DNA of 64,000 nt from positions 25,483-89,482 of the forward strand of contig JBBABB010000002.1 of NCBI GenBank assembly GCA_041657885.1. Reading direction: 5' to 3'. Both the position numbers and the translations under genes were made by a program. Shown here in pieces: positions 1 through 64,000 of the stretch. The number at the start of each line of letters is the position of its first letter. Positions within the stretch are counted from its first letter, which is position 1. Origin of the DNA: Minisyncoccota bacterium (GTDB taxonomy: Bacteria > Patescibacteriota > Minisyncoccia > Phycocordibacterales > UBA9973). Under the pieces are notes generated by a model that was given only the letters and a program-made list of their open reading frames with translations, was not told the origin of the DNA and searched no databases.

Positions 1-1091
1 AGTTTAACTGTATCCCCTGGCATAACCATTTCTACTCCAGTAGGTAATGTTGCTTCTCCAGTAACATCTGTAGTACGAATGTAGAATTGTGGTTTGTATC
101 CAGTAAAGAATGGTGTGTGACGTCCACCTTCTTCTTTCTTTAAAATATAAACTTCACATTCAAATTCTGAGTGAGGAGTAACAGTTCCTGGTTTTGCAAG
201 AACTTGTCCACGAGTAACATCTTCTTTTTTAATACCACGAATAAGGACACCAGCATTATCTCCGGCCATACCCTCTTTCAAATTTTTGTTGAACATTTCA
301 ATGCCAGTAACTGTTGTTTTTGCTGTAGGTTTAATACCAACAATTTCAACGTCTTCTCCTACTTTTACTATTCCGCGTTCAATCTTACCAGTAACGACTG
401 TCCCACGTCCTTCAATAGAGAAGATATCTTCAATCGGCATTAGAAATGGTTTTGTAATATCACGTTCTGGAATTGGAATGTAAGTATCTAGAGCATTTAC
501 TAGGTCTAAGACCTTCTTTGCCCATTCATCATCATTGCTTGTTGAATCAAGAGCTTTAAGAGCTGAACCGCGGATTACTGGAGCATTTACACCATCATAT
601 CCTTGTTTTGTAAGAAGTTCACGAACTTCTTCTTCAACTAGGTCAAGCATTTCTGGGTCATCCACCATATCACATTTGTTTAAGAATACGATAATTTTTG
701 GAACGTTGACTTGCTTTGCAAGAAGAATGTGCTCACGTGTCTGAGGCATAACCCCATCTGTAGCCGCAACAACAATAATAGCTCCGTCCATTTGAGCGGC
801 ACCAGTAATCATATTCTTAATATAGTCGGCGTGACCTGGAGCATCAATGTGTGCGTAATGACGCGCTGGTGTCCAGTATTCGTTGTGAGAAAGAGCAATC
901 GTGATACCACGAGCTTTTTCTTCTGGAGCTGAGTCAATCTGGTCAACTCCTCTAATCTTGGCACCATATCCAGTGCCTTGTCTTGCTAAAATTTTTAAAA
1001 TAGCCGCAGTCAATGTAGTTTTCCCATGGTCAACGTGACCAATAGTCCCTACATTTACATGGGGTTTATCTCTCTTAAATTCTTCTGCCAT
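1..1091 (-). CDS. tuf: Elongation factor Tu, 3'-truncated by the window edge. N-terminus [30 protein letters not shown].
   Basis: Reverse-strand translation from ATG at 1089-1091 gives the canonical EF-Tu G-domain motifs ([17 protein letters not shown]). The frame stays open to position 1. Confidence 0.95.
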
Positions 1092-1208
1092 ATATTTTTA
1101 TTGGTTGATAAAAAGAATAAAATATACGAGTAACCTTACTTTATTCAAACTACCAACATAAATTATTAATAAATATAGTTTCTATACTAGCAGGTTTAAA
1201 AAAAAATG

Positions 1209-1287
1209 CAAGCCCCCACACCTACTTTTTTATTGCAGGCATTAGCCTGCGTTTTTAAACTATAAAAAAGTAGGTGTGGGGGCAAGC
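1209..1287. repeat. P-family inverted-repeat element. TIRs gcaagCCCCCACACCTACTTTTTT / AAAAAAGTAGGTGTGGGGGcaagc flank an inner gcaggc..gcctgc mini-hairpin.
   Basis: A near-perfect inverted repeat of about 23 bp is visible in the sequence. It lies immediately 3' of the giant gene stop. Confidence 0.8.
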
Positions 1288-1293
1288 AGAACT

Positions 1294-1337
1294 CTTCCTC
1301 CCCTGCTAAGGGTAGGTATCCAAAGGACGGAGGGGTT
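1294..1337. repeat. GC-rich element, family A half-copy (cTTCCTCCCCTGCTAAGGGtAGGTaTCCAAAGGACGGAGGGGTt).
   Basis: Related copies lie at 24076-24127 (reverse complement, inside cca) and 59572-59666 (full palindromic copy). Confidence 0.7.
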
Positions 1338-4300
1338 ATTGTTCTTTTATAATTAGAGTGATAACTTTTGTTACAACAGTTTTCTCTTTTGAACCTGAAG
1401 TATTTGAACATGTAAGGATGTAAGTAGTTGTTACGATTGGAGATACTATACGAGTACCTTGTTTTGTTCCCCCCGTATCAAATCCAGTACCAGTACAAGA
1501 ATCAGCTAGAGGTGAATCCCATGCGAGAGTTGATGACCTTCCTTCAAAGATTGTAGATGGATTTGCTTCAAATATAGTAGTATCACTTGGAGCATCTATT
1601 ACGCATTTTGCTGGTAGTGGTAATAGTTGCCAGTGTGTAGTAGGAGCACAGCCTGCTGTCACTGATAATGTTTTCAATGACAAAGCCCCGCTATATAAGG
1701 TGAGTATTTTCTCAACACCATAAACCAGAGAAAACGTTGCAGTTCCTGAAACTGCTGTCGTTGAAGGGACTATAGGACTAGTTCCATAACTTGCATCCAC
1801 TCTAGAATTACCAATTTTGTTTGTTACAGCCCAATCTAATTGAGCATCATTACAACTACTATTTCCTTCTGTAATTGAGCAACCACCCGAAGAAAGAGTT
1901 CCACTTGGAGTGACGCATTTACTCCCATCCCAAAATGTTTGAGGGGTGTCAGTACAGTCCGCATTAACTGTTTCTCTCTTTAATTCTACACCATTGTGAT
2001 AAAGATAAAATATTCTTCCTCCGCTAACTGATGTGTTTCCAACATTATAATTTACTGCGCCTGCGTTTGTTGATGAAACTCCTGTTCCTCCACCTCCGAC
2101 AATCGTATTACTAGGTTCTGTCGTAACAGCAGAAACAGAATTTACCGGATAAATTGTATTCCAACTTATATTGACAGGGCAACTACTTTCACCTTCACCT
2201 ATTTTACAACTAAGCGGATTAATCGTTAGTGTTCCCGACGGAGGATTACATATACCGTTTCCTAGAGTTGTATTTACCGGACACTCCGTATTTACCGTAA
2301 TCAAACCGGAAGTTCCTACCGCTGTTGTCGTCGTTGTATTTTGACATCGGATATAGTAACCGTAGGCACCAATTCCATTTGGAGAAGTATAAGTTTTTGT
2401 ATTGATTACATCTTTAGTTGCGGAAGTATATGCGGTTAAATCTGTTTGATTATTATCTAACAGTTTACATTGAACTAAACCTGAGTTTGTCGTCGGAGTG
2501 TAAGTGAAAGAAACATTTGTATTTGGAGTTGTATTGTAAGTTAGTGGAGAAGCAGTGACAGAGACAGTGACAGAGGTACAAGTTCCGGCAATAATTACTG
2601 AACCTGCTACACAAGTTGTACATGTTGGAGGGTTGGTTGCTCCATTTGCACAAGCAGTTGGTGTAAATGTAGCACTGATTGTATGATTGGCTGTGATGTT
2701 AGAAAATGTATATGAATTAGCAACAGTGATAGCACTTCCATCAACTGTTAGTGAAGCTATAGAATAATTAGTAATAGGAGTAATAGTATATATTTGATTA
2801 GAACCATATGCAACACTTGTTACGCCTGTTGGTGTTACTGTTCCATTTGCCCCTGATGAAGCTGTGATTGTTGGTCTAACTCGACAAGCTCCAGAAACAA
2901 AGTCACTACCTGTTGCACACGCCGTATTCACCGTAATCAAACCAGAAGTCCCTACCGCTGTTGTCGTTGTATTTTGACATCGAATATAGTAACCGTAGGC
3001 ACCAATTCCATTTGGAGAAGCATAAGTTTTTGTATTGACTACATCTTTAGTTGCGGAAGCATATGCGGTTAAATCTGCTTGATTATTATCTAACAGTTTA
3101 CATTGAACTAAACCTGAGTTTGTCGTCGGAGTGTAAGTGAAAGAAACATTTGTATTTGGAGTTGTATTGTAAGTTGTTGGAGAAGCAGTGACAGAGACAG
3201 TGACAGAGGTACATATTCCACCTATTATTGCAGAACCTGGCGGACAAGTTGTACACGTTGGATAGTTTGATGCTCCGTTTGAACAAATAAGCGAACAACC
3301 ATATATATTGCTAGGTCCAGTAGCATTATAATTAGTATCTGTAGCTGTTGTACATCCATACTTTGGGGCAGAACAAGTCGTTACTGTTCCACAAGTCCAT
3401 TTCCAGAGAAGTGAAGTATCAACAGGAGAACTTGAATTGAGCGTTCCAATTGTACAGGCACTTGTTCCAGTTGGTTCAGGATTTTGTGGGGTAGAACCAC
3501 TCCCGGGACCACAAGAATCAACAGGAACTGGAACATTGGTCCATGAGCTACAGTTATCGCCTTCATTCGATTCTGTAATCACCCCGCCACCCGCCGCTGA
3601 AGTCTTGTCGGCACAAACTCTGATTGAATACGTTCCAGCAGAACTAAATATATGACTAACACTTATAGTATTTGTTCCACTTGCAGCAAGAGTTGTCATT
3701 GAAGTAGATGTTTTGTCGGTAATAGTTCCTCCACCGTTGGCCGATGATGCAACTTGGAAGAAATTACTAAAGCTTGCACCTGTTGAAGCATTACCATTGT
3801 TTGTAATTGTTGAAGTGAAAGTTTGAGCAACGTTTATGTAAGCAGAAGATGGTGTTGGAGCTGAAGCTGTGAGATTAGGAGCAGGGCATGCTGGAGTTGT
3901 GAATGAGGCAGGAGTAACTGTCCATCCCGTTCCAGTTGTATTCGTCGCACAACCATACACATAGTATATAGTACTTGGAGTTAACCCCGTTTTAGACATT
4001 GTATATACCCCAGTTGTTCTACCTCCTTGGTCTACACAAGTTCCTGGTGAACCAATAGTAACAGAAGTCCCGCGGGCAGAAAGAGTGGCAGGAACACCTA
4101 AAGATGTAACATTTGCCCCAACTGTTGCGCTATTACAAGTTACAGAAGTTGCAGTTGGACTTGTGACAGTTGGAATAACTCCGACAGGTGCACATACTGA
4201 TCCATTCCAAGATGTAGCTACCGGAGTTTGAGAACAGCTAACAGTAATCGGTAAACTAGCAAGTATATTATCAACAGAAGTTCCATTATTTTCTCCATCA

Positions 4301-5859
4301 ACTTTATTTTTAGAAGTAAGAGTCACTGTTCCACTAGTCCCCCCTACAGAAATAGCACTTCCACTAAATGTTACATTGGTGTTACTACCAGAATTCCCAG
4401 AAACGACAGAAGTTCCTCCCGTTAAAGTAGTCGTTACCCCAGATTTTGGATTTGTTGTCCCCCAATTCATCGGAATATTACAACTTCCTTGTCCCGAAGA
4501 AATTGTACAGGCAGGTGAATACGTCGCAGCTAGAGTTCCAGATTGAGCCAATACATTTTGTATTGCACTTTTTGTAGTAGGAGAAGAAGAATTAGTACAA
4601 TCAAGCTGAAAATCGTTACTGTTGTTTTGTAGGCTTGAGACATTTTTTGGCTGGGGACTAAGATTATTATAAAATGTACCATATGTAGTACCATCAGTAT
4701 TATTTTTTAATATACAACCTCCAGAAGTAAGACCACTAACATTAACCACTAAATATGCCGTACCAATACCACTAGAGTCAGAACTACTTTTTTTAACTAA
4801 ATTTTTACTAGGATTATCTTTTTTTGTAAGTGTAACAGTCACAGTTTGAGAAATTAAATTAAACGTACCAATACATCTCACTGTTCTATTCATTGTAACC
4901 TGTCCATCGTTACAATCAGCATCATAAACCCAAGAACAGCCACTAGGACCTGAGCATGATAAACCAGTCCACCCAGCAAATGTTGAACCTGAACTTGGAG
5001 TAGCTGTAATATAGGCAGTTCGATTTAATAAATAATTCCCCGATCCGGTGAAAGACCCCGTGCCAGTTCCAGCAGATTCAGTTGAAAGTGCGTAGACATT
5101 GGAATCACAATTCATCCCATTCCATAAGGTACCAGAAGTACAAGAAGCCGTTGCCGAATCTGAAGATAACTGTACTCCGTTATAGAAAAGACGAAAGCTT
5201 CTAGTGGCTGTGCGATATTGATTAGTATCATCACCAACAATAGTTATAGGGTAAGTAGTACTGCCTGAAGTCAATGATGTTGGAGCTATTACATCAGTAT
5301 TCCAAGGAGTTGTTACAACTCTAGAAATTGCATTAGCAATAGGATTTGCTACACTCCAATTTATTTGGGAATTACAACTATTATATCCTGCCTGAACAGG
5401 ACAATCATTGGCATTTAAAACACCTGAGGGATTAGGCCCACCACCACCGATAGTAACAGTTGCTGACGCTGCAACTGAAGTATATCCAGACCTACTACAA
5501 GTTACAGTATAAGTTGTGGTTTGAGTAGGATTATAGACGACAGAACCAGAGGGAGTTGCTGCTTCAGCTTCTTTTATCCCTAATAAACTCGCAAACTTTT
5601 GTAGAAATGTTGATGGTACAAATGGTAATGGTAAAGTATTATTAATTCCTATAGGAACTCCTCCAGCATTAACAGTAATCGCACAAGTAGTGGCAATCGT
5701 TGATGACCAAGTAAGAGTTACAGGATTCCCTGATGCAACTGAAGTAGGAGATACACTGGCTTGAACGGTAATTCCAGTAAGAGCAGAAGCATTATTTGCA
5801 AAAAATAATGAACCGACCAAAATAATACTTAACACAAAAATTTTTGATAGATTTTTCAT
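1336..5859 (-). CDS. Giant secreted Ser/Thr/Gly-rich surface protein (1507 aa). It carries a CARDB-like module and an internal tandem duplication of about 110 aa.
   Basis: Signal peptide MKNLSKIFVLSIILVGSLFFANNASA. Motif STGASFSNFFQ ... YSIRVCADKTSAAGGGVITESNEGDNCSSW is shared with the proteins at 9320-11965 and 49670-52753. The C-terminal Ig-like module is homologous to that of 9320-11965. Confidence 0.85.
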   Translation of the reverse strand: MKNLSKIFVLSIILVGSLFFANNASALTGITVQASVSPTSVASGNPVTLTWSSTIATTCAITVNAGGVPIGINNTLPLPFVPSTFLQKFASLLGIKEAEAATPSGSVVYNPTQTTTYTVTCSRSGYTSVAASATVTIGGGGPNPSGVLNANDCPVQAGYNSCNSQINWSVANPIANAISRVVTTPWNTDVIAPTSLTSGSTTYPITIVGDDTNQYRTATRSFRLFYNGVQLSSDSATASCTSGTLWNGMNCDSNVYALSTESAGTGTGSFTGSGNYLLNRTAYITATPSSGSTFAGWTGLSCSGPSGCSWVYDADCNDGQVTMNRTVRCIGTFNLISQTVTVTLTKKDNPSKNLVKKSSSDSSGIGTAYLVVNVSGLTSGGCILKNNTDGTTYGTFYNNLSPQPKNVSSLQNNSNDFQLDCTNSSSPTTKSAIQNVLAQSGTLAATYSPACTISSGQGSCNIPMNWGTTNPKSGVTTTLTGGTSVVSGNSGSNTNVTFSGSAISVGGTSGTVTLTSKNKVDGENNGTSVDNILASLPITVSCSQTPVATSWNGSVCAPVGVIPTVTSPTATSVTCNSATVGANVTSLGVPATLSARGTSVTIGSPGTCVDQGGRTTGVYTMSKTGLTPSTIYYVYGCATNTTGTGWTVTPASFTTPACPAPNLTASAPTPSSAYINVAQTFTSTITNNGNASTGASFSNFFQVASSANGGGTITDKTSTSMTTLAASGTNTISVSHIFSSAGTYSIRVCADKTSAAGGGVITESNEGDNCSSWTNVPVPVDSCGPGSGSTPQNPEPTGTSACTIGTLNSSSPVDTSLLWKWTCGTVTTCSAPKYGCTTATDTNYNATGPSNIYGCSLICSNGASNYPTCTTCPPGSAIIGGICTSVTVSVTASPTTYNTTPNTNVSFTYTPTTNSGLVQCKLLDNNQADLTAYASATKDVVNTKTYASPNGIGAYGYYIRCQNTTTTAVGTSGLITVNTACATGSDFVSGACRVRPTITASSGANGTVTPTGVTSVAYGSNQIYTITPITNYSIASLTVDGSAITVANSYTFSNITANHTISATFTPTACANGATNPPTCTTCVAGSVIIAGTCTSVTVSVTASPLTYNTTPNTNVSFTYTPTTNSGLVQCKLLDNNQTDLTAYTSATKDVINTKTYTSPNGIGAYGYYIRCQNTTTTTAVGTSGLITVNTECPVNTTLGNGICNPPSGTLTINPLSCKIGEGESSCPVNISWNTIYPVNSVSAVTTEPSNTIVGGGGTGVSSTNAGAVNYNVGNTSVSGGRIFYLYHNGVELKRETVNADCTDTPQTFWDGSKCVTPSGTLSSGGCSITEGNSSCNDAQLDWAVTNKIGNSRVDASYGTSPIVPSTTAVSGTATFSLVYGVEKILTLYSGALSLKTLSVTAGCAPTTHWQLLPLPAKCVIDAPSDTTIFEANPSTIFEGRSSTLAWDSPLADSCTGTGFDTGGTKQGTRIVSPIVTTTYILTCSNTSGSKEKTVVTKVITLIIKEQ

Positions 5860-5987
5860 AGTGATAAATTTATAATAATAAAAAAAATATTTATTAAAAC
5901 TAAAGATAATATTAAAAAATAAAATATCTTAATTATTAGAATTATACCACATAAAAAGTATATTAAGAATAGTAATGAGCAAAAAGA

Positions 5988-6026
5988 ATAGCCGTTACGT
6001 GAAAACGCAACGGCTCCTTTTTATAA
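5988..6026 (-). terminator. Rho-independent terminator for the lipoprotein gene on the minus strand.
   Basis: Hairpin AGCCGTTaCG / CGcAACGGCT is followed by a T-run on the minus strand. Confidence 0.6.
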
Positions 6027-6038
6027 ACCAATTAGAGT

Positions 6039-6968
6039 TCATTTCGGATGTATAAAGGTTTCCCTATTGGCATCTTTTTGACTGCCTGGATAATACACCC
6101 AGACTAAAGTGTCCTTTGTAAGTGTCATAATATTATAATTATTATATTCACACAAAGTCAACACAGATCCAGTCAAAGACCATGACCCCTCTTGAGTCTC
6201 ATTCTCACTGCCACAACGAACTTCACCGTTATCATAAACCCCTATTTTAGAAGGTGTAAGATAAAATTTTATCAAATCATCCTTCATGCATTCCCATATG
6301 TCTGCCTCAACCCAGGGATAACCAGATTCTTGTTGGAATTCCAACTTGATTTTTGACCATGGAGCTAAACAAAGTAGTTTTTCCTCATCTGTAAAGACAG
6401 GATCCTTAACTACAACGGTGACACTAGCTGTAGCTGACTTATTAGCTAATCCATAAACAGTTACAGTGTAATCTGTCGTAACCCCAGGTCCAACCTCAGT
6501 AGAACCAGAAAGACCATTTACTCCACCAAAGGTTGCCTTAATGGAAAGTGCATTTTCCGAAGTCCAACTGATAGTTGTCATTTCCCCTTCAAAAATTTCT
6601 GAGGGAGTAGCAGTAATAGCAACAGTCAGAACCTCAGTAGGCTCTTTTGCAACAATTTTTAGTTGCTGTTGAGCAGGAGCTATATCCATATTGCCTATTG
6701 GATAGGCGGTACAGGTAACAGTGATATTTTTATCTATCACTATTTCCTTGGTTCCTGAAAGAGGAACCGTGTCTTTGTTCACTATCACAATGCTAGCGTT
6801 TTCTACACTCCATCGGATAGTAACAACATCGCCAATCTCACACGAATCAGCCGAAGCTGAAAAAACACGTATAATTGGCTTAAGATTCACAACCGGTTCT
6901 TCTTCACATCCTGTAAACATAAGCAGGGAAAGAAAAAGACCCATCAGAAGAGAAAGCATCTTTTTCAT
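6039..6968 (-). CDS. Secreted lipoprotein with two Ig-like modules (309 aa).
   Basis: Lipobox LLMFTGC follows an N-terminal hydrophobic segment. Modules with conserved W and C match those in the giant proteins. Confidence 0.7.
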   Translation of the reverse strand: MKKMLSLLMGLFLSLLMFTGCEEEPVVNLKPIIRVFSASADSCEIGDVVTIRWSVENASIVIVNKDTVPLSGTKEIVIDKNITVTCTAYPIGNMDIAPAQQQLKIVAKEPTEVLTVAITATPSEIFEGEMTTISWTSENALSIKATFGGVNGLSGSTEVGPGVTTDYTVTVYGLANKSATASVTVVVKDPVFTDEEKLLCLAPWSKIKLEFQQESGYPWVEADIWECMKDDLIKFYLTPSKIGVYDNGEVRCGSENETQEGSWSLTGSVLTLCEYNNYNIMTLTKDTLVWVYYPGSQKDANRETFIHPK

Positions 6969-7030
6969 GATATGATTTATTTGTTTATTTTTTCAAGAGG
7001 ATTTGTTTAAATTTATCGTGACAAACGCTT

Positions 7031-7128
7031 ATTTATCCCCACACCTATATTTCCATCAAAAATATATAACAGCAGGGTATTTTTACTAAAAAAGCAGAAT
7101 GATGGGAATATGGGTGTGGGGATTTATC
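7031..7128. repeat. P-family MITE-like element. TIRs atttatCCCCACACCTATATTTCCATC / GATGGGAATATGGGTGTGGGGatttatc.
   Basis: The inverted pair is visible. The inner sequence aaaaagcagaatgatgggaatat recurs in the copy at 20539-20683. Confidence 0.8.
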
Positions 7129-7207
7129 AAGATAAAATTAAACAAATCCGAACAATATGCCTTTGTACTAATTATCTAAGTAATTAAGCATCATGTCAAG
7201 GAGTTTT

Positions 7208-7350
7208 ACCCCCACACCCACTTTTTCATTGCTTTAATATTGTGCCATTAAAATATTCAGAAATATATAAAATATCTTTATAAATCAAGTATAAATAATA
7301 ATATTCCTAAAAAATAAAGCACAATGATGAAAAAGTAGGTGTGGGGGTTT
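7208..7350. repeat. P-family MITE-like element. TIRs CCCCCACACCCACTTTTTCAT / ATGAAAAAGTAGGTGTGGGGG with an AT-rich core of about 100 bp.
   Basis: A perfect inverted repeat of about 21 bp. Confidence 0.8.
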
Positions 7351-7360
7351 ATGCACTTTT

Positions 7361-7527
7361 TATCCCCACACCTATATTTTTATAGATTTTCATCTTTTAA
7401 ATAAAAAACTACTTAATTGGTATTTCTAATAAATTATCGCGTAAAAATAGACATTTTGTATTCAAAATAATAAAAATATAGGTGTGGGGATTTATCCCAC
7501 CTTGCCACCTATATTTTTATTGCAGGC
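7361..7527. repeat. P-family element (tatCCCCACACCTATATTTTtata ... AAAAATATAGGTGTGGGGATTTATC) plus an adjacent partial inverted fragment ccaCCTATATTTTTATTGCAGGC.
   Basis: Inverted TIRs are present. The 3' fragment shares TTTTTATTGCAGGC with the copy at 1209-1287. Confidence 0.75.
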
Positions 7528-7771
7528 TCCTTTTTATCCTAATTTTAAGTTGAAATAATGCCCTGCCGTCCTTTTTTAGAGACGATTCTCTTTTCCTTGC
7601 ATCACTCTCATCAAAATATGATTCATAATATCTAAGTTCAAAAGGACGACGACTTTTAGTGGAAAAAACTTTACCATTATTATGATCCGAGAGCCTGCGT
7701 CGTAAATCATTTGTTGAGCCAATGTAAATATTATTGTCTTTTTTACTTTTTAAAATATATAAGTAGAACAT
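7517..7771 (-). CDS. GIY-YIG nuclease-superfamily small protein (YhbQ/UPF0213-like, 84 aa).
   Basis: N-terminal motif YLYILKSKKDNNIYIGSTNDLRRRLSDHN is a classic GIY-YIG. The gene is flanked on both sides by same-orientation copies of the P-family TIR. Confidence 0.8.
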   Translation of the reverse strand: MFYLYILKSKKDNNIYIGSTNDLRRRLSDHNNGKVFSTKSRRPFELRYYESYFDESDARKRESSLKKDGRALFQLKIRIKRSLQ

Positions 7772-7800
7772 ATATTTATATTATATGATTTATGACTATA

Positions 7801-7826
7801 AAAATATAGGTGTGGGGATTTATCCA
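7801..7826. repeat. Solo P-family TIR (AAAATATAGGTGTGGGGATTTATCC). It contains a perfect DnaA-box-like nonamer TTATCCACA.
   Basis: Identical to the right TIR at 7473-7497. Confidence 0.7.
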
Positions 7827-7866
7827 CAGGGCTCCAAAACCCTTTCCATAGTAGCAAGGACGGTCC

Positions 7867-8583
7867 TTGCTAATTTTTTATAAACCTTCAAAATTATTTA
7901 TGCAATCATTGAGATATTGCATTAATATACCATTTATGCTAGGATGTGGACTGGAGATTAGGTTAAACCTAAGTTCCAGTAGATATATGAATAATAAAGC
8001 TAAAAAAGGGGAATATTTAGACATTCTATTAAGATCAAAGAATAGCGTATTTTCAACGAAAGATATCGCTTTGCTTTGGCGTGATGTTCAAACAACGGCA
8101 TCGCAAGTAAGATTGAACTATTATGTTAAAGCTGGGAAGCTTATTAGAATTCGTAGAGGTATTTATGCAAAAGATAAAAATTATGATAAATATGAATTTG
8201 CGACTAAGATTTTTAGACCCTCATATATAAGTTTTGAAACTGTCTTAGGTGCATCTGGTATGACTTTCCAATATTATGGAAATATTTTTATTGCTTCATA
8301 TTTAAAGAGGGAGATTAAATGTGACGGACAAACTTATTCTTTTGTAAAAATGAAGGATTCTATTTTAAGTAACCCAAAAGGAATAGATCAAACAGGTGAA
8401 TATGCTATTGCTTCAAAAGAAAGAGCTTTCTTGGATACAATTTATAGAAGTAAAAAGTATTATTTTGATAATCATTCTCCGCTTGATTGGGATAAGGTAT
8501 TTGAAATGTTGCCAATTTATAATAATAAAAAAATGGCAAAAACTGTGCAAAAATATTATAAGGATTATAAAACTACTAAATAA
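7867..8583 (+). CDS. AbiEi-family type IV TA antitoxin / transcriptional regulator.
   Basis: wHTH region carries the LIRIRRGIYAK (RRG.Y) signature and the gene abuts the AbiEii-like gene downstream. The 5' end is uncertain. An internal ATG (MNNKAKKGEYLDILL) about 120 nt in is the likelier start. Confidence 0.65.
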   Translation: MLIFYKPSKLFMQSLRYCINIPFMLGCGLEIRLNLSSSRYMNNKAKKGEYLDILLRSKNSVFSTKDIALLWRDVQTTASQVRLNYYVKAGKLIRIRRGIYAKDKNYDKYEFATKIFRPSYISFETVLGASGMTFQYYGNIFIASYLKREIKCDGQTYSFVKMKDSILSNPKGIDQTGEYAIASKERAFLDTIYRSKKYYFDNHSPLDWDKVFEMLPIYNNKKMAKTVQKYYKDYKTTK

Positions 8584-8585
8584 AT

Positions 8586-9290
8586 ATGACATTAAATTAT
8601 CCAATACATAAAAATATTCTCGTACAGATACTTATTGATATTTACTCGGATACGACAATTAGCCCATATTTAGGTTTTAAAGGTGGAACGGCTGCTTATT
8701 TGTTCTATGGACTTGATCGTTATTCTGTTGACTTAGATATTGATATTTTAGATGAATCAAAAGAAGATTACATCTTTGAACAAGTTGAAAAAATAGGGAG
8801 AAAATATGGAGAAGTAAAAGAATCTCAAAAGAAAAGATTTAATCTAATATTTTTAATATCGTATGAGAATAAAGAAAAAAATGCTCAGAATATAAAAATT
8901 GAGATTAATCGTAGGTCTTTTGATTCAAAATATGAAGTTCGTGCCTTTAATGGTATTTCAATGCTTGTAATGGTCAAAGAAGATATGTTTGCTCATAAGC
9001 TTGTAGCCATGCACGAACGACTAGGAATAACTAATCGTGATATTTTTGATGTATGGTTTTTCTCAAAAAATAACTGGGAAATTAATAAAGAAATTATAGA
9101 AAAAAGAACAGGAATGTCATATAAAAAATTTCTTGAAGTATGCATTAAAGAATTAGAAAAGATGAATAATAACAATATTCTCCATGGTCTTGGTGAGCTT
9201 ATAACAGAAAAACAGAAAGCTTGGGTAAGATCAAAATTAAAACTTGAGACAATTTTACAACTAAAATTAAGATTAGAATCCGAAAATTAA
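8586..9290 (+). CDS. AbiEii/AbiGii-family nucleotidyltransferase toxin (DUF1814-like), 234 aa.
   Basis: Motif FKGGTAAYLFYGLDRYSVDLDIDI is the GGTAL..R.S.DID nucleotidyltransferase signature. Start lies 2 nt after the upstream stop. Confidence 0.7.
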   Translation: MTLNYPIHKNILVQILIDIYSDTTISPYLGFKGGTAAYLFYGLDRYSVDLDIDILDESKEDYIFEQVEKIGRKYGEVKESQKKRFNLIFLISYENKEKNAQNIKIEINRRSFDSKYEVRAFNGISMLVMVKEDMFAHKLVAMHERLGITNRDIFDVWFFSKNNWEINKEIIEKRTGMSYKKFLEVCIKELEKMNNNNILHGLGELITEKQKAWVRSKLKLETILQLKLRLESEN

Positions 9291-9319
9291 TTTCATCATA
9301 AATATTTTTTGAGTGTTTT

Positions 9320-11965
9320 TTACGTTTCTATAATTTTTATACTACTAACTGTAATGGTAGCTTGCTTAAATTCAGTTATGTTATCTCTTGTACAAGAAAT
9401 TTTATAAACAGTTGTTTTCAATGGAACTACCGTTGAGCTACCATTTGGGTTATTAGTTCCTGTACTCCATTCACCAAATCCTGTTTCATTAAGAGCTTTG
9501 CAATTATCAGCATTTGAAGTCCACATAAGAACAGAAGATCTTCCTTTAAATATTTTAGCTGGATTTGGGGTAAAGGTTATTTTTAATAAGTTTCCACCGT
9601 TACCACCAAAAATATTATCCCCGGTGTCCGTACCTGTACCTGTGCCTGTACCTGTGCCTGTACCTGTACCTGTGCCTGTATCTACACTTGTATCGTCACC
9701 AATAGACGCTACACACTTCCCTCCATCCCATCCTGTTCCACTTTCACAACTTGCCCCAACCGGCAGAATATCAAGTGGTAAACTATTATGATTAAGGAAA
9801 AATGTAGTTCCCCCATAAGCAACTGGAATGTTTTTCCTTTCTACTGGGAAAGTAGGAATGACAGCAGATGAAACGACAATTGTATTGTTTGGATTTTTAG
9901 TAACATTAGTTTCTTTTCCTGTTATAGGATTAATAATGTCTATAGTCAAAGTTGTCTCACAATCACTTGCGTTTTCTTCTATCTCACAATCATCTCCAGA
10001 AAGAGTTCCAACAGTACCACCTTCAGGCGAAATATCAACAGGAACCCATGCGCTACAATTATTGTCCTCAACTAACTCTATAACTATTCCTAGACCAGCA
10101 GCAGAATTTTTATCTGCACAAGCTCTAATATAAAATGTTCCAGTAGCTTCAAACGAAATCGATTGTAAAGCGACCGCTGTTTTATCAACTGCAAGAGCAG
10201 ACATCCCCGGTACATCATAATCAGTTAATGTTCCTTCCCCTTCTGGAAGTGTTGATGTTTGAAATAAATTGGTAAAACTTTTACCTGTTGAAATTGAGCC
10301 TTGATTTTTTATTGTTGAGGAAAAATTTGTTGGCGTTTTAACTATCACCGAAAGTGGAGATGGAATTGAAGCTATTAGATCAGGTCTTGGCTCACAGATT
10401 GTTCCATTCCAAATCGTTTTAGGTGCACATGTCGCATTTATCGTCGCACCATTTGGAGTAATAGTTTCTCCGTTGTGATTCAAAAAGAAAGTTGTATTTG
10501 GATAATCAACTGTTATATTTGGTTTTTCTACTGGGAAAGTATTGATAATCGCAGAAGGAACAACGAGTGTATTTGGTTCAGGAATATTTTTTGTGACATT
10601 TGTTGGTGCTTTTGTAACCGGCTTATAAACATTTAATGTCAATGTTGTCTCACAATTGCTTTCATTCATTTTTATAACACAATCATTTCCACTTATACTT
10701 CCACCATTTGGGTCAACTGGCATTGTAACAATAACTTCTAACCAATCACTACAATTATCCCCTTCATCACTTTCTGTAATTTCACCTAAACTATCTCTAT
10801 TGCTTTTATCTGCACAAGCCCTGACAAAAAACGTTCCTTCTTCACCAAATACATACACCTGAGAAGCAGTACCAGAAGCCCCTTCGTTTAATTTCCCCAT
10901 TGTGGTTGGGTCTAAACCTATAGCTATTGTCTCGTCTTCCTTATCAGTCGTTACTTGGAAAAAGTTTGAAAAACCTTTATTGGTAGAGACATCTCCCGTA
11001 TTGCTAATTATTGAGGTATATGAATTAGAAACACCAACTTCTACTTTTGCTGGAGTATAAGTTGGAACTGAAGCTTTAAGATTAGGTTTATTTAGAGGAA
11101 CTTCAGGATTTTCACTATTACCACATCCCCAATCTATTCCGTAATTTTTTGCAACACTAGCTGAAAACCAACATGAATAAGGTGTGCAGTTATTCCCTTC
11201 ATCTGACTCATTGACATCTGACTCTACATCTGTACAAAATCTTACTTTATACCCTGTATAAGTCCCATTGGCTCCATTATTCTCTGCTGGGAAAGTAACT
11301 GGGGAGAAATTTGAAACTGCGTGACCCGCAGCAACTATCATTGGCATCTTATATTTACCGGTAATGAGGGCATTTTCTTTCCATGTAGTATTAGGAATAG
11401 TTGCTGGCTCAATAATGTTACCATTTTGGTCTAACCTTGCAGTTTTAGAAATTATTTCGTAAGAATTATAAAAAGATGTTTTTGTGCTAGAACCAATAGA
11501 GTTCCACACTCCTGGTCGAAAAGTTACGGGGTTACCAGCAGGATATCTCGCATTATTGTATTGAGAAGAACCGTTCGAATTTATCGTCAAATCTGATGGC
11601 TGATAAGTAACAACAAGAGTAGGAGTTATTGTGGTTTTTGTTACTTCAAAATTTTTACATATTAATTCATACTCTGTTGTGATTACAGGATAAACTGAAG
11701 TTGAAACTGTGGTTGTAACTGTAGGGTTTGAAATAGGATGTGATGAAATAAAAATATTACTTCCACCGTTATAATCAAAAAAATCACAAGAACTAGCTCC
11801 AACTACTTTCCAGGAAAGTGTTGCTGATTGACCTTCAATAATACTAGTCGGACTAGGGGCAAAATTGGTGATAACAATATCTGTTACAGCAAAGGTTTTA
11901 CTTGCAATAAATAAAGAGCCAAAAACAAATAGACCTGACACAAAAATTTTTAATAGATTTTTCAT
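9320..11965 (-). CDS. Giant secreted surface protein (881 aa) with two CARDB-like modules and a (TG)n linker. Paralog of the protein at 1336-5859.
   Basis: Signal peptide MKNLLKIFVSGLFVFGSLFIASKTFA resembles the paralog's. Motifs FVRACADKSNRDSLGEITESDEGDNCSDW and YIRACADKNSAAGLGIVIELVEDNNCSAW are present. The C-terminal Ig-like module is homologous to the paralog's. Confidence 0.85.
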   Translation of the reverse strand: MKNLLKIFVSGLFVFGSLFIASKTFAVTDIVITNFAPSPTSIIEGQSATLSWKVVGASSCDFFDYNGGSNIFISSHPISNPTVTTTVSTSVYPVITTEYELICKNFEVTKTTITPTLVVTYQPSDLTINSNGSSQYNNARYPAGNPVTFRPGVWNSIGSSTKTSFYNSYEIISKTARLDQNGNIIEPATIPNTTWKENALITGKYKMPMIVAAGHAVSNFSPVTFPAENNGANGTYTGYKVRFCTDVESDVNESDEGNNCTPYSCWFSASVAKNYGIDWGCGNSENPEVPLNKPNLKASVPTYTPAKVEVGVSNSYTSIISNTGDVSTNKGFSNFFQVTTDKEDETIAIGLDPTTMGKLNEGASGTASQVYVFGEEGTFFVRACADKSNRDSLGEITESDEGDNCSDWLEVIVTMPVDPNGGSISGNDCVIKMNESNCETTLTLNVYKPVTKAPTNVTKNIPEPNTLVVPSAIINTFPVEKPNITVDYPNTTFFLNHNGETITPNGATINATCAPKTIWNGTICEPRPDLIASIPSPLSVIVKTPTNFSSTIKNQGSISTGKSFTNLFQTSTLPEGEGTLTDYDVPGMSALAVDKTAVALQSISFEATGTFYIRACADKNSAAGLGIVIELVEDNNCSAWVPVDISPEGGTVGTLSGDDCEIEENASDCETTLTIDIINPITGKETNVTKNPNNTIVVSSAVIPTFPVERKNIPVAYGGTTFFLNHNSLPLDILPVGASCESGTGWDGGKCVASIGDDTSVDTGTGTGTGTGTGTGTGTDTGDNIFGGNGGNLLKITFTPNPAKIFKGRSSVLMWTSNADNCKALNETGFGEWSTGTNNPNGSSTVVPLKTTVYKISCTRDNITEFKQATITVSSIKIIET
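9632..9700. repeat. Hexanucleotide microsatellite (cctgtacctgtg)n encoding the in-frame dipeptide run DTGTGTGTGTGTGTGTGTDTGD.
   Basis: Tandem CCTGTA/CCTGTG units are visible inside the CDS. Confidence 0.85.
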
Positions 11966-12121
11966 ATTTAATAAATTATTAATAATAAACTAACTACTTA
12001 CAATTATATCATCTCCATTGACTAATTAAAAGCATTGCGGTAACATTACCTATGTAAGTCCGTTCTCGAACCGGGCTTTTATTTTTAGAAAAATAAGGAG
12101 CAAGGCGACTATATTTTTCTT

Positions 12122-12171
12122 ACCCCCACACCTACTTTGGGATTCAATTATCAAAGTAGGTGTGGGGATGG
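12122..12171. repeat. Short P-family hairpin (ACCCCCACACCTACTTTG ... CAAAGTAGGTGTGGGGAT) in the divergent promoter / 5' leader region of nusA.
   Basis: A 17-bp inverted repeat with the same CCCCACACCTA core as the other P elements. Confidence 0.75.
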
Positions 12172-12209
12172 AAATTTTTATATTTCGCTCGGTTCCATTA
12201 AAAATTACC

Positions 12210-13388
12210 ATGTTAGATTTAAAAACAATGAGGTCTGCCCTAGAACAACTTGAGGTTGAAAGAAAAATTCCTCGAGAAAAAATAATTGATGCAATAGAGC
12301 AAGCTCTCGCCGCTGCCTATAAAAAAGATTACGGCAAAAAAGGTCAAATTATCAGAGCAAAGATTGATATAGAAACTGGGAAAATGGAATTTTACCAGAT
12401 TAAAATAGCTGTTGATGATACTTTAGTTAGAATGACCAGTGAAGATGATGAGGAAGAAATTGCTGAAGATGATGAAAGAGTGCGTTTTAACGAAGAACAT
12501 CATATCTTAATAGAAGATGCTAAAAAAATAAAAAATGATGCCATCCCAGGCGAAGAATTAATATTCCCTCTTGAGAATAAAGAGGATTATGGGCGTATCG
12601 CTGCGCAAACAGCCAAGCAAGTCATAATCCAAAAAATCCGCGAAGCAGAGAGAGGTGCAATAATAGAAGAATACGGAACAAAAGAAGGAGAAATAATAAA
12701 CGGCTTCGTTTCAAAAGTAGAAAGAGGAATTGTTTATATTGATTTCAATCGCGCCACTGGAATAATTCTTCCAGAAGAACAAATCCCCGGTGAATTCTAT
12801 AAACGCGGAGAAAGAATTCGCGCATATCTTTACCAAGTAGAAGAAACTCCACGCGGAGTAAATCTTAAACTCTCACGTACTCATCCACAACTTATTGAGG
12901 GATTGTTCGCTATGGAAGCGCCAGAAATAGCTTCGGGAGTTGTTGAAATTAAAGCAATCGCGCGTGAAGCTGGGAGTCGTTCCAAGATTGCTGTATTCTC
13001 AAATGATGAACATGTGGACCCAGTTGGCTCTTGTGTCGGGCAAAAAGGGGTTAGAGTAACTACAGTTATGAGTGAATTAAACGGTGAAAAAATAGATATT
13101 ATTCCTTGGTCTCCTGACGCAGGAACATATATCTCAAGTGCAATTTCTCCAGCAAATGTCTTAAATATTGAAGTAAATGAAGCGGAACATAAGGCAACAG
13201 TGGAAGTTGCAAATGACCAACTCTCTCTTGCTATCGGTAAAGGAGGACAAAATGTTCGTCTTGCTGCAAAACTTACTGGATGGAGAATAGATATAAAGGG
13301 CCTTGAAGAAAATGGCAACCAAATTAAAGAAAATGTAGAAAGTGATGATATACTAGATGACGGTATTGTCGATGACGGTACGAATTAA
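12210..13388 (+). CDS. nusA: Transcription termination/antitermination factor NusA.
   Basis: N-terminus MLDLKTMRSALEQLEVERKIPREKIIDAIEQAL, an S1 domain and KH repeats (GQKGVRV ... AIGKGGQNVRLAAKLTGWRIDI). The ORF track starts at 12162. The ATG at 12210 is the likelier start. Confidence 0.9.
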   Translation: MLDLKTMRSALEQLEVERKIPREKIIDAIEQALAAAYKKDYGKKGQIIRAKIDIETGKMEFYQIKIAVDDTLVRMTSEDDEEEIAEDDERVRFNEEHHILIEDAKKIKNDAIPGEELIFPLENKEDYGRIAAQTAKQVIIQKIREAERGAIIEEYGTKEGEIINGFVSKVERGIVYIDFNRATGIILPEEQIPGEFYKRGERIRAYLYQVEETPRGVNLKLSRTHPQLIEGLFAMEAPEIASGVVEIKAIAREAGSRSKIAVFSNDEHVDPVGSCVGQKGVRVTTVMSELNGEKIDIIPWSPDAGTYISSAISPANVLNIEVNEAEHKATVEVANDQLSLAIGKGGQNVRLAAKLTGWRIDIKGLEENGNQIKENVESDDILDDGIVDDGTN

Positions 13389-13395
13389 ATTAGGG

Positions 13396-13427
13396 AAGGT
13401 TCGAATAGTCTACTATTCCGAACCTGA
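13396..13427 (+). terminator. Hairpin terminator after nusA.
   Basis: aGGTTCGaatagtctactattCCGAACCt stem-loop. Confidence 0.5.
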
Positions 13428-13464
13428 CCCACGTTTATTAATTATTAATTAAAAAAATAAATAT

Positions 13465-15495
13465 ATGAATCCATTTATAATATTTGCACTTGTTTCTTCA
13501 GTAGTCGCAATAGTTTACGGTTTGTTTTTAATTAGAGTTGTTATGAGTAAAGGTGCTGGCGATGAAAAAATGAAAGCCATCGCACTTGCTATTCAGCAAG
13601 GAGCAAAAGCATATTTGAATCGTCAATATAAAACAATTGGCGTTATCGCGGTCGTTCTATTTTTAATAATTGGTTTTGTCCCAATGCTTGGATGGATGAT
13701 GGCTGTTAGTTTCCTAGTTGGAGCAATTCTTTCGGCTCTTGCCGGATATATCGGAATGAATGTTTCCGTTCGGGCAAATGTCCGCACCACAGAAGAAGCA
13801 AAAAAAGGATTAAAAGAAGCCCTCGGTCTTGCTTTCAAAGGAGGCAGTGTCACTGGACTTCTTGTTGTTGGTCTTGCTCTTTTAGGAGTTACAGTATTTT
13901 ATTTAATCGCAACTCATTTTGTCGGCGCTGGTGCAGTCAGGTCACTCGTCGGACTTTCTTTCGGAGCAAGTTTGATTTCAGTTTTCGCTCGCTTGGGTGG
14001 TGGAATCTTTACAAAAGCTGCTGATGTCGGGGCAGACCTCGTTGGAAAAGTTGAAGCTGGAATCCCAGAAGATGACCCTAGAAATCCCGCAGTTATTGCC
14101 GACAACGTCGGAGATAATGTTGGTGACTGTGCAGGTATGGCGGCGGATTTATTTGAAACTTATGCTGTGACATCTGTTGCAACTATGCTTTTGGGCTCTC
14201 TGGTATTTTCTGGATTTGATAATGCCATAATTTACCCTCTCGCTATCGGCGGAGTTTCAATTATTTCTACAATTATCGGAACATGGTTCGTTCGTCTTGG
14301 AAAAAAGAAAAACATAATGGGGGCTTTGTATAAAGGACTTGCTATTTCTGCAATTCTTTCTGCAATTGGTTTCTACCCGATTACAAAATGGCTAATGTCA
14401 GCGCAAACTACTTACTCAGTTGGCAATCTATATATGAGTGCTCTCGTCGGAATAATCGTCACGGTTCTTATCATTGTCATCACAGAATATTACACTTCAA
14501 CAAAATATAATCCGGTAAAATCTATCGCAAAAGCGTCCCTTTCAGGACACGGCACAAACGTAATTCAGGGCTTAGCAATCTCAATGAAGTCCACAGCTCT
14601 TCCACTTCTTTCTATTGTCGCGGGAATTTTAGCTTCATATTATTTCGGAGAACTATATGGTATTGCAATCGCTGCAATGTCGATGCTTTCTCTCACTGGT
14701 ATCATTGTCGCCATCGATTCATTCGGACCTATTACAGATAACGCCGGTGGTATTGCTGAAATGGCAGGATTACCTGATAGTGTTCGTGCCGTTACAGACC
14801 CACTTGATGCTGTTGGCAACACAACAAAGGCGGTTACAAAAGGTTACGCTATTGGTTCCGCCGGACTCGCTGCACTCGTCCTCTTCTCATCTTATACACA
14901 AGAATTCGCAGACCTAGGACACAAATTAAATTTTGACCTCGGCAATCCTCTCGTTATCGCTGGACTTTTGCTCGGTGGATTGCTTCCTTATTATTTCGGA
15001 GCTCTTTGTATGGAAGCTGTTGGTAAAGCCGCAGGAAAAGTTGTGGAAGAAGTTCGCCGACAATTCCGCGATATCAAAGGTATTATGACAGGCGAAGGCA
15101 AACCTGACTATGCAACTTGCGTAGATATCGTCACAACTGGTGCCATTAAACAAATGATTCTTCCAGCATTAATCCCAGTTCTTGCTCCAATACTTGTTGG
15201 GTTCATACTTGGCCCTGAAGCACTCGGTGGACTTCTCGTTGGATCAATCGTGACTGGAATATTCCTCGCCATCTCAATGACCTCGGGTGGAGGCGCATGG
15301 GACAATGCCAAGAAATATATTGAACTTGGAAATCATGGCGGTAAAGGAAGTGATGCACACAAGGCAGCCGTTACCGGAGACACAGTTGGCGACCCTTACA
15401 AAGACACAGCGGGGCCTGCTATCAATCCAATGATAAAAATCTTAAACATCATCGCCTTGATTCTTGTGCCTATCTTGGTGGCAATTTGGTTTTAA
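13465..15495 (+). CDS. hppA: Membrane-bound H+-translocating pyrophosphatase, K+-independent type (GNTTKA).
   Basis: Multi-TM protein with [12 protein letters not shown], the DNVGDNVGD motif and [18 protein letters not shown]. Confidence 0.93.
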
Positions 15496-15519
15496 TAAAT
15501 CTAAAAAATCATTCAACTA

Positions 15520-15548
15520 TTGACTATGTCTTTATATAAAGATATACT
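15520..15548 (+). promoter_or_regulatory. Near-consensus sigma70-like promoter TTGACT-17-TATACT.
   Basis: TTGACT at 15520-15525, a 17-nt spacer, TATACT at 15543-15548. Confidence 0.55.
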
Positions 15549-15596
15549 CTAAGAGTCTAATGGTTTATCCATAAACTGTTAGGGTATTACATCCAA

Positions 15597-15630
15597 GGGT
15601 AGCCCTCCGCGAGGAGGGTTACTTTTATTT
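15597..15630 (+). terminator. Intrinsic terminator: GC hairpin CCCTCC-GCGA-GGAGGG followed by a T-run.
   Basis: A perfect 6-bp GC stem followed by TTACTTTTATTT. Confidence 0.6.
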
Positions 15631-15760
15631 CTGGTCTCTATATCGTAGGTCACGTCCCCATATATCATTTTCAATTTAAATACTAAAAATATATTAATTT
15701 CTAAGGTACCAAAATGGATACTTAAAGATTTTTGACAAAAGTGCTTCATCCATATAAGAT

Positions 15761-16903
15761 ATGGATACTATGAAAACAACAATAAAAAAATTAGAAAAAA
15801 GCGAAATAGAAATAGTGGGCTCTATAGAAGTCGCTGAATTTGAGAAATATGAGGGCAAAGCGCTCGAAAGAATCGGCGAGCGCCTTGAACTTCCTGGTTT
15901 TCGAAAAGGGAAAGCCCCGAGTGGAATTGTGAAAGAAAACGTTCAAGAAATGGAACTATTGGAAGAAACGGCAGAGCTTGCATTGATGGATAATTATATG
16001 AAAATCTTGGAAGAGAATAAGATAGATGCTATCGGTCGTCCACAAATCGCAATTACAAAAATCGGAAAGGGTTCTGACCTAGAATTCAAAATCGTCACTG
16101 CTGTTCTTCCAGAAATGAAACTTCCTGATTATAAAAAAATTGCAAAAGAACAAAGTGGAAAAGAGGACAACAAGCGAGAAATTATTGTTGATGAAAAAGA
16201 TGTAGAAAAAGTAATTCTTGACCTTCGCAAAATGCGAGCTGAGCAGGCTCGTGGTAGTAATCATGTTGGCCATGAGAACATGACAGAAGAACCTGCCCGC
16301 CCTCACGATCATTCGGGAGCAGGCGGGGAACATGCAAAAGCCCATGCTGAATCTGCCTCATCGGCAGATAAAATTCCAGAAAGTGAATACCCTATTTTTG
16401 ATGATGCATTCGCAAAAACTTTTGGTGACTTCAAAGATGCTGGGGCATTCAAAGAAAAAATTCGCAGTAATATAAAAATAGAAAAGGAAACCGAGCAGAA
16501 AGACAAACTGCGCCTTGTGATAGTGGAAGAGCTAGTGAAACTAACCGAAGGAGAAATTCCTGAGATTTTAATAGAAAGTGAGATAGATAAAATAATGTAT
16601 CGGCTAGAAGCAGACATCACAAATGCTGGATTAAAACTAGAAGATTATTTAAAACAAATAAATAAAACCGATGCGGATTTGAGAAAAGAATGGCGAGCAG
16701 ACGCAGAGAAACGCGCGAAACTTCAAATGATAATCCATACAATCTCTGAAAAAGAAAATCTAAAACCAACCGAAGAAGAAATTGTAAAAGACGTTACACA
16801 AATCACAACTATGTACAAAGATGCCGACCCCACTCGTGCTCGTTCGTACGTAGAACAAATGTTAGAAAATGAGAAGGTGTTTAAGTTTTTAGAAACACAA
16901 TAA
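15761..16903 (+). CDS. tig: Trigger factor.
   Basis: N-terminal PGFRKGKAP signature. Carries an in-frame GC-rich insertion encoding [13 protein letters not shown] at 16291-16331. Confidence 0.88.
16291..16331. repeat. GC-rich hairpin element, family D (CCTGCCCGCCCTCAC..ATTCGGGAGCAGGCGGGGA), in-frame inside tig.
   Basis: A near-identical copy sits at 44398-44441 in the helicase C-terminus. Both encode ARPH..SGAGGE. Confidence 0.75.
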
Positions 16904-16944
16904 ATCGTTCCACAGGATTATTATCAATATGCTATAATAGCCTT

Positions 16945-17535
16945 ATGCTTATACCAACAGTTATAGAAAAATCACAATTCGGCGAAAGAGCTTATGATAT
17001 ATACTCTCGCCTTTTAAACGAACGCATTATTTTCCTTGGTGGTCCAATAGACGACCACGTCGCTAATTTAATTATCGCTCAGCTTCTTTATTTGGACCAT
17101 ACCGACCCAAAAAAAGATATTTCACTTTATATCAACTCCCCTGGCGGTTCAGTTACAGCTGGGCTTGCAATTATAGACACAATGAATTTTGTAAAAAGTG
17201 ATGTCTCCACAATTTGCGTCGGCATAGCTGCATCAATGGGAGCACTTATTCTTTCATCGGGACAAAAAGGCAAAAGATTTTCTCTCCCAAATTCAGAAGT
17301 TATGATTCACCAAGTTATGGGAGGCACCGAAGGCCAAGCAAGTGATATTGCAATCAATGCAAAACACATCCTTCGCACAAAAGATACTTTGAATAAAATT
17401 CTTGCCCAAAATACAAATAAAAAAATTGACCAAGTTGATAAAGATTCCGACCGCGACTACTGGATGACCGCTGATGAAGCAAAGAAATACAACATCGTCG
17501 ACGACATTATCACAAAACAAAAAGCTGGAAAATAA
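16945..17535 (+). CDS. clpP: ATP-dependent Clp protease proteolytic subunit.
   Basis: GIAASMGA with the active-site Ser, and the MIHQ His. Position is conserved immediately after tig. Confidence 0.95.
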
Positions 17536-17627
17536 AAAATACCAAAAAACCTAGCAAGGTCTTTCCTCTAGTATCCCCGAGGTAAGTCCTTGCTGGGCTT
17601 TCTATTTGTTGCATTATTTGTTGCATA

Positions 17628-18704
17628 ATGCTACAATTAGTGCAACAAATGATTAAATTAACAGAAAGACAAAAAAAAATATTAGGATTTATAACAGAAA
17701 ATACCCAAATCGGTATCTCAGAAATTCTTGAGTTTATAAACAAAAATGAGTTAGAAATTACTCGTTTTTCTATTATCCGTGATTTAAATATACTTATTGA
17801 GAATAACCTAGTAAAAAAAGTGGGTGGTGGCCGTTCTACAAAATATACACCAAAGGAAAATGATACTCTCCATAAATATATTGATATTGATGATTATTTC
17901 AAAAAACCACAAGATGAGAGGGTTCTTATCTCAAAAAACTTTGAATTTAACATTTTTGAAAAAATAAATAATTTATTTACAAAAGAACAACTAGAAAAAA
18001 TAAACGTTCTTAACAATAAATTTAGAGAAAATATAAATAAAATTTCTCCGACCATAAAAAAACTAGAAATGGAGAGATTTATCATAGAATTATCTTGGAA
18101 ATCATCGCAAATAGAAGGAAATACTTACTCGCTGCTGGATACAGAATATTTAATCAAAAATAAAATTGAAGCTGAAGGACATAAAAAAGAAGAAGCCATT
18201 ATGATTTTGAATCATAAAATTACTTTAGATTTTATAAATAAAAATACTTCTTATTTCAAATCAATATCTATAAAAAAAATAGAGGAGCTACATAAACTTA
18301 TAACGGAAGGATTAGGAGTCAATCATGGAATTAGAAAATCTCCAGTCGGGATTACGGGGACAAATTATATTCCGCTTGATAATGAATATCAGATAAAAGA
18401 AGCTATAAAAAAAATGACTGAGAGAATAAACAAAGAAGTAGATCCAATTATAAAAGCATTCCTATCTTTATCTATTATTTCTTATATACAACCATTTGAA
18501 GACGGAAATAAGAGAACAGCGCGACTACTCGCAAATGCGATACTTATCGCTCACAATTACTGCCCACTATCATACAGAAGCGTCAAAGAGGTTGATTATA
18601 AAAAAGCAATTTTAGTGTTTTATGAGTCTCACAATCTTGATCCACTAAAAAGAATGTTTGTTGAGCAATTTGAATTCGCTATTAAAAATTATTTTAGAAA
18701 ATAA
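17628..18704 (+). CDS. Fic/Doc-family protein with an N-terminal wHTH. Its core motif is the non-canonical QPFEDGNKRTAR.
   Basis: Fic fold motif .PF.DGN.R..R is present, but the catalytic His is Gln and the second Gly is Lys, which is Doc-like. wHTH: LTERQKKILGFITENTQIGISEILEFI. Confidence 0.75.
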   Translation: MLQLVQQMIKLTERQKKILGFITENTQIGISEILEFINKNELEITRFSIIRDLNILIENNLVKKVGGGRSTKYTPKENDTLHKYIDIDDYFKKPQDERVLISKNFEFNIFEKINNLFTKEQLEKINVLNNKFRENINKISPTIKKLEMERFIIELSWKSSQIEGNTYSLLDTEYLIKNKIEAEGHKKEEAIMILNHKITLDFINKNTSYFKSISIKKIEELHKLITEGLGVNHGIRKSPVGITGTNYIPLDNEYQIKEAIKKMTERINKEVDPIIKAFLSLSIISYIQPFEDGNKRTARLLANAILIAHNYCPLSYRSVKEVDYKKAILVFYESHNLDPLKRMFVEQFEFAIKNYFRK

Positions 18705-18716
18705 TATACAAACAAA

Positions 18717-18752
18717 AATGCCCTCCGACCTAGGTCGGAGGGCATTCCCTTT
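18717..18752 (+). terminator. Strong intrinsic terminator after the fic-family gene.
   Basis: aTGCCCTCCGACC-tag-GTCGGAGGGCAt then TCCCTTT. Confidence 0.7.
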
Positions 18753-18994
18753 ACCACCATAATTCTGCCGACTAATTAGGCTCTAGACAAAACCGCGGTT
18801 TTGGAGTATTATGGAAGTATCGAATTTTAAAAGTTTTATTGAAATGTTCGCTTTTTTAATGCAGTCACGATATCGATTTTTTTATGAATTTATTTAATTT
18901 TCAGTCTTGTTCTAAATCAATCATACATGTTCGAATAAACTGCCCATTTATGGGTGGAATAATCTCTGTGTTTTAAAAGCGGCAAAAAGTCACT

Positions 18995-20521
18995 ATGAGT
19001 TTAACAATAATAATGATCGGGGCTCTGACTCTCGTAGTAGGTGTTGGAGTTGGGTATTATTTACGTCTCGTTATTTCTCTTGGTAAGAAGGGCTCTATGG
19101 AGCTTGAAATCAAGCAGATAATGTTGAAGGCAAAAGAAGATGCCCAAAAAGTTATAGACGAAGCCAAGAAAAAAGGAGAAGCGCATTTGAACGAAGTTAA
19201 TAAGGAGACAAAGCAAAAGGAGGAAGAGTGGAAGTTGACGGAGAATCGTCTCATAAAGAAAGACGAGATACTCGATAACCGTCAAGTAGAGATAGATAAG
19301 GAAGTAGAGAAGATAAAAGTTAAAATAGAAGAAGTAAAGAAAGTAAAAGAAAGGGTTGATGGCATGGAGGCTGAAAAAGAAAAAGCACTTGAAAAAGTTG
19401 CTGGCCTAACGCGCGACGATGCTAAAGAAGTTTTATTTAAAGATATAGAAACAAAATACGAAGAAGATTTGCTTATAAGAATGCAAAAAATGGAAGGTCT
19501 CAACACTGAAAAACTTGACCGCAGGGCAAAAGACATCCTTGCGACTAGTATCAATCGTCTTGCCTCATCAACGGCAAGTGAGATGATGACGACTTCAGTA
19601 AATATCCCAAATGATGATATCAAAGGTAAAATAATCGGTAAGGAAGGAAGAAATATTCGTGCTTTTGAGAAAACCTCTGGGGTTGAATTGATAATTGATG
19701 AAACTCCGGGAGCTATTGTGATTTCATCTTTTGACCCTGTCCGCCGGCAAGTTGCACGTCTGGCGCTTGAGAATTTAATTTTAGATGGGAGAATTCAACC
19801 AGCTAAAATTGAAGAAATAGTTGCTAAAGCTCAGGAAGATATAAATAAAATAATAAAAGAAAAGGGAGACCAAGCAGTTTATGAATGTGGGATATTAAAT
19901 CTTGACCCACGTATTAGTGCCATAGTTGGCCGTCTATATTTCAGAACCTCTTATGGACAAAATGTTCTTCAGCACTCTATTGAAATGGCTTACATTGCCG
20001 GAATGCTTGCTGAAGAACTTAACGCTGATGTCCAAATCGCTAAGGCGGGCGCACTTGTCCACGACATTGGTAAAGCTTTAGACCACGAAGTCCAAGGTAC
20101 ACATATAGATATAGGTATAAGAATTTTGCAGAAATTCGGAGCCGACCCACGCATTATAACAGCAATGAAAAGTCACCATGATGATACTCCTCATGAATCT
20201 CTTGAGGCTGTAATTGTTCAAACTGCCGATATGATTTCTGGTGGACGCCCTGGAGCTCGACGTGATAGTGTTGAAAATTATCTAAAACGATTACAAGAAC
20301 TTGAAGCCCTAACAAAAACATTTGAAGGAGTAGAAAAATCATACGCTCTATCAGCTGGACGCGAAATCCGCATATTTGTTACCCCAGAAAAAGTCTCAGA
20401 CCTTGAAGCAAAAGAAATGGCTCGTGACATTGCCAAGAAAATTGAGCAAGAACTCACTTACCCTGGTGAAATCCGCGTCACAATGATAAGAGAAAACCGA
20501 ATCATCGAATATGCAAGGTAG
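18995..20521 (+). CDS. rny: Ribonuclease Y.
   Basis: N-terminal TM helix, KH domain (IIGKEGRNIRAFE), HD domain (HSIEMAYIAGMLAEE ... LVHDIGKA). Confidence 0.93.
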   Translation: MSLTIIMIGALTLVVGVGVGYYLRLVISLGKKGSMELEIKQIMLKAKEDAQKVIDEAKKKGEAHLNEVNKETKQKEEEWKLTENRLIKKDEILDNRQVEIDKEVEKIKVKIEEVKKVKERVDGMEAEKEKALEKVAGLTRDDAKEVLFKDIETKYEEDLLIRMQKMEGLNTEKLDRRAKDILATSINRLASSTASEMMTTSVNIPNDDIKGKIIGKEGRNIRAFEKTSGVELIIDETPGAIVISSFDPVRRQVARLALENLILDGRIQPAKIEEIVAKAQEDINKIIKEKGDQAVYECGILNLDPRISAIVGRLYFRTSYGQNVLQHSIEMAYIAGMLAEELNADVQIAKAGALVHDIGKALDHEVQGTHIDIGIRILQKFGADPRIITAMKSHHDDTPHESLEAVIVQTADMISGGRPGARRDSVENYLKRLQELEALTKTFEGVEKSYALSAGREIRIFVTPEKVSDLEAKEMARDIAKKIEQELTYPGEIRVTMIRENRIIEYAR

Positions 20522-20538
20522 AATAATGTAATTCGGGG

Positions 20539-20683
20539 CTTGCCCCCACACCTATATTCCCATAGCTTTTATTCTGTTAAGCAAAATTCCTAATCATTTC
20601 ATATTTTTGATTGAATTATAGAGTTATAACCTTTTTTTATTGAAAAAGCAGAATAATGGGAATATAGGTGTGGGGGCTTGTAT
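20539..20683. repeat. P-family MITE-like element. TIRs cttgCCCCCACACCTATATTCCCAT / ATGGGAATATAGGTGTGGGGGcttg.
   Basis: A perfect inverted repeat of about 25 bp. Internal sequence is homologous to the copy at 7031-7128. Confidence 0.85.
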
Positions 20684-20805
20684 TAAAATTAGCTTGGTAT
20701 ATAATAACATCATACCTATTTATTAGGGATCGTTTGCAAACGGTCGAATATTATTCAGATAGAATGTATATTTTTTTGTTTTTTTAAAAAAATACACAAA
20801 AAATA

Positions 20806-21078
20806 ATGAATAAACAAGCATTAGTAGAACTCGTTCATGAAAAGCTTGGTGGTACAAAGGTACAAGCTGAAGAAATTGTGAACGCAATGTTTGATGCTAT
20901 CGTTGCTACTTTGAAAAAAGGAGACGAGGTATCAATCGCAGGTATTGGGATCTTCTCTGTCAAGGCACGTGCAGCCCGCATGGCTCGCAACCCAAAGACA
21001 GGAGAACAAGTCAAAGTAGCTGCAACAAAAGTTCCTAAGTTTAGAGCAGCAAAGGCTCTTAAGGAAGCTGTAAAATAA
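20806..21078 (+). CDS. hup: HU-family DNA-binding protein.
   Basis: 90 aa, GIGIFSVKARAARMARNPKTGEQVKVAATKVPKFRAAKALK. Confidence 0.93.
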   Translation: MNKQALVELVHEKLGGTKVQAEEIVNAMFDAIVATLKKGDEVSIAGIGIFSVKARAARMARNPKTGEQVKVAATKVPKFRAAKALKEAVK

Positions 21079-21102
21079 TTCGCCTCTCGTGTGAATTAAA
21101 TA

Positions 21103-21136
21103 AAAACCACTCTATTCTATCTATGAGTGGTTTTTA
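21103..21136. terminator. Bidirectional hairpin terminator between hup and zupT.
   Basis: AAAAACCACTC-tattctatctat-GAGTGGTTTTT. Confidence 0.65.
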
Positions 21137-21138
21137 TT

Positions 21139-21888
21139 TTATTCGAGTAAAAGCAGAGCGAGCATTGATATAATGCCAAGCATTATTATTCCCAATTGAA
21201 TTATTGAATGTTTTAATTCTTTTGTTTTATGAAGTTCTGGAATTAAATCTGCAACTGCTATATATATAAATCCTCCAGCAGCGATAGGGATAAACCACAG
21301 AGCAACATTTTCAACTATATTTCCAAAAATAAAAACAATCGCAAGCCCAAGAACGGAAGCGAGAGCAGAAATAAAGTTTAGCCATAAAGCACGTTTTTTC
21401 GTGTACCCTGAGTGTATTAAAACGGCAAAATCCCCTATTTCTTGTGGTATTTCGTGAAGAACCACTGCCAGTGTTGTTGCAATCCCTACCGGGATACTAA
21501 CCAAAAAACTCGCACCAATAATCGCCCCATCAATAAAATTGTGAAATCCATCTGTAAAAAGAATCAGCTTCCCTACTGGATGAATACCACTTTCATCTTT
21601 ATCTTCTCCGTGATGATGCCAATGAATAAATTTCTCTATCACAAAAAATAAAAGAATTCCAGCAATAACTAAAATGCTTGATAAATTTGCACCTAAATTA
21701 CTTTTAAATGTTTCTGGAATAATATGAATAAATGCATCCCCCAAAAGAGCTCCAATAGCCAAACTAATAAAAAAGTTTATATATTTTTTCAAAACCTCTT
21801 CTCTTAAAGAGAGAGAGAGAACCCCGACAAGTGAGACTAAACTCACTATTATGACACTTACAAATGCATATAAATAGTTTATCGTCAT
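21139..21888 (-). CDS. zupT: ZIP-family zinc transporter.
   Basis: HEIPQEIGDFAVLIHSGY motif, multi-TM, His-rich loop HWHHHGEDKDESGIH. Confidence 0.85.
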   Translation of the reverse strand: MTINYLYAFVSVIIVSLVSLVGVLSLSLREEVLKKYINFFISLAIGALLGDAFIHIIPETFKSNLGANLSSILVIAGILLFFVIEKFIHWHHHGEDKDESGIHPVGKLILFTDGFHNFIDGAIIGASFLVSIPVGIATTLAVVLHEIPQEIGDFAVLIHSGYTKKRALWLNFISALASVLGLAIVFIFGNIVENVALWFIPIAAGGFIYIAVADLIPELHKTKELKHSIIQLGIIMLGIISMLALLLLE

Positions 21889-21962
21889 ATGATAATCATA
21901 ATAGCATAAATAATATAAAAATTGTTTTTAATGTAAAATATGATAAGATAAGAAAATCATAT

Positions 21963-22033
21963 CGGGGTGTAGTATATCGGTAGTATCCATGTTTTGGGAA
22001 CATGAGGGCCGGGTTCGATTCCCGGCACCCCGA
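21963..22033 (+). tRNA. tRNA-Pro(UGG).
   Basis: Cloverleaf: acceptor CGGGGTG/CACCCCG, anticodon stem CATGT/ACATG with loop TTTGGGA, T-arm CCGGG-TTCGATT-CCCGG. The D-stem has two G-U pairs. Confidence 0.8.
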
Positions 22034-22143
22034 CATTATAAAAAGGATTCTCTCGTGAGAACTTTTTTCTTATTGTCACTCTTCCTTCCTTTTGATACAC
22101 TATATATATTAAAAGGTCACAAAATTAATTTGAAAATAATAAT

Positions 22144-22395
22144 ATGAACTTGAGAGAAATACTTGGTGGTCCCGCGCAAGATAAGGATGACATTTTAAAT
22201 TTTCTAGGGGAAAAAGAATATTCTATTGTAATAAAAAACGGTAAAAAACATTTACTTAAAAAAGGTCAACCAACCATGCGCACAGGTTATGATAGTTTTT
22301 TTATAAGGGATGGGGCTGTCTGGGGAAAAATCGGTATACAAGAGGACCTTATTATAGCTCCTGAAAAAATAGACACTAAAAAGAACCTGAGCTAG
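22144..22395 (+). CDS. Hypothetical small protein (83 aa).
   Basis: ORF only. Confidence 0.4.
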   Translation: MNLREILGGPAQDKDDILNFLGEKEYSIVIKNGKKHLLKKGQPTMRTGYDSFFIRDGAVWGKIGIQEDLIIAPEKIDTKKNLS

Positions 22396-22530
22396 TGGAA
22401 GAAATGCATGCTTAAATAAGAGTGAAATTAAAAACTATTTAAATTTGTAAAATATTAATTTTTCGGATATAATCAAAAACAATAAAGTGATAACAATAGC
22501 GGGCATTGCCCCGCCGTAGCTTTAGCGGAG

Positions 22531-22601
22531 GCGGGGTTAGTTAAATGGTATAACTCTAGTTTTCCAAACTAGTGTCAGGAGTCCGATTCTCCTACCCCGC
22601 A
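22531..22601 (+). tRNA. tRNA-Gly(UCC).
   Basis: GCGGGGT-TA-GTTA-AATGGTA-TAAC-T-CTAGT-TTTCCAA-ACTAG-TGTC-AGGAG-TCCGATT-CTCCT-ACCCCGC-A. Confidence 0.88.
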
Positions 22602-22610
22602 CAAATCAAA

Positions 22611-22793
22611 CTACAGACCTAAAGACCCCCTAACCCGTTCAATCTCTTCCTTCAGTTTTTCTTTATTCTCTTCTACTATTTTTTTCGATTGCATAGGGCC
22701 AAATTCTTTTTCTTGTTTTTCTTTTTGGACCTCTTTTCCTAGGACGTTATTTAATTCTCTTTGTGATCGTTCTAAAGATGCCATAATAAACAT
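22611..22793 (-). CDS. Hypothetical small K/E-rich protein (60 aa), co-oriented with yraN.
   Basis: ORF only. Confidence 0.35.
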   Translation of the reverse strand: MFIMASLERSQRELNNVLGKEVQKEKQEKEFGPMQSKKIVEENKEKLKEEIERVRGSLGL

Positions 22794-22800
22794 TATACCA

Positions 22801-23217
22801 CTACAATATTATATTATCCACAACCTTTACTCTCGCTTTTCTGTTGTCCAAATCTAGATAGACCACCAAAAGGTCAAATTGCCAATCAACATACCCCAAT
22901 CTTTTGCTTATAAGATAGGTCTCTACTACCCTTCTCAACCTTCTCATTTTCATTGGATGCATATTTTCCTCTGACCGTCCTGCACCATTCTCCAAAACTT
23001 CTTTTTGTGGATAAACATAATCTAAATTTGAAACACTTTTTGATTTAACTTCAATAAAATATCTTTTATCATTTTTTTGAGCAATAATATCAATTTCTCC
23101 CCATTTCTTTGTATAATTTCTTTCTAATATAGAAAAGCCATGTTTAATGAGAAACTTGCAGGCTACTCCTTCACCCAACTCACCTATTTTTTGAGAATTT
23201 GAGGTAAAATTTTTCAT
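22801..23217 (-). CDS. yraN: YraN-family (UPF0102) endonuclease.
   Basis: GELGEGVACKFLIKHGFSILERN ... GEIDIIAQKNDKRYFIEVKSK. Confidence 0.85.
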   Translation of the reverse strand: MKNFTSNSQKIGELGEGVACKFLIKHGFSILERNYTKKWGEIDIIAQKNDKRYFIEVKSKSVSNLDYVYPQKEVLENGAGRSEENMHPMKMRRLRRVVETYLISKRLGYVDWQFDLLVVYLDLDNRKARVKVVDNIIL

Positions 23218-23501
23218 ATTACATTTAAAATCGTTTCACGTGAAACTATATTAATATAATGGACACAAAAACAACAAAACCAAAATGGTCTTTATAAAAA
23301 TATCTTTATTTATCAAGGTATTATTGTCAAAACTTCAATTATTTGTCTCTCATAAAAATGACCTCAGTTGTGTCTTTTATAAACAATACACACATAGTTA
23401 TCCACAGAAGTCTTAATTTTAAAGTGTTCTGGATGTGGATAAAGGACTAATAAAGGTCAAACCGTAAATTAATTTTTCAAGTATAAAAAGACTTCTTTTT
23501 G

Positions 23502-23570
23502 TGCGGGATAGGAGAATCGGACTCCTGTCAAATGATTGGCAACCATTTGTTCTACCACTGAACCAATCCC
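23502..23570 (-). tRNA. tRNA-Gly(GCC).
   Basis: Reverse complement gives GCGGGAT-TG-GTTC-AGTGGTA-GAAC-A-AATGG-TTGCCAA-TCATT-TGAC-AGGAG-TCCGATT-CTCCT-ATCCCGC-A. Confidence 0.88.
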
Positions 23571-23724
23571 GCAAACTTAAAATAACTCATAAATTATAAT
23601 CATTTTTTGTAAAAAATGCAATTGTAATTTTATGCTTATTTTTAAAGCTTATTTACTAAAATATTAAATTAGTATATAATTAGATTTGTCAGTTGAGAAA
23701 ATTATTAAATAAATAATTACATAT

Positions 23725-23796
23725 GCACCCGTAGTGAAATGGATATCATGTCTGCCTTCGAAGCAGTTGTTCCAAGTTCGAGTCTTGGCGGGTGCA
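23725..23796 (+). tRNA. tRNA-Arg(UCG).
   Basis: GCACCCG-TA-GTGA-AATGGATA-TCAT-G-TCTGC-CTTCGAA-GCAGT-TGTT-CCAAG-TTCGAGT-CTTGG-CGGGTGC-A. Confidence 0.8.
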
Positions 23797-23847
23797 CCTT
23801 ATATAGTTAGATAGGGCTAGATAGGGCTTAAAGCCCTATCTGAAAAT

Positions 23848-25407
23848 ATGCAAACAAACAATTTTAAAATCCCCAAATATGTTACACATGTAACATCCAC
23901 TCTCGAAAAAGCCGGTTTCGAGGCTTTTCTAGTTGGTGGGTGTGTTCGTGATCTAATTATGAGTAGAGAACCGAAGGATTGGGATATTACAACTAATGCC
24001 AAACCAGAAGAGATAATCCCTCTATTTGAAAAGACTATATATGAAAATAAATTTGGAACTGTCGGAGTAGTTCTCCCCCTTACCCCTCCGGCTTCCAGCC
24101 ACCTCCCCTTAGCAGGGGAGGAAAAAACCATAGTAGAAGTTACGCCATACCGAACTGAGGCAAAATATAGTGATTTTAGGCATCCAGATGAAGTTAAATT
24201 CAGCGACAACATAGAAGACGACTTAAAAAGACGTGATTTTACAATAAATGCAATGGCTTACGCGCCCGCCATAGCTTCAGCAAAGGAAGGTAATTTTTCT
24301 AAAGGACATCTCATTGACCTTTATAAAGGACAAGAGGATATAAAGGACAAAGTAATTAGGACAGTGGGAGCCCCAAAAGACAGGTTCAATGAAGATGCTC
24401 TTCGCATGCTTAGAGCAGTTAGATTGTCAACTCAACTCAATTTTGCAGTTTCATATGAAACCATGCAGGCCATTTCTGACGGCGCAGAACTGATTAAAAA
24501 CATATCTTTTGAAAGAATCCGCGATGAATTTACTAAGATTATAATGTCTAACGACCCTGTGGTGGGAATTGGCCTTCTTTCTAAATTAGGACTCCTAAAA
24601 CACATTATTCCTGAATTAGAAGAGGGAGTTGGCTGTGAGCAAAAGGGTGAGCATATATATGACGTTTGGGAGCACTTACTTCACGCCCTTGATCATGCTG
24701 CCCAAAAGGGGTGGTCTCTGGAAGTTAGACTCTCGGCCTTGTTTCATGACATTGGCAAACCCAGGTCTAGAAGAAAGGGGGAGAAAAAGGCCTATACTTT
24801 CTATGGGCATGAAGTAATTGGCTCACGAATGACCCAAAAGATTATGGAGCGCCTAAAATACCCAAAGGAGACAACGGAAATGGTCATTCGTTTCACGAGA
24901 AACCATATGTTCTTCTCTGATACTGAGAAAATAACCCTTTCGGCCGTCCGTCGTATCGTTCAACATGTTGGACCCTCCGACGCTAAAGCTATGGCGGGCA
25001 AAGAAGAAAATCATCCTATCTGGGACCTTATGAAAGTTCGTGAATGTGATAGGGTAGGGATGAAAAAGAAAGAAGCCCCTTATCGCCTAAGGAAATACCA
25101 CGCTATGATTGAAGAAGTTCTTCATGACCCGATATCTGTCGGCCAACTTGCAATTGATGGGAAAATAATGATAGAGGAGTTACACATGAAACCCGGACCA
25201 AGAATGGGGTGGATTTTGAATGCACTTCTTGAGGAAGTTCTGGATGACCCAACTAAAAATACGGCTGAACATCTATCCGAACTTGTAAAATCTCTAGATA
25301 TGCTCGGCGACGCGGAACTTAAAACGCTAGGGGAGAGAGGAAAAGAGAAAAAAGATGAACTTGAGAAAGAAGAAGTAGAAAAGCTCCACAAAAAGCACGG
25401 AGTATAA
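23848..25407 (+). CDS. cca: CCA-adding tRNA nucleotidyltransferase with a C-terminal HD domain.
   Basis: GGCVRDLIMSREPKDWDITT head motif, RRDFTINAMAY, HD motif LFHDIGKP. Contains an in-frame GC-rich family A insertion (..LPLTPPASSHLPLAGEE..). Confidence 0.9.
   Translation: MQTNNFKIPKYVTHVTSTLEKAGFEAFLVGGCVRDLIMSREPKDWDITTNAKPEEIIPLFEKTIYENKFGTVGVVLPLTPPASSHLPLAGEEKTIVEVTPYRTEAKYSDFRHPDEVKFSDNIEDDLKRRDFTINAMAYAPAIASAKEGNFSKGHLIDLYKGQEDIKDKVIRTVGAPKDRFNEDALRMLRAVRLSTQLNFAVSYETMQAISDGAELIKNISFERIRDEFTKIIMSNDPVVGIGLLSKLGLLKHIIPELEEGVGCEQKGEHIYDVWEHLLHALDHAAQKGWSLEVRLSALFHDIGKPRSRRKGEKKAYTFYGHEVIGSRMTQKIMERLKYPKETTEMVIRFTRNHMFFSDTEKITLSAVRRIVQHVGPSDAKAMAGKEENHPIWDLMKVRECDRVGMKKKEAPYRLRKYHAMIEEVLHDPISVGQLAIDGKIMIEELHMKPGPRMGWILNALLEEVLDDPTKNTAEHLSELVKSLDMLGDAELKTLGERGKEKKDELEKEEVEKLHKKHGV
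24076..24127. repeat. GC-rich element, family A copy (reverse complement), in-frame within cca.
   Basis: Reverse complement ggttttTTCCTCCCCTGCTAAGGGGAGGTgGCtgGAAgCCGGAGGGGTaagggg matches 1294-1337 and 59572-59666. Confidence 0.75.
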
Positions 25408-25447
25408 AAAACGACTAGGTCTTGCCTAGTCGTTTTAATTAGTTTCT

Positions 25448-26266
25448 TTAACATTTAATTTTATTGATGGCCCAAATAATTGTGTTCCACAATAAAATCT
25501 CCCCTTGTATTTCCAACCTTCCCACATCACTTACAATTTCATTTTTTTTCTCTAAAAAAGAAAACCTTTTTTGAACTAGCTCCAAATATTTTTGTAATTG
25601 CTCATTATTACAGTTTTTAAAAATATTTGATACATCTTTTATATGGGAAACCTGATAAGTTGGAGGAGCGTCATATAAAAAAAGATCAATAAAGGATTCA
25701 TTTTTAGTAAGTTTTAATTTAAAAGAGTCATCCACTGTGATTTTTAAATCCGAATAATCAGGGACGATAATCTTTAACTTCTCAATGAACAAATCCTCCC
25801 ATAACCCATAAAAATATGACCTGTAATAATATAATTCTTGAGGTGTTTCTCTCTCAAAACAACGACAAGCATCTTTACAAAATTGTATGCCAGTATTCTG
25901 TACTTTTTGTTTTATGAATTTTTTCAATAGATAATCAGTTTCTAGTTCAAAACGATACTTTGCAGTATAAAAAAATTTTTTATACTTTAAATATAACAAA
26001 TCATGACTAAAAAAAGAAAAATCTATCACAAGCCAGATGTCTATGTTTTTCTCTAGAGGTGGTTCAAAGAACTTCATCCAAGAAAGATAGAGTACATAGT
26101 AACAATATTCCTTTTGGTTTTCTGAAAGAGATTCATCTTCTCTAAGTTTTAAAAGAACCTCTCTATGAGTATAGGGGGTATTTGACTCCAACCCTAGTTT
26201 GCTCATATAACAATTTGCTTCATTAAGATTTCTTAAGAAGTTTTTACTCCTAGGTATTTTTTTCAT
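25448..26266 (-). CDS. Hypothetical protein (272 aa).
   Basis: Long ORF with no recognisable motif. Confidence 0.5.
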   Translation of the reverse strand: MKKIPRSKNFLRNLNEANCYMSKLGLESNTPYTHREVLLKLREDESLSENQKEYCYYVLYLSWMKFFEPPLEKNIDIWLVIDFSFFSHDLLYLKYKKFFYTAKYRFELETDYLLKKFIKQKVQNTGIQFCKDACRCFERETPQELYYYRSYFYGLWEDLFIEKLKIIVPDYSDLKITVDDSFKLKLTKNESFIDLFLYDAPPTYQVSHIKDVSNIFKNCNNEQLQKYLELVQKRFSFLEKKNEIVSDVGRLEIQGEILLWNTIIWAINKIKC

Positions 26267-26431
26267 TTTGCTTTATATTAAATTGTGAATAATTTTATTT
26301 GAACATAGTATAGCAAATTGTAAATATATTGTCAAGCGGTATCGTCTATTTTATCCTAATTTTAAAGGGTATTTGGGGATTACATTATTTTTTGTCGGTC
26401 TATATTGACAACAAAAACATAAGGGTATATA

Positions 26432-27226
26432 ATGGTAAAAATGAAAAAAGTATTACAATCACAAACAGAAAAAGTGCTACTTGATGTAGGTTTTTCTGAA
26501 AAAGAAATAGCAGTTTATGTAGCTCTTTTATCTCTCGGAAAAGGTATTGTCACAAAAATATCACGAACTGCTTCTATTAGTAGGACTACCACTTATGATA
26601 TTCTTGACAATTTATCTCAAAAAGGATTAGTTAGAATATCGGGGAAAGAACCTAAGCAAGAATACATAGCGGAACCACCAGAGAAATTAGAAAAATTTAT
26701 TATTGAAGAAATTGAGAAGAAAAATAATAACTTAAGTAAAATAAAAGATATAATTCCAGAATTAAGGTCTGTGTACACAGAAGGAGAAAGACCAAAAATA
26801 AAATTTTATGAGGGGCTTGATGGGTTAGCTGAAGTATACGACGACACTTTAACCGCCAAAGAGACAATAGTGGCTTATGCATGTTATGAGGACATGGAAC
26901 CATTATTACCAAAATATTTTGAAAGTTATTATAAGCGCCGAGTCAAAAACAAGATTTTTGCTCGTGGTATTGTTCCAGAAACTCCTATGGCAATAGAGCA
27001 TAAAAAAAGAGATTTAGAAGAAATGAGAGAATTATCACTTGTCCCAAAAGATAAATATAATTTTACTCCAGATATTGAAATATATGATAATAAAGTTATG
27101 ATTGCTTCTTGGAAAGAAAAACTTGGAATAATAATAGAATCACAAGAAATATCTGACGCAATGAAAAAGATTTTCGAACTGGCGTGGATTGGAGCAAAAC
27201 AATTTAAAAAAGAAAAGAACTTTTAA
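26432..27226 (+). CDS. TrmB-family HTH transcriptional regulator.
   Basis: N-terminal wHTH LLDVGFSEKEIAVYVALLSLGKGIVTKISRTASISRTTTYDILDNLSQKGLV. Confidence 0.7.
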   Translation: MVKMKKVLQSQTEKVLLDVGFSEKEIAVYVALLSLGKGIVTKISRTASISRTTTYDILDNLSQKGLVRISGKEPKQEYIAEPPEKLEKFIIEEIEKKNNNLSKIKDIIPELRSVYTEGERPKIKFYEGLDGLAEVYDDTLTAKETIVAYACYEDMEPLLPKYFESYYKRRVKNKIFARGIVPETPMAIEHKKRDLEEMRELSLVPKDKYNFTPDIEIYDNKVMIASWKEKLGIIIESQEISDAMKKIFELAWIGAKQFKKEKNF

Positions 27227-27398
27227 AAAACCAACTAGTTCCAAATTAGAACTAGTTCAAAAGATGGTTAAATAGACCTAAAAAGCAATTATTGCAAAAA
27301 ATGCAACAGTTCAAATTGAATTGAAGAAAAAAGCAATATGCAAAAAATGCACATTGCTAATTCAGACAAACCCGGTCACACAACTGCTTAGATAAAGA

Positions 27399-28214
27399 TT
27401 AAAACTCTATCATTATCGGACAGTGGTCGGAGCCATAATAATCGGACATTGTTTTGAAACTTTTTATTTTGGAAACAAAAGATTGATTTGTGAAAAAATA
27501 ATCTAACCGCCAGCCGACGTTTCTGTCGCGAGCACGAGTTTTAATATCCCAGTAAGTGTAGACATCTTTTTTATTTGGATAAAAATTGCGAAATATATCT
27601 ACCCAACCATTATTCACGACTTCATCAAGCCAAGCGCGCTCTATTGGCAAGAAGCCTGTATTATCAGCATTCTCTTTTGGTCGAGCTAAATCAATTTCTT
27701 TGTGGGCAGTATTTATATCGCCACAAAAAATTACACTGCGTCCCGCTGTAGCTTTATGCGAAAGCGGATTATTTCCATTTTTTAATTTATTTATAAATTC
27801 TAAAAATGCATCATAAAATTCAAGTTTGTAATTGAGTCGTTCTTCTCCTCCTCCGCTGTTAGGAAAGTAGCAGTTTATTAAAACAAAATCAGGGTAGTAA
27901 GCAACAAGTGTTCGTCCCTCATCATCAAATTTTGGAATTCCAAAACCATATTCAACTTTTTCTGGTTCGGTTTTTGAATATATTACTACACCACTGTATC
28001 CTTTTCTCCCTTTTGAATATGAAAAGTATGAATGATATCCTTTTAAATTCCTAGATTTCTCATCGAGTTGTTCTGGTTCGCATTTGGTTTCTTGAAGACA
28101 AACAATATCTGGCCCGCCTGCGCAGGCAGGATTATTAAAAGCAAACAAGGGAATAAAATTCTCTTGTTTTATTGTCGCCCGTAAGCCGTTCGTGTTCCAA
28201 CTGATAATCTTCAT
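27399..28214 (-). CDS. xth: Exodeoxyribonuclease III / AP endonuclease.
   Basis: MKIISWNTNGLRA, LQETK, and the C-terminal WRLDYFF..SDHCP signature. Confidence 0.9.
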   Translation of the reverse strand: MKIISWNTNGLRATIKQENFIPLFAFNNPACAGGPDIVCLQETKCEPEQLDEKSRNLKGYHSYFSYSKGRKGYSGVVIYSKTEPEKVEYGFGIPKFDDEGRTLVAYYPDFVLINCYFPNSGGGEERLNYKLEFYDAFLEFINKLKNGNNPLSHKATAGRSVIFCGDINTAHKEIDLARPKENADNTGFLPIERAWLDEVVNNGWVDIFRNFYPNKKDVYTYWDIKTRARDRNVGWRLDYFFTNQSFVSKIKSFKTMSDYYGSDHCPIMIEF

Positions 28215-28312
28215 ACAATTATTATATCATTAATCCTTATATTGAGTATTTGATCTTAAAAGAGTATAATTTTAAGAGGAAGTCAAGATTATTATAAATT
28301 AATATAAAAACT

Positions 28313-29386
28313 TTGAATATGAATGAAAATATATTTAAAAAAGAAGATGTCGTAGAAAATCTTTCTGCTTCTCAAAAAGCAATAGAGATGGCTAAAAAAA
28401 TGAATGACCCTCGTATTTGGTCGACGGTTCTTAATAGACCTGATGTTTCTCCTAACGAGGCAATCCATCTTGTTTGTGATATAACTAGTAGCATCGACAT
28501 CAACAATATGATCGACATGATATATGTTATTTTAAATAGGGATGATGTTACACCTAAAGATGCTCTCAGACTTGCAGGAGAAGCTAATTATTATAAAGCT
28601 TGGAATCTTGCACTCGAAAGAGAAGATGTTTTAGAATTATTAAACAGGGGCCCAGTTGATGAAGTAATAGAAATCGCAAAAGAAGTCAACGACTGGAGAG
28701 TTTGGCGAACTGTACTTAGTAGGATTGATATATCTCCTGAAAAAGTTATTGAGCTAGCAGGTGTGGCAAAGGATGATGGAGATTTATGGCAGACGATACT
28801 TAATAGAGATGATGTTAACAAATTTATAAAAGAAAAAACTCCACAAGAAGTAGCTATATTAGCTAAAGAAGCAAAAAGCATCGATCTCTGGTTAAATATA
28901 ATTAATAGAAATAATCTTACCCCTCAAGAAGCTATTGCTTTTGCAAAAGAAGCGAAAGATGAAATAATCTGGAGGCATGTGCTTGACAGAGATGATATCC
29001 CTCCTCAGGAAGCTATCAATCTAGCTGAAAGTGTTAATAACCAACACACATGGAGAGGATTACTGAACAGAGATGATGTTAAAGAGTTAATCAATAAAAA
29101 GACCCCAGAAGAAGTTATTGAGATGGCAGAAAAAATCAATTATTCTGAGTTTAGCGAAATTATCTTTAAGAGAGAAGACATAAAAGAGTTAATCAATAAA
29201 AAGACCCTCGAAGAAACGATTACACTGGCGGAAAAAATTAAAAATACTGATTTATGGAAAATTGTTCTTAATAGAGCCGATATCACACCTGAAAGAAGTT
29301 TGGAATTAGCTAAAAAAATAGACCGACGTGATGTTTGGAAAGTTGTACTTGACAGAGATGATGTTCAAAAATTATTAAATGGATGA
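28313..29386 (+). CDS. Tandem-repeat protein (357 aa) with about 10 copies of a 33-aa unit W..VLNRDDV.P.EAI.LAKEAKD.
   Basis: The repeats are visible in the translation. No known family is recognised. Confidence 0.7.
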   Translation: MNMNENIFKKEDVVENLSASQKAIEMAKKMNDPRIWSTVLNRPDVSPNEAIHLVCDITSSIDINNMIDMIYVILNRDDVTPKDALRLAGEANYYKAWNLALEREDVLELLNRGPVDEVIEIAKEVNDWRVWRTVLSRIDISPEKVIELAGVAKDDGDLWQTILNRDDVNKFIKEKTPQEVAILAKEAKSIDLWLNIINRNNLTPQEAIAFAKEAKDEIIWRHVLDRDDIPPQEAINLAESVNNQHTWRGLLNRDDVKELINKKTPEEVIEMAEKINYSEFSEIIFKREDIKELINKKTLEETITLAEKIKNTDLWKIVLNRADITPERSLELAKKIDRRDVWKVVLDRDDVQKLLNG

Positions 29387-29434
29387 TTCAAAACAAAAAA
29401 CTATGAGAATTATTAATTCTCATAGTTTTTTGTT

Positions 29435-30085
29435 TTATTTCTTCTTTTGAAAAAGAGTTTCAAGTAATGCCACCTTATCTGGTTCGCCGACGAATTCAAT
29501 ATTTTGCTCAATCGGGTTTAGTTGGTGATTAAAAATATTTTTCATTTCGTCTTTATTGAAAAAATGATAATGAACACCATATTTTTGAAATTCTCCACTT
29601 TTTGAACCTTTTGGAAAAAATTCAAAAAAGTGTTGCGTCTCTCGAGAAAGAGATGTGTTTAAGTAAAATCCTCCGGGTTTCAAGACACGGCTTATTTCAC
29701 TTGCGTATTGTTCCCAATCTTCTTTATATAAATTCTCCATTAATCCAAAATCACAAACCCCATCAAAACTATCATCAGTAAAAGGAATATCTAGCGCGCT
29801 TCCTTCCACAAATTTTAATTTGCCCTCAAGTCCCCAGTTCTTTACATCTTCATTTGTTTTTTTAACTATATTACTTTCAAAATCAAGACCAATTACTCGA
29901 TAACCTGCATCAACTAATTGTTTTGCAAAAAGTCCACGTCCAGAGCCTACGTCTAAAATAAGCGCGCCTAACGGGAGTTGTTCCATAAGCATTTTCCCTC
30001 TATCTTTCATGGGAAGATGAGTCCAAATATCTGAACCAGTCCTATACGCCGTCTCAAAATATTCTTTGTGTTTGTCGTAATCCAT
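29435..30085 (-). CDS. Class I SAM-dependent methyltransferase.
   Basis: Motif I ILDVGSGRGLFAKQLVDAGYRVIGLD. Confidence 0.8.
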   Translation of the reverse strand: MDYDKHKEYFETAYRTGSDIWTHLPMKDRGKMLMEQLPLGALILDVGSGRGLFAKQLVDAGYRVIGLDFESNIVKKTNEDVKNWGLEGKLKFVEGSALDIPFTDDSFDGVCDFGLMENLYKEDWEQYASEISRVLKPGGFYLNTSLSRETQHFFEFFPKGSKSGEFQKYGVHYHFFNKDEMKNIFNHQLNPIEQNIEFVGEPDKVALLETLFQKKK

Positions 30086-30233
30086 ATGTTTATTATAACA
30101 CTACACAACAAATAAAAACACGAAGTAAAAATGTTCTCGAGCGAACCCTTTCGCAGGCTGTCGAGCCGAGAAGAGAAATTTTTCAGCAGAAAAATATTCG
30201 TGGTGAGTCCGAGAATTTTTTTATGGAGTGTTT

Positions 30234-31223
30234 TTATTTGCTATGAAATTTCTTATGCACATCTCGAAGTTGTTTATCTGTAACATGAGTATATATCTGA
30301 GTGGTTGCAATATTTGCATGGCCGAGCATCATTTGAACTGAACGGATATCGGCACCATTAGAAAGTAAATCCGTCGCAAACGAGTGGCGAATAACGTGAG
30401 GTGTAACTTTTTTTGAGATACCGGCAACTATTGCATAATATTTTACAATGCGTTCTACAGAGCGGGGAGTAAGACGATTTGTATTAGAGGTCGTACCTCT
30501 AGTGCTCCCGAGGTCCGACCTCTGATTTCTTGAATACTGTATAAATAATGGTTCATCCATATCCTTGCGAGCTTTCAGATATTCACGAATTGCATTTTTT
30601 GCAGAATCGGACAAAAACACAACTCGAACTTTTTCTCCTTTACCACGGACAGAGAATTCATCTTTGGATAAATCCAAATCTCGGTCAAGAGAGCAAAGTT
30701 CGGACAAACGTAACCCTGTTGAGAAAAACAATTCTAATATCGCTTTATCTCGTAAAATTTTCTGTGTTTTAGAGGTCAGATCTCTAGTGCTCCCGAGGTC
30801 TGACCTCTTTAATAATTCATTTGGTGCATTCAATAATCTATTGAGTTCATCAACGGATATTAAATCAAGCGAGCGCTCTTTTATTTTTGCTAGGTCTATG
30901 CGGTCGGGAGGTAGGGAAGTAATATCTCTTTTCATTAAATATTTGAGAAATGAGCGAAGGGCAATCAAGTGATAATTCTGAGTATTTTTCTTTAGTGTAC
31001 TTGATTGTTGTCCACTAACTTTTACTCCCGGCTGACGATTAAGGAACAGGCGAAATTCACGAATCTTTTCGTCAGTTATTTCTTTTGGTCCCGAAATTTT
31101 GGCAAATTCAAAAAAGCGACTTATATAATGGTCATAATTATTAACCGTTTTTAAACTATTGCCTTTCTCAATTTCAACATGTTCAAGAAATTCTCTTTTT
31201 AATTGTTCAAGTTCGGTAGTCAC
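30234..31223 (-). CDS. Tyrosine recombinase, XerC/XerD-like.
   Basis: C-terminal RHSFATDLLSNGADIRSVQMMLGHANIATTQIYTHV. Carries two in-frame palindromic family E insertions. Confidence 0.88.
   Translation of the reverse strand: MTTELEQLKREFLEHVEIEKGNSLKTVNNYDHYISRFFEFAKISGPKEITDEKIREFRLFLNRQPGVKVSGQQSSTLKKNTQNYHLIALRSFLKYLMKRDITSLPPDRIDLAKIKERSLDLISVDELNRLLNAPNELLKRSDLGSTRDLTSKTQKILRDKAILELFFSTGLRLSELCSLDRDLDLSKDEFSVRGKGEKVRVVFLSDSAKNAIREYLKARKDMDEPLFIQYSRNQRSDLGSTRGTTSNTNRLTPRSVERIVKYYAIVAGISKKVTPHVIRHSFATDLLSNGADIRSVQMMLGHANIATTQIYTHVTDKQLRDVHKKFHSK
30485..30525. repeat. Family E palindrome (AGAGGTCgtACCTCTAGTGCTCCCGAGGTCcGACCTCT), in-frame within the recombinase gene.
   Basis: Outer arms AGAGGTC..GACCTCT are a perfect inverted repeat. 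Encodes ..RSDLGSTRGTTSNT. Confidence 0.8.
30770..30812. repeat. Family E palindrome, second copy (AGAGGTCAGAtCTCTAGTGCTCCCGAGGTCTGACCTCT).
   Basis: About 90% identical to 30485-30525. Encodes ..RSDLGSTRDLTSK. Confidence 0.8.
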
Positions 31224-31560
31224 ATTTACATTATATCATCTCTCCAGTCTAATGTCGCAAAATAAAAAATCAAGCCGAACCTCGTGAGAGATTCGGCTTT
31301 TAGATTTGTTTCAAACAAAAACTTGGGCACTCAAGACCCGGACCGTTTTGATTTCGATAAGCTCTTGCAAGAAACGTTACTGGTAATGGCATGCCAGGAC
31401 TTTGACGAATTTGATGAACTCAGTTGAGCAATCATAGGACATGTCCTCCATTAAATTTTGTCCAACATTTAGGGGTGCTGGGCTTTCCCCAAAGAACTGT
31501 TTGAATCCAATGATAGTATATAGGTAATATTGGGATAAATCAAACAAAAACACAGAGAGG

Positions 31561-31589
31561 TTGCATTTATTAACAATTTGTGCTAGTAT
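31561..31589 (+). promoter_or_regulatory. Promoter of rpsO: TTGCAT-17-TAGTAT. The ATG lies only about 10 nt downstream, so the mRNA is near-leaderless.
   Basis: Hexamers at 31561-31566 and 31584-31589. ATG at 31599. Confidence 0.5.
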
Positions 31590-31598
31590 ATACTCACG

Positions 31599-31859
31599 AT
31601 GTTAACAACGAAGAAAAAGCAAAATATTATAAAAAAGAATCAGTTACACGACAAAGATACTGGTAGCCCTGAAGTGCAGATTGCTATTTTGAGCAAAAGA
31701 ATCAACGAGCTTGCTGGACACCTAAAGGAACACAAAAAAGACAACAGTTCCCGACGTGGATTGATAAAGATGGTAGCTGACCGAAGAAATCACCTCAAAC
31801 ATCTTGAAAAGACCGACAAGGAAAGATTTATGTTTGAGACCCAAAAATTAAAAGCATAA
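31599..31859 (+). CDS. rpsO: 30S ribosomal protein S15.
   Basis: [38 protein letters not shown]. Confidence 0.93.
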
Positions 31860-31933
31860 CAAAATCTCGGCATTAGTCGGGATTTTGTTATTTAGTAAAA
31901 TAGTTGTTAATATAAAAGAAGGTCGATAATCCC

Positions 31934-32020
31934 GTAAAAATTTGATTACAAATTCACGGGATAAATTAATTTTTAAATATAAGAAAAACCCCGTAAAAAT
32001 TTGATTACAAATTCACGGGG
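31934..32020 (+). promoter_or_regulatory. Two direct copies of a 30-bp hairpin motif CCCGTAAAAATTTGATTACAAATTCACGGG immediately upstream of the NYN gene.
   Basis: Copies at 31934-31963 and about 31990-32020. Each is internally self-complementary (CCCGT..ATTTG / CAAAT..ACGGG). Confidence 0.6.
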
Positions 32021-32028
32021 CAAGTAAT

Positions 32029-32532
32029 ATGATAATAAAACACAAGGAGCAGAGAGTAGGAGTTTTTATAGATACCTCAAATCTATATCATAGTGCGAAA
32101 AATTTATATAAGAGAAAAGTAAACTTTGGAGCAGTTTTAAAAGACGCAGTAGCAGGGCGTAAACTTGTCCGCGCAATTGCATATGTTATAACAAGTGAAG
32201 GAGGTGAAGAAAAGAATTTTTTTGAAGCATTGACAAAACTTGGGATTGAAACAAAAACAAAAGAATTACAAATATTTTCAGGGGGAGTAAAAAAGGGTGA
32301 CTGGGATGTCGGACTTGCGGTTGATGTGATGAAAATGGCACCAAAGCTTGACGCTGTAATTTTAGTAGCTGGTGATGGGGACTTTGTCCCACTGGTAGAA
32401 TATTTACAAAGTACTTCAGGAGTTCAAGTAGAAGTCGTATCTTTTGGAAAGAGCGCATCTATGAAATTAAAAGAACAAGCCGATGATTTCCTAGACCTAT
32501 CAAACAATTACCGCAAATATTTAATTTACTAA
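32029..32532 (+). CDS. NYN-domain (LabA-like) protein, a putative RNase, inserted between rpsO and pnp.
   Basis: VFIDTSNLYHSAKNL, DWDVGLAVDVM, LVAGDGDFVPLV. Confidence 0.8.
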   Translation: MIIKHKEQRVGVFIDTSNLYHSAKNLYKRKVNFGAVLKDAVAGRKLVRAIAYVITSEGGEEKNFFEALTKLGIETKTKELQIFSGGVKKGDWDVGLAVDVMKMAPKLDAVILVAGDGDFVPLVEYLQSTSGVQVEVVSFGKSASMKLKEQADDFLDLSNNYRKYLIY

Positions 32533-32671
32533 ACACAAAAAACACTCTTTATTAAAAGAGTGTTTTTTGCTATAATGGAATCATTAATAATTAATTTGTT
32601 AATCTCCGGACAGTTAGAGTTGAAGCCACAAATAGGTTTCAAAACTAGGGTCTGGGGACTAGCTAAAATAT

Positions 32672-34798
32672 ATGCATAGCAAAGAATACGAAGTAGAAAT
32701 TGGTGGTAAGAAAATTACCGCATTGTTTAGTGACCTAGCTGACCAAGCAAACGGTTCAGTAATATTAAAAAGTGAGGGGACTGTGGTGATGGCAACTGCT
32801 GTCATTTCCAAGGATGGGAAAAATAATCCTGGATTTTTTAATTTGACTGTTGAGTATTTAGAAAAGTTTTATGCAGCAGGGAAAATTCTCGGCGGACAAT
32901 TCAACAAAAGAGAGGGAAGACCAAGTGACCAAGCGATATTGGCTGCTCGCATGACCGACCGCGCAATTCGTCCACTTTTTGACCACAAAATAAAAAACGC
33001 TGTCCAATTAATTATCACTGTTATCGCCATCGGTAAAGCAGACCCTAAAACTCTAGGAGTAAATGCAGCTTCTATTGCTCTCCATGTGTCAGATATTCCT
33101 TGGGCAGGCCCTGTTGGCGCAGTTCACGTAAGCAAAACAAAAGAAAATCCTACTATTCAAATTAATGATTACATTCCAAATTCTGACGAGGCAGTATACG
33201 CACTTGATTTACTTGTTTGTGGGAAAGACAAGACAATCAACATGATTGAATCAATGGCTTTTGAATTATCTGAAGAGGAAATGGGGAAATGTTTTGATTT
33301 GGCAGTAGTTGAGATAACCAAGTGGGAAGAATTTCAAAATAAATTAAGAAGTGAATTTGGTAAAACTAAAATCACCTTCGAAAAGGTAGAGACACCAAAA
33401 GAGATTGTTTCACTTTTTGAAGAAAAAATTAAATTAGAATTGGATAAAGGGTTATTCAGTAGCAAAAGTAAACAAGTTATAAATAAAACCGAAGCTGATT
33501 GGAAAAATATAATTGATGAAAAATATAAAGATGATGAAGAGGATGAAAGAAAACATGTGGCTTACGATTACATGCACCATTATCTAGATAAAAAGTTTCA
33601 TGAGAAAGCATTAAAAGAAAATATTCGTGCCGATGGACGCAAACTTGATGAGATTAGAAACCTCTACGCTAAGGCAGGAGGAATATCGGAAATTTTACAT
33701 GGTTCAGGAATATTTTATAGAGGTGAAACTCACGTAATGTCAGTTCTTACTCTTGATGGACCTGAATCAATGTACGCAATTGACGGAGTAGAAGCATCTT
33801 ATAAAAAACGCTTTATGCATCACTATAATTTCCCTCCGTACTCAAGTGGTGAAACAGGAAGAGTCGGCGGAATAAATCGCAGAGAAATGGGACATGGATT
33901 TTTGGCAGAGAAAGCTCTCACTCCGGTAATTCCAGAAAAGGCAATTTTCCCTTACACAATTCGCGTGGTTTCTGAATCAACAGCTTCAAATGGTTCTACT
34001 TCTCAAGCTTCAATCTGTGCAGCAACAATAGCTTTGATGGATGGAGGAGTACCCATCGCAAATCCCGTCGCTGGAATTTCTGTCGGTTTGATGATAGATG
34101 AAAATGACAAAAATAAATACGTTCTTCTTTCTGACATCCAAGGACCCGAAGATCACTACGGCGACATGGATTTTAAAGTTGCTGGAACTGTAAACGGAAT
34201 CACCGCAATACAACTTGATGTGAAAGTTGATGGAGTTCCTGTAAATATATTAAAAGAAGCACTAACTCGCGCACGGATTGCTCGATTGAAAATCATAGGA
34301 ACAATTCTCGCTGAAATTCCAAAACCAAGAGAATCAATTTCTCCAAATGCGCCAAAAATCCTTACCATAAAAATTAAAAAAGACCAGATTGGTACAATTA
34401 TTGGGCCGGGGGGTAAAAACATAAATGCTATTCGTGAAGAAACAGGTACAGATATCACAATAGAAGAAGATGGAACGATTTTTGTAACAGGAAAAAATGA
34501 TGGAGCGGACCGTGCAATAGTTATTATAGAGAGTATGACTCATGAATATAAAATAGGAGATATTGCCACAGGGGAAGTCGTTAAGCTTATGGATTTTGGA
34601 GCTTTTGTTCGTATTGGATATGATACCGAAGGGCTAGTTCACATATCAGAGATTGCCCCATTCCGTGTTGAGAAAGTTTCTGATATCCTTAAAGAAGGGG
34701 ACAAAGTTCCTGTGAAAATTATTAAGGTTGATGAGAGAGGACGTTTAAATTTCTCAATCAAAGAAGCGGATAAAAATTTCTTTAAACCCAAAGTTTAA
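32672..34798 (+). CDS. pnp: Polynucleotide phosphorylase.
   Basis: Two RNase PH domains, KH (IGTIIGPGGKNINAIREETG) and S1 (GEVVKLMDFGAFVRI) at the C-terminus. Confidence 0.95.
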   Translation: MHSKEYEVEIGGKKITALFSDLADQANGSVILKSEGTVVMATAVISKDGKNNPGFFNLTVEYLEKFYAAGKILGGQFNKREGRPSDQAILAARMTDRAIRPLFDHKIKNAVQLIITVIAIGKADPKTLGVNAASIALHVSDIPWAGPVGAVHVSKTKENPTIQINDYIPNSDEAVYALDLLVCGKDKTINMIESMAFELSEEEMGKCFDLAVVEITKWEEFQNKLRSEFGKTKITFEKVETPKEIVSLFEEKIKLELDKGLFSSKSKQVINKTEADWKNIIDEKYKDDEEDERKHVAYDYMHHYLDKKFHEKALKENIRADGRKLDEIRNLYAKAGGISEILHGSGIFYRGETHVMSVLTLDGPESMYAIDGVEASYKKRFMHHYNFPPYSSGETGRVGGINRREMGHGFLAEKALTPVIPEKAIFPYTIRVVSESTASNGSTSQASICAATIALMDGGVPIANPVAGISVGLMIDENDKNKYVLLSDIQGPEDHYGDMDFKVAGTVNGITAIQLDVKVDGVPVNILKEALTRARIARLKIIGTILAEIPKPRESISPNAPKILTIKIKKDQIGTIIGPGGKNINAIREETGTDITIEEDGTIFVTGKNDGADRAIVIIESMTHEYKIGDIATGEVVKLMDFGAFVRIGYDTEGLVHISEIAPFRVEKVSDILKEGDKVPVKIIKVDERGRLNFSIKEADKNFFKPKV

Positions 34799-34809
34799 AA
34801 TTTAAAAAA

Positions 34810-35712
34810 ATGGAGGAAGAAAAAAAACAACCAAATTACAAAGATGCAAAAGTTCTCAGAACTTATACTTCTGATATGGTAGATGTTATTAGAACAGATG
34901 AGGTCTCTGTAATAAAAATTGCTCTAGCAGAAAAAGAAAAGAGAGAGCGTGAGGCTATGTATAAAAAAGCAGAAGGAACAAAAACTTCAAAAATACTCCT
35001 TGTGATAGGAGGAGTAGTTTTAATTGTAGCCGCAATTATCGGGTCATACTTTTTGATTCAAAAGAAAAAAGAAAAAGATACTCCAAAGCAAGTAGCGAGT
35101 GGAGTTGAAACTTTCATTACATATAACGCGCAATCATATATTGATGTGACAAACGCAACTAATATTATTGAATTATTAGATACAATCAAGCAACAAGAGT
35201 CCGTATCTCAAGGATTGATAAAAACATTGTTTCTGACAAGAAAAACAAATAACATATCTGAGTTATTAACATCAAAAAATTTCCTTTCTTTAATTAAAAC
35301 AAGCATACCGGGAGCACTGACAAGGTCTCTATCTGATAAATATTTACTTGGAAAATATTCAAATCCAAATGCTACAAATGAGCAAGATAAATCTGCAATG
35401 TTTTTAATTTTCCAGACAACCGACTACACCCAAGCTTATGCATCTATGCTCTCTTGGGAAGGAACAATGCTGAAAGATTTGTTTATTTTATTTAATATCA
35501 ATATGGGTAAATCCGATAATACCCTTTTTGAAAAACCATGGAAAGACATTATTATAAATAATAAAGATGCTCGTGTCTTATACAATGATAATGGAGAAGC
35601 AATACTTTACTATGTTTTTGTAAATAAAAATAATCTTGTTATTACAAGTAGCACAGAGGCAATAAAAGAAATAATCTCACGATTACTCATAAAAAATGCC
35701 AAGCCTTTATAA
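34810..35712 (+). CDS. Hypothetical membrane-anchored protein (single TM, 300 aa).
   Basis: TM segment ILLVIGGVVLIVAAIIGSYFLI. Confidence 0.55.
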   Translation: MEEEKKQPNYKDAKVLRTYTSDMVDVIRTDEVSVIKIALAEKEKREREAMYKKAEGTKTSKILLVIGGVVLIVAAIIGSYFLIQKKKEKDTPKQVASGVETFITYNAQSYIDVTNATNIIELLDTIKQQESVSQGLIKTLFLTRKTNNISELLTSKNFLSLIKTSIPGALTRSLSDKYLLGKYSNPNATNEQDKSAMFLIFQTTDYTQAYASMLSWEGTMLKDLFILFNINMGKSDNTLFEKPWKDIIINNKDARVLYNDNGEAILYYVFVNKNNLVITSSTEAIKEIISRLLIKNAKPL

Positions 35713-35742
35713 GGTTGTCATTTATTATATAAATGATAATAT

Positions 35743-36108
35743 ATGGACATGATAAAAATTTACAAAACAAAATTGGAGGAGGAAAAGAAATTATTAGAAG
35801 ATGAGTTAAGTACTCTTGGCCAAATAGATAAAATGGGAGATTGGGAAGCAACACCTGAGGCTGAAATGAATAGCCAAGAAGTTCAAGATGAGGGTGATAT
35901 GGCAGAGCGGGCAGAAGATTATGAGGAACGCTCAATCAAGTTAGATTTACTCGAGTTGAGACTTTCTGATATAAACAAAGCTCTAGAAAATATTGAGAGT
36001 GGTAAATATGGAATTTGTGAAAATTGTAAAAAAGAAATCGGAAAAGATCGACTAGAAGTAAATCCCGCAGCTCGTACTTGTAAAGAGTGTATGGATAAAA
36101 TTGTTTAA
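35743..36108 (+). CDS. DksA/TraR-family C4 zinc-finger protein.
   Basis: C-terminal CENCKKEIGKDRLEVNPAARTCKEC. Confidence 0.75.
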   Translation: MDMIKIYKTKLEEEKKLLEDELSTLGQIDKMGDWEATPEAEMNSQEVQDEGDMAERAEDYEERSIKLDLLELRLSDINKALENIESGKYGICENCKKEIGKDRLEVNPAARTCKECMDKIV

Positions 36109-36153
36109 CTTTGTTAAAAATCTGAAATAATTATTTCGGGGTTTTATATTTAT

Positions 36154-37722
36154 ATGTCATTCTCAAGAATTTATTCTGCTCAAACACATTTATTAAAAGG
36201 CAAAATTGTAACTATTGAAGTTGATATTACAAAGAAAACTTTGCATTCTTTTACTTTAGTTGGACTTCCAGATAAAGCAGTCGATGAATCGAAGGATAGA
36301 ATGAGCTCGGCTTTAAAAAACTCGGGGTTTGAATCCCCTAAAAACCAAAACCAGAAAGTAGTTATATCCCTTTCTCCGGCTGATCTCAAAAAAGAAGGGC
36401 CATATTTTGATTTAGCAATTGCTCTTTCTTATCTACTTTCAGCTGAAGAAATAAATTTTGAGCCCGAGGGGAGAATTTTTCTTGGAGAGTTATCACTCAA
36501 CGGTGAACTACGACCAATAAAAGGGGCATTACCACTCACACAAGAAGCAAAGCGTCTTGGATATAAAGAAATATTTTTGCCAATAGATAACGCCCCCGAA
36601 GCAGCACTTGTGGACGAGATTACAATATATGGAGCAAAAAATTTGAAAGAGGTCATAGACCATATTTATATTATTAAAAAAGATAAGAAAGGAAATGCAC
36701 TGGAAAAAGAAAGACCTAAAATATCTTCCTTCCCAAAAACTGAAATTATCCACAAAGAAAAAACAGGCAATATTGATTTCTCTGATATTAAAGGCCAAGA
36801 AGGAGCGAAACGTGGATTAGAAATTGCAGCGAGCGGTGGGCACAATATAGCAATGTCGGGTCCTCCGGGAACTGGGAAAACAATGCTGGCTAGAGTTTTC
36901 TCTCAAATACTTCCAGATTTGGATAAAGATGATTGCCTTGAAATTACGGGGATACATTCTGTCGTTGGATTATTAGAAGATGCGATTATCACAGACCCAC
37001 CATTTAGAGCTCCACATCACACTGCAAGCTATGTCTCAATGATCGGTGGTGGAGCAAATCCAAAACCAGGAGAGGTAACTCTGGCTCATAGAGGAGTATT
37101 ATTCCTTGATGAATTTCCAGAGTTTGAGAAAAGAGTTTTAGAATCACTTCGTCAGCCACTTGAAGATAATATTGTTTCAATTTCACGTGCTCGAGGGTCT
37201 GCAATTTTTCCATCAAATTTTATTTTAGTTGCGGCAATGAATCCTTGTCCGTGTGGAAACAAGGGCAACAAACAAAAAGAATGTATCTGTAAGCAAGGAG
37301 ACCTTGACCGTTATAAAAGAAAACTTTCAGGTCCTATTATGGATCGCATAGATATCTGGGTTACCGTCGGGAATGTGGATTATGAAAAACTTTCAAGTGA
37401 ATTACAAGAAGGAGAGAAGACAAATACAATAAAAGAAAGAGTTAAAAAAGCTCGTGATATACAAATAAAAAGATTCAAAAATTCTCCAAGAAAAATAAAT
37501 ACAAACAGCGAAATGAATGTTAAAGAGCTTAATCTTTACGCACCGCTTACTGATGAGATAAAAAAACTGTTAAACCAAAGTGCTGAACGACTCCAGCTCT
37601 CCGCTCGTGCGTATCATCGCACTATCAAACTCGCCCGTACCATCGCTGACTTAGAAGGAAGTGTAAATATAACACAGTCACATATACTTGAAGCACTACA
37701 ATATCGTCCACGCGAAAATTAA
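36154..37722 (+). CDS. YifB/ComM-family Mg-chelatase-like AAA+ ATPase.
   Basis: N-terminal Lon-like domain, Walker A GPPGTGKTMLA, Walker B LFLDEFPEF. Confidence 0.9.
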   Translation: MSFSRIYSAQTHLLKGKIVTIEVDITKKTLHSFTLVGLPDKAVDESKDRMSSALKNSGFESPKNQNQKVVISLSPADLKKEGPYFDLAIALSYLLSAEEINFEPEGRIFLGELSLNGELRPIKGALPLTQEAKRLGYKEIFLPIDNAPEAALVDEITIYGAKNLKEVIDHIYIIKKDKKGNALEKERPKISSFPKTEIIHKEKTGNIDFSDIKGQEGAKRGLEIAASGGHNIAMSGPPGTGKTMLARVFSQILPDLDKDDCLEITGIHSVVGLLEDAIITDPPFRAPHHTASYVSMIGGGANPKPGEVTLAHRGVLFLDEFPEFEKRVLESLRQPLEDNIVSISRARGSAIFPSNFILVAAMNPCPCGNKGNKQKECICKQGDLDRYKRKLSGPIMDRIDIWVTVGNVDYEKLSSELQEGEKTNTIKERVKKARDIQIKRFKNSPRKINTNSEMNVKELNLYAPLTDEIKKLLNQSAERLQLSARAYHRTIKLARTIADLEGSVNITQSHILEALQYRPREN

Positions 37723-37749
37723 ATCGCAAATTAATCTTAAAAACATATC

Positions 37750-37785
37750 TGTAACACTTGCCAACGGGTGTAGGCATCTGTTACA
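37750..37785. promoter_or_regulatory. 36-bp palindromic site TGTAACACTTGCCAACGGGTGTAGGCATCTGTTACA immediately upstream of the PaaX-like gene.
   Basis: Arms TGTAACA/TGTTACA. A 34/36-identical direct copy lies at 38378-38413. Confidence 0.65.
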
Positions 37786-37793
37786 CTAAACAA

Positions 37794-38357
37794 ATGATGA
37801 AATTCAAAAAAGAGAACCTACAACATGGAGCTCAAACTTTAGGAAATATATTACTGGCGAGCGTCGCTATTGCTGGAATAGCAGGTGTCGCAGTTTTTGC
37901 TCCAAATGCAATGCAAATAATTAAATACGTAATTCCCGAGGATGATATAAAACGTCACTATAAATATCGAATAAATAGTAGTCTAAAAAAACTAATCACT
38001 AATGGATATCTAGTAGAGAAAATTGTTAATAATAAAAAGGTTATTGTGCTTACTAATAAAGGTAAATTACGCTATGAATCTCTTAAAGAACATAAAAATC
38101 AAAAATGGGATGGTAAGTGGAGGGTTGTATCTTTTGATGTTTATGAAAAAAATAGAAAGAAGAGAGATTTACTACGTCAAGAACTTCAAGCATATGGATT
38201 TCAAATGATGCATCAAAGTATGTGGATATATCCTTATCCTTGCGATGAATATATAGCATTATTAAAGTCAAATTTATCCTTTGGAAAAAATGTTCAATAT
38301 ATGTTAGTTGATTATGTAGATATGCACATTGAGCTGAAAAGAATGTTCGATTTATAA
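37794..38357 (+). CDS. PaaX-like transcriptional regulator (wHTH plus C-terminal domain).
   Basis: WDGKWRVVSFDVYEKNRKKRDLLRQELQAYGFQMMHQSMWIYP matches the PaaX W.G.W..V.....E.R..R..LR..L...GF......W..P pattern. The ORF track's 37758 start is a TTG inside the palindrome. ATG 37794 is preferred. Confidence 0.65.
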   Translation: MMKFKKENLQHGAQTLGNILLASVAIAGIAGVAVFAPNAMQIIKYVIPEDDIKRHYKYRINSSLKKLITNGYLVEKIVNNKKVIVLTNKGKLRYESLKEHKNQKWDGKWRVVSFDVYEKNRKKRDLLRQELQAYGFQMMHQSMWIYPYPCDEYIALLKSNLSFGKNVQYMLVDYVDMHIELKRMFDL

Positions 38358-38377
38358 ATAAATCAAACTTAAACAAG

Positions 38378-38413
38378 TGTAACACTTGTCAACGGGTGTA
38401 GGTATCTGTTACA
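38378..38413. promoter_or_regulatory. Second copy of the 36-bp palindrome, TGTAACACTTGTCAACGGGTGTAGGTATCTGTTACA, downstream of the PaaX-like gene.
   Basis: Direct repeat of 37750-37785. Confidence 0.65.
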
Positions 38414-38443
38414 AATACAAAAAAATAGATTACTTGGTAATCT

Positions 38444-38565
38444 TAAATTTCTTTGTCGAGACGTTTTGCTTCGGCCCAAGAGAGCTCGTAGATTTTTTTC
38501 ATTGCATCGGCAATTTCGGCACTTTCTATAATTATTCCGAGCTTTTCTCGCCATGAGGCAATCAT
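38444..38565 (-). pseudogene. Remnant of a TrmB-family regulator paralog (C-terminal 40 aa only).
   Basis: MIASWREKLGIIIESAEIADAMKKIYELSWAEAKRLDKEI matches the C-terminus of the 26432-27226 product (MIASWKEKLGIIIESQEISDAMKKIFELAWIGAKQFKKEK). Confidence 0.7.
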
Positions 38566-38584
38566 AATTTTATTGTCGTAAACA

Positions 38585-38620
38585 AAGAGGCTCGGCGACT
38601 AAAGTCGCCGAGCCTCTTTT
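38585..38620. terminator. Bidirectional hairpin terminator.
   Basis: AAAGAGGCTCGGCGAC-taaa-GTCGCCGAGCCTCTTT. Confidence 0.7.
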
Positions 38621-38641
38621 AATTATTAATTCTTAATTATT

Positions 38642-39766
38642 TTACACCGGTGGTCTCATCTTTGACCCATTTGCATTTTCAACTTCAAAGTCCAAATGTG
38701 GACCTGTTGAACGTCCAGTATTTCCTATTTTACCAATTTGTTTTCCTTGAGAAACTTGTTGTCCAACAAATACAGATACTTTAGATAAGTGAGAATATCT
38801 TGTCCTTGTTCCATTTAGGTGCTCAATAACAATCTGATTTCCATAACGCCCACCGCAACTCCTTACTCCTTCTTTACATCCACTAACTACACTAACAACT
38901 ATACCAGAAGCCGCTGCAACTACAGGAGTTCCTCTTTTATTGCCTATATCTATACCATAATGGAATCCTCCTTTTCTTGAACCATAAGGTGAAGTAATTG
39001 GACCAGGAGCAGGTCGAATATAATATCCTGATTGAACTTTTGTATTAGATACTATTTTACCAGAGCCAGAAGATGTTGGCTGGGAAACAACTGATTTAAT
39101 AATACCGTTTGGTACGAAAATTATATCCCCCAGTTTAAGAGTATCCCCATTTGAAATACCATTAAAAATCGTTATGTCTTCTATTTCTGCCTCATATTTA
39201 TCGGCAATTTTACTTATAGTATCACCACTTTTAACAATATGTTTGACCCCGGTAACAGGCAAAATGTTAAGTTTTTGTCCAACCGAGATAGTCTGTCCAG
39301 AAATGTTGTTTTCCCAACGGATAGTGTTTGTAGAGATATTAAACTTTTCTGCTATTTCAGAAAGGGTGTCTTTTTCTTTTACTGTATAAACATTTATTTG
39401 GTCAGACAATGGACTTTTTTCTAAATTGAGTAAACTCACATCTATTTCTGATAATCCATCATTATAAATAAAAGAGTCATTCTGCACAATTACGATATCT
39501 TCCGATTTATTTGTATTTTTGAGGTCTGGGTTAATAGAAGTTTCAAGAAGAGGAATGGTTTGTGAGTTGTGAACAACATTATTACTACTCTCTGGACTGT
39601 CTGTTGTTTCGTTGGCCTGTACTTGCTCTCCTCCAAAAACCGTTGTAGTTACATCAGAAAAAAAGCCAGCATTCACCATTAAAGGAGTGCCAGCAATAAG
39701 CGAAATAGCTATAAAAAAAGAAGAAACCTTAACGATATAAGGCTTGGGAAATAAGGATATTTTCAT
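38642..39766 (-). CDS. LysM-domain M23-family peptidoglycan metallopeptidase.
   Basis: Two LysM repeats (YTVKEKDTLSEIAEKFNIS.., HIVKSGDTISKIADKY) and C-terminal M23 motifs (FHYGIDIG ... HLSK ... GNTGRSTGPHLDFEV). N-terminal signal/TM present. Confidence 0.9.
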   Translation of the reverse strand: MKISLFPKPYIVKVSSFFIAISLIAGTPLMVNAGFFSDVTTTVFGGEQVQANETTDSPESSNNVVHNSQTIPLLETSINPDLKNTNKSEDIVIVQNDSFIYNDGLSEIDVSLLNLEKSPLSDQINVYTVKEKDTLSEIAEKFNISTNTIRWENNISGQTISVGQKLNILPVTGVKHIVKSGDTISKIADKYEAEIEDITIFNGISNGDTLKLGDIIFVPNGIIKSVVSQPTSSGSGKIVSNTKVQSGYYIRPAPGPITSPYGSRKGGFHYGIDIGNKRGTPVVAAASGIVVSVVSGCKEGVRSCGGRYGNQIVIEHLNGTRTRYSHLSKVSVFVGQQVSQGKQIGKIGNTGRSTGPHLDFEVENANGSKMRPPV

Positions 39767-40136
39767 CTTACAGCCATTTTGACTAGCAGAATCGCCTAAA
39801 GAATCTTGTGTTTTTAGTTGAATAAGCCTAATTAAATAACTACACTATTTTACCCCTTGGTTAGGAACCACAGTACGACCGCATAAGCGAGGGCTGTAAT
39901 TGTTAAGTAAAACAAGCATAATTGTTACAATCGTCTCAGGAAAGCTTGAAAAATATAGCTTTTTTCGGATTCTCTGCACCATAAGACCCATACCAGAGGC
40001 CCTATCTCTATAAAGGGTAGCCCATATGGAAATGATAGTCAACCGAGTAATCCACAGGTAATCCACATGGGTGTTATTAGAACATATAATCAAAATTAGA
40101 CAAGAAATTAAATCCGGTGGTATAATATACTTGTAT

Positions 40137-42077
40137 ATGAAAAATCTAGACAAAAATAGAATTGAATTGGCACAAATAGAAGATGCTCCTGATAAAATAC
40201 CATGGAAATTAACTGAAATAGAAAAAGGAATGGCAGAGAAAGTTCCTTTTGAAGAAATAAATAAGGATGAAGAATCTTGGACAGGTCAAGATGAAAAAAT
40301 ATTAAATGAGTTGCTGATTTTTATTAAAAATATAGAAATCCATATAGCAGAAATAGACACTGAGTTGAATATAATAAAAAAAGAAATAAAAAGTCCTATA
40401 ACTGTAAATAACGAAACAAAAGGAGTAAAGGATTATTCAACAGATTTTATAAAAGAGAAAATTTTACCCCTTTTAGAAAAAAATAAAGAAATAGATGAAA
40501 TCATAAGTTTTGAAATAAAAGGAATTGGTAAAGAAATAAGACTAAACATAGTAGTAAAAAGTTATGGCTTTAATATAAAAGTACAAGTAACTTTTGAAAA
40601 CAAAGGGGATGGTGTTGCAGTAAAAGATGATTATATAATTGACGCAAAATGGCCAGTAAAAGGAAAAGCAGAAAAAGAATTAGTACCACAACTTGGTAAA
40701 GTTTCTGAAATGTTAAAAATGTATATAGAAAAAGAAGGGGGTAAAAAAATTGAAAAAATTTGGATTGAAGATGGAAAGTTAAAAGCACTATCTAAAACAA
40801 AAAAAGAACTAGAGAAAGAAAAAACGGAACAGCTTGAAATCCTTGCGAGAGTAAAAAAGGGAGTAGAAGATTTGTTGGCTAAAAAAAATAAAGCGGTAGG
40901 TACAAATAAAAATATTATGAAAGGAAAAGACCCAGAAGTGGATTCTGTGGTTGATGAAGACGAGGTGAGAGTAGATAACCCTAAAGATGGAAAAGAAAAA
41001 AAACAAGCCCGAGATCGTAAACTTTTAAAAGCAGTTGTTGGTGGAGCAATCATAATGGCTAGTGGATATTTTGCATATTACTTTGTGGGCAATAAAAGAT
41101 TACCTGTAAATAAAGATCATAATACTGCCGTTGGTCAAGATCCAGAAAATAAATTAATTAAAACTTATTCATATCCTACTGGTAAATCTGAAGAAATAAT
41201 AGATACTGGAACAAAAGAGACCAAAGATGTAACCGTCAAAAATAGTGAAAATATTAACCAAGTAGAAGAAATTGAAAAACCAAAAGTTGTAGTTGATACA
41301 ACAACTCTTAACAATCAAAATATATCATCAGAAAAATTTGTAGAAATTAATAATGACTCAATAAAAACACCCGATGTTATTATTTCTCATTATTCAGGTG
41401 GAGTATTGGGTAGACTTGAACAGGCGTATGATCAAAATATAAAACATCTTTTCCCTAATAACATAAATAATCATGCGTGGGATAATGTAAAAGGTAAAAG
41501 TCCAAATGATTTGTTTAAACTTGAGAAAGAAGGAGGTCTAAACGAAATGTACAAACCATTAGCTGTTTATCTTCACAAGCTTGAAATAACCACGGGTCTT
41601 TCTCCAGAAAATGAAACAACATCTGAATACATGAATCGTGGATTAGAAAAAGCCTATGAAATGGGAAGATTAAAAAATGTAGAATTATTGGATGCCCCGA
41701 AAATCGAAGTTGAGCAAATTCCAAGCAATAATATAACCCCCGAAGAAATTTTCAAAATAACGGGTGTTAAAGAATTAAATGTTGGTGAATTAAAAGACTG
41801 GGAAAATATAATTAAGGGGTATGAAGCTGATGGGTATAAGGATATTTATGGACAACTACCTTTTAAAACGAAAATGGACGGGGTTGAGTTAAAAGAATTG
41901 CACGCGGTTGCAATAGAAAATAATGCCATGACACAAGAAGCAGTAAAAGTCGCATCAAATGCTAAAATGGATAATGTTATGGAATTAATAAACGGCAAAG
42001 AATTTTATGATTATTATCTTGAAAAAATAACACCAGATAAGAGGATTAAACTAATACATATCAAGTTTTATAAATAG
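40137..42077 (+). CDS. Hypothetical large K/E-rich protein with one central TM (about 646 aa from ATG 40137).
   Basis: Long ORF. TATAAT at 40121-40126 lies just upstream of the ATG. TM segment LLKAVVGGAIIMASGYFAYYFV. Confidence 0.6.
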   Translation: MKNLDKNRIELAQIEDAPDKIPWKLTEIEKGMAEKVPFEEINKDEESWTGQDEKILNELLIFIKNIEIHIAEIDTELNIIKKEIKSPITVNNETKGVKDYSTDFIKEKILPLLEKNKEIDEIISFEIKGIGKEIRLNIVVKSYGFNIKVQVTFENKGDGVAVKDDYIIDAKWPVKGKAEKELVPQLGKVSEMLKMYIEKEGGKKIEKIWIEDGKLKALSKTKKELEKEKTEQLEILARVKKGVEDLLAKKNKAVGTNKNIMKGKDPEVDSVVDEDEVRVDNPKDGKEKKQARDRKLLKAVVGGAIIMASGYFAYYFVGNKRLPVNKDHNTAVGQDPENKLIKTYSYPTGKSEEIIDTGTKETKDVTVKNSENINQVEEIEKPKVVVDTTTLNNQNISSEKFVEINNDSIKTPDVIISHYSGGVLGRLEQAYDQNIKHLFPNNINNHAWDNVKGKSPNDLFKLEKEGGLNEMYKPLAVYLHKLEITTGLSPENETTSEYMNRGLEKAYEMGRLKNVELLDAPKIEVEQIPSNNITPEEIFKITGVKELNVGELKDWENIIKGYEADGYKDIYGQLPFKTKMDGVELKELHAVAIENNAMTQEAVKVASNAKMDNVMELINGKEFYDYYLEKITPDKRIKLIHIKFYK

Positions 42078-42107
42078 GTTTAAACTACAATTAATAATAA
42101 AAAATAT

Positions 42108-42416
42108 ATGTTCAATCAAATAAATAAAAATATAGTTGTAATCCTAGGAATTAATACTTTGCCTGTCGAACAACAAAAAGAGGCCATGGAGCGTCTTGGT
42201 GCTATTGTTTATCAAGAGGTAATGTTGCGTGTTCTTGATATTTTAACAGAAGAAGACAAAGATGAATTTGAGAAATTAATTGAGAAAGATCCAAACCCAG
42301 AAATGATGTTTGAGTTTTTATCAAATAAAATATCAAATTTTGAAGAAATAGTAAAAGAAGAAGCAGAAAAGTTAAGAGAAGAAAGTGCAGAAATCATAAG
42401 CGAAATAGGGAAATAA
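42108..42416 (+). CDS. Hypothetical small acidic protein (102 aa).
   Basis: ORF only. Confidence 0.45.
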   Translation: MFNQINKNIVVILGINTLPVEQQKEAMERLGAIVYQEVMLRVLDILTEEDKDEFEKLIEKDPNPEMMFEFLSNKISNFEEIVKEEAEKLREESAEIISEIGK

Positions 42417-42434
42417 AATGCTACAATAGGAGTC

Positions 42435-44456
42435 ATGCGATATCTTGATTCTTTGAATGAAAAACAAAAAGAGGCAGTTCTTTATACGGATGGGCCTCTT
42501 TTGATTGTAGCTGGGGCTGGAGCAGGGAAGACGAAAACATTGACTCACCGAATAATTCACCTTATCCACAAAGGAGTAAACCCGAGCTCAATATTGGCAG
42601 TAACCTTTACAAATAAGGCCGCAAAGGAAATGCGGGATAGGGTTATGGGATTGTTGGAAGATAGGGAGCATGGAGTTAGTGCGCCCGAGCGAAGCGAGGG
42701 CGCCCCATTCGTCTCCACCTTTCACTCACTTGGGGTTCATATTATAAAAGAAAATTCTCATTTGATAGGTTTGAATAAATATTTCACGATTATAGACGAG
42801 AGCGATGCGCTGAGCATCATCAAAAGCATAATGAAAGAACGCGACATAGATACAAAACAACATGAGCCAAGAAAAATAAAATCAATTATTTCAAAGTCAA
42901 AAGGTGACTTTATTACAGTAGATACATTTAGTGCCAATGCAAAAAGTGCTGTGCAAAGTATCGTCGCAATGATTTGGCGAGATTATGAAGCAAGATTGAA
43001 AAAAGAAAAAGCATTGGACTTCGACGATTTACTTCTTGAGACAGTTTTGATTTTAAAAAAATATCCGGAGATAAAACAAAAATATCAAGAGGAGTGGAAA
43101 TATCTTCATATAGATGAGTACCAAGATACGAACGAAGTTCAATATGAAATGACAAAACTTTTAGTCGGAAAAGAAGAAAATATTTGTGTTACGGGAGATT
43201 GCGATCAATGTGTGTATTCATGGCGAGGTGCTAGCATCAAAAACATGTTGCACTTTGAAAAAGATTATCCAAACGCCAAGATAGTAATACTCGAACAAAA
43301 TTACCGCTCAACAAAAAATATTATTGAAGCGGCAAATAGTGTTATTGAGAAAAATGTTTATCGCGTGCCTAAAATTTTATTTACGGAAAATGTGAAAGGG
43401 GAGGAGATTACGATTTGCGAAGCTTATGATGAACAAAGTGAAGCAATATTTGTGGTAAAAAAGATAGACGAATTTTTAAAAGAAAATAATCCCGAAGATA
43501 TCGCGATACTTTATCGTGCAAACTTTCAATCAAGAGTTTTAGAAGAGGCATTACTTGATAAACAAATTCCTTATCAAGTACTTGGAGTAAAATTCTTTGA
43601 ACGAAAAGAAATTAAAGATTTGCTCGCATACATTCGCCTCTCTTACAATAAAGAAAGTTTGTCGGACATAAAAAGAATAATAAATATTCCAACTCGTGGA
43701 ATAGGGAAGACCACAATCGCAAAACTTTTTGCGGGGACTACAAATGATTTACCAAAAGGAATGCAAATAAAAATTGGAAAATTCTATGAGCTTGTTGACG
43801 GCATACGATTGTATATTGACTCTCATAAACCATCTGAATCTGTGAAATACGTGATAGAGAAAAGTGGACTAAAAGAGGAGCTTTCTCACGGCACGAGCGA
43901 CGAACAAGAACGCTTGGAAAATATGATGGAATTGGTAACTTTAGCTATAAAATATGACAATATTCCAGACGGTGAAGGAATGGAAAAACTACTTGAAGAT
44001 GCATCTCTTGCAAGCGACCAAGACACTCTGATGCACCCCATTAAAAACCGCGAGGGATCACAAGGACCCTCTGTTTCTAACGGGACAGGTAAGGGAAATG
44101 GCGTGAAGTTAATGACAGTGCATGCATCGAAAGGTCTTGAGTTTAAATATGTTTTCATCACGGGGCTTGAACAAGATTTATTCCCACATACAAAAGGAAA
44201 TTCAAAAACAAAAGAAGACAACGAGGAAGAGAGAAGATTATTTTACGTGGCCGTCACTCGAGCAAGGGAAAAATTATTTTTATCTTATGCATCACTCCGA
44301 ACAATTTTTGGAATGAAACAAGTGAACAGCCCAAGCGAATTCATTTACGATATTCCCGCACACTTAACAATTTTTGAACAAGCATATTCTTCAAGGGGAC
44401 CTGCCCGCCCTCACAAAGATTCGGGAGCAGGCGGGGAGAAAGTGGTGTATTTATAG
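42435..44456 (+). CDS. pcrA: UvrD/PcrA-family ATP-dependent DNA helicase.
   Basis: Motif I AGAGAGKTKTLTHR, Ia TFTNKAAKEM, II LHIDEYQDTN, plus later motifs. The C-terminus carries a family D insertion (..ARPHKDSGAGGEKVVYL). Confidence 0.92.
   Translation: MRYLDSLNEKQKEAVLYTDGPLLIVAGAGAGKTKTLTHRIIHLIHKGVNPSSILAVTFTNKAAKEMRDRVMGLLEDREHGVSAPERSEGAPFVSTFHSLGVHIIKENSHLIGLNKYFTIIDESDALSIIKSIMKERDIDTKQHEPRKIKSIISKSKGDFITVDTFSANAKSAVQSIVAMIWRDYEARLKKEKALDFDDLLLETVLILKKYPEIKQKYQEEWKYLHIDEYQDTNEVQYEMTKLLVGKEENICVTGDCDQCVYSWRGASIKNMLHFEKDYPNAKIVILEQNYRSTKNIIEAANSVIEKNVYRVPKILFTENVKGEEITICEAYDEQSEAIFVVKKIDEFLKENNPEDIAILYRANFQSRVLEEALLDKQIPYQVLGVKFFERKEIKDLLAYIRLSYNKESLSDIKRIINIPTRGIGKTTIAKLFAGTTNDLPKGMQIKIGKFYELVDGIRLYIDSHKPSESVKYVIEKSGLKEELSHGTSDEQERLENMMELVTLAIKYDNIPDGEGMEKLLEDASLASDQDTLMHPIKNREGSQGPSVSNGTGKGNGVKLMTVHASKGLEFKYVFITGLEQDLFPHTKGNSKTKEDNEEERRLFYVAVTRAREKLFLSYASLRTIFGMKQVNSPSEFIYDIPAHLTIFEQAYSSRGPARPHKDSGAGGEKVVYL
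44398..44441. repeat. Family D GC-rich hairpin element, in-frame at the helicase C-terminus.
   Basis: gaCCTGCCCGCCCTCACaaagATTCGGGAGCAGGCGGGGAgaa, about 90% identical to 16291-16331 in tig. Confidence 0.75.
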
Positions 44457-44457
44457 A

Positions 44458-44568
44458 TTCCCCTCGTTGAGGGGTGCCCGTAGGGTGGGGTGGATTTAAT
44501 TAATTAACCCATCCACCCCGTCCTCTGGTTACAGAGTCCACCCCTCAAGAGGGGAATTAATACAGAAA
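44458..44568. repeat. Family C composite palindrome of about 110 bp, intergenic between the helicase and rsmA.
   Basis: ATTCCCCTCgTTGAGGGGTGCCCGTAGGGTGGGGTGGAT ... ATCCACCCCGTCC ... CACCCCTCAAGAGGGGAAT. A shorter copy lies at 56986-57051. Confidence 0.8.
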
Positions 44569-44589
44569 ATTTGTGTTAATATTATTTGT

Positions 44590-45477
44590 ATGATTCATAA
44601 AGCGAAAAAATCAATGGGGCAGAATTTTCTTAAGTCCAAACCGGCACTCAATATGATGTGCGAGGCAGGAGAGGTAAATAACTCCGATACTATTCTTGAA
44701 ATTGGTCCGGGGAAAGGAGTACTGACAGAAAAACTTTTAGAAAAGGCGGGGAAGGTGATAGCGATTGAAAAAGACCGAGAACTATTTGAATTTTTAAAAG
44801 AAAAATTTGGAGAAGAAATAAAAAATAAAAAATTAATTTTATTAAATGAAGATATATTACAGTTTGAGTTCCCCTCCCCTTTGGGGAGGGCTGGGGAGGG
44901 GTTCCTAATTAAGAACCTCCCCTCATTCCCCTCCAAAGGAGGGGAGGAAATCAATTCTTATAAAATCATCGCCAACATTCCGTATAATATTACCGGCTCA
45001 ATTTTAAAAAAGTTTCTATCTTGCGAGAATCAACCAGAAAGAATGGTTCTCTTAGTGCAAAAAGAAGTCGCGGAAAGAATTGTCACTCGCGATGGCAAAG
45101 AAAGTATTTTGTCACTAAGCGTGAAGGCATACGGGACTCCGAAATACATAATGAAGGTTCATAAGCGATTTTTCTCACCAGCTCCTAAAGTAGATTCGGC
45201 TATTATTGCAATCAATAATATTTCTAGACAGAATTTTCATACAAAAAATGAAGAAAATGTGTTTTTTGGCTTGGTTAAAACAGGTTTTGCTCACAAAAGA
45301 AAAGTTCTTCGTAAAAATCTGGAAACTAAGGAAGTCGGACCCTCCTCGTCGGCGGGCATGCTTCCAAAGATTGATGAGATTTTTGAAAAATTAGGAATTA
45401 ATCCGAATGCTCGCGCCGAGGATATCAAGTTCGAAAAATGGCTTCTGATTTCTCGTCTTTTATCCACAGATATCTAG
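44590..45477 (+). CDS. rsmA: 16S rRNA (adenine1518/1519-N6)-dimethyltransferase RsmA/KsgA, with an in-frame insertion of about 27 aa.
   Basis: MGQNFLKS, EIGPGKGVLT, NIPYNITG. The family B palindrome encodes EFPSPLGRAGEGFLIKNLPSFPSKGGEEI just before the NIPYNI motif. Confidence 0.9.
   Translation: MIHKAKKSMGQNFLKSKPALNMMCEAGEVNNSDTILEIGPGKGVLTEKLLEKAGKVIAIEKDRELFEFLKEKFGEEIKNKKLILLNEDILQFEFPSPLGRAGEGFLIKNLPSFPSKGGEEINSYKIIANIPYNITGSILKKFLSCENQPERMVLLVQKEVAERIVTRDGKESILSLSVKAYGTPKYIMKVHKRFFSPAPKVDSAIIAINNISRQNFHTKNEENVFFGLVKTGFAHKRKVLRKNLETKEVGPSSSAGMLPKIDEIFEKLGINPNARAEDIKFEKWLLISRLLSTDI
44868..44949. repeat. Family B GC-rich palindromic element of about 82 bp, in-frame inside rsmA.
   Basis: TTCCCCTCCCCTTTGGGGAGGGCTGGGGAGGGGTTCCTAATT | AATTAAGAACCTCCCCTCATTCCCCTCCAAAGGAGGGGAGGAA. 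An intergenic reverse-complement copy lies at 56449-56540. Confidence 0.85.
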
Positions 45478-45555
45478 GATATTTTAATAAAAAGTTGTAT
45501 AATTTACTCGTAAAAAGAAAATCGTGAAAAGTGAACAGTTGTAATCCGTGTCAAT

Positions 45556-46452
45556 ATGAATAACTTTAAAAAATATCTTCCGAGTAAAAGTTTTTTTGCA
45601 GTTATTATCTCTATTATTGTATTAATAGGTTTGTTTTTCGGCATATTTTTTGGAATTAAAGGAATTATATCTTTATTTAAGAATAAAAAATTAGCAAAAG
45701 ATGGTAAACAAGTTGAGGTAACCGTGGGAGAAATTATCCAAAAAGATAGCAACGATAACGGTATCGCTGATTGGGAAGAGTATCTATGGGGTCTTGACCC
45801 GAAGAAAAGTGGACCAGAAAACAAAGATTTTATTTTAGCTAAGAAAAAAGCATTGGAAGAAAGTGGCGTTTTGGTTTCCGATGAGACTAAAACACTAACA
45901 GACAATGACATGCTTTCGCAAGAATTTTTCGCAACAATTATCTCCTTACAACAAACGGGTGACTTGAACACAGAGTCAATGAAATCTGTTGCGAAAGCTT
46001 TAGGGAAAAATATTGTGGCCGTTCCAATTCCTGATATTTATACAAATAATATGTTGACTGTAGAAAATGATTCTGCTACTGCAAACACCGCTTATCATGA
46101 GGCATTGGTAGAACTTATAACTAAATATAGTAATGCCGATATTGGAAGTGAGTTAACCTTTATCACTCAAGGGCTAAGCAATAAAGACCCAAGTGCACTT
46201 TATGCTGCCACAACCGTTGCTGATGCGTATAGAGCATTCGGAGAAGAACTTATCCAAATACCCGTTCCGAGGTCATTGTCTACCGCGCACTTAAGCGCCG
46301 CCAATAACTATGAAAAAGTAGGTCAGACAATAAATGACCTGGCAAAAATACTATCCGACCCGCTCATTGGGATGAAGGCAATTATCAGTTACAAAAATTA
46401 CAGTGACCTCTTGGCTTCTGACTTAGAAAAAATTTCAACAACTTTGCAATAG
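45556..46452 (+). CDS. Hypothetical N-terminally membrane-anchored protein (298 aa).
   Basis: TM segment FFAVIISIIVLIGLFFGIFFGI. Confidence 0.55.
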   Translation: MNNFKKYLPSKSFFAVIISIIVLIGLFFGIFFGIKGIISLFKNKKLAKDGKQVEVTVGEIIQKDSNDNGIADWEEYLWGLDPKKSGPENKDFILAKKKALEESGVLVSDETKTLTDNDMLSQEFFATIISLQQTGDLNTESMKSVAKALGKNIVAVPIPDIYTNNMLTVENDSATANTAYHEALVELITKYSNADIGSELTFITQGLSNKDPSALYAATTVADAYRAFGEELIQIPVPRSLSTAHLSAANNYEKVGQTINDLAKILSDPLIGMKAIISYKNYSDLLASDLEKISTTLQ

Positions 46453-46487
46453 GTAGTAATAAAGTAGTATAATATCAGTAATTATTT

Positions 46488-49400
46488 ATGAGAAAACAAA
46501 CTATAACAAAAATAATTGGAGGTATGATTATCTTTGTTTTCGTTGTATCTTTTTTCCAATTTGCCCTACCTATACAGGCTACTACTACGACAAATCTGCC
46601 AGACCTTTACTCTAATCCAAACCAAACCAGTGCCAAAAATCCATATAAATTCACTTTGGCTTCCGTATTAAAATCTGGAATACTCCAAAATGTTATTGGT
46701 TGTACAGGTGTTGTAAATAAAGTTGCTACTTGGATGTCAACATTGCTACAATCTCCAGCACAAATAGCTAAAACTTTAAAAGCTAAAAAAGATAAAATCA
46801 AAGAACAATTAACAGCAACGTGTTTAGCTGTTAAAGCTGGAGCTCAAATAGCAGGACAAATTATCCCATCTATTGGAGGTCTTGCTCCCGCAATAGATAC
46901 TGCAATGGCAGGTGTAAAAATTGACGGAGTAGAAGTATGTAAGGCGCAAGCTGAAGTGACCGTCGACAAAATGACTGATGCACAAATTGAAGCAAATGAG
47001 AGAGAAGCGGCAAATACCTTAAAAGACCAATGCTTTGACGGTATCGCTATTATGCTTGCTAAGAATCAACTCACTTCTATGACCCGTAGTGCTATGAACT
47101 GGGTAAATACTGGGTACGGAGGCAATCCGTTCTTTGTCCAGAATGTACAGAATTTTGCAAATAAACTTGAACAAAATGTCGTAGAAACAGGAATAGATAT
47201 ATTACTCACACCAAAAAATCAAAACCCATATGCTAGTGATTTTGTTAAATCGGTTATAGCAAGTAGGGGCATAGGAAAAAGTTTTACTAGTTCTCTTTTT
47301 AATCTTAAATCCGACTTGGGAGCTTTTATAACAGACCCACAATCTTATTATACTGAAGAACATCTCAGTGATGCAGAAAAAACACAAATGGCACTCAGAA
47401 GAGCACAGGGTGCAAATAATGCTTTTGCGAATGATTTCTCTGTTGGTGGTTGGGATGGATGGCTTGCCTTAACCCAAAGAGACCAGAATAACCCTCTTGG
47501 TTTTACTATGCTTGCAAGCCAATATTTAGAAGAAGCCCAAACACAAGCAGTGGCTGAGAAAAAAGACGAGTTATTACAAAATAATGGATTTTTAAGTCAG
47601 AAAAAATGTGTTTTGTGGCAAGTGTATGGGGAAGACCATAAACCAAAATATGAGGAGGGTGGTTTTTCTCCATCAGGATTAGCTAAATCATCTTTTACAC
47701 CAATTACTCAAAAAACTAAACCATCTATATGTTATAAATCTGGTGGTGAATGTTGTGTAGAGTGGGAAGTAGTAACCCCCGGAAGTATCATCAAAGAGCA
47801 AACGGCAAATTATTTGGCTTCTCCACAGCGTCAACTTGAGCTTGTAAAAACAATAAACGATGGAATAAATGCTCTTTTTTCTTATTTAATTTCTGAATTA
47901 GAAAATGCCGGCCTTTCAGGACTTTCAGATTCTGTTGATAATCCAGCAAATTTTGACGATAATACAAACTTTATTAGTTCAGATGGAAATACTCCTTATG
48001 ATAACAATGGCGCTTATGATGGTTTCAATCTAACCCGTGACTTAGGAAATACTTATATACACACCACCCCAATAAAATTAGGAAATTGGCATGCTGATAC
48101 AAATGCAACAGATAGTGATTATGACAAAGATGATAATTACGATAATGGAAAATTATATCAAGGAGAAGCTCCTATAGATATTCCTAGTGGAAAAAGTGCT
48201 GTTGACTCATACTACACAGTAACGATAGCCGGAAAAACAGAACTTTTACTTGATGGTTATAATGGTTGGAATGAGGGAGACAGAGCATTTTGGGATGGAA
48301 GTGAGTGGCAAAATTGGAAGAAAGATGTGAAAGATGAAAGTGGAGTAATTCAAAAAACAAACCCTATAAAGAAAAGGGGAGTAATTCAAATTCAACAAGA
48401 TTATATTGTGGCAGCGACTGAGATACTAAAAGTTTTACCAAGTGTAATGACAAAGCTCGGCGAGCTTGATTATTGTATTCCCGGACCAAATCCAAGTTAT
48501 CTAACAAATTCCACAGATGCTCAGTCCGCATATCAGGATTGGGTTGGGTCGCTTTATGTTGGGCCAATAGATGCAGCAAGACAAGTTTATACAATAGACC
48601 ACCCAGGAGAAAGAACGTATGATAATTTAGCAAATATATTTACTGATAGTCCAAGCGTTTGGAAAACAATAAAAAATTCTATGGACTTTTTGTTAGAGAA
48701 TTTTGATAGTTATAAATATATAACTGGTAATATTTTTAGTGGTAGTAATAAAAAACAAAAAATAGTTGACAAAAAAAGAAACTTAATGGATGTTAACATG
48801 GATTATGCAAACAGTAGTCTCTTCCAAAATTTCTATGAGAACTTTGATAAAATGATGAATAAACTCTACTTCAACAATATGACTAGTATGTATAATGAGT
48901 ATGAGAATAGATCAATAACTTTACCGACAACAAATAGCACAGGGGATAAAAACTTAGGTTACATCCCAATGGCTGAAAGCGGGCTTGACCTGACAAAAAA
49001 TATAATGTACTACGCCGAGGATATAGCAAAAGTAACACAAGAGTATAGCGATGATATCGCCATAGCAAAAGTAAATATCGCCAAACTTGAACCAATTAAA
49101 GCGGAAGTGAGTAAAATTATAAAAGATGCACAAGACCGCCGTGATAAAAGATTGCTTGAGATAGTTAATAAAGAAATGTGTAATGAAAATTATACAAAAT
49201 GTATGCAAGATGGATTTGGTCTTACCGGCCAACAGAAATCAGCAATAGGGAATAGGGGTTCCTATTGTAATATAAACCAAACAACTTGTAATGAGAATGA
49301 GAAACCGGTGACAGATGCACAAGTAGCACAATACAAAGAAAAATATAAAGAATGTCTCGCTGAAGAAAATATGAATTTCTATGATGCAGATACAATAATG

Positions 49401-49652
49401 AATATTGGTGGTGCTGACGCTGAAAGATGCTTCAATGGAATTGATGACGATTTAGATGGATTGATAGATACAAAAGATCCTGATTGTTTTGGAGTAACAC
49501 CTGTTGTTCATTGTGTAAGAAGTGGAATTTCCACCCCATATACAGGAAGAATAAATGCTGGAAGTAAATGTTCCGATATAACAGACAGTCAATCTTGTAG
49601 TTTATATCATGAATATGAGTCTAACTTGGCATGGCAGTGTGAATGGAAATAA
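46488..49652 (+). CDS. Large secreted protein (1054 aa) with a Cys-rich C-terminus that includes a TSP3-like Ca-binding motif.
   Basis: Signal/TM IIGGMIIFVFVVSFFQFALPIQA. CFNGIDDDLDGLIDTKDPDC. Confidence 0.7.
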   Translation: MRKQTITKIIGGMIIFVFVVSFFQFALPIQATTTTNLPDLYSNPNQTSAKNPYKFTLASVLKSGILQNVIGCTGVVNKVATWMSTLLQSPAQIAKTLKAKKDKIKEQLTATCLAVKAGAQIAGQIIPSIGGLAPAIDTAMAGVKIDGVEVCKAQAEVTVDKMTDAQIEANEREAANTLKDQCFDGIAIMLAKNQLTSMTRSAMNWVNTGYGGNPFFVQNVQNFANKLEQNVVETGIDILLTPKNQNPYASDFVKSVIASRGIGKSFTSSLFNLKSDLGAFITDPQSYYTEEHLSDAEKTQMALRRAQGANNAFANDFSVGGWDGWLALTQRDQNNPLGFTMLASQYLEEAQTQAVAEKKDELLQNNGFLSQKKCVLWQVYGEDHKPKYEEGGFSPSGLAKSSFTPITQKTKPSICYKSGGECCVEWEVVTPGSIIKEQTANYLASPQRQLELVKTINDGINALFSYLISELENAGLSGLSDSVDNPANFDDNTNFISSDGNTPYDNNGAYDGFNLTRDLGNTYIHTTPIKLGNWHADTNATDSDYDKDDNYDNGKLYQGEAPIDIPSGKSAVDSYYTVTIAGKTELLLDGYNGWNEGDRAFWDGSEWQNWKKDVKDESGVIQKTNPIKKRGVIQIQQDYIVAATEILKVLPSVMTKLGELDYCIPGPNPSYLTNSTDAQSAYQDWVGSLYVGPIDAARQVYTIDHPGERTYDNLANIFTDSPSVWKTIKNSMDFLLENFDSYKYITGNIFSGSNKKQKIVDKKRNLMDVNMDYANSSLFQNFYENFDKMMNKLYFNNMTSMYNEYENRSITLPTTNSTGDKNLGYIPMAESGLDLTKNIMYYAEDIAKVTQEYSDDIAIAKVNIAKLEPIKAEVSKIIKDAQDRRDKRLLEIVNKEMCNENYTKCMQDGFGLTGQQKSAIGNRGSYCNINQTTCNENEKPVTDAQVAQYKEKYKECLAEENMNFYDADTIMNIGGADAERCFNGIDDDLDGLIDTKDPDCFGVTPVVHCVRSGISTPYTGRINAGSKCSDITDSQSCSLYHEYESNLAWQCEWK

Positions 49653-49669
49653 TAAATTATTAAAAATAT

Positions 49670-52600
49670 ATGGAAAAAAACCCTAAAAAAAGTAAAGCTC
49701 TCATCATAACAATAATTTTAATTGTCTTGCTTTTAATTGCTGGGTATTTTATTTTTAAGAATAAAGATAGTATTTTCAAAATTAAAACTTCTACTAATAC
49801 TTTTACTTCACTTCCTGCATCAGAGAATAAACCGGGATTTCTCGCTAAAATATTCTCCCCACTTCTTCCATCAAGTAATTCAAAAAATCTAGATACGGGT
49901 GAGAACATCAAGACTACATACGCAGAAGCGGGAGAAAACATTAAGAAAGGGGACATCGTTTATAAAGTAGGTACAAATAAAAATAATTTGCCTATAGTGA
50001 GAAAAACTGGACTTCAGAATCAAAATAAATTCGGTACTGCCCTTGAAGATATAAATATGGGAAGCTTTGGCAATATTGCTGTTGATAGTAGTTTCTGGGG
50101 AAGTATAAAAGATTTTTTTAATAACACAACAGGTAATATTGGAAACTGGGTAGGTGGAATATTCAGAGGTAATGGTGGAACTGGCCCTAGTAGTAATACG
50201 TGCACAAATGGTGCAACTAATCCGACTTTGTGTACTACTATTGGTGGTAATTGTATAAATAATGCAACTAATCCACCCCTCTGTACGACTATGGATAACG
50301 ATACAAACATTTTCCCCACAGTCACAGTTATAGCAACCCCAGCATCAATTGCAAAAGGTGAATCATCCACTATTAGTTGGGAATCAACAAATGCAGATGC
50401 TTGTAATGCTGGCACTGGTAATGGGACGGGGAAGACGGGGTCATTCTCAACTGGAATACTTCAATCAAGTAGGTCATATACAGTGACTTGTACTGGAGTA
50501 AATGGAACAGGTAGTGGAAATATCTTAGTGGCTGTTGGTGGAGGAGGAAATGTTTGTCCTACCGGCTGGACGGGGACTTACCCTAACTGTACTGATCCCA
50601 ATTCTAATAGTTGCCCTGCCGGTTGGACAGGGACTTTTCCTAACTGTACCAATACTGGAAACTGTCCTGTCGGTTGGACCGGAACTTATCCTGTCTGTAC
50701 TGACCCCAATTCCAATGTTTGCCCTGCGGGTTGGATGGGAACCTACCCTGACTGTACTGACCCCAATTCCAATAGTTGTCCTGTCGGGTGGACGGGGACT
50801 TTTCCTAACTGTACCAATATTGGGGGCTGCCCTCTTGGCTGGACGGGGACTTACCCTGACTGTATTGCCCCTAATTTTATATTTCCCTCTGTCACTGTTT
50901 GGGCAACACCACCAATAGTTGAATACGGTGAAAAATCGGAGATTGGTTGGGAATCAAAAAATACTGAATACTGCGTGGAGGGTGCTGTGGGTAATGCATC
51001 GCCCGATGGTAGTGTAAATAATAAAAAAGGTATAAAAGGAAAACTTACGACGGGAGCATTGCTTAGTAGTAAATCATTTACAATAACTTGTTATGACAAG
51101 AATGGAGGAGGAGTGAGTGGAAGCGTTGTTGTTTTCGTCAACCTAGCTGGAGTCCCAGATCTTCGAGCCACTGACCCGACACCAACGACAGTTCTCGTTG
51201 GAGTAAACACAATGTTCTATTCAGATATAATAAACCAAGGAACTGCATCGACTGGAGAAACTACTTTCTACAACATAATGCAATGGGCAAAACCCGCTTT
51301 TACAACGACTACGACTGGTGCAACTGGTGCGACTAGTCCTGACTCAAGTGACTCTACTGGCGGTTCTTCTTCCTCTGAAACAAACACCTTTATGGATGAA
51401 TCAAAATTAATCCCTATTGATTTGCCAAAAGTCAGGATGAAAACTATTCCAGCGGGAGAATCTCAACCTTTTACAATTGTCTATAATTTTAAAGACATAG
51501 GTACATACTATATAAGAGTTTGTGCCGATAAACAAAGTCAGACAGATGCTGGAAATATTAATGAAGGAACAAATGAAAATAACAATTGCAGCAATTGGGT
51601 AGCAATAGCAGTCACAAATTCACTTCCAACACCATGTCCTCAGCTAACAGATGCTACTGGTAAATGTGTTTCTGTAGATGAATGTCTGGCACTGAATAAA
51701 ATCGTTTCAGGGGATCAATGTGTTGACGACCCATCGGTTTGTCCTCCCCCTAAAATAAAAGATACTACTGGTAAATGTATAGATGCATCTGAAGTTATAC
51801 CACCAAATATTTGTAAAGATATAGAACAAAACCCACTAACTTTCACCCCTGAAGAGAAAGCCAGATTGGCAGTATTGCTCCGTAAGTTTTATCTAATATC
51901 CTCAACCCTTAGAACAAGTGACGATATCTCCACAATATATAGCGACATTGACCAACAGAAAATTTTTATGGGACAAATTGATGGATTAACAAAGCAGTGT
52001 TATTTGCAGATAAATGATACAGATGGATACAAAAATTTCTGTTCAAGAAATCCGAGTTTGTGTAAAACCACAGATATACCTACTTCTGGTATACCTACTC
52101 CTGGCTATAAAGACAATTATTATACACAAGGACAAAACTTAACATTAAGACGCGGAAATCCTTGGTATCAAAAAACGTCGGGTGGAACATTCCCTTACAC
52201 AGGTAATAATGTTTTTGATAAAAATGGTGTTTCGATTAAAGACCCAGAAGGAAAACCAATCACTGCTGGATACATGGATTACAACTGGTTAGAAGGTAAT
52301 TATATAGATAACGGAAATGGTAATTATTCTCCATATTTAAGCCCAAGCCAAAAAGCAAGTGGGGCGTCTTCAACTGCTTCATCAGATGGTCCTGGCTGTA
52401 AGGTTGTATCTGGTTATTATTATGGAACATTAACAAGAGATGTAATTTTAACAAAAGATACCCCTGATATAGGCATACTCATACTAATGATGCCATATCA
52501 AGGAATAATAAATGCTGCAATAGAAGCACTTACTCCGACTAAGGTATGGAGTGCAGGAGAAAGTTGTGATAAATTTAATTTAGACATTAGGGATGATCAA

Positions 52601-52753
52601 AATAATCTAATAACCAATAATTGTTATTACAACAATACAAAAATATTTGGAAATTGGAATGCCCCTCCAAGTCAAACTTTACTTGAAAGTGGCTGTAAGT
52701 GGGTAGATGGAGTGGATATGATAAACACGGAAAGGATTTTGAATATTTGGTAG
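49670..52753 (+). CDS. Large secreted protein (1027 aa) with Ig-like modules, a tandem CPxGWTGTYPxCTDPNSN repeat array and a CARDB-like module.
   Basis: Signal anchor ALIITIILIVLLLIAGYFIF. Six tandem Cys-rich units of 17-19 aa. YIRVCADKQSQTDAGNINEGTNENNNCSNW. Confidence 0.8.
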   Translation: MEKNPKKSKALIITIILIVLLLIAGYFIFKNKDSIFKIKTSTNTFTSLPASENKPGFLAKIFSPLLPSSNSKNLDTGENIKTTYAEAGENIKKGDIVYKVGTNKNNLPIVRKTGLQNQNKFGTALEDINMGSFGNIAVDSSFWGSIKDFFNNTTGNIGNWVGGIFRGNGGTGPSSNTCTNGATNPTLCTTIGGNCINNATNPPLCTTMDNDTNIFPTVTVIATPASIAKGESSTISWESTNADACNAGTGNGTGKTGSFSTGILQSSRSYTVTCTGVNGTGSGNILVAVGGGGNVCPTGWTGTYPNCTDPNSNSCPAGWTGTFPNCTNTGNCPVGWTGTYPVCTDPNSNVCPAGWMGTYPDCTDPNSNSCPVGWTGTFPNCTNIGGCPLGWTGTYPDCIAPNFIFPSVTVWATPPIVEYGEKSEIGWESKNTEYCVEGAVGNASPDGSVNNKKGIKGKLTTGALLSSKSFTITCYDKNGGGVSGSVVVFVNLAGVPDLRATDPTPTTVLVGVNTMFYSDIINQGTASTGETTFYNIMQWAKPAFTTTTTGATGATSPDSSDSTGGSSSSETNTFMDESKLIPIDLPKVRMKTIPAGESQPFTIVYNFKDIGTYYIRVCADKQSQTDAGNINEGTNENNNCSNWVAIAVTNSLPTPCPQLTDATGKCVSVDECLALNKIVSGDQCVDDPSVCPPPKIKDTTGKCIDASEVIPPNICKDIEQNPLTFTPEEKARLAVLLRKFYLISSTLRTSDDISTIYSDIDQQKIFMGQIDGLTKQCYLQINDTDGYKNFCSRNPSLCKTTDIPTSGIPTPGYKDNYYTQGQNLTLRRGNPWYQKTSGGTFPYTGNNVFDKNGVSIKDPEGKPITAGYMDYNWLEGNYIDNGNGNYSPYLSPSQKASGASSTASSDGPGCKVVSGYYYGTLTRDVILTKDTPDIGILILMMPYQGIINAAIEALTPTKVWSAGESCDKFNLDIRDDQNNLITNNCYYNNTKIFGNWNAPPSQTLLESGCKWVDGVDMINTERILNIW
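50540..50880 (+). repeat. Tandem DNA repeats with a 51-57 nt period, encoding CP.GWTGT(Y/F)P.CT(D/N)PNSN units.
   Basis: The six units are visible in the translation. Confidence 0.8.
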
Positions 52754-52863
52754 GAGGGGGAATAATTAAGAATTAATAATTAAGAATTTAAAGAGGAAAA
52801 GTAGTAAGGGGGATTAAGTAGTAGGTAGCATGTAGCAAGTAGTGAGAGAAATAATAAATACAA

Positions 52864-55476
52864 ATGATTAAGAAATTTGTGCCATACATTCTAATAGCTG
52901 TAATACTTGTGCAATTATTTGCGCCGTTTACAGTTGGTATTGGAACAAAAAATAATTTAGTTATAGAGACCAATAAAGCCGAGGCAGATGAAGATATATG
53001 GGATGGAAGCATTGATGGTTACAAAAATGCCTTTCCTAAGAGTTCAGTATCTCAAAATAGTTCATTATATGTAAATGAAACTGAAACTGATTCAGATTTT
53101 ACTGTAATAGTTGATACTGGAATTGCAGATGGTGAATCATCTGTAAATAGGTGGTATCATGTTAAACCTGAAAAAACTAAATTTGCATCTAGTGTTCAAA
53201 GCCTTCTTACTTTCGGAATAGGAGGAGACTATGTTGAATTTGAAGTAAATGGTACCTTTATTTTAGAAGTAGTTGAAGATGGGACAGGTAAAACTGGGTT
53301 CGTTGATATAACAACTACTATTTTAAACGGATATCAATATAGTAGAAAGGCAGGAATGAAGAATAAAATCACAAGAACAGTAGTGATCGATAAAAAATTA
53401 ACACCATCTGGAACGGACGGTGTATCTAGTTTAAAACCTGGCACAAAATATAATGTCTCTTTGTACTATTTATCTTCTATAGAATATGAAAACCCAGATG
53501 TTGTACAAGGAACAGGGGAAACTCTCCCAGGACTTGAGGATAATGGAACAAATTATATACAAATAGCAAGTACTTCAATAACGACAGCAACAAAAGAAGA
53601 ACAAGTATTAATAACTGGGAAAGCTATCGAGAATAGTGTTGTTAATGGTGAAGTTGAAATGCCAGAATGTAGAATAGATTTTTATAATACTATTGGTGGC
53701 TGTCTCGGGCAATTATTATACAAATTGGTCTTCCGGCCATCTTCTGCTTTATTCGCTATTACGGGGAAACTACTAGATGTCTCTATTAGTTATTCAATAA
53801 AAGATACCTCCTATAGGTCTGCATTTGTGGTTGAGGGGTGGAAACTGGTGAAAGATTTCTGTAATATGTTCTTTATTTTCATATTGCTATATATAGCATT
53901 CTCAACTATTTTGAATATTAACAGCGCCAACACAAAACAAATGATTATAAATGTTGTCATCATCGGGCTCCTGATAAATTTCAGCTTGTTTGCCACCCAA
54001 GTTATTATTGATGCTTCAAACGTGCTGACACGAGTATTTTATAATGAAAGTGCCCTTGTTGTGGGAGAGAAGGGCCTTAATGATAAAGTAGTAACCAGCC
54101 AAACTGGAAAATTTGGAGAGATAAGATTATCGGAAGCTATTGTTACAAAAATAGGACCAGTAAAACTTATAACCGATGCAGCAAAAGTTGGAACATCTAC
54201 TAATGCCAATGGGGATGAAATAGTAAACGACGGAGTTACTGCGGGAACATTTATTCTCGTCGTCCTGCTCGCGAGTGCAGTAAATATAGTAGGACTAATA
54301 GTATTCTTGTCTGTTAGTTTAATATTTATAGCGAGAGTTATCGGCTTGTGGTTGGCAATGGTATTTGCACCATTTGCATTCTTTAGTTATATGATACCCG
54401 CAATGCAAAACTGGGAAATGGTAGGATGGAAAAAATGGTGGCCAGATACAATAAAGATGGCATTCTTGGCACCAGTATTTTTGTTCTTTATGTATCTGAT
54501 TATTAAATTCTTAGGCATTATGTCTATTGCTGTTTTTGATGCAGATAATAAATCGGGAATGGATTTCGTAGTAGCGATAATGATTCCGTTTGGACTTGTG
54601 ATGGTTCTGATGTGGAAAGCAAAAGGAATTGCCAAAGATATGTCTGGTAAAATTGGTGACTATGCAACAAAAGTTGGAAAGACAATAGGAGGGGTTGCTC
54701 TAGGTGGAGCTGTAGGAGGCCTCGCGTTAGCTGGAAGACAAACTCTGGGACGTGCAGCAGCAAACTTGTCTCAAAGTAACAAATTTAGAGATTGGGCATC
54801 ACAAAGTAAGTTTGGTAAAAGCGTAGCAAAAATGACAGGTGGTATTGCTTCTGGAAGTTTTGATGCAAGAGGAGTAAAAATTGCAGGTAAAGATTTAGGT
54901 TCAGCAACAGGGCTCAAGGTAGGAAAAAATGTAAAGACTGGAGGATTTGCTAAAGGAAGAGAAGAAAAAGTTAAGAAAGAAGAAGAGTTTGCAAATAAAA
55001 TGCTTGATACAGGTGATTATGGAATGGCTGAATTACAAGGTGGAAAAATGTCAGCAAAAAGAGCAGATAGTGTCGTAGAACAAATGAATAAGGGCAGAGC
55101 AAATGAAAATAAAATGACAGCTTTTGAAATGGGAACAATGCGAGCAAGATTAGTTGGTGGTAATGGGTTAGAATATAAAATGGCAAGAGAGGTGGCTGAT
55201 CAAATGAATTTTGCTAGAAGAAATTCAACAGCAGATTATTTATCAAGAAGTAAATTTATGACAAATAAAATAAAAGCTACTAAGATTAGAAAAAGTGTAG
55301 ATCAAATGAAAACAAGTAGAGATCTAGCAGCTACAGTAGCAGCCCTTGCAGCAGCTCAAAAAGCTGCCGATGGGGGAGGAGGTAAACCAGCGACACACAC
55401 AACACCAACACCCCACACAACACCAACAACGCTGACTACTCCTAGTGCTCCAACAGGTGGAGGTGGACATCACTAA
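52864..55476 (+). CDS. VirB6/TrbL/ConG-like polytopic membrane protein (870 aa) with a large N-terminal extracytoplasmic domain. Candidate T4SS channel component.
   Basis: N-terminal signal/TM, about 330-aa soluble domain, then at least 5 TM helices. K/G-rich tail ending HTTPTPHTTPTTLTTPSAPTGGGGHH. Confidence 0.6.
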   Translation: MIKKFVPYILIAVILVQLFAPFTVGIGTKNNLVIETNKAEADEDIWDGSIDGYKNAFPKSSVSQNSSLYVNETETDSDFTVIVDTGIADGESSVNRWYHVKPEKTKFASSVQSLLTFGIGGDYVEFEVNGTFILEVVEDGTGKTGFVDITTTILNGYQYSRKAGMKNKITRTVVIDKKLTPSGTDGVSSLKPGTKYNVSLYYLSSIEYENPDVVQGTGETLPGLEDNGTNYIQIASTSITTATKEEQVLITGKAIENSVVNGEVEMPECRIDFYNTIGGCLGQLLYKLVFRPSSALFAITGKLLDVSISYSIKDTSYRSAFVVEGWKLVKDFCNMFFIFILLYIAFSTILNINSANTKQMIINVVIIGLLINFSLFATQVIIDASNVLTRVFYNESALVVGEKGLNDKVVTSQTGKFGEIRLSEAIVTKIGPVKLITDAAKVGTSTNANGDEIVNDGVTAGTFILVVLLASAVNIVGLIVFLSVSLIFIARVIGLWLAMVFAPFAFFSYMIPAMQNWEMVGWKKWWPDTIKMAFLAPVFLFFMYLIIKFLGIMSIAVFDADNKSGMDFVVAIMIPFGLVMVLMWKAKGIAKDMSGKIGDYATKVGKTIGGVALGGAVGGLALAGRQTLGRAAANLSQSNKFRDWASQSKFGKSVAKMTGGIASGSFDARGVKIAGKDLGSATGLKVGKNVKTGGFAKGREEKVKKEEEFANKMLDTGDYGMAELQGGKMSAKRADSVVEQMNKGRANENKMTAFEMGTMRARLVGGNGLEYKMAREVADQMNFARRNSTADYLSRSKFMTNKIKATKIRKSVDQMKTSRDLAATVAALAAAQKAADGGGGKPATHTTPTPHTTPTTLTTPSAPTGGGGHH

Positions 55477-55483
55477 TTAAACA

Positions 55484-56449
55484 TTGTTTAAACAAAATTA
55501 TAATCATATGGAAACAGAAATAGAAGAAATAATAAAACAACAATTGGAATATTTACCAAAAGAGATTGTGGATCTTTTTACTAATCCAAAATTAAGTGAT
55601 AAAATATTTGAAATAGGAAAAGAAAATAAAATTAATATTGAACAGTTAGATATTTTTCAAACTGAAACCTTCTTATTGATATTAGGGTTAACTAATTCTG
55701 ATGAGTATGAAGAGGAGTTGAGAAATAAGTTAAATATAAATAAAGAAACTATAGATAATATAAAAAAGGGGATATATTCATTTATCTCAAATGAAACACT
55801 GGAAAAAATTAAAGAAATATATAAACAAACAACAAACGAGATCTTTGAGGGAGGGGACCCAGACATAGACAAACCACTTATTTTAGATCCTCGTTTCGAA
55901 AATGCCCCACAAGAAACTCAGAAAGCTATTGCTAAATCAGGATGGAAAGAGAGGTTGTATTCAATCGCACCAATATATAAACTCAATGTTGAACAAATGG
56001 GAATTTTGGAAGAAACTACCATAAAAGTAATACTTGGTGAAATACACCCAGACAAATATGAAGATGAATTAGCTTCCAAAATAACAATACCAAAAGAAGA
56101 TGTCGCAAATCTTGTAATTGATATCAATGAAAAAATTTTTAAAGTAATACGCGGGGTAGAAAAGAAATATTGGGATAAAGAAAAAACAATTACAAATGAA
56201 GATGAAATTCCTCTTCCTCCATATGCAAAAATAATTAATAATGAAGATGAAATTCCTCTTCCTCCTCCTAGTATCAAACTTGATACAAAAATAATAGAAA
56301 AAACTGAACTAATTCAACCAATTATTGGAATAACAAATACTCCTCAAAATATAATAGAGGAAAAATTAAAGGGTGTAACAGTAAGTGACCATACGGTATC
56401 AGACCATTCATTACCTAAAATGAATGACCCTTATCGGGAAACGATTTAA
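55484..56449 (+). CDS. Hypothetical soluble protein (321 aa) with a tandem NEDEIPLPP repeat.
   Basis: ORF. The 45-bp direct DNA repeat at about 56196-56270 encodes the duplicated peptide. Confidence 0.5.
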   Translation: MFKQNYNHMETEIEEIIKQQLEYLPKEIVDLFTNPKLSDKIFEIGKENKINIEQLDIFQTETFLLILGLTNSDEYEEELRNKLNINKETIDNIKKGIYSFISNETLEKIKEIYKQTTNEIFEGGDPDIDKPLILDPRFENAPQETQKAIAKSGWKERLYSIAPIYKLNVEQMGILEETTIKVILGEIHPDKYEDELASKITIPKEDVANLVIDINEKIFKVIRGVEKKYWDKEKTITNEDEIPLPPYAKIINNEDEIPLPPPSIKLDTKIIEKTELIQPIIGITNTPQNIIEEKLKGVTVSDHTVSDHSLPKMNDPYRETI

Positions 56450-56540
56450 TTCCTCCCCTCCTTACCAAGGAGGGGAATGAGGGGAGGTTCTTAATTAATT
56501 AGGAACCCCTCCCCAGCCCTCCCCAAAGGGAAGGGAATCC
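56449..56540. repeat. Family B GC-rich palindromic element, intergenic copy (reverse complement of the rsmA copy).
   Basis: TTCCTCCCCTCCTTaccAAGGAGGGGAATGAGGGGAGGTTCTTAATTAATTAGGAACCCCTCCCCAGCCCTCCCCAAAGGGaAGGGAA. Confidence 0.85.
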
Positions 56541-56565
56541 TATTTATTAATGTTATAATATAAAA

Positions 56566-56976
56566 ATGCAATTCAAAGTCCCACAATTTATTGATATCGA
56601 GGACAAATTATTTGGCCCTTTTACTTTCTTTCAGTTTGTATACCTTGTGGGAGGAGCTGGAATAGTGTTTGTCATATATAAAATTTTCCCTTTGTGGATT
56701 GGTATTTTTCTTATTATTCCAGTTGCTATATTATCTGTCCTGCTTGTCTTTTATAGAATAAACGGAAAACCTTTTATTTATTACCTTCAGGCTGGAGCTA
56801 GTTATCTCGTTTCAAGTAAATTGTATATATGGAAGCAGAGATTAATAAATCCAAATAGCAAGAAAAAAGAGGAGGAAGCACAAGCTCCACAAATGGTTTC
56901 GGTCATTCCGATGACATCAAATGACAAATTGAGAGACATATCTTGGAGTTTGGATGTGGAAGGGAAGGAGAAGTAA
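56566..56976 (+). CDS. Small two-TM membrane protein (136 aa), candidate VirB3/PrgI-like T4SS component.
   Basis: Two adjacent hydrophobic helices. The position just upstream of the VirB4-like ORFs is inferred from gene context. Confidence 0.45.
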   Translation: MQFKVPQFIDIEDKLFGPFTFFQFVYLVGGAGIVFVIYKIFPLWIGIFLIIPVAILSVLLVFYRINGKPFIYYLQAGASYLVSSKLYIWKQRLINPNSKKKEEEAQAPQMVSVIPMTSNDKLRDISWSLDVEGKEK

Positions 56977-56985
56977 TAATGTGTG

Positions 56986-57051
56986 AATTCCCCTCTTGAG
57001 GGGTGCCTGAAAGGCGGGGTGGATGAATTTGAGGGGAATTAAAATTCTTTC
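56986..57051. repeat. Family C element, shortened copy (AATTCCCCTCTTGAGGGGTGCCTGAAAGGCGGGGTGGAT...GAGGGGAATT).
   Basis: The left arm matches 44458-44497. Outer inverted ends are retained. Confidence 0.75.
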
Positions 57052-57078
57052 AGTAACAAATTATGTTATAATTATAAT

Positions 57079-57732
57079 ATGGCCATTAGTGCAAAAAGCT
57101 CTCAAGAGTTTGTATCAATTAAAGAAGTTAGAAACGGTATCATCGTCCTAAAAGACGGGGGACTTCGGTCTGTGCTAGTGGCATCTTCTTTGAACCTTTC
57201 TTTAAAATCCTCCGAGGAGCAGGCTGCAATAATAAATGGATTTCAAGGTTTTATAAATGGGTTAGATTTTTCTACTCAAATAGTTGTGCAATCCCGTCGG
57301 CTAGACATTAGACCATACCTTCTTCTTTTAGAAAACAGAATTAAAGAGCAAGTAGAACCACTTTTAAAGATACAAACGAAAGAATATATTAATTTTATAA
57401 AATCTTTCACAGATGAAGTGAACATTATGACAAAAACTTTCTTTATTGTGGTTCCTTATACTCCTACAATAATAAAATCTAGTGGTAAGATGATGGATAG
57501 TTTACTTGGTGGAGGTGCACCAAAGAAACAGGTTGAAGATACAAAGAGAGCGATTGACATGGCCTCTTTTGAGGAAAAGCGCACCCAGCTTGACCAACGG
57601 GTAAGAGTTATAAGCGAAGGACTTGGAGGAATGGGAATTAGAACATCTGAACTTAAAACAGACCAGGTTATTGAACTTTTTTATAAAACATTCAATCCAG
57701 GAGATATTAGTCAGGGAATTAAATTACAATAA
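57079..57732 (+). CDS. VirB4/TcpF/PrgJ-type ATPase, N-terminal domain (217 aa), encoded as a separate ORF abutting the ATPase ORF.
   Basis: KEVRNGIIVLKDGGLRSVLVASSLNLSLKSSEEQAAII resembles the N-terminus of Gram-positive VirB4-like proteins. Stop TAA at 57730-57732, next ATG at 57735, different frame. Confidence 0.55.
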   Translation: MAISAKSSQEFVSIKEVRNGIIVLKDGGLRSVLVASSLNLSLKSSEEQAAIINGFQGFINGLDFSTQIVVQSRRLDIRPYLLLLENRIKEQVEPLLKIQTKEYINFIKSFTDEVNIMTKTFFIVVPYTPTIIKSSGKMMDSLLGGGAPKKQVEDTKRAIDMASFEEKRTQLDQRVRVISEGLGGMGIRTSELKTDQVIELFYKTFNPGDISQGIKLQ

Positions 57733-57734
57733 GT

Positions 57735-59570
57735 ATGTCAATATTTTCAAATTTATTAGGAAAAAAGAATAACATCTCTAAAAACAAGAGCATGGTTATG
57801 CCTGTTTTACCAAGTGAAATATATAAAGCGGCAGCACTTGAACTTCAGGATATTATCGCTCCATCAGCTCTTCAGATAACTCCAAGGTCACTAAACCTCG
57901 GAGACAAAATAGCAAGAACATTCTTTGTAATATCATATCCACGGTATCTTAGTGATAATTGGTTCTCTCCAATTATAAATTTGGATAAGGTTTTTGATGT
58001 ATCTATTTTTATCCACCCTATTGACACAGCAGAAATATTGAGAACATTTCAGAAGAAAGTAGCCGAGGTTCAGAGTCAAATCTCTGTTCGTGAATCAAGG
58101 GGGCTAGTGCGAGACCCAATGCTTGATACTGCATACCAAGACCTTGAAAATTTACGAGATAATCTTATGCAAGCTCAAGAGAAAATGTTTAATGTTGGTC
58201 TTTATATCACAGTTTATGCTGAGAATGATAACGATTTATTTAAAATTGAAAATGAAATTAAATCTCTTCTTGAATCAAAACTCATCTATCTAAAGCCAGC
58301 ACTATTTCAGCAGGCTGAAGGATTTAAAAGTGTTATTCCTTTAGGAACAGACGTGCTAGGTATTCACCAAAAACTCAACACTGAACCACTTTCAAGTATT
58401 TTCCCATTCGTCTCTTTTGACTTAACTGATGATAAAGGAATATTGTATGGGGTCAATCGCCACAATTCTAGCTTGATTCTTTTTGATAGATTTTCCCTCC
58501 CAAACTACAACTCCATAATTTTTGCAACTGCTGGAGCTGGTAAATCTTATGCCGCTAAATTAGAAATTATTCGTACTTTAATGTTTGACACAGAAGTTAT
58601 CGTCATAGACCCAGAGCGTGAATACGAATATCTAGCTGAAGCAGTAGGAGGTAGATATTTTAACATCGCTCTTTCTTCCGACCACCATATAAATCCTTTT
58701 GAATTACCTATTCCCACAGGAGATGAAACAGGGGCAGATGTTCTCCGCTCAAATACTATAAATCTTGTAGGGTTGTTCCGCATAATGCTTGGAGGATTAA
58801 CACCAGAAGAAGATTCTATTATAGATAGTGCTATCACAGAGACATATGCCTTAAAAGATATTACCGCGGAGTCAGACTTTAGAAATATTGAGGTTCCATT
58901 ATTAACGGACTTTGAGATGGTTCTCTCTGGAATGGAGGGAAGCGATTCGCTTGTCCAGCGCTTGACCAAATATACTCACGGGTCTTGGGCATCATTTTTA
59001 AACCAACCATCAAACGTTGATATCAACCGAAAATTTATAGTTTTCTCTGTCAGAGATATGGAGGATGAACTAAAACCTGTAGCAATGTATATTGTTACTC
59101 ATTATATTTGGAATTCTATTCGTAAAAATATTAGAAAAAGATTACTTGTAGTAGATGAGGCCTGGTGGATGATGAAATCAGAAGATACTGCATCGTTCCT
59201 CTATTCTATTGCTAAAAGAGGACGAAAATACTGGCTAGGACTTGCAACTATTACTCAAGACGTAGGGGATTTTATGAAAAGCGCTTATGGCATACCTATT
59301 ATTACTAACTCTTCTATTCAATTACTTCTAAAACAGTCCCCAGCAACAATAGATGTCTTACAAAAAACATTCAGTCTTACAGAGGAAGAGAAATATTTGC
59401 TGTTAGAGGCAAATGTTGGAGAAGGTATCTTTTTTGTTGGCCTAAAACACGTTGCAGTTAAAACAATCGCTTCTTATACCGAAGACCAAATTATCACATC
59501 TGACCCTTCACAAATTTTGGCTATCAAAAAAGCAAAAGGGGAATTATTGGCGGCGGGGAGTAGTAATTAG
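57735..59570 (+). CDS. VirB4/TraC/ConE-like T4SS ATPase, C-terminal motor portion (611 aa).
   Basis: Walker A FATAGAGKSYAAK, Walker B LLVVDEAWWMM. Walker A sits about residue 265, so about 200 N-terminal residues appear to be supplied by the preceding ORF. Confidence 0.85.
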   Translation: MSIFSNLLGKKNNISKNKSMVMPVLPSEIYKAAALELQDIIAPSALQITPRSLNLGDKIARTFFVISYPRYLSDNWFSPIINLDKVFDVSIFIHPIDTAEILRTFQKKVAEVQSQISVRESRGLVRDPMLDTAYQDLENLRDNLMQAQEKMFNVGLYITVYAENDNDLFKIENEIKSLLESKLIYLKPALFQQAEGFKSVIPLGTDVLGIHQKLNTEPLSSIFPFVSFDLTDDKGILYGVNRHNSSLILFDRFSLPNYNSIIFATAGAGKSYAAKLEIIRTLMFDTEVIVIDPEREYEYLAEAVGGRYFNIALSSDHHINPFELPIPTGDETGADVLRSNTINLVGLFRIMLGGLTPEEDSIIDSAITETYALKDITAESDFRNIEVPLLTDFEMVLSGMEGSDSLVQRLTKYTHGSWASFLNQPSNVDINRKFIVFSVRDMEDELKPVAMYIVTHYIWNSIRKNIRKRLLVVDEAWWMMKSEDTASFLYSIAKRGRKYWLGLATITQDVGDFMKSAYGIPIITNSSIQLLLKQSPATIDVLQKTFSLTEEEKYLLLEANVGEGIFFVGLKHVAVKTIASYTEDQIITSDPSQILAIKKAKGELLAAGSSN

Positions 59571-59571
59571 A

Positions 59572-59666
59572 TACACCCCCTCTGCTTTTAGCATCTCCCC
59601 CTTCGCAGGGGGCGAGGAATTCTTCCTCCCTTGCGAAGGGGAGGTGTCCAAAGGACGGAGGGGTGA
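59572..59666. repeat. Family A GC-rich element, full two-armed palindromic copy of about 95 bp.
   Basis: ACACCCCCTCTGCTTTTAGCATCTCCCCCTTCGCAGGGGGCGAGG-aattc-TTCCTCCCTTGCGAAGGGGAGGTGTCCAAAGGACGGAGGGGTG. Confidence 0.8.
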
Positions 59667-59730
59667 ATCAAATTATAGGTTGTTAGAGAAGCAGGATTAT
59701 TATATAATATATAAAGTGAAATTTACAAAA

Positions 59731-60711
59731 ATGAAAATCTTTCTCGTCGGATTTTTTATTCTGGGGATAATAAATATCCCTTATATTTCTTCAGCTGAAA
59801 TGCAAATTGAAGTGCAGGAAGGAGAAATAAACGTGGAAACAAGTCCAAACAATCCACAACCATACCAAGATGTAACAATCAATCTATCTAGTTATGCAAC
59901 CGATTTAAACAAAGCAACAATAATGTGGCAAGCGGAATCGGGAGTTGTTCTATCTGGGATAGGTAAAACGAGTTATTCTTTTAAAGCTCTAGGCCCAAAT
60001 ACCATCACTGTTTTTAATATCAGTGTTACCCCAGCAGGCTCTATGAACACAATAAATAAGAGGGTGGTTATTGCTCCATCTGAAATTGAAGTTATGTGGG
60101 AATCTGCTGACGGATATACTCCGCCTTTTTATAGAGGGAAGTCTCTTCCAATTAGTGGTGCAGTGATAAGAGCTGTGGCAATTCCAAATACAAACACAAT
60201 AAAATCTGGTAGTGGAAGTATTACCTATACGTGGAAAAATGGTGACAACACAGTACTTGAAGCTTCTGGATATAATAAAAATGCTTATGTATTTAAAAAT
60301 AGTATGTTTGATGAGAAAAATACGATAACGGTAATCGCTTCGTCAGTCAGTGGGGATTATGGGGCAGAAAACACAATAGATATACCACTCTATCAACCTA
60401 AAATAATTTTTTATAAAAAATCACCAACAGATGGTGTTCTTTATAATAAAGCTCTTGATAAAGAAACTGCTATGCCTGAAGATGAAATGACAATCGTGGG
60501 TGAACCATATTTTTTATCTATCAAAGGGAAAGAAGGTTCTTTTAATTACAACTGGAAAATAAATGGGAGTAGTATACAAACACCAACAAAGAAAACAGAA
60601 TTAACAATAAGGCCAAATTCTCGTGGAGGATATGCTACTATAAGTTTAGTAATTGAAAATATAAATGAATTATTCCAAAGTGTTAGTAATCAGCTAAAAA
60701 TCAATCTTTAA
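59731..60711 (+). CDS. Secreted beta-rich protein with Ig-like modules (about 326 aa from ATG 59731).
   Basis: Signal peptide MKIFLVGFFILGIINIPYISSA. The ORF-track start at 59452 is a spurious extension through the GC-rich repeat. Confidence 0.6.
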   Translation: MKIFLVGFFILGIINIPYISSAEMQIEVQEGEINVETSPNNPQPYQDVTINLSSYATDLNKATIMWQAESGVVLSGIGKTSYSFKALGPNTITVFNISVTPAGSMNTINKRVVIAPSEIEVMWESADGYTPPFYRGKSLPISGAVIRAVAIPNTNTIKSGSGSITYTWKNGDNTVLEASGYNKNAYVFKNSMFDEKNTITVIASSVSGDYGAENTIDIPLYQPKIIFYKKSPTDGVLYNKALDKETAMPEDEMTIVGEPYFLSIKGKEGSFNYNWKINGSSIQTPTKKTELTIRPNSRGGYATISLVIENINELFQSVSNQLKINL

Positions 60712-60712
60712 T

Positions 60713-61981
60713 ATGAAAAAAAATGAAAATAAAAATATTTATGGAGTAGTTGGCGGGTTTTTCCTTTCTATTTTTATAATATTTCCTTTTTTTGTAACAT
60801 TAAAAGCGGAAGCTGTAACCACATTTTATGAGTATATTAATGTGGGAGGGGTACAAAGTAGAATTTGTGGAATGAAATATGAAGCGATGTGTAATATTGC
60901 TTTACAACAAATCCCTGGATGTGAAAAATTTTCATGCTCAAAAACTTCGCAACTAGATAATTATATTTGTGTTAGTGCAATTCCTCCTATTTGTCCCAAA
61001 GACGAGGTGCAAACAGTTGACCCTCAAAAAGACACCCCAAAAAGTGATGTTTATACATTTCTCGCTCCTTTAACAGAAGAAAAAACAGCACCAAATAATA
61101 TTGGAGATTATTTTAATTGGATATTTACTTTAGCCATAGGTCTTTGTGGTGCCCTTGCTGTTATTATGATTGTGATAGGAGGAGTAACATATATGGGAAG
61201 TGAATCTATTTTTGGCAAAACAGAGGCAAAGAAACAAATAACAAATGCAATACTGGGTTTATTGATTGCTCTTGGGGCTTTTGCACTACTTAATACTATT
61301 AATCCAGACCTTCTGAAAACCGATATTAATATAAAGCAAGTTAGTGCAGAGATAGTAAACTTTGATGTTTCTGGATCAGCAACGTTTGATGGGAAGCCCA
61401 TTAAAATCAATTTCAATAAAGAGGCTTACCCGGCTGCAAAAATCGCTTCAGAAAAAACAGGTGTTGAGACCGCTTTTATTCTAGCTATGTTTGCCCAAGA
61501 AACTGGCAGTGGAAGTAATACCGGGGGTTGTAATTATTCAAGTGCAAATATGGGGAGCGGTCAATTAGATTCCCTAAAGACAGTTGCAACTAGTTTGGGT
61601 CTTGATTATACAAAAATAAATATGTCTTGTAGTGGAGGAGGTAGTTCTCATGGAGGAGCGATAGGATATACTCAATTTCTCCCAGGCACATGGCTTCTAT
61701 ATCGTGCCGAGGCAAAACAATTGCTAGGGCATGAACCAAATCCATGGAACACTGCTGATGCTCTGATGATGACAGCTTTATTCCTAAAGAGGAATGGGGG
61801 TGCTGGTTCTAATCCTGCTAGTCAAGAAGCGGCGGCGTGTAAATATTTCGGTAGTTGTTCTGTGGTTGTTAGTTGCGGGGGTGGAAAAACAGGGACTTAC
61901 GGACAATGTATAATGGGTAAAAAATTGAGTATACAACAACAGATAGATGAGGCAATTAAAAATGGAGAAATAAATAAATAA
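60713..61981 (+). CDS. Membrane protein with an N-terminal signal, a two-helix hydrophobic hairpin and a C-terminal SLT-type lytic transglycosylase domain (VirB1/CwlT-like).
   Basis: AQETGSG ... GAIGYTQFLPGTW resembles the SLT motif E-S...GxxGxMQxxPxTW. Hydrophobic hairpin NWIFTLAIGLCGALAVIMIVIGG...ILGLLIALGAFALL. Confidence 0.6.
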   Translation: MKKNENKNIYGVVGGFFLSIFIIFPFFVTLKAEAVTTFYEYINVGGVQSRICGMKYEAMCNIALQQIPGCEKFSCSKTSQLDNYICVSAIPPICPKDEVQTVDPQKDTPKSDVYTFLAPLTEEKTAPNNIGDYFNWIFTLAIGLCGALAVIMIVIGGVTYMGSESIFGKTEAKKQITNAILGLLIALGAFALLNTINPDLLKTDINIKQVSAEIVNFDVSGSATFDGKPIKINFNKEAYPAAKIASEKTGVETAFILAMFAQETGSGSNTGGCNYSSANMGSGQLDSLKTVATSLGLDYTKINMSCSGGGSSHGGAIGYTQFLPGTWLLYRAEAKQLLGHEPNPWNTADALMMTALFLKRNGGAGSNPASQEAAACKYFGSCSVVVSCGGGKTGTYGQCIMGKKLSIQQQIDEAIKNGEINK

Positions 61982-61982
61982 C

Positions 61983-63458
61983 ATGTCTAAAAAAACAATT
62001 ATCATTTTTATATCAGTGTTTGCAATCGTCGGAGCGATAATTTTCGGCGTTATTTCATTAATAAATAAAAAAAATAGTAATACCACAGACAATACAACTC
62101 CCTGGTATCAAAGCTTCAATCCATTTGGAACAGGTACACAAGACACCAATAATACTGGTGAACAATCAACAGACACAGAAGGACAGGGAACAACAGAAAC
62201 AAAAACTTCTAGGTTTTATCAAATAACAGATTTTGCTATAGCTGGGGCAACATTTCTAGAAGATACAAGACCAATATTTTACAACGAAACCACTCCAGAG
62301 CCAGAACCAATCAAAACAGTAATCAATGCTGACACAAAAGAGGGGAGAAAAGAAATTCAAATATTTTTAAATAAAGCATTATCTTTAACACCACCACTTG
62401 TAGTTGACGGGAGTTTTGGAAAATTAGCAATTCAAGCCATAAAAGATTTTCAAGAATTAAATGGGCTTACTATTACTGGTAAGATTGACACAGAAACTGC
62501 TCCATTTTTCACAAAGACAACTACTGCAGTTGTAGAGAAAAACCAATACGAGCAAGCTCCATCTGTAAGATATACAGGAAGAATGAACGGCCATATTTAT
62601 AAAATGTTCCTAGATACAAAGATAGAGGAGAAAATTTCAAACTCTACCATACCGGGTATTTATGAAGCATTTTTCAATAATATTGCAAACACTGTTATAT
62701 ATAGATATCTTTCTTCGGATAATTCAATAAGCAGTTTTACGGCAACTCTCGGAGAACCCAAGGGGGAATTTTTACCAAAAGATATTTCGGATTTGATCAC
62801 ATCTCCAGATAAAATAAAATTTTTCTATTTAACAGAAAATAGTAACGGGATATCGGGTGTCGTTAAAAATTTCGGGGATACAAAAATGAGTGTCGTGTTC
62901 AGTTCACCACTCACGGAGTGGCTATCGCAATGGGCAAACAACAAAGATATATATCTAACAACAAAAGCATCGTATGGTGTTGATGGGAGTGTTTTCCTCT
63001 TAAATATGACAAACAAAACAATTTCTAAAATATTTGGCGGAGTAAAGGGCCTCACAACATTGGTCAATCCAAATAGTTCTCTGGTCTTATATAGCGTAGC
63101 GACGGGTACTGGGCCAAGGCTTGGGATTTTTGACATAACAAAACATACAACAAAAGATTTAGGAATATATGGTTTACCTGAAAAATGTATTTGGTCCAGC
63201 GACAATATTACAATTTATTGTGCCTTACCAAACGTTATTACTGGCAATCAATACCCAGATTATTGGTATCAAGGGTTAATATCTTTTGATGATTATTTTA
63301 TAAAAATGGACACCACATCAAGCGGGACGACGACAATAGCAAATTCAACCAACGAAACACCGATAGATGGCACACACCTATTCTTAAGTGATAAAGAGGA
63401 CACACTATTCTTCACAAATAAAAAGGACTCCACACTGTGGAGCTTGAACTTAAGGTAA
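61983..63458 (+). CDS. Membrane-anchored protein with a PG_binding_1-like peptidoglycan-binding domain and a C-terminal beta-rich domain.
   Basis: TM IIIFISVFAIVGAIIFGVISLI. LVVDGSFGKLAIQAIKDFQELNGLTITGKIDTETAPFF. Confidence 0.6.
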   Translation: MSKKTIIIFISVFAIVGAIIFGVISLINKKNSNTTDNTTPWYQSFNPFGTGTQDTNNTGEQSTDTEGQGTTETKTSRFYQITDFAIAGATFLEDTRPIFYNETTPEPEPIKTVINADTKEGRKEIQIFLNKALSLTPPLVVDGSFGKLAIQAIKDFQELNGLTITGKIDTETAPFFTKTTTAVVEKNQYEQAPSVRYTGRMNGHIYKMFLDTKIEEKISNSTIPGIYEAFFNNIANTVIYRYLSSDNSISSFTATLGEPKGEFLPKDISDLITSPDKIKFFYLTENSNGISGVVKNFGDTKMSVVFSSPLTEWLSQWANNKDIYLTTKASYGVDGSVFLLNMTNKTISKIFGGVKGLTTLVNPNSSLVLYSVATGTGPRLGIFDITKHTTKDLGIYGLPEKCIWSSDNITIYCALPNVITGNQYPDYWYQGLISFDDYFIKMDTTSSGTTTIANSTNETPIDGTHLFLSDKEDTLFFTNKKDSTLWSLNLR

Positions 63459-63461
63459 TTG

Positions 63462-63932
63462 CTATATACTACTATCCACGTATTTAATAACAACCCGTCG
63501 AGTTGAGCCATACCCCTCTGATTCTGTTTTAATATCTTTAGCGCCTTCTAAAAACATATGGACAATTTTTCTCTCATAGGCAGGCATTGGATCAATCTCA
63601 ATATTGCTCTTAAAATAGCGAGCACGTTCTGCCATCATGTGAGCAATATTTTTTAAATTTTCAAAACGCTTTTTCTGATAACCATTAACATCAATAAAAA
63701 TAGTTGGACCCTTTTCTTCGGTTTCAACTACATCTTTTTTTACTATTTTTTGAACAAGATGATTTAAAGAGCGTAGTGTTTCTCCATCTCGCCCAATAAT
63801 GAAACCAGAATCAGGAGTTTCTATCATGCACCAAAGCATTCCATTTTCATTAGAAAATTCAAGTTTAGAAATAACACACGACGCGTGTTTAAAAATTTGC
63901 TCTATAGCTTCTTTTATCTTGTCTTCTTGCAT
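63462..63932 (-). CDS. jag: Jag/KhpB-family RNA-binding protein (KH-like plus R3H).
   Basis: C-terminal R3H-like PMPAYERKIVHMFLEGAKDIKTESEGYGSTRRVVIKY. Confidence 0.75.
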   Translation of the reverse strand: MQEDKIKEAIEQIFKHASCVISKLEFSNENGMLWCMIETPDSGFIIGRDGETLRSLNHLVQKIVKKDVVETEEKGPTIFIDVNGYQKKRFENLKNIAHMMAERARYFKSNIEIDPMPAYERKIVHMFLEGAKDIKTESEGYGSTRRVVIKYVDSSI

Positions 63933-64000
63933 TGTGTTTATTTTTAATTAAGCGACAGTTTTCGACGAATATACCACTCTTGAACAATAGTGAATATATT

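Follow-up and report, generated by a model that had tools for sequence, protein, structure and literature searches.

The xer gene and its two hairpin repeats

The window, which is the whole 64-kb stretch of DNA analysed here, contains a single tyrosine recombinase gene, xer (Table 1). Its product combines a Pfam Phage_integrase domain (8.9e-40) with an N-terminal SAM-like Phage_int_SAM_1 domain, and its nearest solved relatives are XerA, XerD, and XerH. In related contigs xer keeps a conserved synteny with rpsO, an NYN-domain gene, the PNPase gene, and a methyltransferase gene. Residues Arg-172, His-276, Arg-279, His-302, and Tyr-311 of Xer are unchanged across 46 aligned orthologs.

Table 1. 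Positions of xer, its two hairpin repeats, and related or neighbouring hairpins (window coordinates unless a contig is named).
Feature	Position	Strand	Description
xer, chromosomal XerC/XerD-like tyrosine recombinase	30234-31223	-	329 aa, GTG start
Hairpin repeat E, site 1	30771-30808	-	encodes RSDLGSTRDLTS, aa 140-151, linker between N-terminal and catalytic domains; common 45-nt unit with tails, 30765-30809
Hairpin repeat E, site 2	30486-30523	-	encodes RSDLGSTRGTTS, aa 235-246, catalytic-domain loop; common 45-nt unit with tails, 30480-30524
Terminator-like hairpin	31270-31301	+	~50 nt upstream of the xer start
Diverged short E relative	17555-17592	-	intergenic, between a ClpP-like ORF (16945-17535) and an ORF at 17628-18704
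Long-form copy	L025 3457-3519		intergenic, 19-bp perfect stem, 76.9 bits

The preliminary description placed two 38-nt perfect-armed palindromes in this gene, at 30485-30525 and 30770-30812. Two 38-nt copies of a hairpin repeat, designated E, are indeed present there; the ranges were a few bases too wide, and the arms pair perfectly only in their outer 7 nt. In each copy the full stem of 14 bp contains a single mismatch and closes a 10-nt loop. On the forward strand, site 2 reads AGAGGTCGTACCTCTAGTGCTCCCGAGGTCCGACCTCT and site 1 reads AGAGGTCAGATCTCTAGTGCTCCCGAGGTCTGACCTCT. The two copies are identical at 34 of 38 positions and stand in direct orientation, with their starts 285 nt (95 codons) apart. 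Both are translated in one frame, each into the 12 residues RSDLGSTR(G/D)(T/L)TS, confirming what had been proposed for their coding. The positions of the two loops in Xer were taken from the alignment to solved XerA and XerD; an AlphaFold2 model was poor (mean pLDDT 56) and was not used. The site-2 insert sits between the strand PLFIQYS and the helix beginning RLTPRS. In the alignment to solved XerA (4a8e), a 13-residue gap falls precisely at this insert, and the site-1 insert precedes the aligned catalytic domain.

E has a G+C content of 55-61%, compared with about 35% for the window, a predicted folding energy of -21 to -26 kcal/mol, and z-scores of -5.3 to -6.4 against shuffles. Under covariance model R1 the site-1 and site-2 copies score 61.2 and 63.6 bits, respectively. 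No shuffle of the window matched the 38-mer or its 15-nt core, which excludes chance. Each arm is itself palindromic (AGAGGTCnGACCTCT), being a dyad-symmetric 11-15-mer with a variable central base, which also allows the element to be depicted as a pair of small hairpins. For the same reason covariation cannot separate the one-stem from the two-hairpin fold.

Several other identities were rejected. The same inserts occur in independent JGI, ENA, NCBI, and Logan assemblies, which speaks against an assembly artefact. A search of 30000-31600 against Rfam gave no match at E<=1. An intrinsic terminator was dismissed because neither copy is followed by a T-run on the mRNA strand (a weak antisense terminator match lies at 30510-30522), and a CRISPR repeat because the copies are isolated and form no array.

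The hairpin upstream of xer scores as an intrinsic terminator on the reverse strand. It reaches 20.1 bits under R1 (E ~1e-3) and has CGAACCTCG...GAG.TTCG in common with the L008/L025 form of E. It might be a remote E relative with a short loop, an assignment that is uncertain; it may also be a generic GC-rich hairpin.

Occupancy of the two sites among Xer orthologs

The comparison covered 120 listed syntenic orthologs, 80-93% identical. Both loops are short in 46 of these 120, and many others are filled at one site only. E is found at site 1 in 14 of the listed orthologs, at site 2 in 21, and at both in 6; a longer form (see below) occupies site 1 in 13 and site 2 in 3. Carriers of E or the long form are dispersed over the NJ tree, the two sites are filled independently, and filled and empty sites are both visible at the DNA level in codon alignments. 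Among the relatives compared individually, E is missing from site 1 in L002 and L003 and from site 2 in L001, L003, and L021, where AAT GGT GCC AAG GGC AAC stands. The ortholog alignment therefore shows both inserts to be lineage-specific, as the preliminary description had expected, with presence at each site independent of the other.

In other genomes the same two Xer loops are repeatedly occupied by unrelated hairpin families (E, long, and SPKQGLG-type), and the two sites of one gene are often filled by a single family or sub-variant (L022 and L026, for example). At the xer junctions no target-site duplication was found for E, and a clean empty site could not be defined because the loops differ beyond the insert. 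AATACA/AAC motifs border the site-2 copies in L002, L022, and L008, inconsistently.

A short and a long form, and copies outside xer

Judged from the alignments, E is the short form, of about 38-45 nt, of a palindromic element of 60-72 nt whose arms have the core AGGTCnGACCT in common. When short and long forms are aligned (A7), they show AGGTC.GACCT.GGG as an invariant core, and model R2, derived from long copies, detects E copies with scores of 16-31 bits. Scanned for exact motifs, 183 kb of related DNA had pointed to a family confined to xer; this was overturned by the L025 locus and the covariance models, so that the element does have relatives elsewhere, where the preliminary description had proposed to look for them.

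There are two such copies outside xer. The long-form copy in L025 has a dksA/traR-like gene on one side and a ComM-like gene on the other, and the orthologous spacers in L002, L003, and L004 hold unrelated hairpins. The other is the intergenic relative in the window, a hairpin that leads into a T-run on the reverse strand, which is identical to E at 27 of 38 positions and scores 21.7 bits under R1, with a rough E-value of ~3e-4 obtained with filters off. Its run CCTCGGGgAtACTAGAGG covers the loop, and the match to E therefore exceeds that of a generic hairpin. The 64-kb window holds 2 to 4 members of the E family.

Near-consensus short E is known only from xer, where it occupies these two junctions in a single reading frame; this is odd for a randomly inserting element. 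A metagenome scan of 241 million records with a 20-nt pattern returned five true matches, all five in xer. A scan of species-representative genomes with GACCTCGGGAGCAYTAGAG, a pattern that was too narrow, yielded one chance match in an Actinomycetota MAG, and viral contig scans with the E and long-form cores yielded 0 matches. A word-index search of a 5.8-billion-protein index with padded 12-13-residue profiles of the E peptide and of the PARPH peptide described below produced one candidate each; in a local HMMER test such padded profiles scored single copies at 25-33 bits, with E-values of 0.005-5.

E has company in the window. Further GC-rich hairpin families of 36-45 nt lie in frame in the genes for trigger factor, a UvrD-like helicase, and the CCA-adding enzyme. 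One 36-nt family, encoding PARPH..SGAGG, is cleanly inserted in trigger factor when compared with L003, adding 36 nt and no target-site duplication, and recurs in frame in the UvrD-like helicase. Of another family, one copy is in frame within the CCA-adding enzyme and two are intergenic.

Conservation, exchange, and decay of the repeat

The host xer genes are 75-89% identical at the DNA level, and E is identical at 38 of 38 positions between the window and L001, L017, and L021. The 38 nt at site 1 are unchanged in L001 although the xer DNA is only 82% identical, and the site-2 38-mer of the window recurs unchanged at site 1 of L021 and site 2 of L017. Third-codon-position identity inside E is 10-12 of 12 in four pairs. 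Over the 15 flanking codons on each side it is 44-57% in three pairs and 67% for L008, and over the remaining gene it is 48-58%, or 69% for the partial L008 gene. The excess inside E has a binomial P of 0.0016-0.02 in the four comparisons.

The stem varies in a paired manner. Among 11 distinct copies, 90.9% of the stem cells are paired; pair 8-31 appears as G-C, A-U, and C-G, and pair 9-30 as G-C in five copies and A-U in four. None of 500 shuffles reached the covariation score of the stem. Exchange and decay are both visible: identity between the window and L017 is 100% for ~300 nt across site 2, yet the two carry different families at site 1; the site-1 and site-2 copies of L022 differ at 2 of 38 positions; and the L004 copies show 8-10 changes, mainly GC to AT.

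The excess conservation and compensatory stem changes would fit recent copying or homogenisation, or a function at the nucleotide level; the conservation, which extends to the 10-nt loop, would agree just as well with a nucleic-acid element under functional selection. In that case the hairpins would be cis-elements of xer, acting as RNA or DNA structure and kept by selection rather than by selfish spread, for instance in controlling the stability or translation of xer mRNA or as putative sites on AGGTCnGACCT for Xer or a dimeric protein. Third positions and loop are conserved far above the flanks, the stem changes compensate each other, and the dyad-symmetric arms with their variable central base resemble operator sites; the filling of the same two loops by unrelated families, often by one family or sub-variant at both, points the same way. 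However, many listed orthologs are empty at both sites and many others half-filled, the L004 copies decay freely, family members occur in spacers unrelated to xer, and neither a T-run on the mRNA strand nor an Rfam match is present. We consider a cis-acting function rather unlikely.

It is also improbable that the palindromes were born in place, by template switching or fold-back repair, and were copied locally by gene conversion with no transposition. The absent target-site duplication and a net length change smaller than the element would agree with such an origin, as would the self-complementary arms, in which paired changes are possible in one step. So would the near-identity that site-1 and site-2 copies within one gene often show (L022), and the recombination evident in mosaic xer alleles. 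A purely local process is countered by the occurrence of the same family in the unrelated L025 spacer and in the intergenic relative of the window; other families of this size, too, recur at unrelated places, one in trigger factor and UvrD, another in the CCA enzyme and at intergenic sites, and dispersal is needed to account for this.

Relation of the repeat to the recombinase

The preliminary description presented E as the recombinase's own guest. This idea found no support: the host gene is the syntenic chromosomal Xer beside rpsO, NYN, and PNPase, E does not resemble dif or att, and nothing ties Xer to its spread. The core sites of dif and att consist of two recombinase-binding arms of ~11 bp around a centre of 6-8 bp, and the attC sites of integrons carry RYYYAAC/GTTRRRY boxes. 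E has 14-bp arms around a 10-nt spacer, and no GTT/AAC box pair is found at its ends; a dif-like Xer site and an integron attC were both rejected on these grounds.

Two direct copies in a recombinase gene, and a near-consensus short form found only in xer by the metagenome scan, might still suggest that E is mobilised by, or a substrate of, the host Xer, possibly with a programmed deletion of the 285-nt segment. Since the copies are direct repeats, deletion is the only intragenic rearrangement to be expected, and not the inversion that had also been raised. It would take out aa 140-234, and with them the catalytic Arg-172 and the beta-hairpin that bears the Lys. All 120 listed orthologs are at least 308 aa long, with no deletion variant among them; intragenic rearrangement through the E copies appears unlikely. 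The different arm and spacer lengths, the housekeeping character of the syntenic host gene, the cost of the deletion, and the presence of E relatives and analogous families in genes and spacers unrelated to recombinases leave a role of Xer in mobilising E very improbable.

The same 12-residue peptide, in frame and twice, could in principle be a conserved duplicated structural motif of the Xer family, but with 46 of the 120 listed orthologs short at both loops, a gap in XerA, no counterpart in most orthologs or the solved Xer structures, unrelated peptides in others, and a synonymous-site conservation that protein-level selection leaves unexplained, its probability is close to nil, and the ortholog alignment has refuted it.

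A dispersed palindromic repeat as the likely source of the inserts

Going by the sequence comparisons, E is not part of the design of the Xer enzyme, and the inserts are lineage-specific and probably members of a dispersed repeat family. We think it probable that the E copies belong to a short, non-coding, GC-rich palindromic repeat that spreads at the DNA level in this Patescibacteria lineage in the manner of the Rickettsia palindromic elements (RPEs). The spread presumably occurs by copying, carried out by some enzyme or repair process. Copies would persist where they are harmless, either in intergenic spacers, where they resemble terminator hairpins, or in frame in surface loops with room for an additional 12-24 hydrophilic residues; the linker between the two Xer domains and a single catalytic-domain loop would be such places. 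At these sites the repeat would simply be transcribed and translated, its palindromic arms dictating the mirror-like peptide RSDL...(R)GxTS, which seems to be tolerated rather than useful. A newly arrived copy may stay palindromic for a time through paired stem changes. Recombination between xer alleles may then re-homogenise it or put another hairpin family in its place, or else it may decay by GC-to-AT mutation.

There is a small chance that E and the long form behave in a homing-like way, repeatedly occupying the same two xer junctions, within an undescribed class of 36-72-nt hairpins actively copied into protein loops. The basis for this suggestion is that E is identical between xer genes that are 20-25% diverged and whose flanks are near synonymous saturation. 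It would imply either site-specific copying, with AGGTCnGACCT possibly recognised by a protein, or a selected nucleic-acid function tied to xer. If the excess conservation of the xer copies does reflect active copying, the copying mechanism would be new.

Selfish or structural DNA that sits within genes and leaves them intact is known chiefly from Rickettsia and organelles. The dispersed repeat proposed here would be the same phenomenon at one third the size in an ultra-small CPR bacterium, affecting core genes (Xer, trigger factor, UvrD-like helicase, and CCA-adding enzyme) and providing one concrete source for the many lineage-specific insertions of CPR proteins. Annotation and structure prediction call for caution, as 'loops' of 12-24 residues may be repeat DNA. 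The dense presence/absence polymorphism of the family should also make it usable as a marker of recombination between strains.

Comparison with known systems

TIGR arrays of CPR bacteria consist of tandem 36-nt units with edge and loop repeats beside a Nop-domain Tas gene (PMC12045711). E was excluded from this class, its copies being isolated, 285 nt apart, and inside a conserved ORF. [quoted passage not shown] However, MITEs have terminal inverted repeats derived from insertion sequences, target-site duplications, and lengths of 50-500 bp, whereas E is nearly all stem and loop; the absence of a duplication at the xer junctions led us to reject a MITE.

REP/BIME elements, which are mobilised by RAYT transposases, are reported to be imperfect GC-rich palindromes of 20-40 nt with terminator-like intergenic copies and no target-site duplication (PMC3733652). 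E resembles them in size, in its imperfect palindrome, in terminator-like intergenic copies, and in the lack of any target-site duplication found. REPs are extragenic and high-copy, with GTAG or CGTC at one end; E has neither GTAG nor CGTC on either strand, its best copies are intragenic, and the family counts 2 to 4 members in 64 kb, so that REP/BIME was also rejected.

Double-hairpin elements are found in Allomyces mitochondria. More broadly, GC clusters and repetitive hairpin-forming elements are reported from AT-rich mitochondrial genomes, and coding palindromes from the mitochondrial DNA of Nematomorpha (PMC6649704; PMC2800124; PMC8811140). The likeness to E lies in short GC-rich hairpins that enter an AT-rich genome and its protein-coding regions, in frame and translated, with one-stem or two-hairpin folds. 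These elements are organellar and eukaryotic, whereas E is bacterial; in Nematomorpha both arms reportedly encode conserved protein segments, whereas the E inserts are dispensable loop additions.

The closest parallel is with the RPEs, non-coding palindromes that lie in intergenic regions and in frame in unrelated housekeeping genes, with peptides tolerated by the host proteins and several families per genome (PMC10969869). RPEs are about 100-150 bp long and specific to Rickettsia, whereas E has 38-45 nt, its long form 60-72 nt, and both belong to Patescibacteria; length sets E apart from the Rickettsia families proper, and we claim no sequence kinship. Unlike RPEs, E has a low copy number, with near-consensus copies concentrated in one gene. 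In kind, E matches them, being palindromic, in frame in an apparently functional gene, and absent from orthologs; E and its long form, the PARPH-type family, and the CCA-enzyme family appear to behave as RPEs do. Dispersal of the E family to unrelated loci is suggested by the intergenic copies in L025 and the window, against which all five near-consensus metagenome matches lay in xer.

Results

Two copies of the repeat E lie in frame in xer, as the preliminary description had reported, and their limits could be set exactly (see the table). The copies share one reading frame and a direct orientation, are identical at 34 of 38 positions and are spaced by 285 nt, that is, 95 codons. Neither the 38-mer nor its 15-nt core nor its half-sites turned up in any shuffle of the window. 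The predicted single-strand fold of each copy has a 14-bp stem, interrupted by one mismatch, that closes a loop of 10 nt (-21 to -26 kcal/mol; z-scores -5.3 to -6.4). The palindrome first described is genuine, but its arms are perfect only over the outer 7 nt. Each arm is itself a dyad (AGAGGTCnGACCTCT), so that a two-hairpin drawing is equally possible. The G+C content of E is 55-61%, against about 35% for the window.

Coordinates of xer and of the hairpin repeats (window positions unless a contig is named)
Feature	Position	Strand	Context	Remarks
xer, tyrosine recombinase, 329 aa	30234-31223	-		Phage_integrase catalytic domain, N-terminal SAM-like domain
E, site 2	30486-30523		xer, catalytic-domain loop	+ strand sequence AGAGGTCGTACCTCTAGTGCTCCCGAGGTCCGACCTCT; encodes RSDLGSTRGTTS (aa 235-246)
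E, site 1	30771-30808		xer, interdomain linker	+ strand sequence AGAGGTCAGATCTCTAGTGCTCCCGAGGTCTGACCTCT; encodes RSDLGSTRDLTS (aa 140-151)
Diverged E copy	17555-17592		spacer after ClpP-like gene	found with E covariance model
Weaker E-model match	31270-31301		just upstream of xer	terminator-like hairpin
Long-form copy	related contig L025, 3457-3519		75-nt spacer between dksA/traR-like and ComM-like genes	perfect 19-bp stem, 76.9 bits
PARPH-family hairpin, 36 nt, GC-rich	16292-16327		trigger factor (ORF 15758-16903 +)	CCTGCCCGCCCTCACnnnnATTCGGGAGCAGGCGGG; in frame
PARPH-family hairpin	44400-44435		UvrD-like helicase (ORF 42417-44456 +), near C-terminus	encodes PARPHKDSGAGG
Double-hairpin GC-rich family	1289-1336; 59617-59664		intergenic
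Double-hairpin family	24082-24126		CCA-adding enzyme (23848-25407 +), variable loop	in frame; encodes TPPASSHLPLAGEE

The host gene is an ordinary chromosomal Xer. Its nearest solved relatives are XerA, XerD and XerH, its catalytic residues are invariant across 46 aligned orthologs, and it is the sole recombinase of its kind within the 64 kb. Homologs at 80-93% identity are plentiful in metagenomes, and the named close ones belong to Candidatus Nomurabacteria or Paceibacterota MAGs. In all related contigs fetched, xer is flanked on one side by rpsO, a NYN-domain gene and PNPase and on the other by a methyltransferase or exo/endonuclease-phosphatase-family gene. The spacer between the xer stop codon and the downstream methyltransferase gene in the window (30104-30245) contains an imperfect inverted repeat of 36 nt, whose arms are 78% complementary and stand 70 nt apart around GC-rich sequence (30132-30177). 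This region could serve as a structured spacer or specify a small RNA.

Both insert loops were scored in the 120 best orthologs. In 46 of these both loops are short, with a modal protein length of 311 aa, a site 2 reading SRNG(A/S/G)K(G/S)NRL and a site 1 linker of 14-17 residues. An E-type peptide occupies site 1 in 14/120 orthologs, site 2 in 21/120 and both in 6/120; a longer variant (SDLGAKSKNNKTLGPTYG) takes up site 1 in 13/120 and site 2 in 3/120. Further orthologs have other short peptides in these loops, among them SPKQGLG, SRQGLDS, NLSAQAG and SPTSKNS. The predicted Xer structure was too poor to use; aligned to solved XerA, insert 1 falls in the interdomain linker directly before the catalytic domain and insert 2 corresponds to a 13-residue gap. 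Insert states are scattered across a neighbour-joining tree built with the insert columns left out, near-identical Xer proteins differ in presence or absence, and filled and empty sites are visible in DNA as codon alignments. Several apparently empty linkers resemble eroded remnants, for example PTQDRENSKTSG beside PTQDPERSDLKGFRGPTSG. Judged from these alignments the E inserts are lineage-specific, as had been anticipated; the insert-free orthologs and the gap in XerA refute the opposing reading named beforehand, a conserved duplicated motif of Xer proteins.

Apart from the inserts, xer DNA is 75-89% identical between relatives. E itself is identical at 38/38 positions between window site 1 and L001 and between window site 2 and L017, is also 38/38 identical to L021 despite that copy lying at the opposite site, and is 36/38 identical to L002 (all four carry related DNA). 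Third codon positions agree at 10-12 of 12 within E, compared with 44-57% in the 15 flanking codons on each side (67% for the relative L008) and 48-58% in the remaining gene (69% for L008, a partial gene); the excess has binomial P values of 0.0016-0.02 in four comparisons and 0.07 in the fifth. Co-transferred flanks fail as the cause of this identity with the single exception of the window and L017. Around site 2 these two xer genes match at 100% for about 300 nt (about 30290-30590), yet they are 59-90% identical outside this stretch and filled by different insert families at site 1. This mosaic shows recombination between xer alleles.

Two copies within some xer genes share derived features; those of the related gene L022 have the loop GGGACCTCTA at both sites and differ at 2/38 positions. 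In an alignment of 11 distinct copies, pairing holds in 90.9% of stem cells; pair 8-31 is variously G-C, A-U or C-G, pair 9-30 is either G-C or A-U, and none of 500 shuffles reached the observed stem covariation score. The copies in L004 carry 8-10 changes, mainly GC to AT. The identity, covariation and decay data agree with copies that are young, or have been homogenised repeatedly, and that decay afterwards; selection may also act on the nucleotide sequence of E.

E also has relatives outside xer. A long variant forms a palindrome of 60-72 nt, in which a stem of 19-25 bp, with arms reading ..ATAGGTCnGACCTAGGG, closes an A-rich loop of some 20 nt. It can be aligned with E over both arms, and a covariance model from long copies alone recovers E copies at 16-31 bits; by sequence, E looks like the long element minus most of its loop. 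A different hairpin, TCTGCTCCTAAGCAAGGCTTAGGAGCAGA in L024, underlies the SPKQGLG-type insert. The preliminary description had suggested looking for E elsewhere, and a diverged intergenic copy was found in the window (E about 3e-4, rough like all E-values of the covariance models built here), 27/38 identical to E with the match covering the loop run CCTCGGGgAtACTAGAGG. Together with the spacer copy in L025, it suggests that the family is dispersed, with short copies close to the consensus found mostly in xer. All exact occurrences of AGGTCnGACCT in 183 kb of related DNA lie within xer. Overall, the analysis covered 64 kb of the source genome and some 130 kb of contigs from relatives. A 20-nt pattern run against 241 million metagenome records gave 16 matches, five with the whole element, all five in xer at site 1 or site 2 in the common frame; both large collection scans used narrow exact patterns. 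At the dksA/traR-like/ComM-like spacer, L002, L003 and L004 each have a different GC-rich hairpin, unrelated to that of L025; in terminator-like spacers, one hairpin family seems to be swapped for another.

In-frame hairpin inserts are a general feature of this lineage, since trigger factor, the UvrD-like helicase and the CCA-adding enzyme also carry them; E is one family among several. Compared with the L003 ortholog, the trigger-factor hairpin is inserted cleanly and adds 12 codons, and the PARPH family is read in one frame, as PARPH..SGAGG, in both of its host genes. The double-hairpin family is present at the equivalent CCA-adding-enzyme loop of L023. In L024 (3474-3498 and neighbours) three perfect hairpins follow one another in that loop; one of them, TTCCCCTAAGACCGTCTTAGGGGAA, is similar to the SPKQGLG-type insert in xer of that genome. 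The L004 enzyme (15147-16781, - strand) has, elsewhere in the protein, an insert of 31 residues whose coding sequence folds into a single long hairpin.

Further repeats were observed in the window. The 9-mer TCGGGAGCA occurs exactly four times (0.16 expected), at 16313, 30503, 30788 and 44421, in the two E and two PARPH-family copies, on the host coding strand in differing frames; this may reflect either a common recognition motif or chance. The CCA-adding enzyme has two more GC-rich lineage-specific inserts (about 24255-24291 and 24964-25006). An inverted-repeat pair (44872-44934 and 56469-56535; 98-100% complementary, about 63 nt in total, CCCTCCCCTTTGGGGAGGGCTGGGGAGGGGTTCCTAATTAAGAACCTCCCCTCATTCCCCTCC) flanks an 11.5-kb segment; the pair could mark the ends of DNA able to invert or move, or represent two copies of another hairpin family. 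A CCCCCACACCTA...TAGGTGTGGGGG palindrome family has many, mostly intergenic copies (1207-1288, 7080-7825, 12120-12169, 20538-20675), several clustered within 800 nt around 7.1-7.8 kb. A 357-aa ORF (28313-29386, +) consists of tandem repeats of about 34 residues (..W..VLNR.DV.P.EAI.LA..) that also appear as DNA repeat families D3 and D6.

Discussion

We consider it probable that E is a palindromic repeat of the non-autonomous kind, which multiplies by copying of DNA and is kept only where harmless. Copies would be retained solely in spacers and permissive protein loops, and the translated peptide in Xer would be a by-product of the palindrome because AGG TCN GAC CTC mirrors GAG GTN NGA CCT. No target duplication is visible at the xer junctions or the clean trigger-factor insertion, which counts against classical MITE transposition; copying could instead proceed by template switching, by gene conversion or by transposition of a single-stranded hairpin, as in REP/RAYT. 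For a randomly inserting element, the clustering of near-consensus E at fixed junctions of xer would be odd. The excess nucleotide conservation of E, with the covariation and the recurrent occupation of the same two loops, would suit a functional cis-element of xer, but E is widely absent, decays and has copies outside xer, and that role is unlikely. Slightly less likely still, the palindromes originated in place through template switching, with local conversion only. That E is a substrate or passenger of Xer itself is very improbable: its architecture does not resemble that of dif or attC, loss of the segment separating the two direct repeats would take out Arg172 and the Lys-bearing hairpin, and all 120 listed orthologs are at least 308 aa long. 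Given also the ordinary host and the copies elsewhere, the idea that the recombinase carries its "own" guest is not upheld.

A full-text literature search found no description of such elements in CPR/Patescibacteria. TIGR guide arrays are known from CPR and have 36-nt units, but are tandem and adjoin Tas genes (PMC12045711), which does not fit E. In behaviour, E comes closest to the Rickettsia palindromic elements, palindromic repeats found in frame within unrelated housekeeping genes (PMC10969869); these are about 100-150 bp and Rickettsia-specific, so we do not claim E as a member of that family. E resembles REPs in size and in the lack of duplication, although REPs are extragenic with GTAG or CGTC tags (PMC3733652), which E lacks. 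In composition and in being translated, its nearest analogues are mitochondrial: the GC-rich hairpin repeats found in AT-rich genomes of these organelles, and the coding palindromes of Nematomorpha (PMC6649704).

Follow-up and report, generated by a model that had tools for sequence, protein, structure and literature searches.

A GC-rich palindrome lies between the gene of a UvrD-type helicase and rsmA in the window, which is the whole 64-kb stretch of DNA analysed in this work. The question raised by this locus is whether the palindrome was built as a terminator of the helicase gene or is a copy of a dispersed repeat. The palindrome, here named element C, was most likely not made for termination and is better read as selfish repeat DNA. 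It is also probable, at roughly 60%, that element C is a gene-less (MITE-like or REPIN-like) member of a widespread family that is built around DUF559 nucleases.

Setting and architecture of element C

The G+C content of the 64-kb window is 35.6%. The genes assigned by Pfam include a housekeeping set typical of CPR bacteria, with NusA, H+-pyrophosphatase, trigger factor, ClpP, RNase Y, HU, CCA-adding enzyme, a XerC/D-like recombinase, and PNPase. The Pfam scan covered 26 of the 45 ORFs of at least 90 aa and returned housekeeping families only, with no DUF559, no recognised transposase, and no RAYT among those 26. The 19 ORFs outside the scan include those at 1-11965, 35743-36108, 37758-40153, 42108-42416, 46488-55476, and 60713-63932. 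A search of the DUF559 profile against the six-frame translation of the entire window gave no match.

The features of the window are shown in Table 1. An earlier reading of this DNA from its letters (the sequence-only reading) had named a helicase gene, rsmA, and a VirB3-like gene as neighbours. All three names are correct, and the products are a helicase of the UvrD type, RsmA/KsgA, and a VirB3-like protein related to PrgI. The T4SS-like block also includes a VirB4/TraG-like ATPase, and its TraC-like protein is 100% identical to WC908_02380 of a 'Candidatus Paceibacterota bacterium' MAG. An oriT-like role, which the nearby T4SS-like genes might suggest, was rejected because the first copy of element C and most copies elsewhere lack such a context.

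Table 1. Position, strand, and composition of the repeat features and of the genes around them in the window.
Feature	Position	Strand	Description
UvrD-type helicase	42435-44456		stop codon TAG at 44454-44456
Left module of C	44457-44495	+	head hairpin CCCCTC (44460-65) / GAGGGG (44469-74)
AT-rich doublet centre of C	44496-44510		TTAATTAATTAA + CCC
Right module of C	44511-44557	-	tail ATCCACCCC, private hairpin CTCTG-GTTA-CAGAG, head CCACCCCTCAAGAGGGGAAT
RsmA/KsgA	44590-45477		
Family B doublet 1	44869-44949	+	81 nt (27 codons), in frame within rsmA
Family B doublet 2	56450-56537	-	intergenic, inverted relative to the first B copy, centre TAATTAATTAA
PrgI-like (VirB3-like) protein	56566-56976		T4SS-like block
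Second C copy	56987-57039	+	complete sense module (56987-57024), GAATTT, terminal 9 nt GAGGGGAAT
TraC-like protein	57079-57732		T4SS-like block
Weak module cousins	59570-59669		two modules head to head around GAATTC

Element C extends from 44457 (ATTCCCCTC) to 44557 (GAGGGGAAT) and is 101 nt long, and its first base lies directly 3' of the helicase stop codon TAG. The sequence-only reading had placed it at 44458-44568; the palindrome itself stands, whereas those ends do not, and positions 44558-44568 are plain flank. The arm pairs that had been quoted are correct, namely the outer arms 44457-44476 and 44539-44557 and the inner arms 44483-44495 and 44511-44523. The palindrome is continued by its flanks, with many A residues 5' of the element and many T residues 3' of it.

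The predicted RNA fold of element C has a free energy of -61.5 kcal/mol, compared with -34.3 +/- 3.7 kcal/mol for dinucleotide shuffles (z = -7.3), and none of the 200 shuffles folded as well. The fold of the single-stranded DNA reaches -34 kcal/mol with z = -8 on either strand. The predicted shape is cloverleaf-like, with a 19-bp outer stem around three arms.

Element C consists of two inverted modules of about 40-47 nt that are joined tail to tail, and it is not one long hairpin. Each module starts with a head, ATTCCCCTC(N)TTGAGGGGTG, which forms the hairpin CCCCTC/GAGGGG. The head is followed by a second hairpin of free sequence (hairpin 2, private to the module), then by (A/G)C, and finally by a tail, GGGGTGGA(T). 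The head hairpin written out is ATTCCCCTC-TT-GAGGGG, with TG before the variable hairpin, and the tail of a complete module is GGGGTGGAT. The joint between both modules is TTAATTAATTAACCC, i.e. (TTAA)3CCC. The left module has the private hairpin CCC-GTA-GGG (44477-85) and the G-rich tail GGGGTGGAT (44487-95), and it forms two local hairpins in single-stranded DNA. The private hairpins of the left and right modules are not mutually complementary.

The covariance model of the module (R1) identified exactly three strong modules at two sites over the 64 kb. These are the right module of element C (match at 44510-44560 on the minus strand, 58.4 bits, E = 3e-18), the module of the second copy (56984-57025, 51 bits, E = 1.5e-15), and the left module of element C (44454-44496, 36.2 bits, E = 4e-10). 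Only the first two of these modules were recovered when the 21-nt head was searched in the window with up to three mismatches (56987-57007 on the plus strand and 44537-44557 on the minus strand, against 0.01 matches expected); the left head at 44457 has an additional G and was therefore missed by this ungapped search.

The second copy is a truncated one, as had been described: its outer ends are kept, including both 9-nt termini, and most of one arm is gone. The PrgI-like gene ends 10 nt before it. Folded alone, it is no better than chance (z = -0.65).

One alternative is that element C is a structured RNA element with a host function, such as a 3'-end stabiliser, a terminator or insulator, or a cis-regulatory element, that evolved or has been maintained in place. 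The very stable fold is in line with this alternative, and so is the position of both window copies, which are intergenic and lie 0-10 nt 3' of the stop codons of co-directional genes. However, neither copy was called as a terminator over its full length in the terminator scan, and element C ends with GAGGGGAAUUAAUACAG, which has no U-tract. In Rfam 15, only tRNAs of the window reach the gathering score, and the matches at 44300-45000 with E up to 10 are far-sub-threshold hairpins of the miRNA type. Element C is also a symmetric doublet, which argues against a dedicated RNA element. Element C is not built like an intrinsic terminator, and the earlier description of it as more elaborate than a terminator holds. 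A structure of -61 kcal/mol at the 3' end of the helicase transcript may nevertheless hinder exonucleases or shield rsmA as a side effect. The promoter scan showed a weak -35/-10 pair whose first base is the last base of element C.

Spread and conservation of the modules

The sequence-only reading had proposed that element C belongs to a repeat family. The 19-base head of the module was scanned by exact match in one genome per species, and at least 120 stretches from more than 50 assemblies contain it, where roughly 9 matches would be expected by chance (uniform-composition arithmetic). The family is thus confirmed, and element C is not a unique sequence. A GGGGTGG-type tail lies within 6-52 nt of the head in 135 of the 146 head matches listed, which come from 120 loci and include the window copies. 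The bases between head and tail are nearly always a hairpin, and both the hairpin and the tail were absent from the search pattern. The R1 model gave 160 matches in 100 loci, many of them as adjacent plus and minus pairs.

The record titles of the matches cover Paceibacterota, Nomurabacteria, Parcubacteria, Saccharibacteria, Gracilibacteria, and Peribacteria among the CPR. They also cover Bacteroidota, with the isolates Pedobacter mendelii CCM 8685 and Parasediminibacterium sp. JCM 36343 and a complete Flavobacterium genome. The other titles are those of closed Kapabacteria chromosomes, Ignavibacteria, termite-gut Bacillota, Nitrospirota, Desulfobulbaceae, Sulfurovum, Simkania, Limisphaerales, and Bdellovibrionales. 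The number of phyla may be inflated, as some MAG labels are open to doubt, for example 'Hyphomicrobiales' and 'Thermotogaceae' for sequences with 25-40% GC. Contamination is an unlikely source of this spread because the private hairpins are genome-specific and a single assembly may have several copies, up to about ten. Phages were also considered as a reservoir and were rejected, as 2.9 million viral contigs yielded one module match.

Element C was then compared with the orthologous loci of relatives. A locus from an independent metagenome (L121, 89% RsmA identity) has element C at the same site with one substitution. Four loci with 70-76% RsmA identity (L122, L124, L125, and L127) retain the synteny of UvrD and RsmA, and element C is absent from them. 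One of these (L127) keeps both flanks (GTGTATTTATAA ... TTTTTATGTTAATATTATTTATATGATTCA), and a palindrome of about 105 nt with no relationship to element C lies between them. The second copy is absent from the same spacer in L209, L211, and L213, whose TraC-like proteins are 88-95% identical and whose spacers are AT-rich. No precise empty site and no readable target-site duplication were found at the RsmA and TraC-like orthologous loci, where the spacers have diverged or are filled by other palindromes. The presence of element C is lineage-specific: it is found in the lineage of the window and is absent at the more distant orthologous loci examined.

These findings also bear on whether the palindrome arose by chance or from assembly. 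The source is a metagenome-assembled genome, and chimeric assembly can make palindromes. However, the same site is occupied in the independent metagenome, hundreds of related copies are present in independent assemblies that include isolates and closed chromosomes, and the fold departs from that of shuffles by the z-score given above. An accidental or artefactual palindrome has practically no probability left and is refuted by the copies in more than 50 assemblies and by L121.

The structure of the module is under selection. Six of the seven pairs of hairpin 2 changed on both sides in a gapless alignment of 21 distinct modules. The covariation score of this alignment is 0.253, compared with 0.074 for shuffles (none of 500 reached the score) and at most 0.072 for slid controls. 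All seven pairs vary on both sides among 140 distinct model-aligned modules, and the score is 0.294 compared with 0.077; 93.5% of the cells in that alignment are paired, compared with 77% in shuffles. This second alignment leans toward the model. The G.T pairs of hairpin 2 outnumber its A.C pairs by 23 to 3, which indicates that folding takes place in the G-rich strand, either in RNA or in single-stranded DNA. A G.A juxtaposition is common at the base of the hairpin.

Covariation and a G.U bias of this kind are compatible with a structured RNA, and some hairpin-rich sequence was found in every orthologous helicase-rsmA spacer examined. Against such a host function, the orientation of singlet modules relative to neighbouring genes is only weakly biased (52 vs 34), and 30 of 173 modules lie within long ORFs. 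Identical modules are found at DUF559 gene ends and, over many phyla, in surroundings that have nothing in common, and close relatives lack the element at both sites. Taken with the architecture of the doublet, a host-serving RNA element maintained in place is very improbable.

DUF559 genes between inverted modules

All ORFs of at least 90 aa in the 120 loci listed (about 800 kb) were clustered, and the only recurrent small family, found at three loci, is DUF559 (PF04480) by Pfam, with E down to 5e-36. At one locus (L043), the DUF559 ORF lies exactly between two inverted modules. A scan of metagenomes with the DUF559 alignment gave 80 loci. All 17 of the closest DUF559 loci inspected have inverted modules of C-type architecture on both sides. 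Flank-to-flank inverted repeats exceed the 95th percentile of shifted controls at 45 of the 65 testable metagenome loci, where the repeat scores reach 62 and the control maximum is 11. Most of these 45 loci visibly have a C-run hairpin and a G-run tail, and their contigs range from 32 to 65% G+C. The inverted repeat around the DUF559 gene is about 50 bp at one locus (L133). At another (L141), the repeats abut the start and stop codons, GGGGTGGTTTAAA[ATG..DUF559..TAG]TTTAAACCACCCC.

The nearest DUF559 relatives are mostly from CPR bacteria. Cultured replicons with module-like grammar at a DUF559 gene are pAQ6 of Picosynechococcus PCC 7002 and Pseudanabaena ABRG5-3. A module-type DUF559 gene is also wedged between sufB and sufC in Sphingomonas parapaucimobilis.

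The modules form the ends of the gene itself. The DUF559 ORF begins at an antisense module at three Paceibacterota loci (L219, L220, and L221), and this module translates into ..STP..HPSRGE.. at the first two. The stop codon of the ORF is the TGA in the loop of the sense head hairpin (TTC CCC TCT TGA), which gives the ends KFPS* in L219 and L220 and LFPS* in L221. The right module of element C is identical at 45 of 47 positions to the 5' module of the DUF559 gene of L220, with the private stem fully conserved. The left module of element C and the second copy align with the 3' modules of all three loci. A module-encoded N-terminal peptide, mostly HPSRGE, is present in 89 of the best 120 DUF559 cluster representatives, ends of the FPS* type are present in 78, and 107 have at least one module-encoded terminus. 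One Paceibacterota contig of 813 kb has both the DUF559 unit L219 and separate modules (L097 and L105). Similarity among DUF559 proteins also correlates with similarity of their flanks (Mantel p = 0.001).

The DUF559 core is about 110 aa and is Vsr-like with a PD-(D/E)xK fold. Its profile matches PDB 3HRL with E = 5e-26 and the homing endonuclease I-Bth0305I (3R3P) with E = 4e-5. Characterised relatives of such PD-(D/E)xK nucleases act in mismatch repair. To our knowledge, no transposition activity is on record for a PD-(D/E)xK nuclease of about 110 aa. A DUF559 protein of Caulobacter has been reported to elicit the SOS response once a cytosine methylase is removed, and accidental double-strand breaks were suggested by the authors (PMC12907096). 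At least some DUF559 proteins thus seem to act on DNA in living cells.

The DUF559 ORF always lies on the dyad of the palindrome, and this is true for both module polarities. The gene-bearing units L043, L129, L130, L133, L136, and L141 are heads-out, and those of L070, L134, and L219-L221 are heads-in. Element C has the heads-out, tails-in layout, with (TTAA)3CCC in place of the gene; its centre is the dyad position that the DUF559 gene occupies in the ORF-bearing relatives. This constant position, whichever way the modules point, would suit a dimeric nuclease whose gene interrupts its own palindromic site.

How element C came to its site can be proposed from these comparisons. The doublet would have arrived by insertion. 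It may be a MITE-like or REPIN-like derivative of a nuclease-bearing unit or an unoccupied landing site for one. Copying would be driven by the DUF559 nuclease, with the folded G-rich strand or the dyad of the palindrome as its probable substrate, and the route may be cut-and-repair, as in homing-like gene conversion between modules, or some form of transposition. Several findings count against a nuclease-driven family. The window has no DUF559 gene, and no recognised transposase was seen among its 26 scanned ORFs. Of the 14 inverted module pairs with wide spacing that were listed for the first 120 loci, only one had a DUF559 ORF. ORF-bearing units of both polarities are unexpected under a simple transposon model with terminal inverted repeats. 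The spacers of the gene-less, widely spaced module pairs also gave no detected DUF559 remnant.

The large excess of gene-less modules over those that bear an ORF, the lack of remnants in their spacers, the constant place of the ORF on the dyad in both polarities, and the relationship of DUF559 to I-Bth0305I all suit a different relation between gene and repeat. DUF559 might be a lodger, a gene resembling that of a homing endonuclease at the dyad of pre-existing doublets, and the modules would be spread by other means such as a transposase, host recombination or repair, or replication slippage. Element C would then be an unoccupied homing site. However, no other mobilising candidate recurs near the modules in the loci surveyed, DUF559 clades and module types co-vary as is expected of a cognate pair, and the start region and stop codon of the ORF are built into the modules. 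We consider it unlikely that DUF559 merely occupies repeats that something else spreads.

The favoured reading remains that element C belongs to a family built around DUF559 nucleases, and a wider proposal can be made tentatively. The modules together with DUF559 could be an undescribed class of minimal selfish elements in which the nuclease would recognise the arms and spread both gene-bearing and gene-less copies through folded single strands or cruciforms, including the many in-frame insertions in essential CPR genes, with variants in cyanobacteria, Bacteroidota, and Alphaproteobacteria. This wider proposal is somewhat less likely than not. Neither such modules nor a link between them and DUF559 were found described in the literature covered, which comprised Patescibacteria repeats, REPIN/RAYT, DUF559, Vsr-like mobile elements, palindromic elements inserted in frame, and homing endonucleases associated with palindromic repeats.

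Known repeat systems and companion families in the window

The known systems closest to the link between DUF559 and the modules are REP/REPIN-RAYT, MITEs, and the Rickettsia palindromic elements, RPEs (PMC3733652, PMC10969869).

The modules are similar to the REP and REPIN sequences of E. coli and Pseudomonas, which are short GC-rich imperfect palindromes that occur as singlets and inverted doublets in many copies per genome. Both are found mostly just downstream of genes, and both have a small nuclease-type gene between inverted repeats. However, the gene flanked by the modules encodes a DUF559/Vsr-like PD-(D/E)xK nuclease and not a Y1 HUH transposase. The module also differs in having two hairpins, one conserved and one covarying, with a G-run tail and no consistent GTAG tag. 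Modules are nearly the same in sequence across phyla, and they share bases with the start region and the stop codon of the flanked gene.

These comparisons allow another origin to be weighed, namely that element C is a REP or REPIN that was moved on single-stranded DNA hairpins by a RAYT (Y1 HUH transposase) encoded elsewhere in the genome. Its singlets and inverted doublets would be explained, the strand-specific folding and frequent C-GNA-G triloops suit single-stranded DNA hairpins, and the GTGG that often precedes hairpin 2 recalls the GT[AG]G tag (PMC3733652). However, only about one row in two has a G directly after GTG, with C, T, or A in the others, and REPs are not usually so similar between phyla. 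A RAYT gene is normally found between copies of its own REP, and at the modules that place is taken by DUF559, the only small ORF family to recur near them in the 120 loci. Mobilisation by a RAYT is thus highly unlikely.

Element C also resembles MITEs such as Correia/NEMIS, ERIC, RUP, and Nezha. It has terminal inverted repeats (its outer arms), no coding capacity, and dispersed copies. The truncated variant in the window keeps both termini, and longer relatives carry a gene, as in MITEs. The difference is that the gene-bearing relatives (L043, L129, L133, L141, and L219-L221) encode a DUF559 nuclease and no recognised transposase, and that such units exist in both module polarities.

The Rickettsia elements, like those of the window, are palindromes of about 100 bp, and in both cases the genome is small, reduced, and rich in A+T. 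Similarity extends to the sister families of element C, which are found in frame in essential genes (27 additional codons in rsmA, and two sites in the helicase gene), whereas element C itself is intergenic at both sites. Unlike the modules, RPEs are restricted to Rickettsia, and no nuclease gene is known to accompany them (PMC10969869).

The homing endonuclease I-Bth0305I is a Vsr-like (EDxHD) enzyme and shares with DUF559 the arrangement of a small selfish nuclease gene in the middle of a DNA site, in addition to the profile match given above. However, I-Bth0305I resides in a group I intron and has a unique gene target, whereas the DUF559 genes described here are free-standing at the dyad of a dispersed palindrome. 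Yeast mitochondrial GC clusters and the BIMEs of E. coli are GC-rich palindromic clusters in AT-rich DNA that sometimes lie inside genes, and they are analogies only, in different hosts. BIME-like mosaic arrays of different hairpin units occur at three CPR loci (L024, L103, and L119) with no sequence relationship.

The message for the window alone is modest: a selfish repeat lies between two housekeeping genes, and no dedicated regulatory device needs to be assumed. Under the wider proposal made above, DUF559 would be the missing 'transposase' of a REP-like repeat superfamily. If the link between modules and DUF559 is true, a testable function would be available for DUF559, a large family whose role is unassigned, and for REP-like repeats outside Proteobacteria. 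The link would also explain the GC-rich palindromes of tiny CPR genomes and the peptide insertions in rsmA and in uvrD-like helicases. The module would have to be flagged as a sequence that breaks assemblies and misleads gene callers, as many 'DUF559' ORFs have module-encoded ends. A small structure-specific nuclease of practical use might also be obtained.

The co-occurrence of element C with a second family (family B), as claimed by the sequence-only reading, is confirmed. The two family B doublets lie 311 nt and 449 nt from the first and second C copies, respectively. Random placement would give such double proximity in about 5 of 10,000 cases (about 5e-4). This double proximity fits a shared insertion preference or hot spots. 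Family B has a grammar like that of C, with C-run/G-run head hairpins CCCTCCCC/GGGGAGGG, G-run tails, an inverted doublet, and the centre TAATTAA, and both families have the terminal motif GAGGGGAA. Judged by these shared motifs, family B is a sister family of C.

The insertion of the first B doublet in rsmA is displayed by the protein alignment, in which RsmA is 268 aa in insert-free orthologues and 295 aa in the window. Other RsmA orthologues have different inserts at the same hotspot. The second B doublet is not present in the orthologous spacer of L209, which is 22 nt long.

The weak cousins of the module match R1 with 14.8 and 12.1 bits (E = 0.025 and 0.24). They belong to another repeat family of the window (D20, I4, and I5), of which more copies lie at 1289-1336 and 24069-24126. 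The helicase gene has two more in-frame GC-rich inserts, and rsmA differs from that of L121 by an indel of 21 nt.

In-frame inserts in rsmA and the helicase gene

RsmA gains 27 residues (PSPLGRAGEGFLIKNLPSFPSKGGEE) from a family B palindrome, a sister doublet of element C, and the Paceibacteria orthologues without any insert are 268 aa in length. This in-frame palindrome within rsmA resembles the Rickettsia palindromic elements. Other RsmA orthologues have different inserts (PLLRGGVGRGELIKNLPS..; FFKFSSGPRMREDEEPDHS..) at a hotspot shared with the family B copy. The near-identical genomes of the window and L121, a contig that also carries element C, differ in rsmA by the precise presence or absence of 7 codons, where the window exhibits GGAAGTCGGA[CCCTCCTCGTCGGCGGGCATG]CTTCC and L121 exhibits the bare palindrome GGAAGTCCGACTTCC.

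Both GC-rich inserts of the UvrD-like helicase are lineage-specific. The insert near the C-terminus is SRGPARPHKDSGAGG, where orthologues have ENS/ENG, and the further in-frame insert is PIKNREGSQGPSVSNGTG. The trigger-factor ORF also contains the C-terminal palindrome of the helicase (CCTGCCCGCCCTC..GGGAGCAGGCGGGG).

Palindromes of the helicase-rsmA slot and doublet centres

The slot palindrome of L127, a relative with 76% RsmA identity, consists of arms GCAGGATTATTAAAATTAT / ATAATTTCAATAATCCTGC and an inner hairpin CCCAGAGTACTGGG. It differs from element C, which indicates that the slot is reused by unrelated palindromes. The centres of the C and B doublets are (TTAA)n, with a difference of exactly one TTAA unit between the two members of family B.

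Positions of the features in the window and in other loci
Feature	Sequence	Positions	Remark
Family B palindrome in rsmA	window	44869-44949	81 nt, in frame
rsmA difference from L121	window	45340-45360	21 nt
In-frame helicase inserts (n=2)	window	44400-44437; about 44052-44105	GC-rich
Second copy of 44400-44437 palindrome	window	near 16290-16330	in trigger-factor ORF (15761-16903)
Palindrome in helicase-rsmA slot	L127	178-273	about 105 nt
(TTAA)n centres	window	44496-44507; 44906-44912; 56493-56503	
DUF559 unit and modules in much longer ORF	L129; L130; L131	307-2142; 84-1871; 157-3321	
DUF559 unit between sufB and sufC	L217, Sphingomonas parapaucimobilis NZ_CP155753.1	112589-112999	
tRNA genes (n=2)	window	22531-22605; 23498-23572	mutually inverted
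UPF0102 gene	window	22801-23217	
AAAAAGTAGGTGTGGGGG(CAAGC) repeat	window	1207-1288; 7080-7130; 7206-7243; 7305-7397; 7470-7497; 7798-7825; 12120-12157; 20540-20577; 20634-20675	
GAA(C/T)TCTTCCTCCC..GGGGAGGTGTCCAAAGGACGGAGGGGT repeat	window	1289-1336; 24069-24126; 59589-59669	

Modules and DUF559 units in other loci

Among the listed loci with the module head (L001-L120), 11 singlet modules fall within a long ORF, and all 11 are antisense to it. The DUF559 units of the metagenome loci L129-L131 could be in-frame insertions or domain fusions, and apparent restriction-modification subunit sequence adjoins them. Conserved operons are also interrupted by DUF559 units (L217; L221-L230). In a CPR lineage represented by 24 contigs, the unit separates pyrH (AA_kinase) from map (Peptidase_M24) and lies downstream of adk.

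Other repeats of the window

The UPF0102 gene (YraN-like, predicted PD-(D/E)xK) is bracketed by the inverted tRNA genes, which are 77% complementary over 75 nt. The dispersed repeat with core AAAAAGTAGGTGTGGGGG(CAAGC) occurs at least 10 times; both orientations are represented, and some copies form inverted pairs. The GAA(C/T) family shares the head-hairpin, small-hairpin and G-tail grammar of the module, and its copy at 59570-59669 is a GAATTC-centred head-to-head doublet.

Follow-up and report, generated by a model that had tools for sequence, protein, structure and literature searches.

A GC-rich palindromic repeat inserted in frame in rsmA of a CPR bacterium and its candidate nuclease partner

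Described systems closest to the element

Rickettsia palindromic elements, listed as RPE-1 to RPE-10 (Ogata et al. 2000, 2002, summarised in PMC10969869), are palindromic, non-autonomous dispersed repeats of a small AT-rich genome with no known transposase, and many of their copies lie in frame in unrelated housekeeping genes, where the peptide is compatible with the host fold. These features are shared by a repeat that we analysed in rsmA of a CPR (Patescibacteria) bacterium, within a window of 64 kb (the whole stretch of DNA under study). The CPR element differs in its length (81–94 nt versus about 100–150 nt), its strongly GC-rich composition and its three short hairpins, and it is read in three frames, while for RPE families a conserved peptide has been described. 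Furthermore, its hosts are free-living or episymbiotic CPR, relatives of it exist in many phyla, and it is associated with DUF559 genes. In our judgement it is an analogue of the RPEs in behaviour but not a member of them, set apart by composition, length and host phylum. A review of 2024 called in-frame palindromes outside Rickettsia "conceivable" (PMC10969869), and the searchable literature contained nothing on in-frame palindromic elements of this type in CPR, as the original prediction had supposed.

The REP/REPIN-RAYT systems (Nunvar 2010; Bertels and Rainey 2011; PMC3116915, PMC3337134) resemble the CPR element in their doublet structure, a larger hairpin made of two short imperfect palindromes in inverted order, in singlet arms at gene ends (here in locus L139), in the absence of a target-site duplication and in the association with a gene that is single-copy, inherited vertically and itself bordered by the repeat. 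However, the flanked gene here encodes a DUF559/Vsr-like PD-(D/E)XK nuclease and not a HUH Y1 transposase (PF01797), copies of the CPR element seem to number in the tens and those of REPs in the hundreds, and about a quarter of the full CPR copies (16/63) lie in frame inside genes, whereas an extragenic location is part of the definition of REPs (PMC12306157). Intragenic, ORF-fusing MITEs, e.g., ERIC, Correia/NEMIS, Coxiella QMITE1 and the Anabaena MITEs (PMC10969869, PMC5896051), are likewise short non-autonomous inverted-repeat elements that sometimes form in-frame fusions, but they possess IS-matching terminal inverted repeats and target-site duplications, neither of which was found here, and the arms of the CPR element match the flanks of the DUF559 gene rather than a parent IS. 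Finally, yeast mitochondrial GC clusters and "byp" elements and the coding palindromes of Nematomorpha mitochondria (PMC6649704) are also GC-rich or palindromic mobile hairpins in coding genes of AT-rich genomes; they are organellar and not bacterial, and byps are bypassed and need not be open, whereas openness is enforced in the CPR element.

The rsmA insert, its hairpins and its intergenic twin

The window is AT-rich throughout (30–41% GC per 2 kb), and its rsmA, an essential gene for an rRNA methyltransferase whose homologues from Cand. Pacebacteria are named RsmA, shows a GC content of 36%. The host ORF is uninterrupted and intact with all motifs, and it carries two GC-rich inserts in frame; Pfam RrnaAD spans residues 3–290 as one stretch (E=7e-56). 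The original prediction had described the larger insert as a GC-rich palindrome of 82 bp that keeps the frame open and adds about 27 aa. Both statements stand, the palindrome being trimmed to 81 nt and thus to exactly 27 codons (Table 1). It begins with TTCC, ends with GGAA, translates as F94–E120 (FPSPLGRAGEGFLIKNLPSFPSKGGEE) and is matched by the family profile over model positions 2–93 (E=2e-18). A GAG codon directly precedes it and a second GAG lies two codons ahead of its end, and the junction peptides expected on translation include ..ILQFEFPSPLGR and ..GGEEINSYK.

Table 1. Positions of the rsmA insert, its hairpins and other palindromic features in the 64-kb window
Feature	Position	Strand	Description
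rsmA/ksgA host gene	44590..45477	+	295 aa, stop included; ORF listing
Palindromic insert in rsmA	44869..44949	+	81 nt = 27 codons, read directly from sequence
Hairpin H1, left arm	44871..44890	+	CCCCTCCCC-TTT-GGGGAGGG, read directly from sequence
Hairpin H2	44893..44925	+	G-rich tail GGGGAGGGGTTCC, AT-rich centre TAATTAAG, C-rich tail AACCTCCCCTCA
Hairpin H3 and terminus, right arm	44928..44949	+	CCCCTCC-AAA-GGAGGGG-AGGAA
Second rsmA insert, different family	45340..45360	+	21 nt (CCCTCCTCGTCGGCGGGCATG) in loop of 15-nt mini-palindrome GGAAGTCnGACTTCC
Intergenic twin, same family	56450..56537	-	Profile hit E=8e-23; blastn vs rsmA insert
GC-rich palindrome, other family, in frame	44387..44444	+	UvrD-like helicase C-terminus, peptide SRGPARPHKDSGAGGE
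GC-rich hairpin, other family, in frame	24055..24129	+	Head domain of CCA-adding enzyme

In an AlphaFold (AF2) model of the window's RsmA, computed for the protein alone (pTM 0.80), residues 96–119 showed a pLDDT below 50 and no secondary structure. They lie between strand 82–85 and strand 125–129, the latter leading into NIPYNI, so that the predicted place just before this motif was borne out. Values below 50 were confined to the two inserts and the N-terminus, while the KsgA fold was modelled with confidence; a Foldseek comparison with KsgA structures gave TM values of 0.82–0.87 to compact KsgA, with E-values down to 1e-25. The insert is thus modelled as a disordered surface segment compatible with an otherwise intact host fold, consistent with the surface loop proposed for it.

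The palindrome had been described as two-armed. Its palindromic nature was confirmed, but three local hairpins fit the sequence better. The canonical element has 94 nt and consists of an AT-rich centre between two arms in inverted orientation, each of which measures about 40 nt and comprises a hairpin of the CCCCTCC/GGAGGGG type and a tail; sequence variants of the hairpin are CCCCTCCCC, CCCTCTCC and CCCTCTCTCC. The three-hairpin model was paired at 95.7%, and its compensatory changes exceeded those of 500/500 shuffles. In H1, covariation across 45 copies was seen at pair 10–22 (UA 29, CG 15) and pair 6–27 (CG 37, UA 6), while H3 (stem region 44928–44944) was paired at 97.8% across copies. A single long hairpin was rejected as the conserved structure since its covariation was no greater than that of shuffles, with 90.2% pairing. 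In H2, the tails 44893–44905 and 44914–44925 enclose the centre 44906–44913. No frame is open in the canonical centre TCCTAATTAATTAAG, and the centre of the rsmA insert is 4 nt shorter, which leaves the rsmA frame open.

The intergenic twin, which the original prediction had called a near-identical reverse-complement copy, was recovered on the opposite strand with slightly refined limits (Table 1). It follows the stop codon of ORF 55484–56449 without a gap and ends 28 nt 5' of the ATG at 56566. Blastn against the insert gave 67 nt at 92.5% identity (E=1e-21) and another 14 nt at 100%, and in a repeat search the arms matched over 41 nt at 98% and 29 nt at 100%. Since the family profile scores 80 bits on the minus strand versus 38 on the plus strand, the term reverse-complement copy is correct. 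The twin measures 88–89 nt and differs from the insert by two 4-nt indels, of which one affects the centre (TAATTAATTAAG vs TAATTAAG) and the other a loop; every frame of the twin's centre contains stops, and the twin is less decayed than the rsmA insert. The orthologous copy in a related strain (L136/L104) has the canonical 94-nt form.

Such a position exactly between a stop codon and the next start, together with the compensatory changes that keep the local hairpins, might point to a cis structure beneficial to the host (terminator, mRNA stabiliser, RBS carrier, G-quadruplex or pause site), with the genic copies exapted. A canonical G4 motif (GGGGAGGGCTGGGGAGGGG) is present in the left arm, the arm ends carry the Shine-Dalgarno-like sequence AAGGAGGGGAGGAA and are found 8–25 nt 5' of the ATG at DUF559 genes, and 18 copies are located directly upstream of an open frame. 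Against this, the distance between the element end and the next start varies widely (-1 to 57 nt) and does not cluster at the spacing of a Shine-Dalgarno sequence, for which reason a mobile RBS was dropped as a general function. Moreover, no T-run follows the hairpins of the rsmA insert or the twin, genic copies occur in both orientations, and most orthologous sites have no element, while existing copies decay. We therefore regard a host-beneficial cis structure as unlikely. Rfam at gathering thresholds detected nothing beyond four tRNAs in the whole window; around the element, it gave only generic hairpin (miRNA-precursor) matches, all below threshold.

Further palindromes of other families lie in frame in the same window. 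The second rsmA insert is absent from the closest orthologue, L001, and coincides with a low pLDDT at residues 249–257. The palindrome of the UvrD-like helicase has a sister copy in a trigger factor gene, identified by its domains (16283–16351), and is missing from the helicases of L002 and L004. The hairpin of the CCA-adding enzyme has related copies at 1289–1336 and 59617–59664.

Occupancy of the RsmA loop and census of the family

Absence of the insert from RsmA orthologues, as expected by the original prediction, was found for 85 of 121 close RsmA proteins, which have a plain loop of 8–16 aa, e.g., DFNPTTYYLLPAT. Ten carried the element studied here (type A) and 16 another palindrome unrelated to it (type B), besides remnants, so that the same loop hosts at least two unrelated palindromic families. 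In the RsmA tree the inserts are distributed patchily, with this element in at least six separate places. Two proteins that are 98.4% identical outside the loop (P0003 and P0018) contain different elements in it. Their difference, the one recent change seen, consists of a replaced block of which 14 nt lie outside the palindrome, and it looks like recombination rather than clean insertion; because the swapped block takes in this non-palindromic flank, the pair was abandoned as a source of clean A/B insertion junctions, and the exact ends of the element cannot be read from it. Among near-identical genomes, no case was observed in which a copy of this family was present in one and absent from another.

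One might argue that the 27 residues are an old, vertically inherited loop of RsmA and that the intergenic likeness is secondary, e.g., a piece of rsmA copied elsewhere. The same element type indeed occurs at the same loop in RsmA proteins only 69–75% identical to that of the window, and the element is identical in the window and L001 (81/81 nt at the same site, with 90.6% identity for the rest of the gene). This identity falls inside a 256-nt identical run and is thus uninformative on constraint, and a special sequence constraint on the element was dropped. An old loop is difficult to reconcile with the plain orthologues, among them P0002, which is 84% identical outside the loop and closer to the window's RsmA than some carriers, with the separate tree positions, with a GC-rich element in a gene of low GC content and with the presence of the same DNA at more than 50 unrelated loci, in nine other gene families and in three frames. 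We consider vertical inheritance very improbable. A peptide shared by orthologues with AT-rich coding, which would have spoken for it, was not encountered either: in all carriers that were examined, the element DNA was rich in GC.

We also considered that the insert might stem from faulty sequencing or assembly, for example from a poly-G-type error or a chimeric join. Palindromes of low complexity, G-rich and C-rich, pose difficulties for both steps, and many of the contigs that carry the element or DUF559 are short. However, this insert, placed at the identical codon, was present in independent assemblies from different samples and pipelines, namely the window and JGI 3300028032 (L001/L125), and the insert of P0017 was found in four assemblies (ENA ERZ27249449, Logan SRR6484324, NCBI JBAYKP01, and JGI Ga0172379). 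As the same site is occupied in these JGI, ENA, NCBI and Logan assemblies, the insert is not an assembly artefact; in addition, the frame is preserved, the arms co-vary, and related repeats exist in finished isolate genomes, including E. coli K-12. The probability left for an artefact is negligible.

A search with the core pattern yielded 78 genome loci and 52 metagenome loci, from which 52 distinct CPR contexts were obtained; viral contigs gave no match to this pattern, and thus there is no sign of a phage vector. Using the family profile, 63 distinct full-length copies were identified in CPR genomes and metagenomes. A count of genic and intergenic copies among them, along the lines of the check suggested earlier, showed 16 of these in frame inside long ORFs, eight in each orientation, and the remainder intergenic. 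Copy number seems modest, with two copies in the window and five exact-pattern copies in MAG JBAYKP01; decayed forms were seen across loci. The in-frame copies lie in ORFs of ten gene families. Besides RsmA, the hosts include UvrB, ArgRS, TopA (twice), LigA, TGT, an RluA-type protein, UvrC and MurD, and their Pfam domains flank the insert on both sides or span it. Three reading frames are used (..LIKNLPSxPSLVRRGG, ..RTSPHSPPYQGGEE, and PPLLTKEGNEGRFLINSP..). Because different proteins accept this DNA in three different frames, the encoded peptide itself probably has no function. A target-site duplication was not detected in 60 copies (k=2–8 nt, all offsets, against shuffled expectation), nor were transposase families among the neighbours of the copies or in the window. 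A phmmer search of 138 loci found no Y1/RAYT ORF, which is a weak test as the IS200 and YafM query sequences were approximate.

The census also bears on whether the genic copies are translated. Within an AT-rich message, the insert folds into a hairpin of high stability (-52.4 kcal/mol, z=-3.05; 1/200 shuffles equally good), and the two GAG codons could be read as take-off and landing codons, so that the insert might be excised from the mRNA or skipped by the ribosome, leaving a protein without the 27 residues. Ribosome bypass has precedents in T4 gene 60 and in the GC-rich byp elements of Magnusiomyces mitochondria, mobile hairpins that are bypassed in AT-rich genes. If the insert were removed or bypassed, frame and stops would not matter, yet openness is enforced. 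When at least 100 codons were required on both sides, 11 copies ran through in frame versus at most one frame-breaking case, a doubtful split, and this ratio argues for translation of the genic copies. The centre was altered in 16/16 genic copies and the canonical stop-containing centre never occurred in genes, while 24/47 non-genic copies had zero open frames out of six. In addition, the flanking codons differ in the copy of L004, and neither an intron-like Rfam family nor any other matched the element at gathering thresholds. An untranslated insert is therefore quite unlikely. In sum, orthologues, structure and census support the reading as a selfish palindrome tolerated within a protein in the manner of the Rickettsia elements.

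DUF559 nuclease genes flanked by related arms

A profile of the concatenated three-frame peptides gave three matches at E<=1e-3 among 5.8 billion sequences, few because the matches are short, and one of them (P0123) provided the lead to DUF559. In the loci ascertained by pattern, 6/6 DUF559 genes had a hairpin unit within about 100 nt. Independent CPR DUF559 loci were retrieved through the protein alone and then scanned with the element profile. Here, the right arm was located 5' of the DUF559 start at the spacing given above and the left arm lay at the stop codon or across it, in a fixed orientation (right arm in 5/6 contexts, left arm in 6/6). E-values of the arms were 1e-11/3e-9 in L147, 6e-8/1e-8 in L154 and 7e-9/3e-27 in L117, with single values of 2e-22 in L153 and 8e-8 in L139. 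Arms beside DUF559 were also seen in four non-CPR loci and at E. coli ycjD, and in 24/120 DUF559 homologues the C-terminal tail is H1 read in frame. The DUF559 gene is single-copy with conserved synteny and is therefore not IS-like. The 64-kb window contains no DUF559 gene; a DUF559 gene (P0176) and a genic copy (L131) are each listed on a contig of 61,402 nt and may share a record. The flanks could simply be the DUF559 gene's own RBS hairpin and terminator. We take this YcjD/Vsr-like PD-(D/E)XK endonuclease, whose gene is bordered by both arms, as the likely partner enzyme of the element.

In E. coli, the ycjD ORF ends with ..SPSP* on the same C-rich hairpin arm as the CPR DUF559 genes, and a repeat of 16–29 copies per genome is found about 180 nt 3' of it. 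This repeat resembles the CPR element in its place 3' of a DUF559 gene and in an exact 19-nt core (GGAGAGGGTTnGGGTGAGG) in common with the CPR left arms, but the likeness is limited to this core, the full family profile reaching only E=0.045. As a direct BLAST search of E. coli genomes with the CPR element was not significant (E=10), the link stands on the core and the ycjD context. To judge from its copy number, the repeat is probably the catalogued BoxC family. BoxC of E. coli has 56 bp and about 22–32 copies (PMC2267715).

A wider reading, which we put forward tentatively and hold for somewhat less than an even chance, is that YcjD-type DUF559 proteins serve as cognate enzymes for GGGGAGG/CCCCTCC hairpin repeats that form one superfamily across the bacteria, a second repeat-plus-domesticated-nuclease system independent of RAYT. 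Its members may include the three-hairpin doublets of CPR, the BoxC-like E. coli repeat and single hairpins elsewhere, e.g., in Nitrospinota, Ignavibacteria, Bacteroidota, Planctomycetota and others. In the small AT-rich genomes of CPR, it may also seed new translated loops in essential proteins.

Altogether, the rsmA insert is, with good probability, one copy of a palindromic repeat that is dispersed and non-autonomous; this copy has decayed yet remains compatible with the frame, and the likely partner is the DUF559 nuclease. A canonical REPIN-like doublet of 94 nt would land, or be copied, across CPR genomes, and genic copies would persist only where the centre has become stop-free, the overall length preserves the frame and a permissive surface loop receives the insert, in RsmA the loop between the strand after the SAM-binding motifs and the NIPY strand. 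They would be transcribed and translated as a disordered loop of about 27–31 aa rich in Pro, Gly, Ser, Arg and Glu. Selection or the copying mechanism would act on the local DNA or RNA hairpins, and later decay by small hairpin-mediated deletions would turn the insert into ordinary loop residues. The DUF559 nuclease would relate to the arms as RAYT transposases do to REPs and REPINs, and it may move the element in trans, perhaps in a catalytic role.

In-frame selfish palindromes, so far held to be essentially a peculiarity of Rickettsia, are thereby extended to CPR/Patescibacteria, with several families in a single 64-kb window. Their targets are core information-processing enzymes (RsmA, UvrB, UvrC, UvrD, TopA, LigA, ArgRS, TGT, and the CCA-adding enzyme). 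For annotation and structure prediction in CPR, this means that unexplained GC-rich loops of low confidence may share a palindrome origin, and it bears on protein-length and indel statistics and on the birth of new protein loops. The tie to a DUF559 nuclease gene and the relatives far outside CPR go beyond the earlier RPE-like account. If the DUF559 link is true, it would for the first time assign a function to a domain that is very widespread, E. coli YcjD included, would explain an old orphan repeat family of E. coli, and would provide a tractable E. coli model for elements of uncultivated bacteria.

The rsmA copy, its twin and further inserts of the window

The rsmA ORF revealed the Pfam domain RrnaAD over residues 3-290 (E=7e-56) and harbors, in a window of 30-41% GC, the palindrome TTCCCCTCCCC-TTT-GGGGAGGG-CT-GGGGAGGGGTTCC-TAATTAAG-AACCTCCCCTCA-TT-CCCCTCC-AAA-GGAGGGGAGGAA, with an RNA fold of -52.4 kcal/mol (z=-3.05). 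The original prediction of a palindrome that keeps the RsmA frame open and has an intergenic reverse-complement copy was confirmed: the element comprises 27 whole codons of a continuous ORF, and on the opposite strand the twin matched it in two stretches, one of 67 nt (92.5% identity, E=1e-21) and one of 14 nt (100%). Owing to two 4-nt indels, the twin exceeds the genic copy by 8 nt, and its centre displays stop codons in every frame, which the genic copy does not. Since its orthologue in a related strain has the canonical 94-nt form, the twin seen here is a copy that decayed in situ.

The closest RsmA proteins belonged to Candidatus Pacebacteria/Paceibacterota MAGs. Encoding NusA, H+-pyrophosphatase, trigger factor, ClpP, RNase Y, HU, CCA-adding enzyme, a XerC/D-type recombinase, PNPase, a UvrD-like helicase, large secreted proteins, and a TraG/VirB4-like ATPase cluster, and no transposase among the genes of its 64 kb, the window looks like an ordinary chromosome of candidate-phyla bacteria (CPR). 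An AbiEi/AbiEii toxin-antitoxin pair (7867-9287) and a Fic-domain protein (17628-18701) are ordinary accessory genes unrelated to the element.

Several other inserts were identified (see table). The helicase carries two in-frame GC-rich inserts, both absent from the retrieved loci L002 and L004, and the second palindromic family encodes PARPH.(D/H)SGAGGE in trigger factor and in the helicase. Of the third hairpin family, the CCA-adding enzyme contains a copy within its head domain, in frame; another copy lies where ORF 59452-60711 begins, and a further one between genes. The 21-nt insert in rsmA is nested inside another hairpin: it lies exactly in the loop of the 15-nt mini-palindrome GGAAGTCnGACTTCC (encoding EVGLP), which is uninterrupted in the closest orthologue (L001), missing in L002, present twice in L004, and also found in a MurD region (L021/L123). 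An AT-flanked GGTGTGGGG/CCCCACACC repeat (ATAAAAATATAGGTGTGGGGATTTATC) was observed as well, in about eleven copies that frequently form inverted pairs and all seem to lie between genes.

Features of the window discussed in this section
Feature	Position	Strand	Remarks
Element, genic copy	44869-44949	+	81 nt, codons 94-120 of 295-aa ORF
rsmA/ksgA	44590-45477		continuous 295-aa ORF, complete RsmA/KsgA
Twin	56450-56537	opposite	between stop of ORF 55484-56449 and ATG 56566
Second GC-rich palindromic family, CCTGCCCGCCCTCAC..ATTCGGGAGCAGGCGGGGA	16283-16351		in frame in trigger factor
Second GC-rich palindromic family, CCTGCCCGCCCTCAC..ATTCGGGAGCAGGCGGGGA	44387-44444		in frame, C-terminus of UvrD-like helicase
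Further helicase insert, REGSQGPSVSNGTG	~44080-44120		lineage-specific
Third hairpin family, TTCCTCCCCTgcTAAGGGGAGG..GGACGGAGGGGT	24055-24129, 1289-1336, 59580-59671
Second rsmA insert	45340-45360 (within 45318-45377)		21 nt, GC-rich, C-terminal domain
AT-flanked repeat	1207-1288, 7102-7825, 12120-12157, 20540-20675

The RsmA loop in orthologues and in the structural model

As predicted, the insert is missing from most orthologues: 85 of 121 close RsmA proteins revealed a plain loop of 8-16 residues between DIL.F and YKIIANIPYNI (e.g., DFNPTTYYLLPAT). Type A, the element of this study (..PLLRGGxGRGELIKNLPSxPSLVRRGG..), was found in 10, and type B (..FKFSSGPRMREDEEPDHSxNLK..), an unrelated palindrome of ~100 nt with AT-rich arms, in 16 of them, while several loops were shortened remnants and protein P0036 carried a permuted relative of type A. 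At the DNA level, the identical element occupied the same rsmA codon in L001 and was absent from rsmA of L002; L004, whose RsmA is 73% identical, harbored a 90-nt relative. In a neighbour-joining RsmA tree with the loop left out, carriers of type A fell into six or more places and carriers of type B into eight or more. Outside the loop, P0003 (type A) and P0018 (type B) are 98.4% identical, and their DNA revealed an exchanged block of ~108 nt that included 14 nt left of the palindrome, while P0025 and P0031 (93.9% identical) differ by a 28-residue deletion of type B. Thus, the RsmA loop undergoes fast turnover, at least part of which looks like recombinational replacement rather than clean insertion, and it is a hot spot for inserts. 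At the start of rsmA, seven proteins (P0008, P0014, P0048, P0052, P0069, P0098, and P0120; locus L137 1501-1600) displayed an insertion LNKFSxENLSPDFSFH flanked by duplicated (H)KAKKSxG, with a direct duplication of ~20 nt around an AT-rich palindrome; unlike the 94-nt family, it has a duplication and is a different kind of element.

An AlphaFold model of the window RsmA, based on the orthologue alignment, reached a mean pLDDT of 82 and a pTM of 0.80, with pLDDT below 50 only at residues 1-9, 96-119 (the element), and 249-257 (the second GC-rich insert). The model matched compact KsgA structures with target-normalised TM scores of 0.82-0.87, and the B. subtilis KsgA alignment had a gap across the insert. 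The element was placed between strand 82-85 and strand 125-129, which runs into NIPYNI, in agreement with the predicted surface-loop position ahead of this motif; in the model, it looks like a tolerated surface-loop insertion.

The repeat family and its open frames

Scanning one genome per species with the pattern AACCTCCCCTCANNCCCCTCC resulted in 78 loci, a scan of metagenomes with a CPR-specific core in 52 loci, and viral contigs gave no match to the pattern. In CPR loci (Paceibacterota, Nomurabacteria, and other Patescibacteria), the pattern lay within a well-defined element in 52 distinct contexts, with the canonical 94-nt form TTCCCCCTCCCC-TTACTAA-GGGGAGGG-TT-GGGGAGGGGTTCC-TAATTAATTAAG-AACCTCCCCTCA-AT-CCCCTCC-TTGGTAA-GGAGGGGAGGAA. 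In 45 distinct copies, a structure of three hairpins (H1 in the left arm, H2, and H3 in the right arm) was 95.7% paired. Compensatory changes were detected at two H1 pairs (UA 29/CG 15 and CG 37/UA 6), and double-change cells amounted to 21 versus 6.3 expected (0 of 500 shuffles as high), of which H1 is the informative result since the copies are related to each other and the H3 left arm is fixed by the search pattern. A single long hairpin was rejected, being 90.2% paired with no excess covariation. Partial copies were also observed, consistent with hairpin-mediated deletions. In a Nitrospinaceae MAG (L028 1500-4300), nine CCCCTCC-TTnnnAA-GGAGGGG-type hairpins fill intergenic regions within 5.8 kb, so this hairpin module also reaches high numbers in a phylum outside CPR.

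The predicted mixture of genic and intergenic copies was borne out, with 16 of 63 distinct full-length copies within ORFs (flanked on both sides by 50 or more open codons) and 47 outside, 24 of the latter having no open frame among six. No frame is open through the canonical centre TCCTAATTAATTAAG, while genic copies had GAATTAATTAAG, TCCTAATTAAG, or other variants. At a threshold of at least 100 codons on each side, 11 copies ran through in frame versus one possible frame-breaking split, which is doubtful and lies on a contig of 51% GC. Genic copies use three of the six frames, giving unrelated peptides, and hosts besides RsmA include UvrB, ArgRS, topoisomerase I (twice), NAD-ligase, TGT, an RluA-type pseudouridine synthase, UvrC, and MurD. 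Genic copies are thus filtered for an open frame, a pattern that would be expected if the element is translated and that splicing out or bypassing of the element would not predict. Single-hairpin forms were also seen in frame in the T9SS C-terminal sorting domain of two Ignavibacteria (L059 ~7090-7130 and L082 ~7240-7290; opposite orientations, same turn between ..IxYTIP and VxLKVYD) and in TsaD of a gammaproteobacterial MAG (L040 ~4460-4500), so in-frame tolerance extends beyond CPR.

DUF559 genes and relation to known repeat classes

In the Pfam summary of ORFs next to non-CPR hairpins, DUF559 plus MTES_1575 occurred three times, and a search with element peptides led to a DUF559 protein with a C-terminal tail that corresponds to an in-frame reading of the element. 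The pattern-ascertained loci contained six DUF559 genes (Paludibacter, Bdellovibrionales, Bacteroidota, Nitrospina, and two CPR contigs), each of them at most ~100 nt from a hairpin unit. For an independent set, obtained by protein search only (524 homologues at E<=1e-10; loci L139-L155), flanks were compared with an element profile built from pattern-ascertained copies only, with matches of E 1e-8 to 1e-27. The right arm was located 8-25 nt upstream of the DUF559 ATG in 5/6 contexts and the left arm at or over the stop codon in 6/6, sometimes extending to a full element. Tails of 24 among 120 homologues were H1 read in frame, and many more ended in ..ELNSPSP* on the C-rich arm. Taken together, the gene is associated with the arms of the repeat, though these flanks could also represent its own RBS hairpin and terminator. 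The invariant G.T (G.U) position of the H2 stem (45/45 copies; alignment A4 columns 34-68; window 44894 with 44924) could matter for a DUF559 nuclease since Vsr-type enzymes act at T:G mismatches, which is pure speculation.

In CPR, the DUF559 gene is single-copy and syntenic, with the context MetRS-x-DUF559-TatD-RpsF-SSB in three species and another in a fourth. Its product was similar to PDB 3HRL ('endonuclease-like protein'; E=6e-20) and to the E. coli YcjD family, and YcjD-like proteins were predicted as Vsr-related PD-(D/E)XK nucleases (PMC1189080). The E. coli K-12 gene ycjD ends in ..ELNRRSPSP* on TCACCCTCTCCCTGA, its CPR counterpart in ..ELNSPSP* on TCACCCTCTCCTTAA. About 180 nt downstream of ycjD lies CCCCTCGCCCCTCTGGGGAGAGGGTTAGGGTGAGGGG, which shares its core GGAGAGGGTTnGGGTGAGG exactly with left arms from CPR (0/200 shuffles match). 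In 5,426 E. coli genomes, this 66-mer recurs as a dispersed repeat, at a median of 16 and a maximum of 29 sites per genome. We take it to be a candidate BoxC, matched by copy number rather than by sequence. BoxC is a catalogued E. coli repeat family (PMC2267715). Between ycjD and this repeat, the final ~40 nt of ycjD recur as a degenerate duplicate (GAGACGGTGCTGGAGAATATTCGGCAAGGTCTGAACCG..; L156 8250-8400), which suggests a past rearrangement at the 3' hairpin.

With regard to known classes, the element is truly a palindromic repeat lying in frame, and the RPE-like interpretation holds: its behaviour is that of a Rickettsia palindromic element. It does not belong to that family, since composition and length give no hint of kinship in sequence. 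It is built like a REPIN, yet is not one; unlike REPs it is not confined to extragenic sites, and a weak test with approximate queries found no Y1/RAYT-like gene near copies. Unlike MITEs, it showed neither a target-site duplication (none in 60 copies) nor a parent IS. There was no preferred distance to downstream start codons. It was a single-copy gene with the arms of a dispersed palindromic doublet on either side that first suggested the link between RAYT and REP (PMC3116915, PMC3337134); DUF559 displays the same signature, but is a different kind of nuclease, and our literature search revealed no paper tying DUF559, YcjD, or Vsr-like proteins to such repeats. From the arm association, we infer that DUF559 may help to copy or maintain the repeats. 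This putative link, raised by the evidence, would be a more novel possibility than the in-frame repeat.
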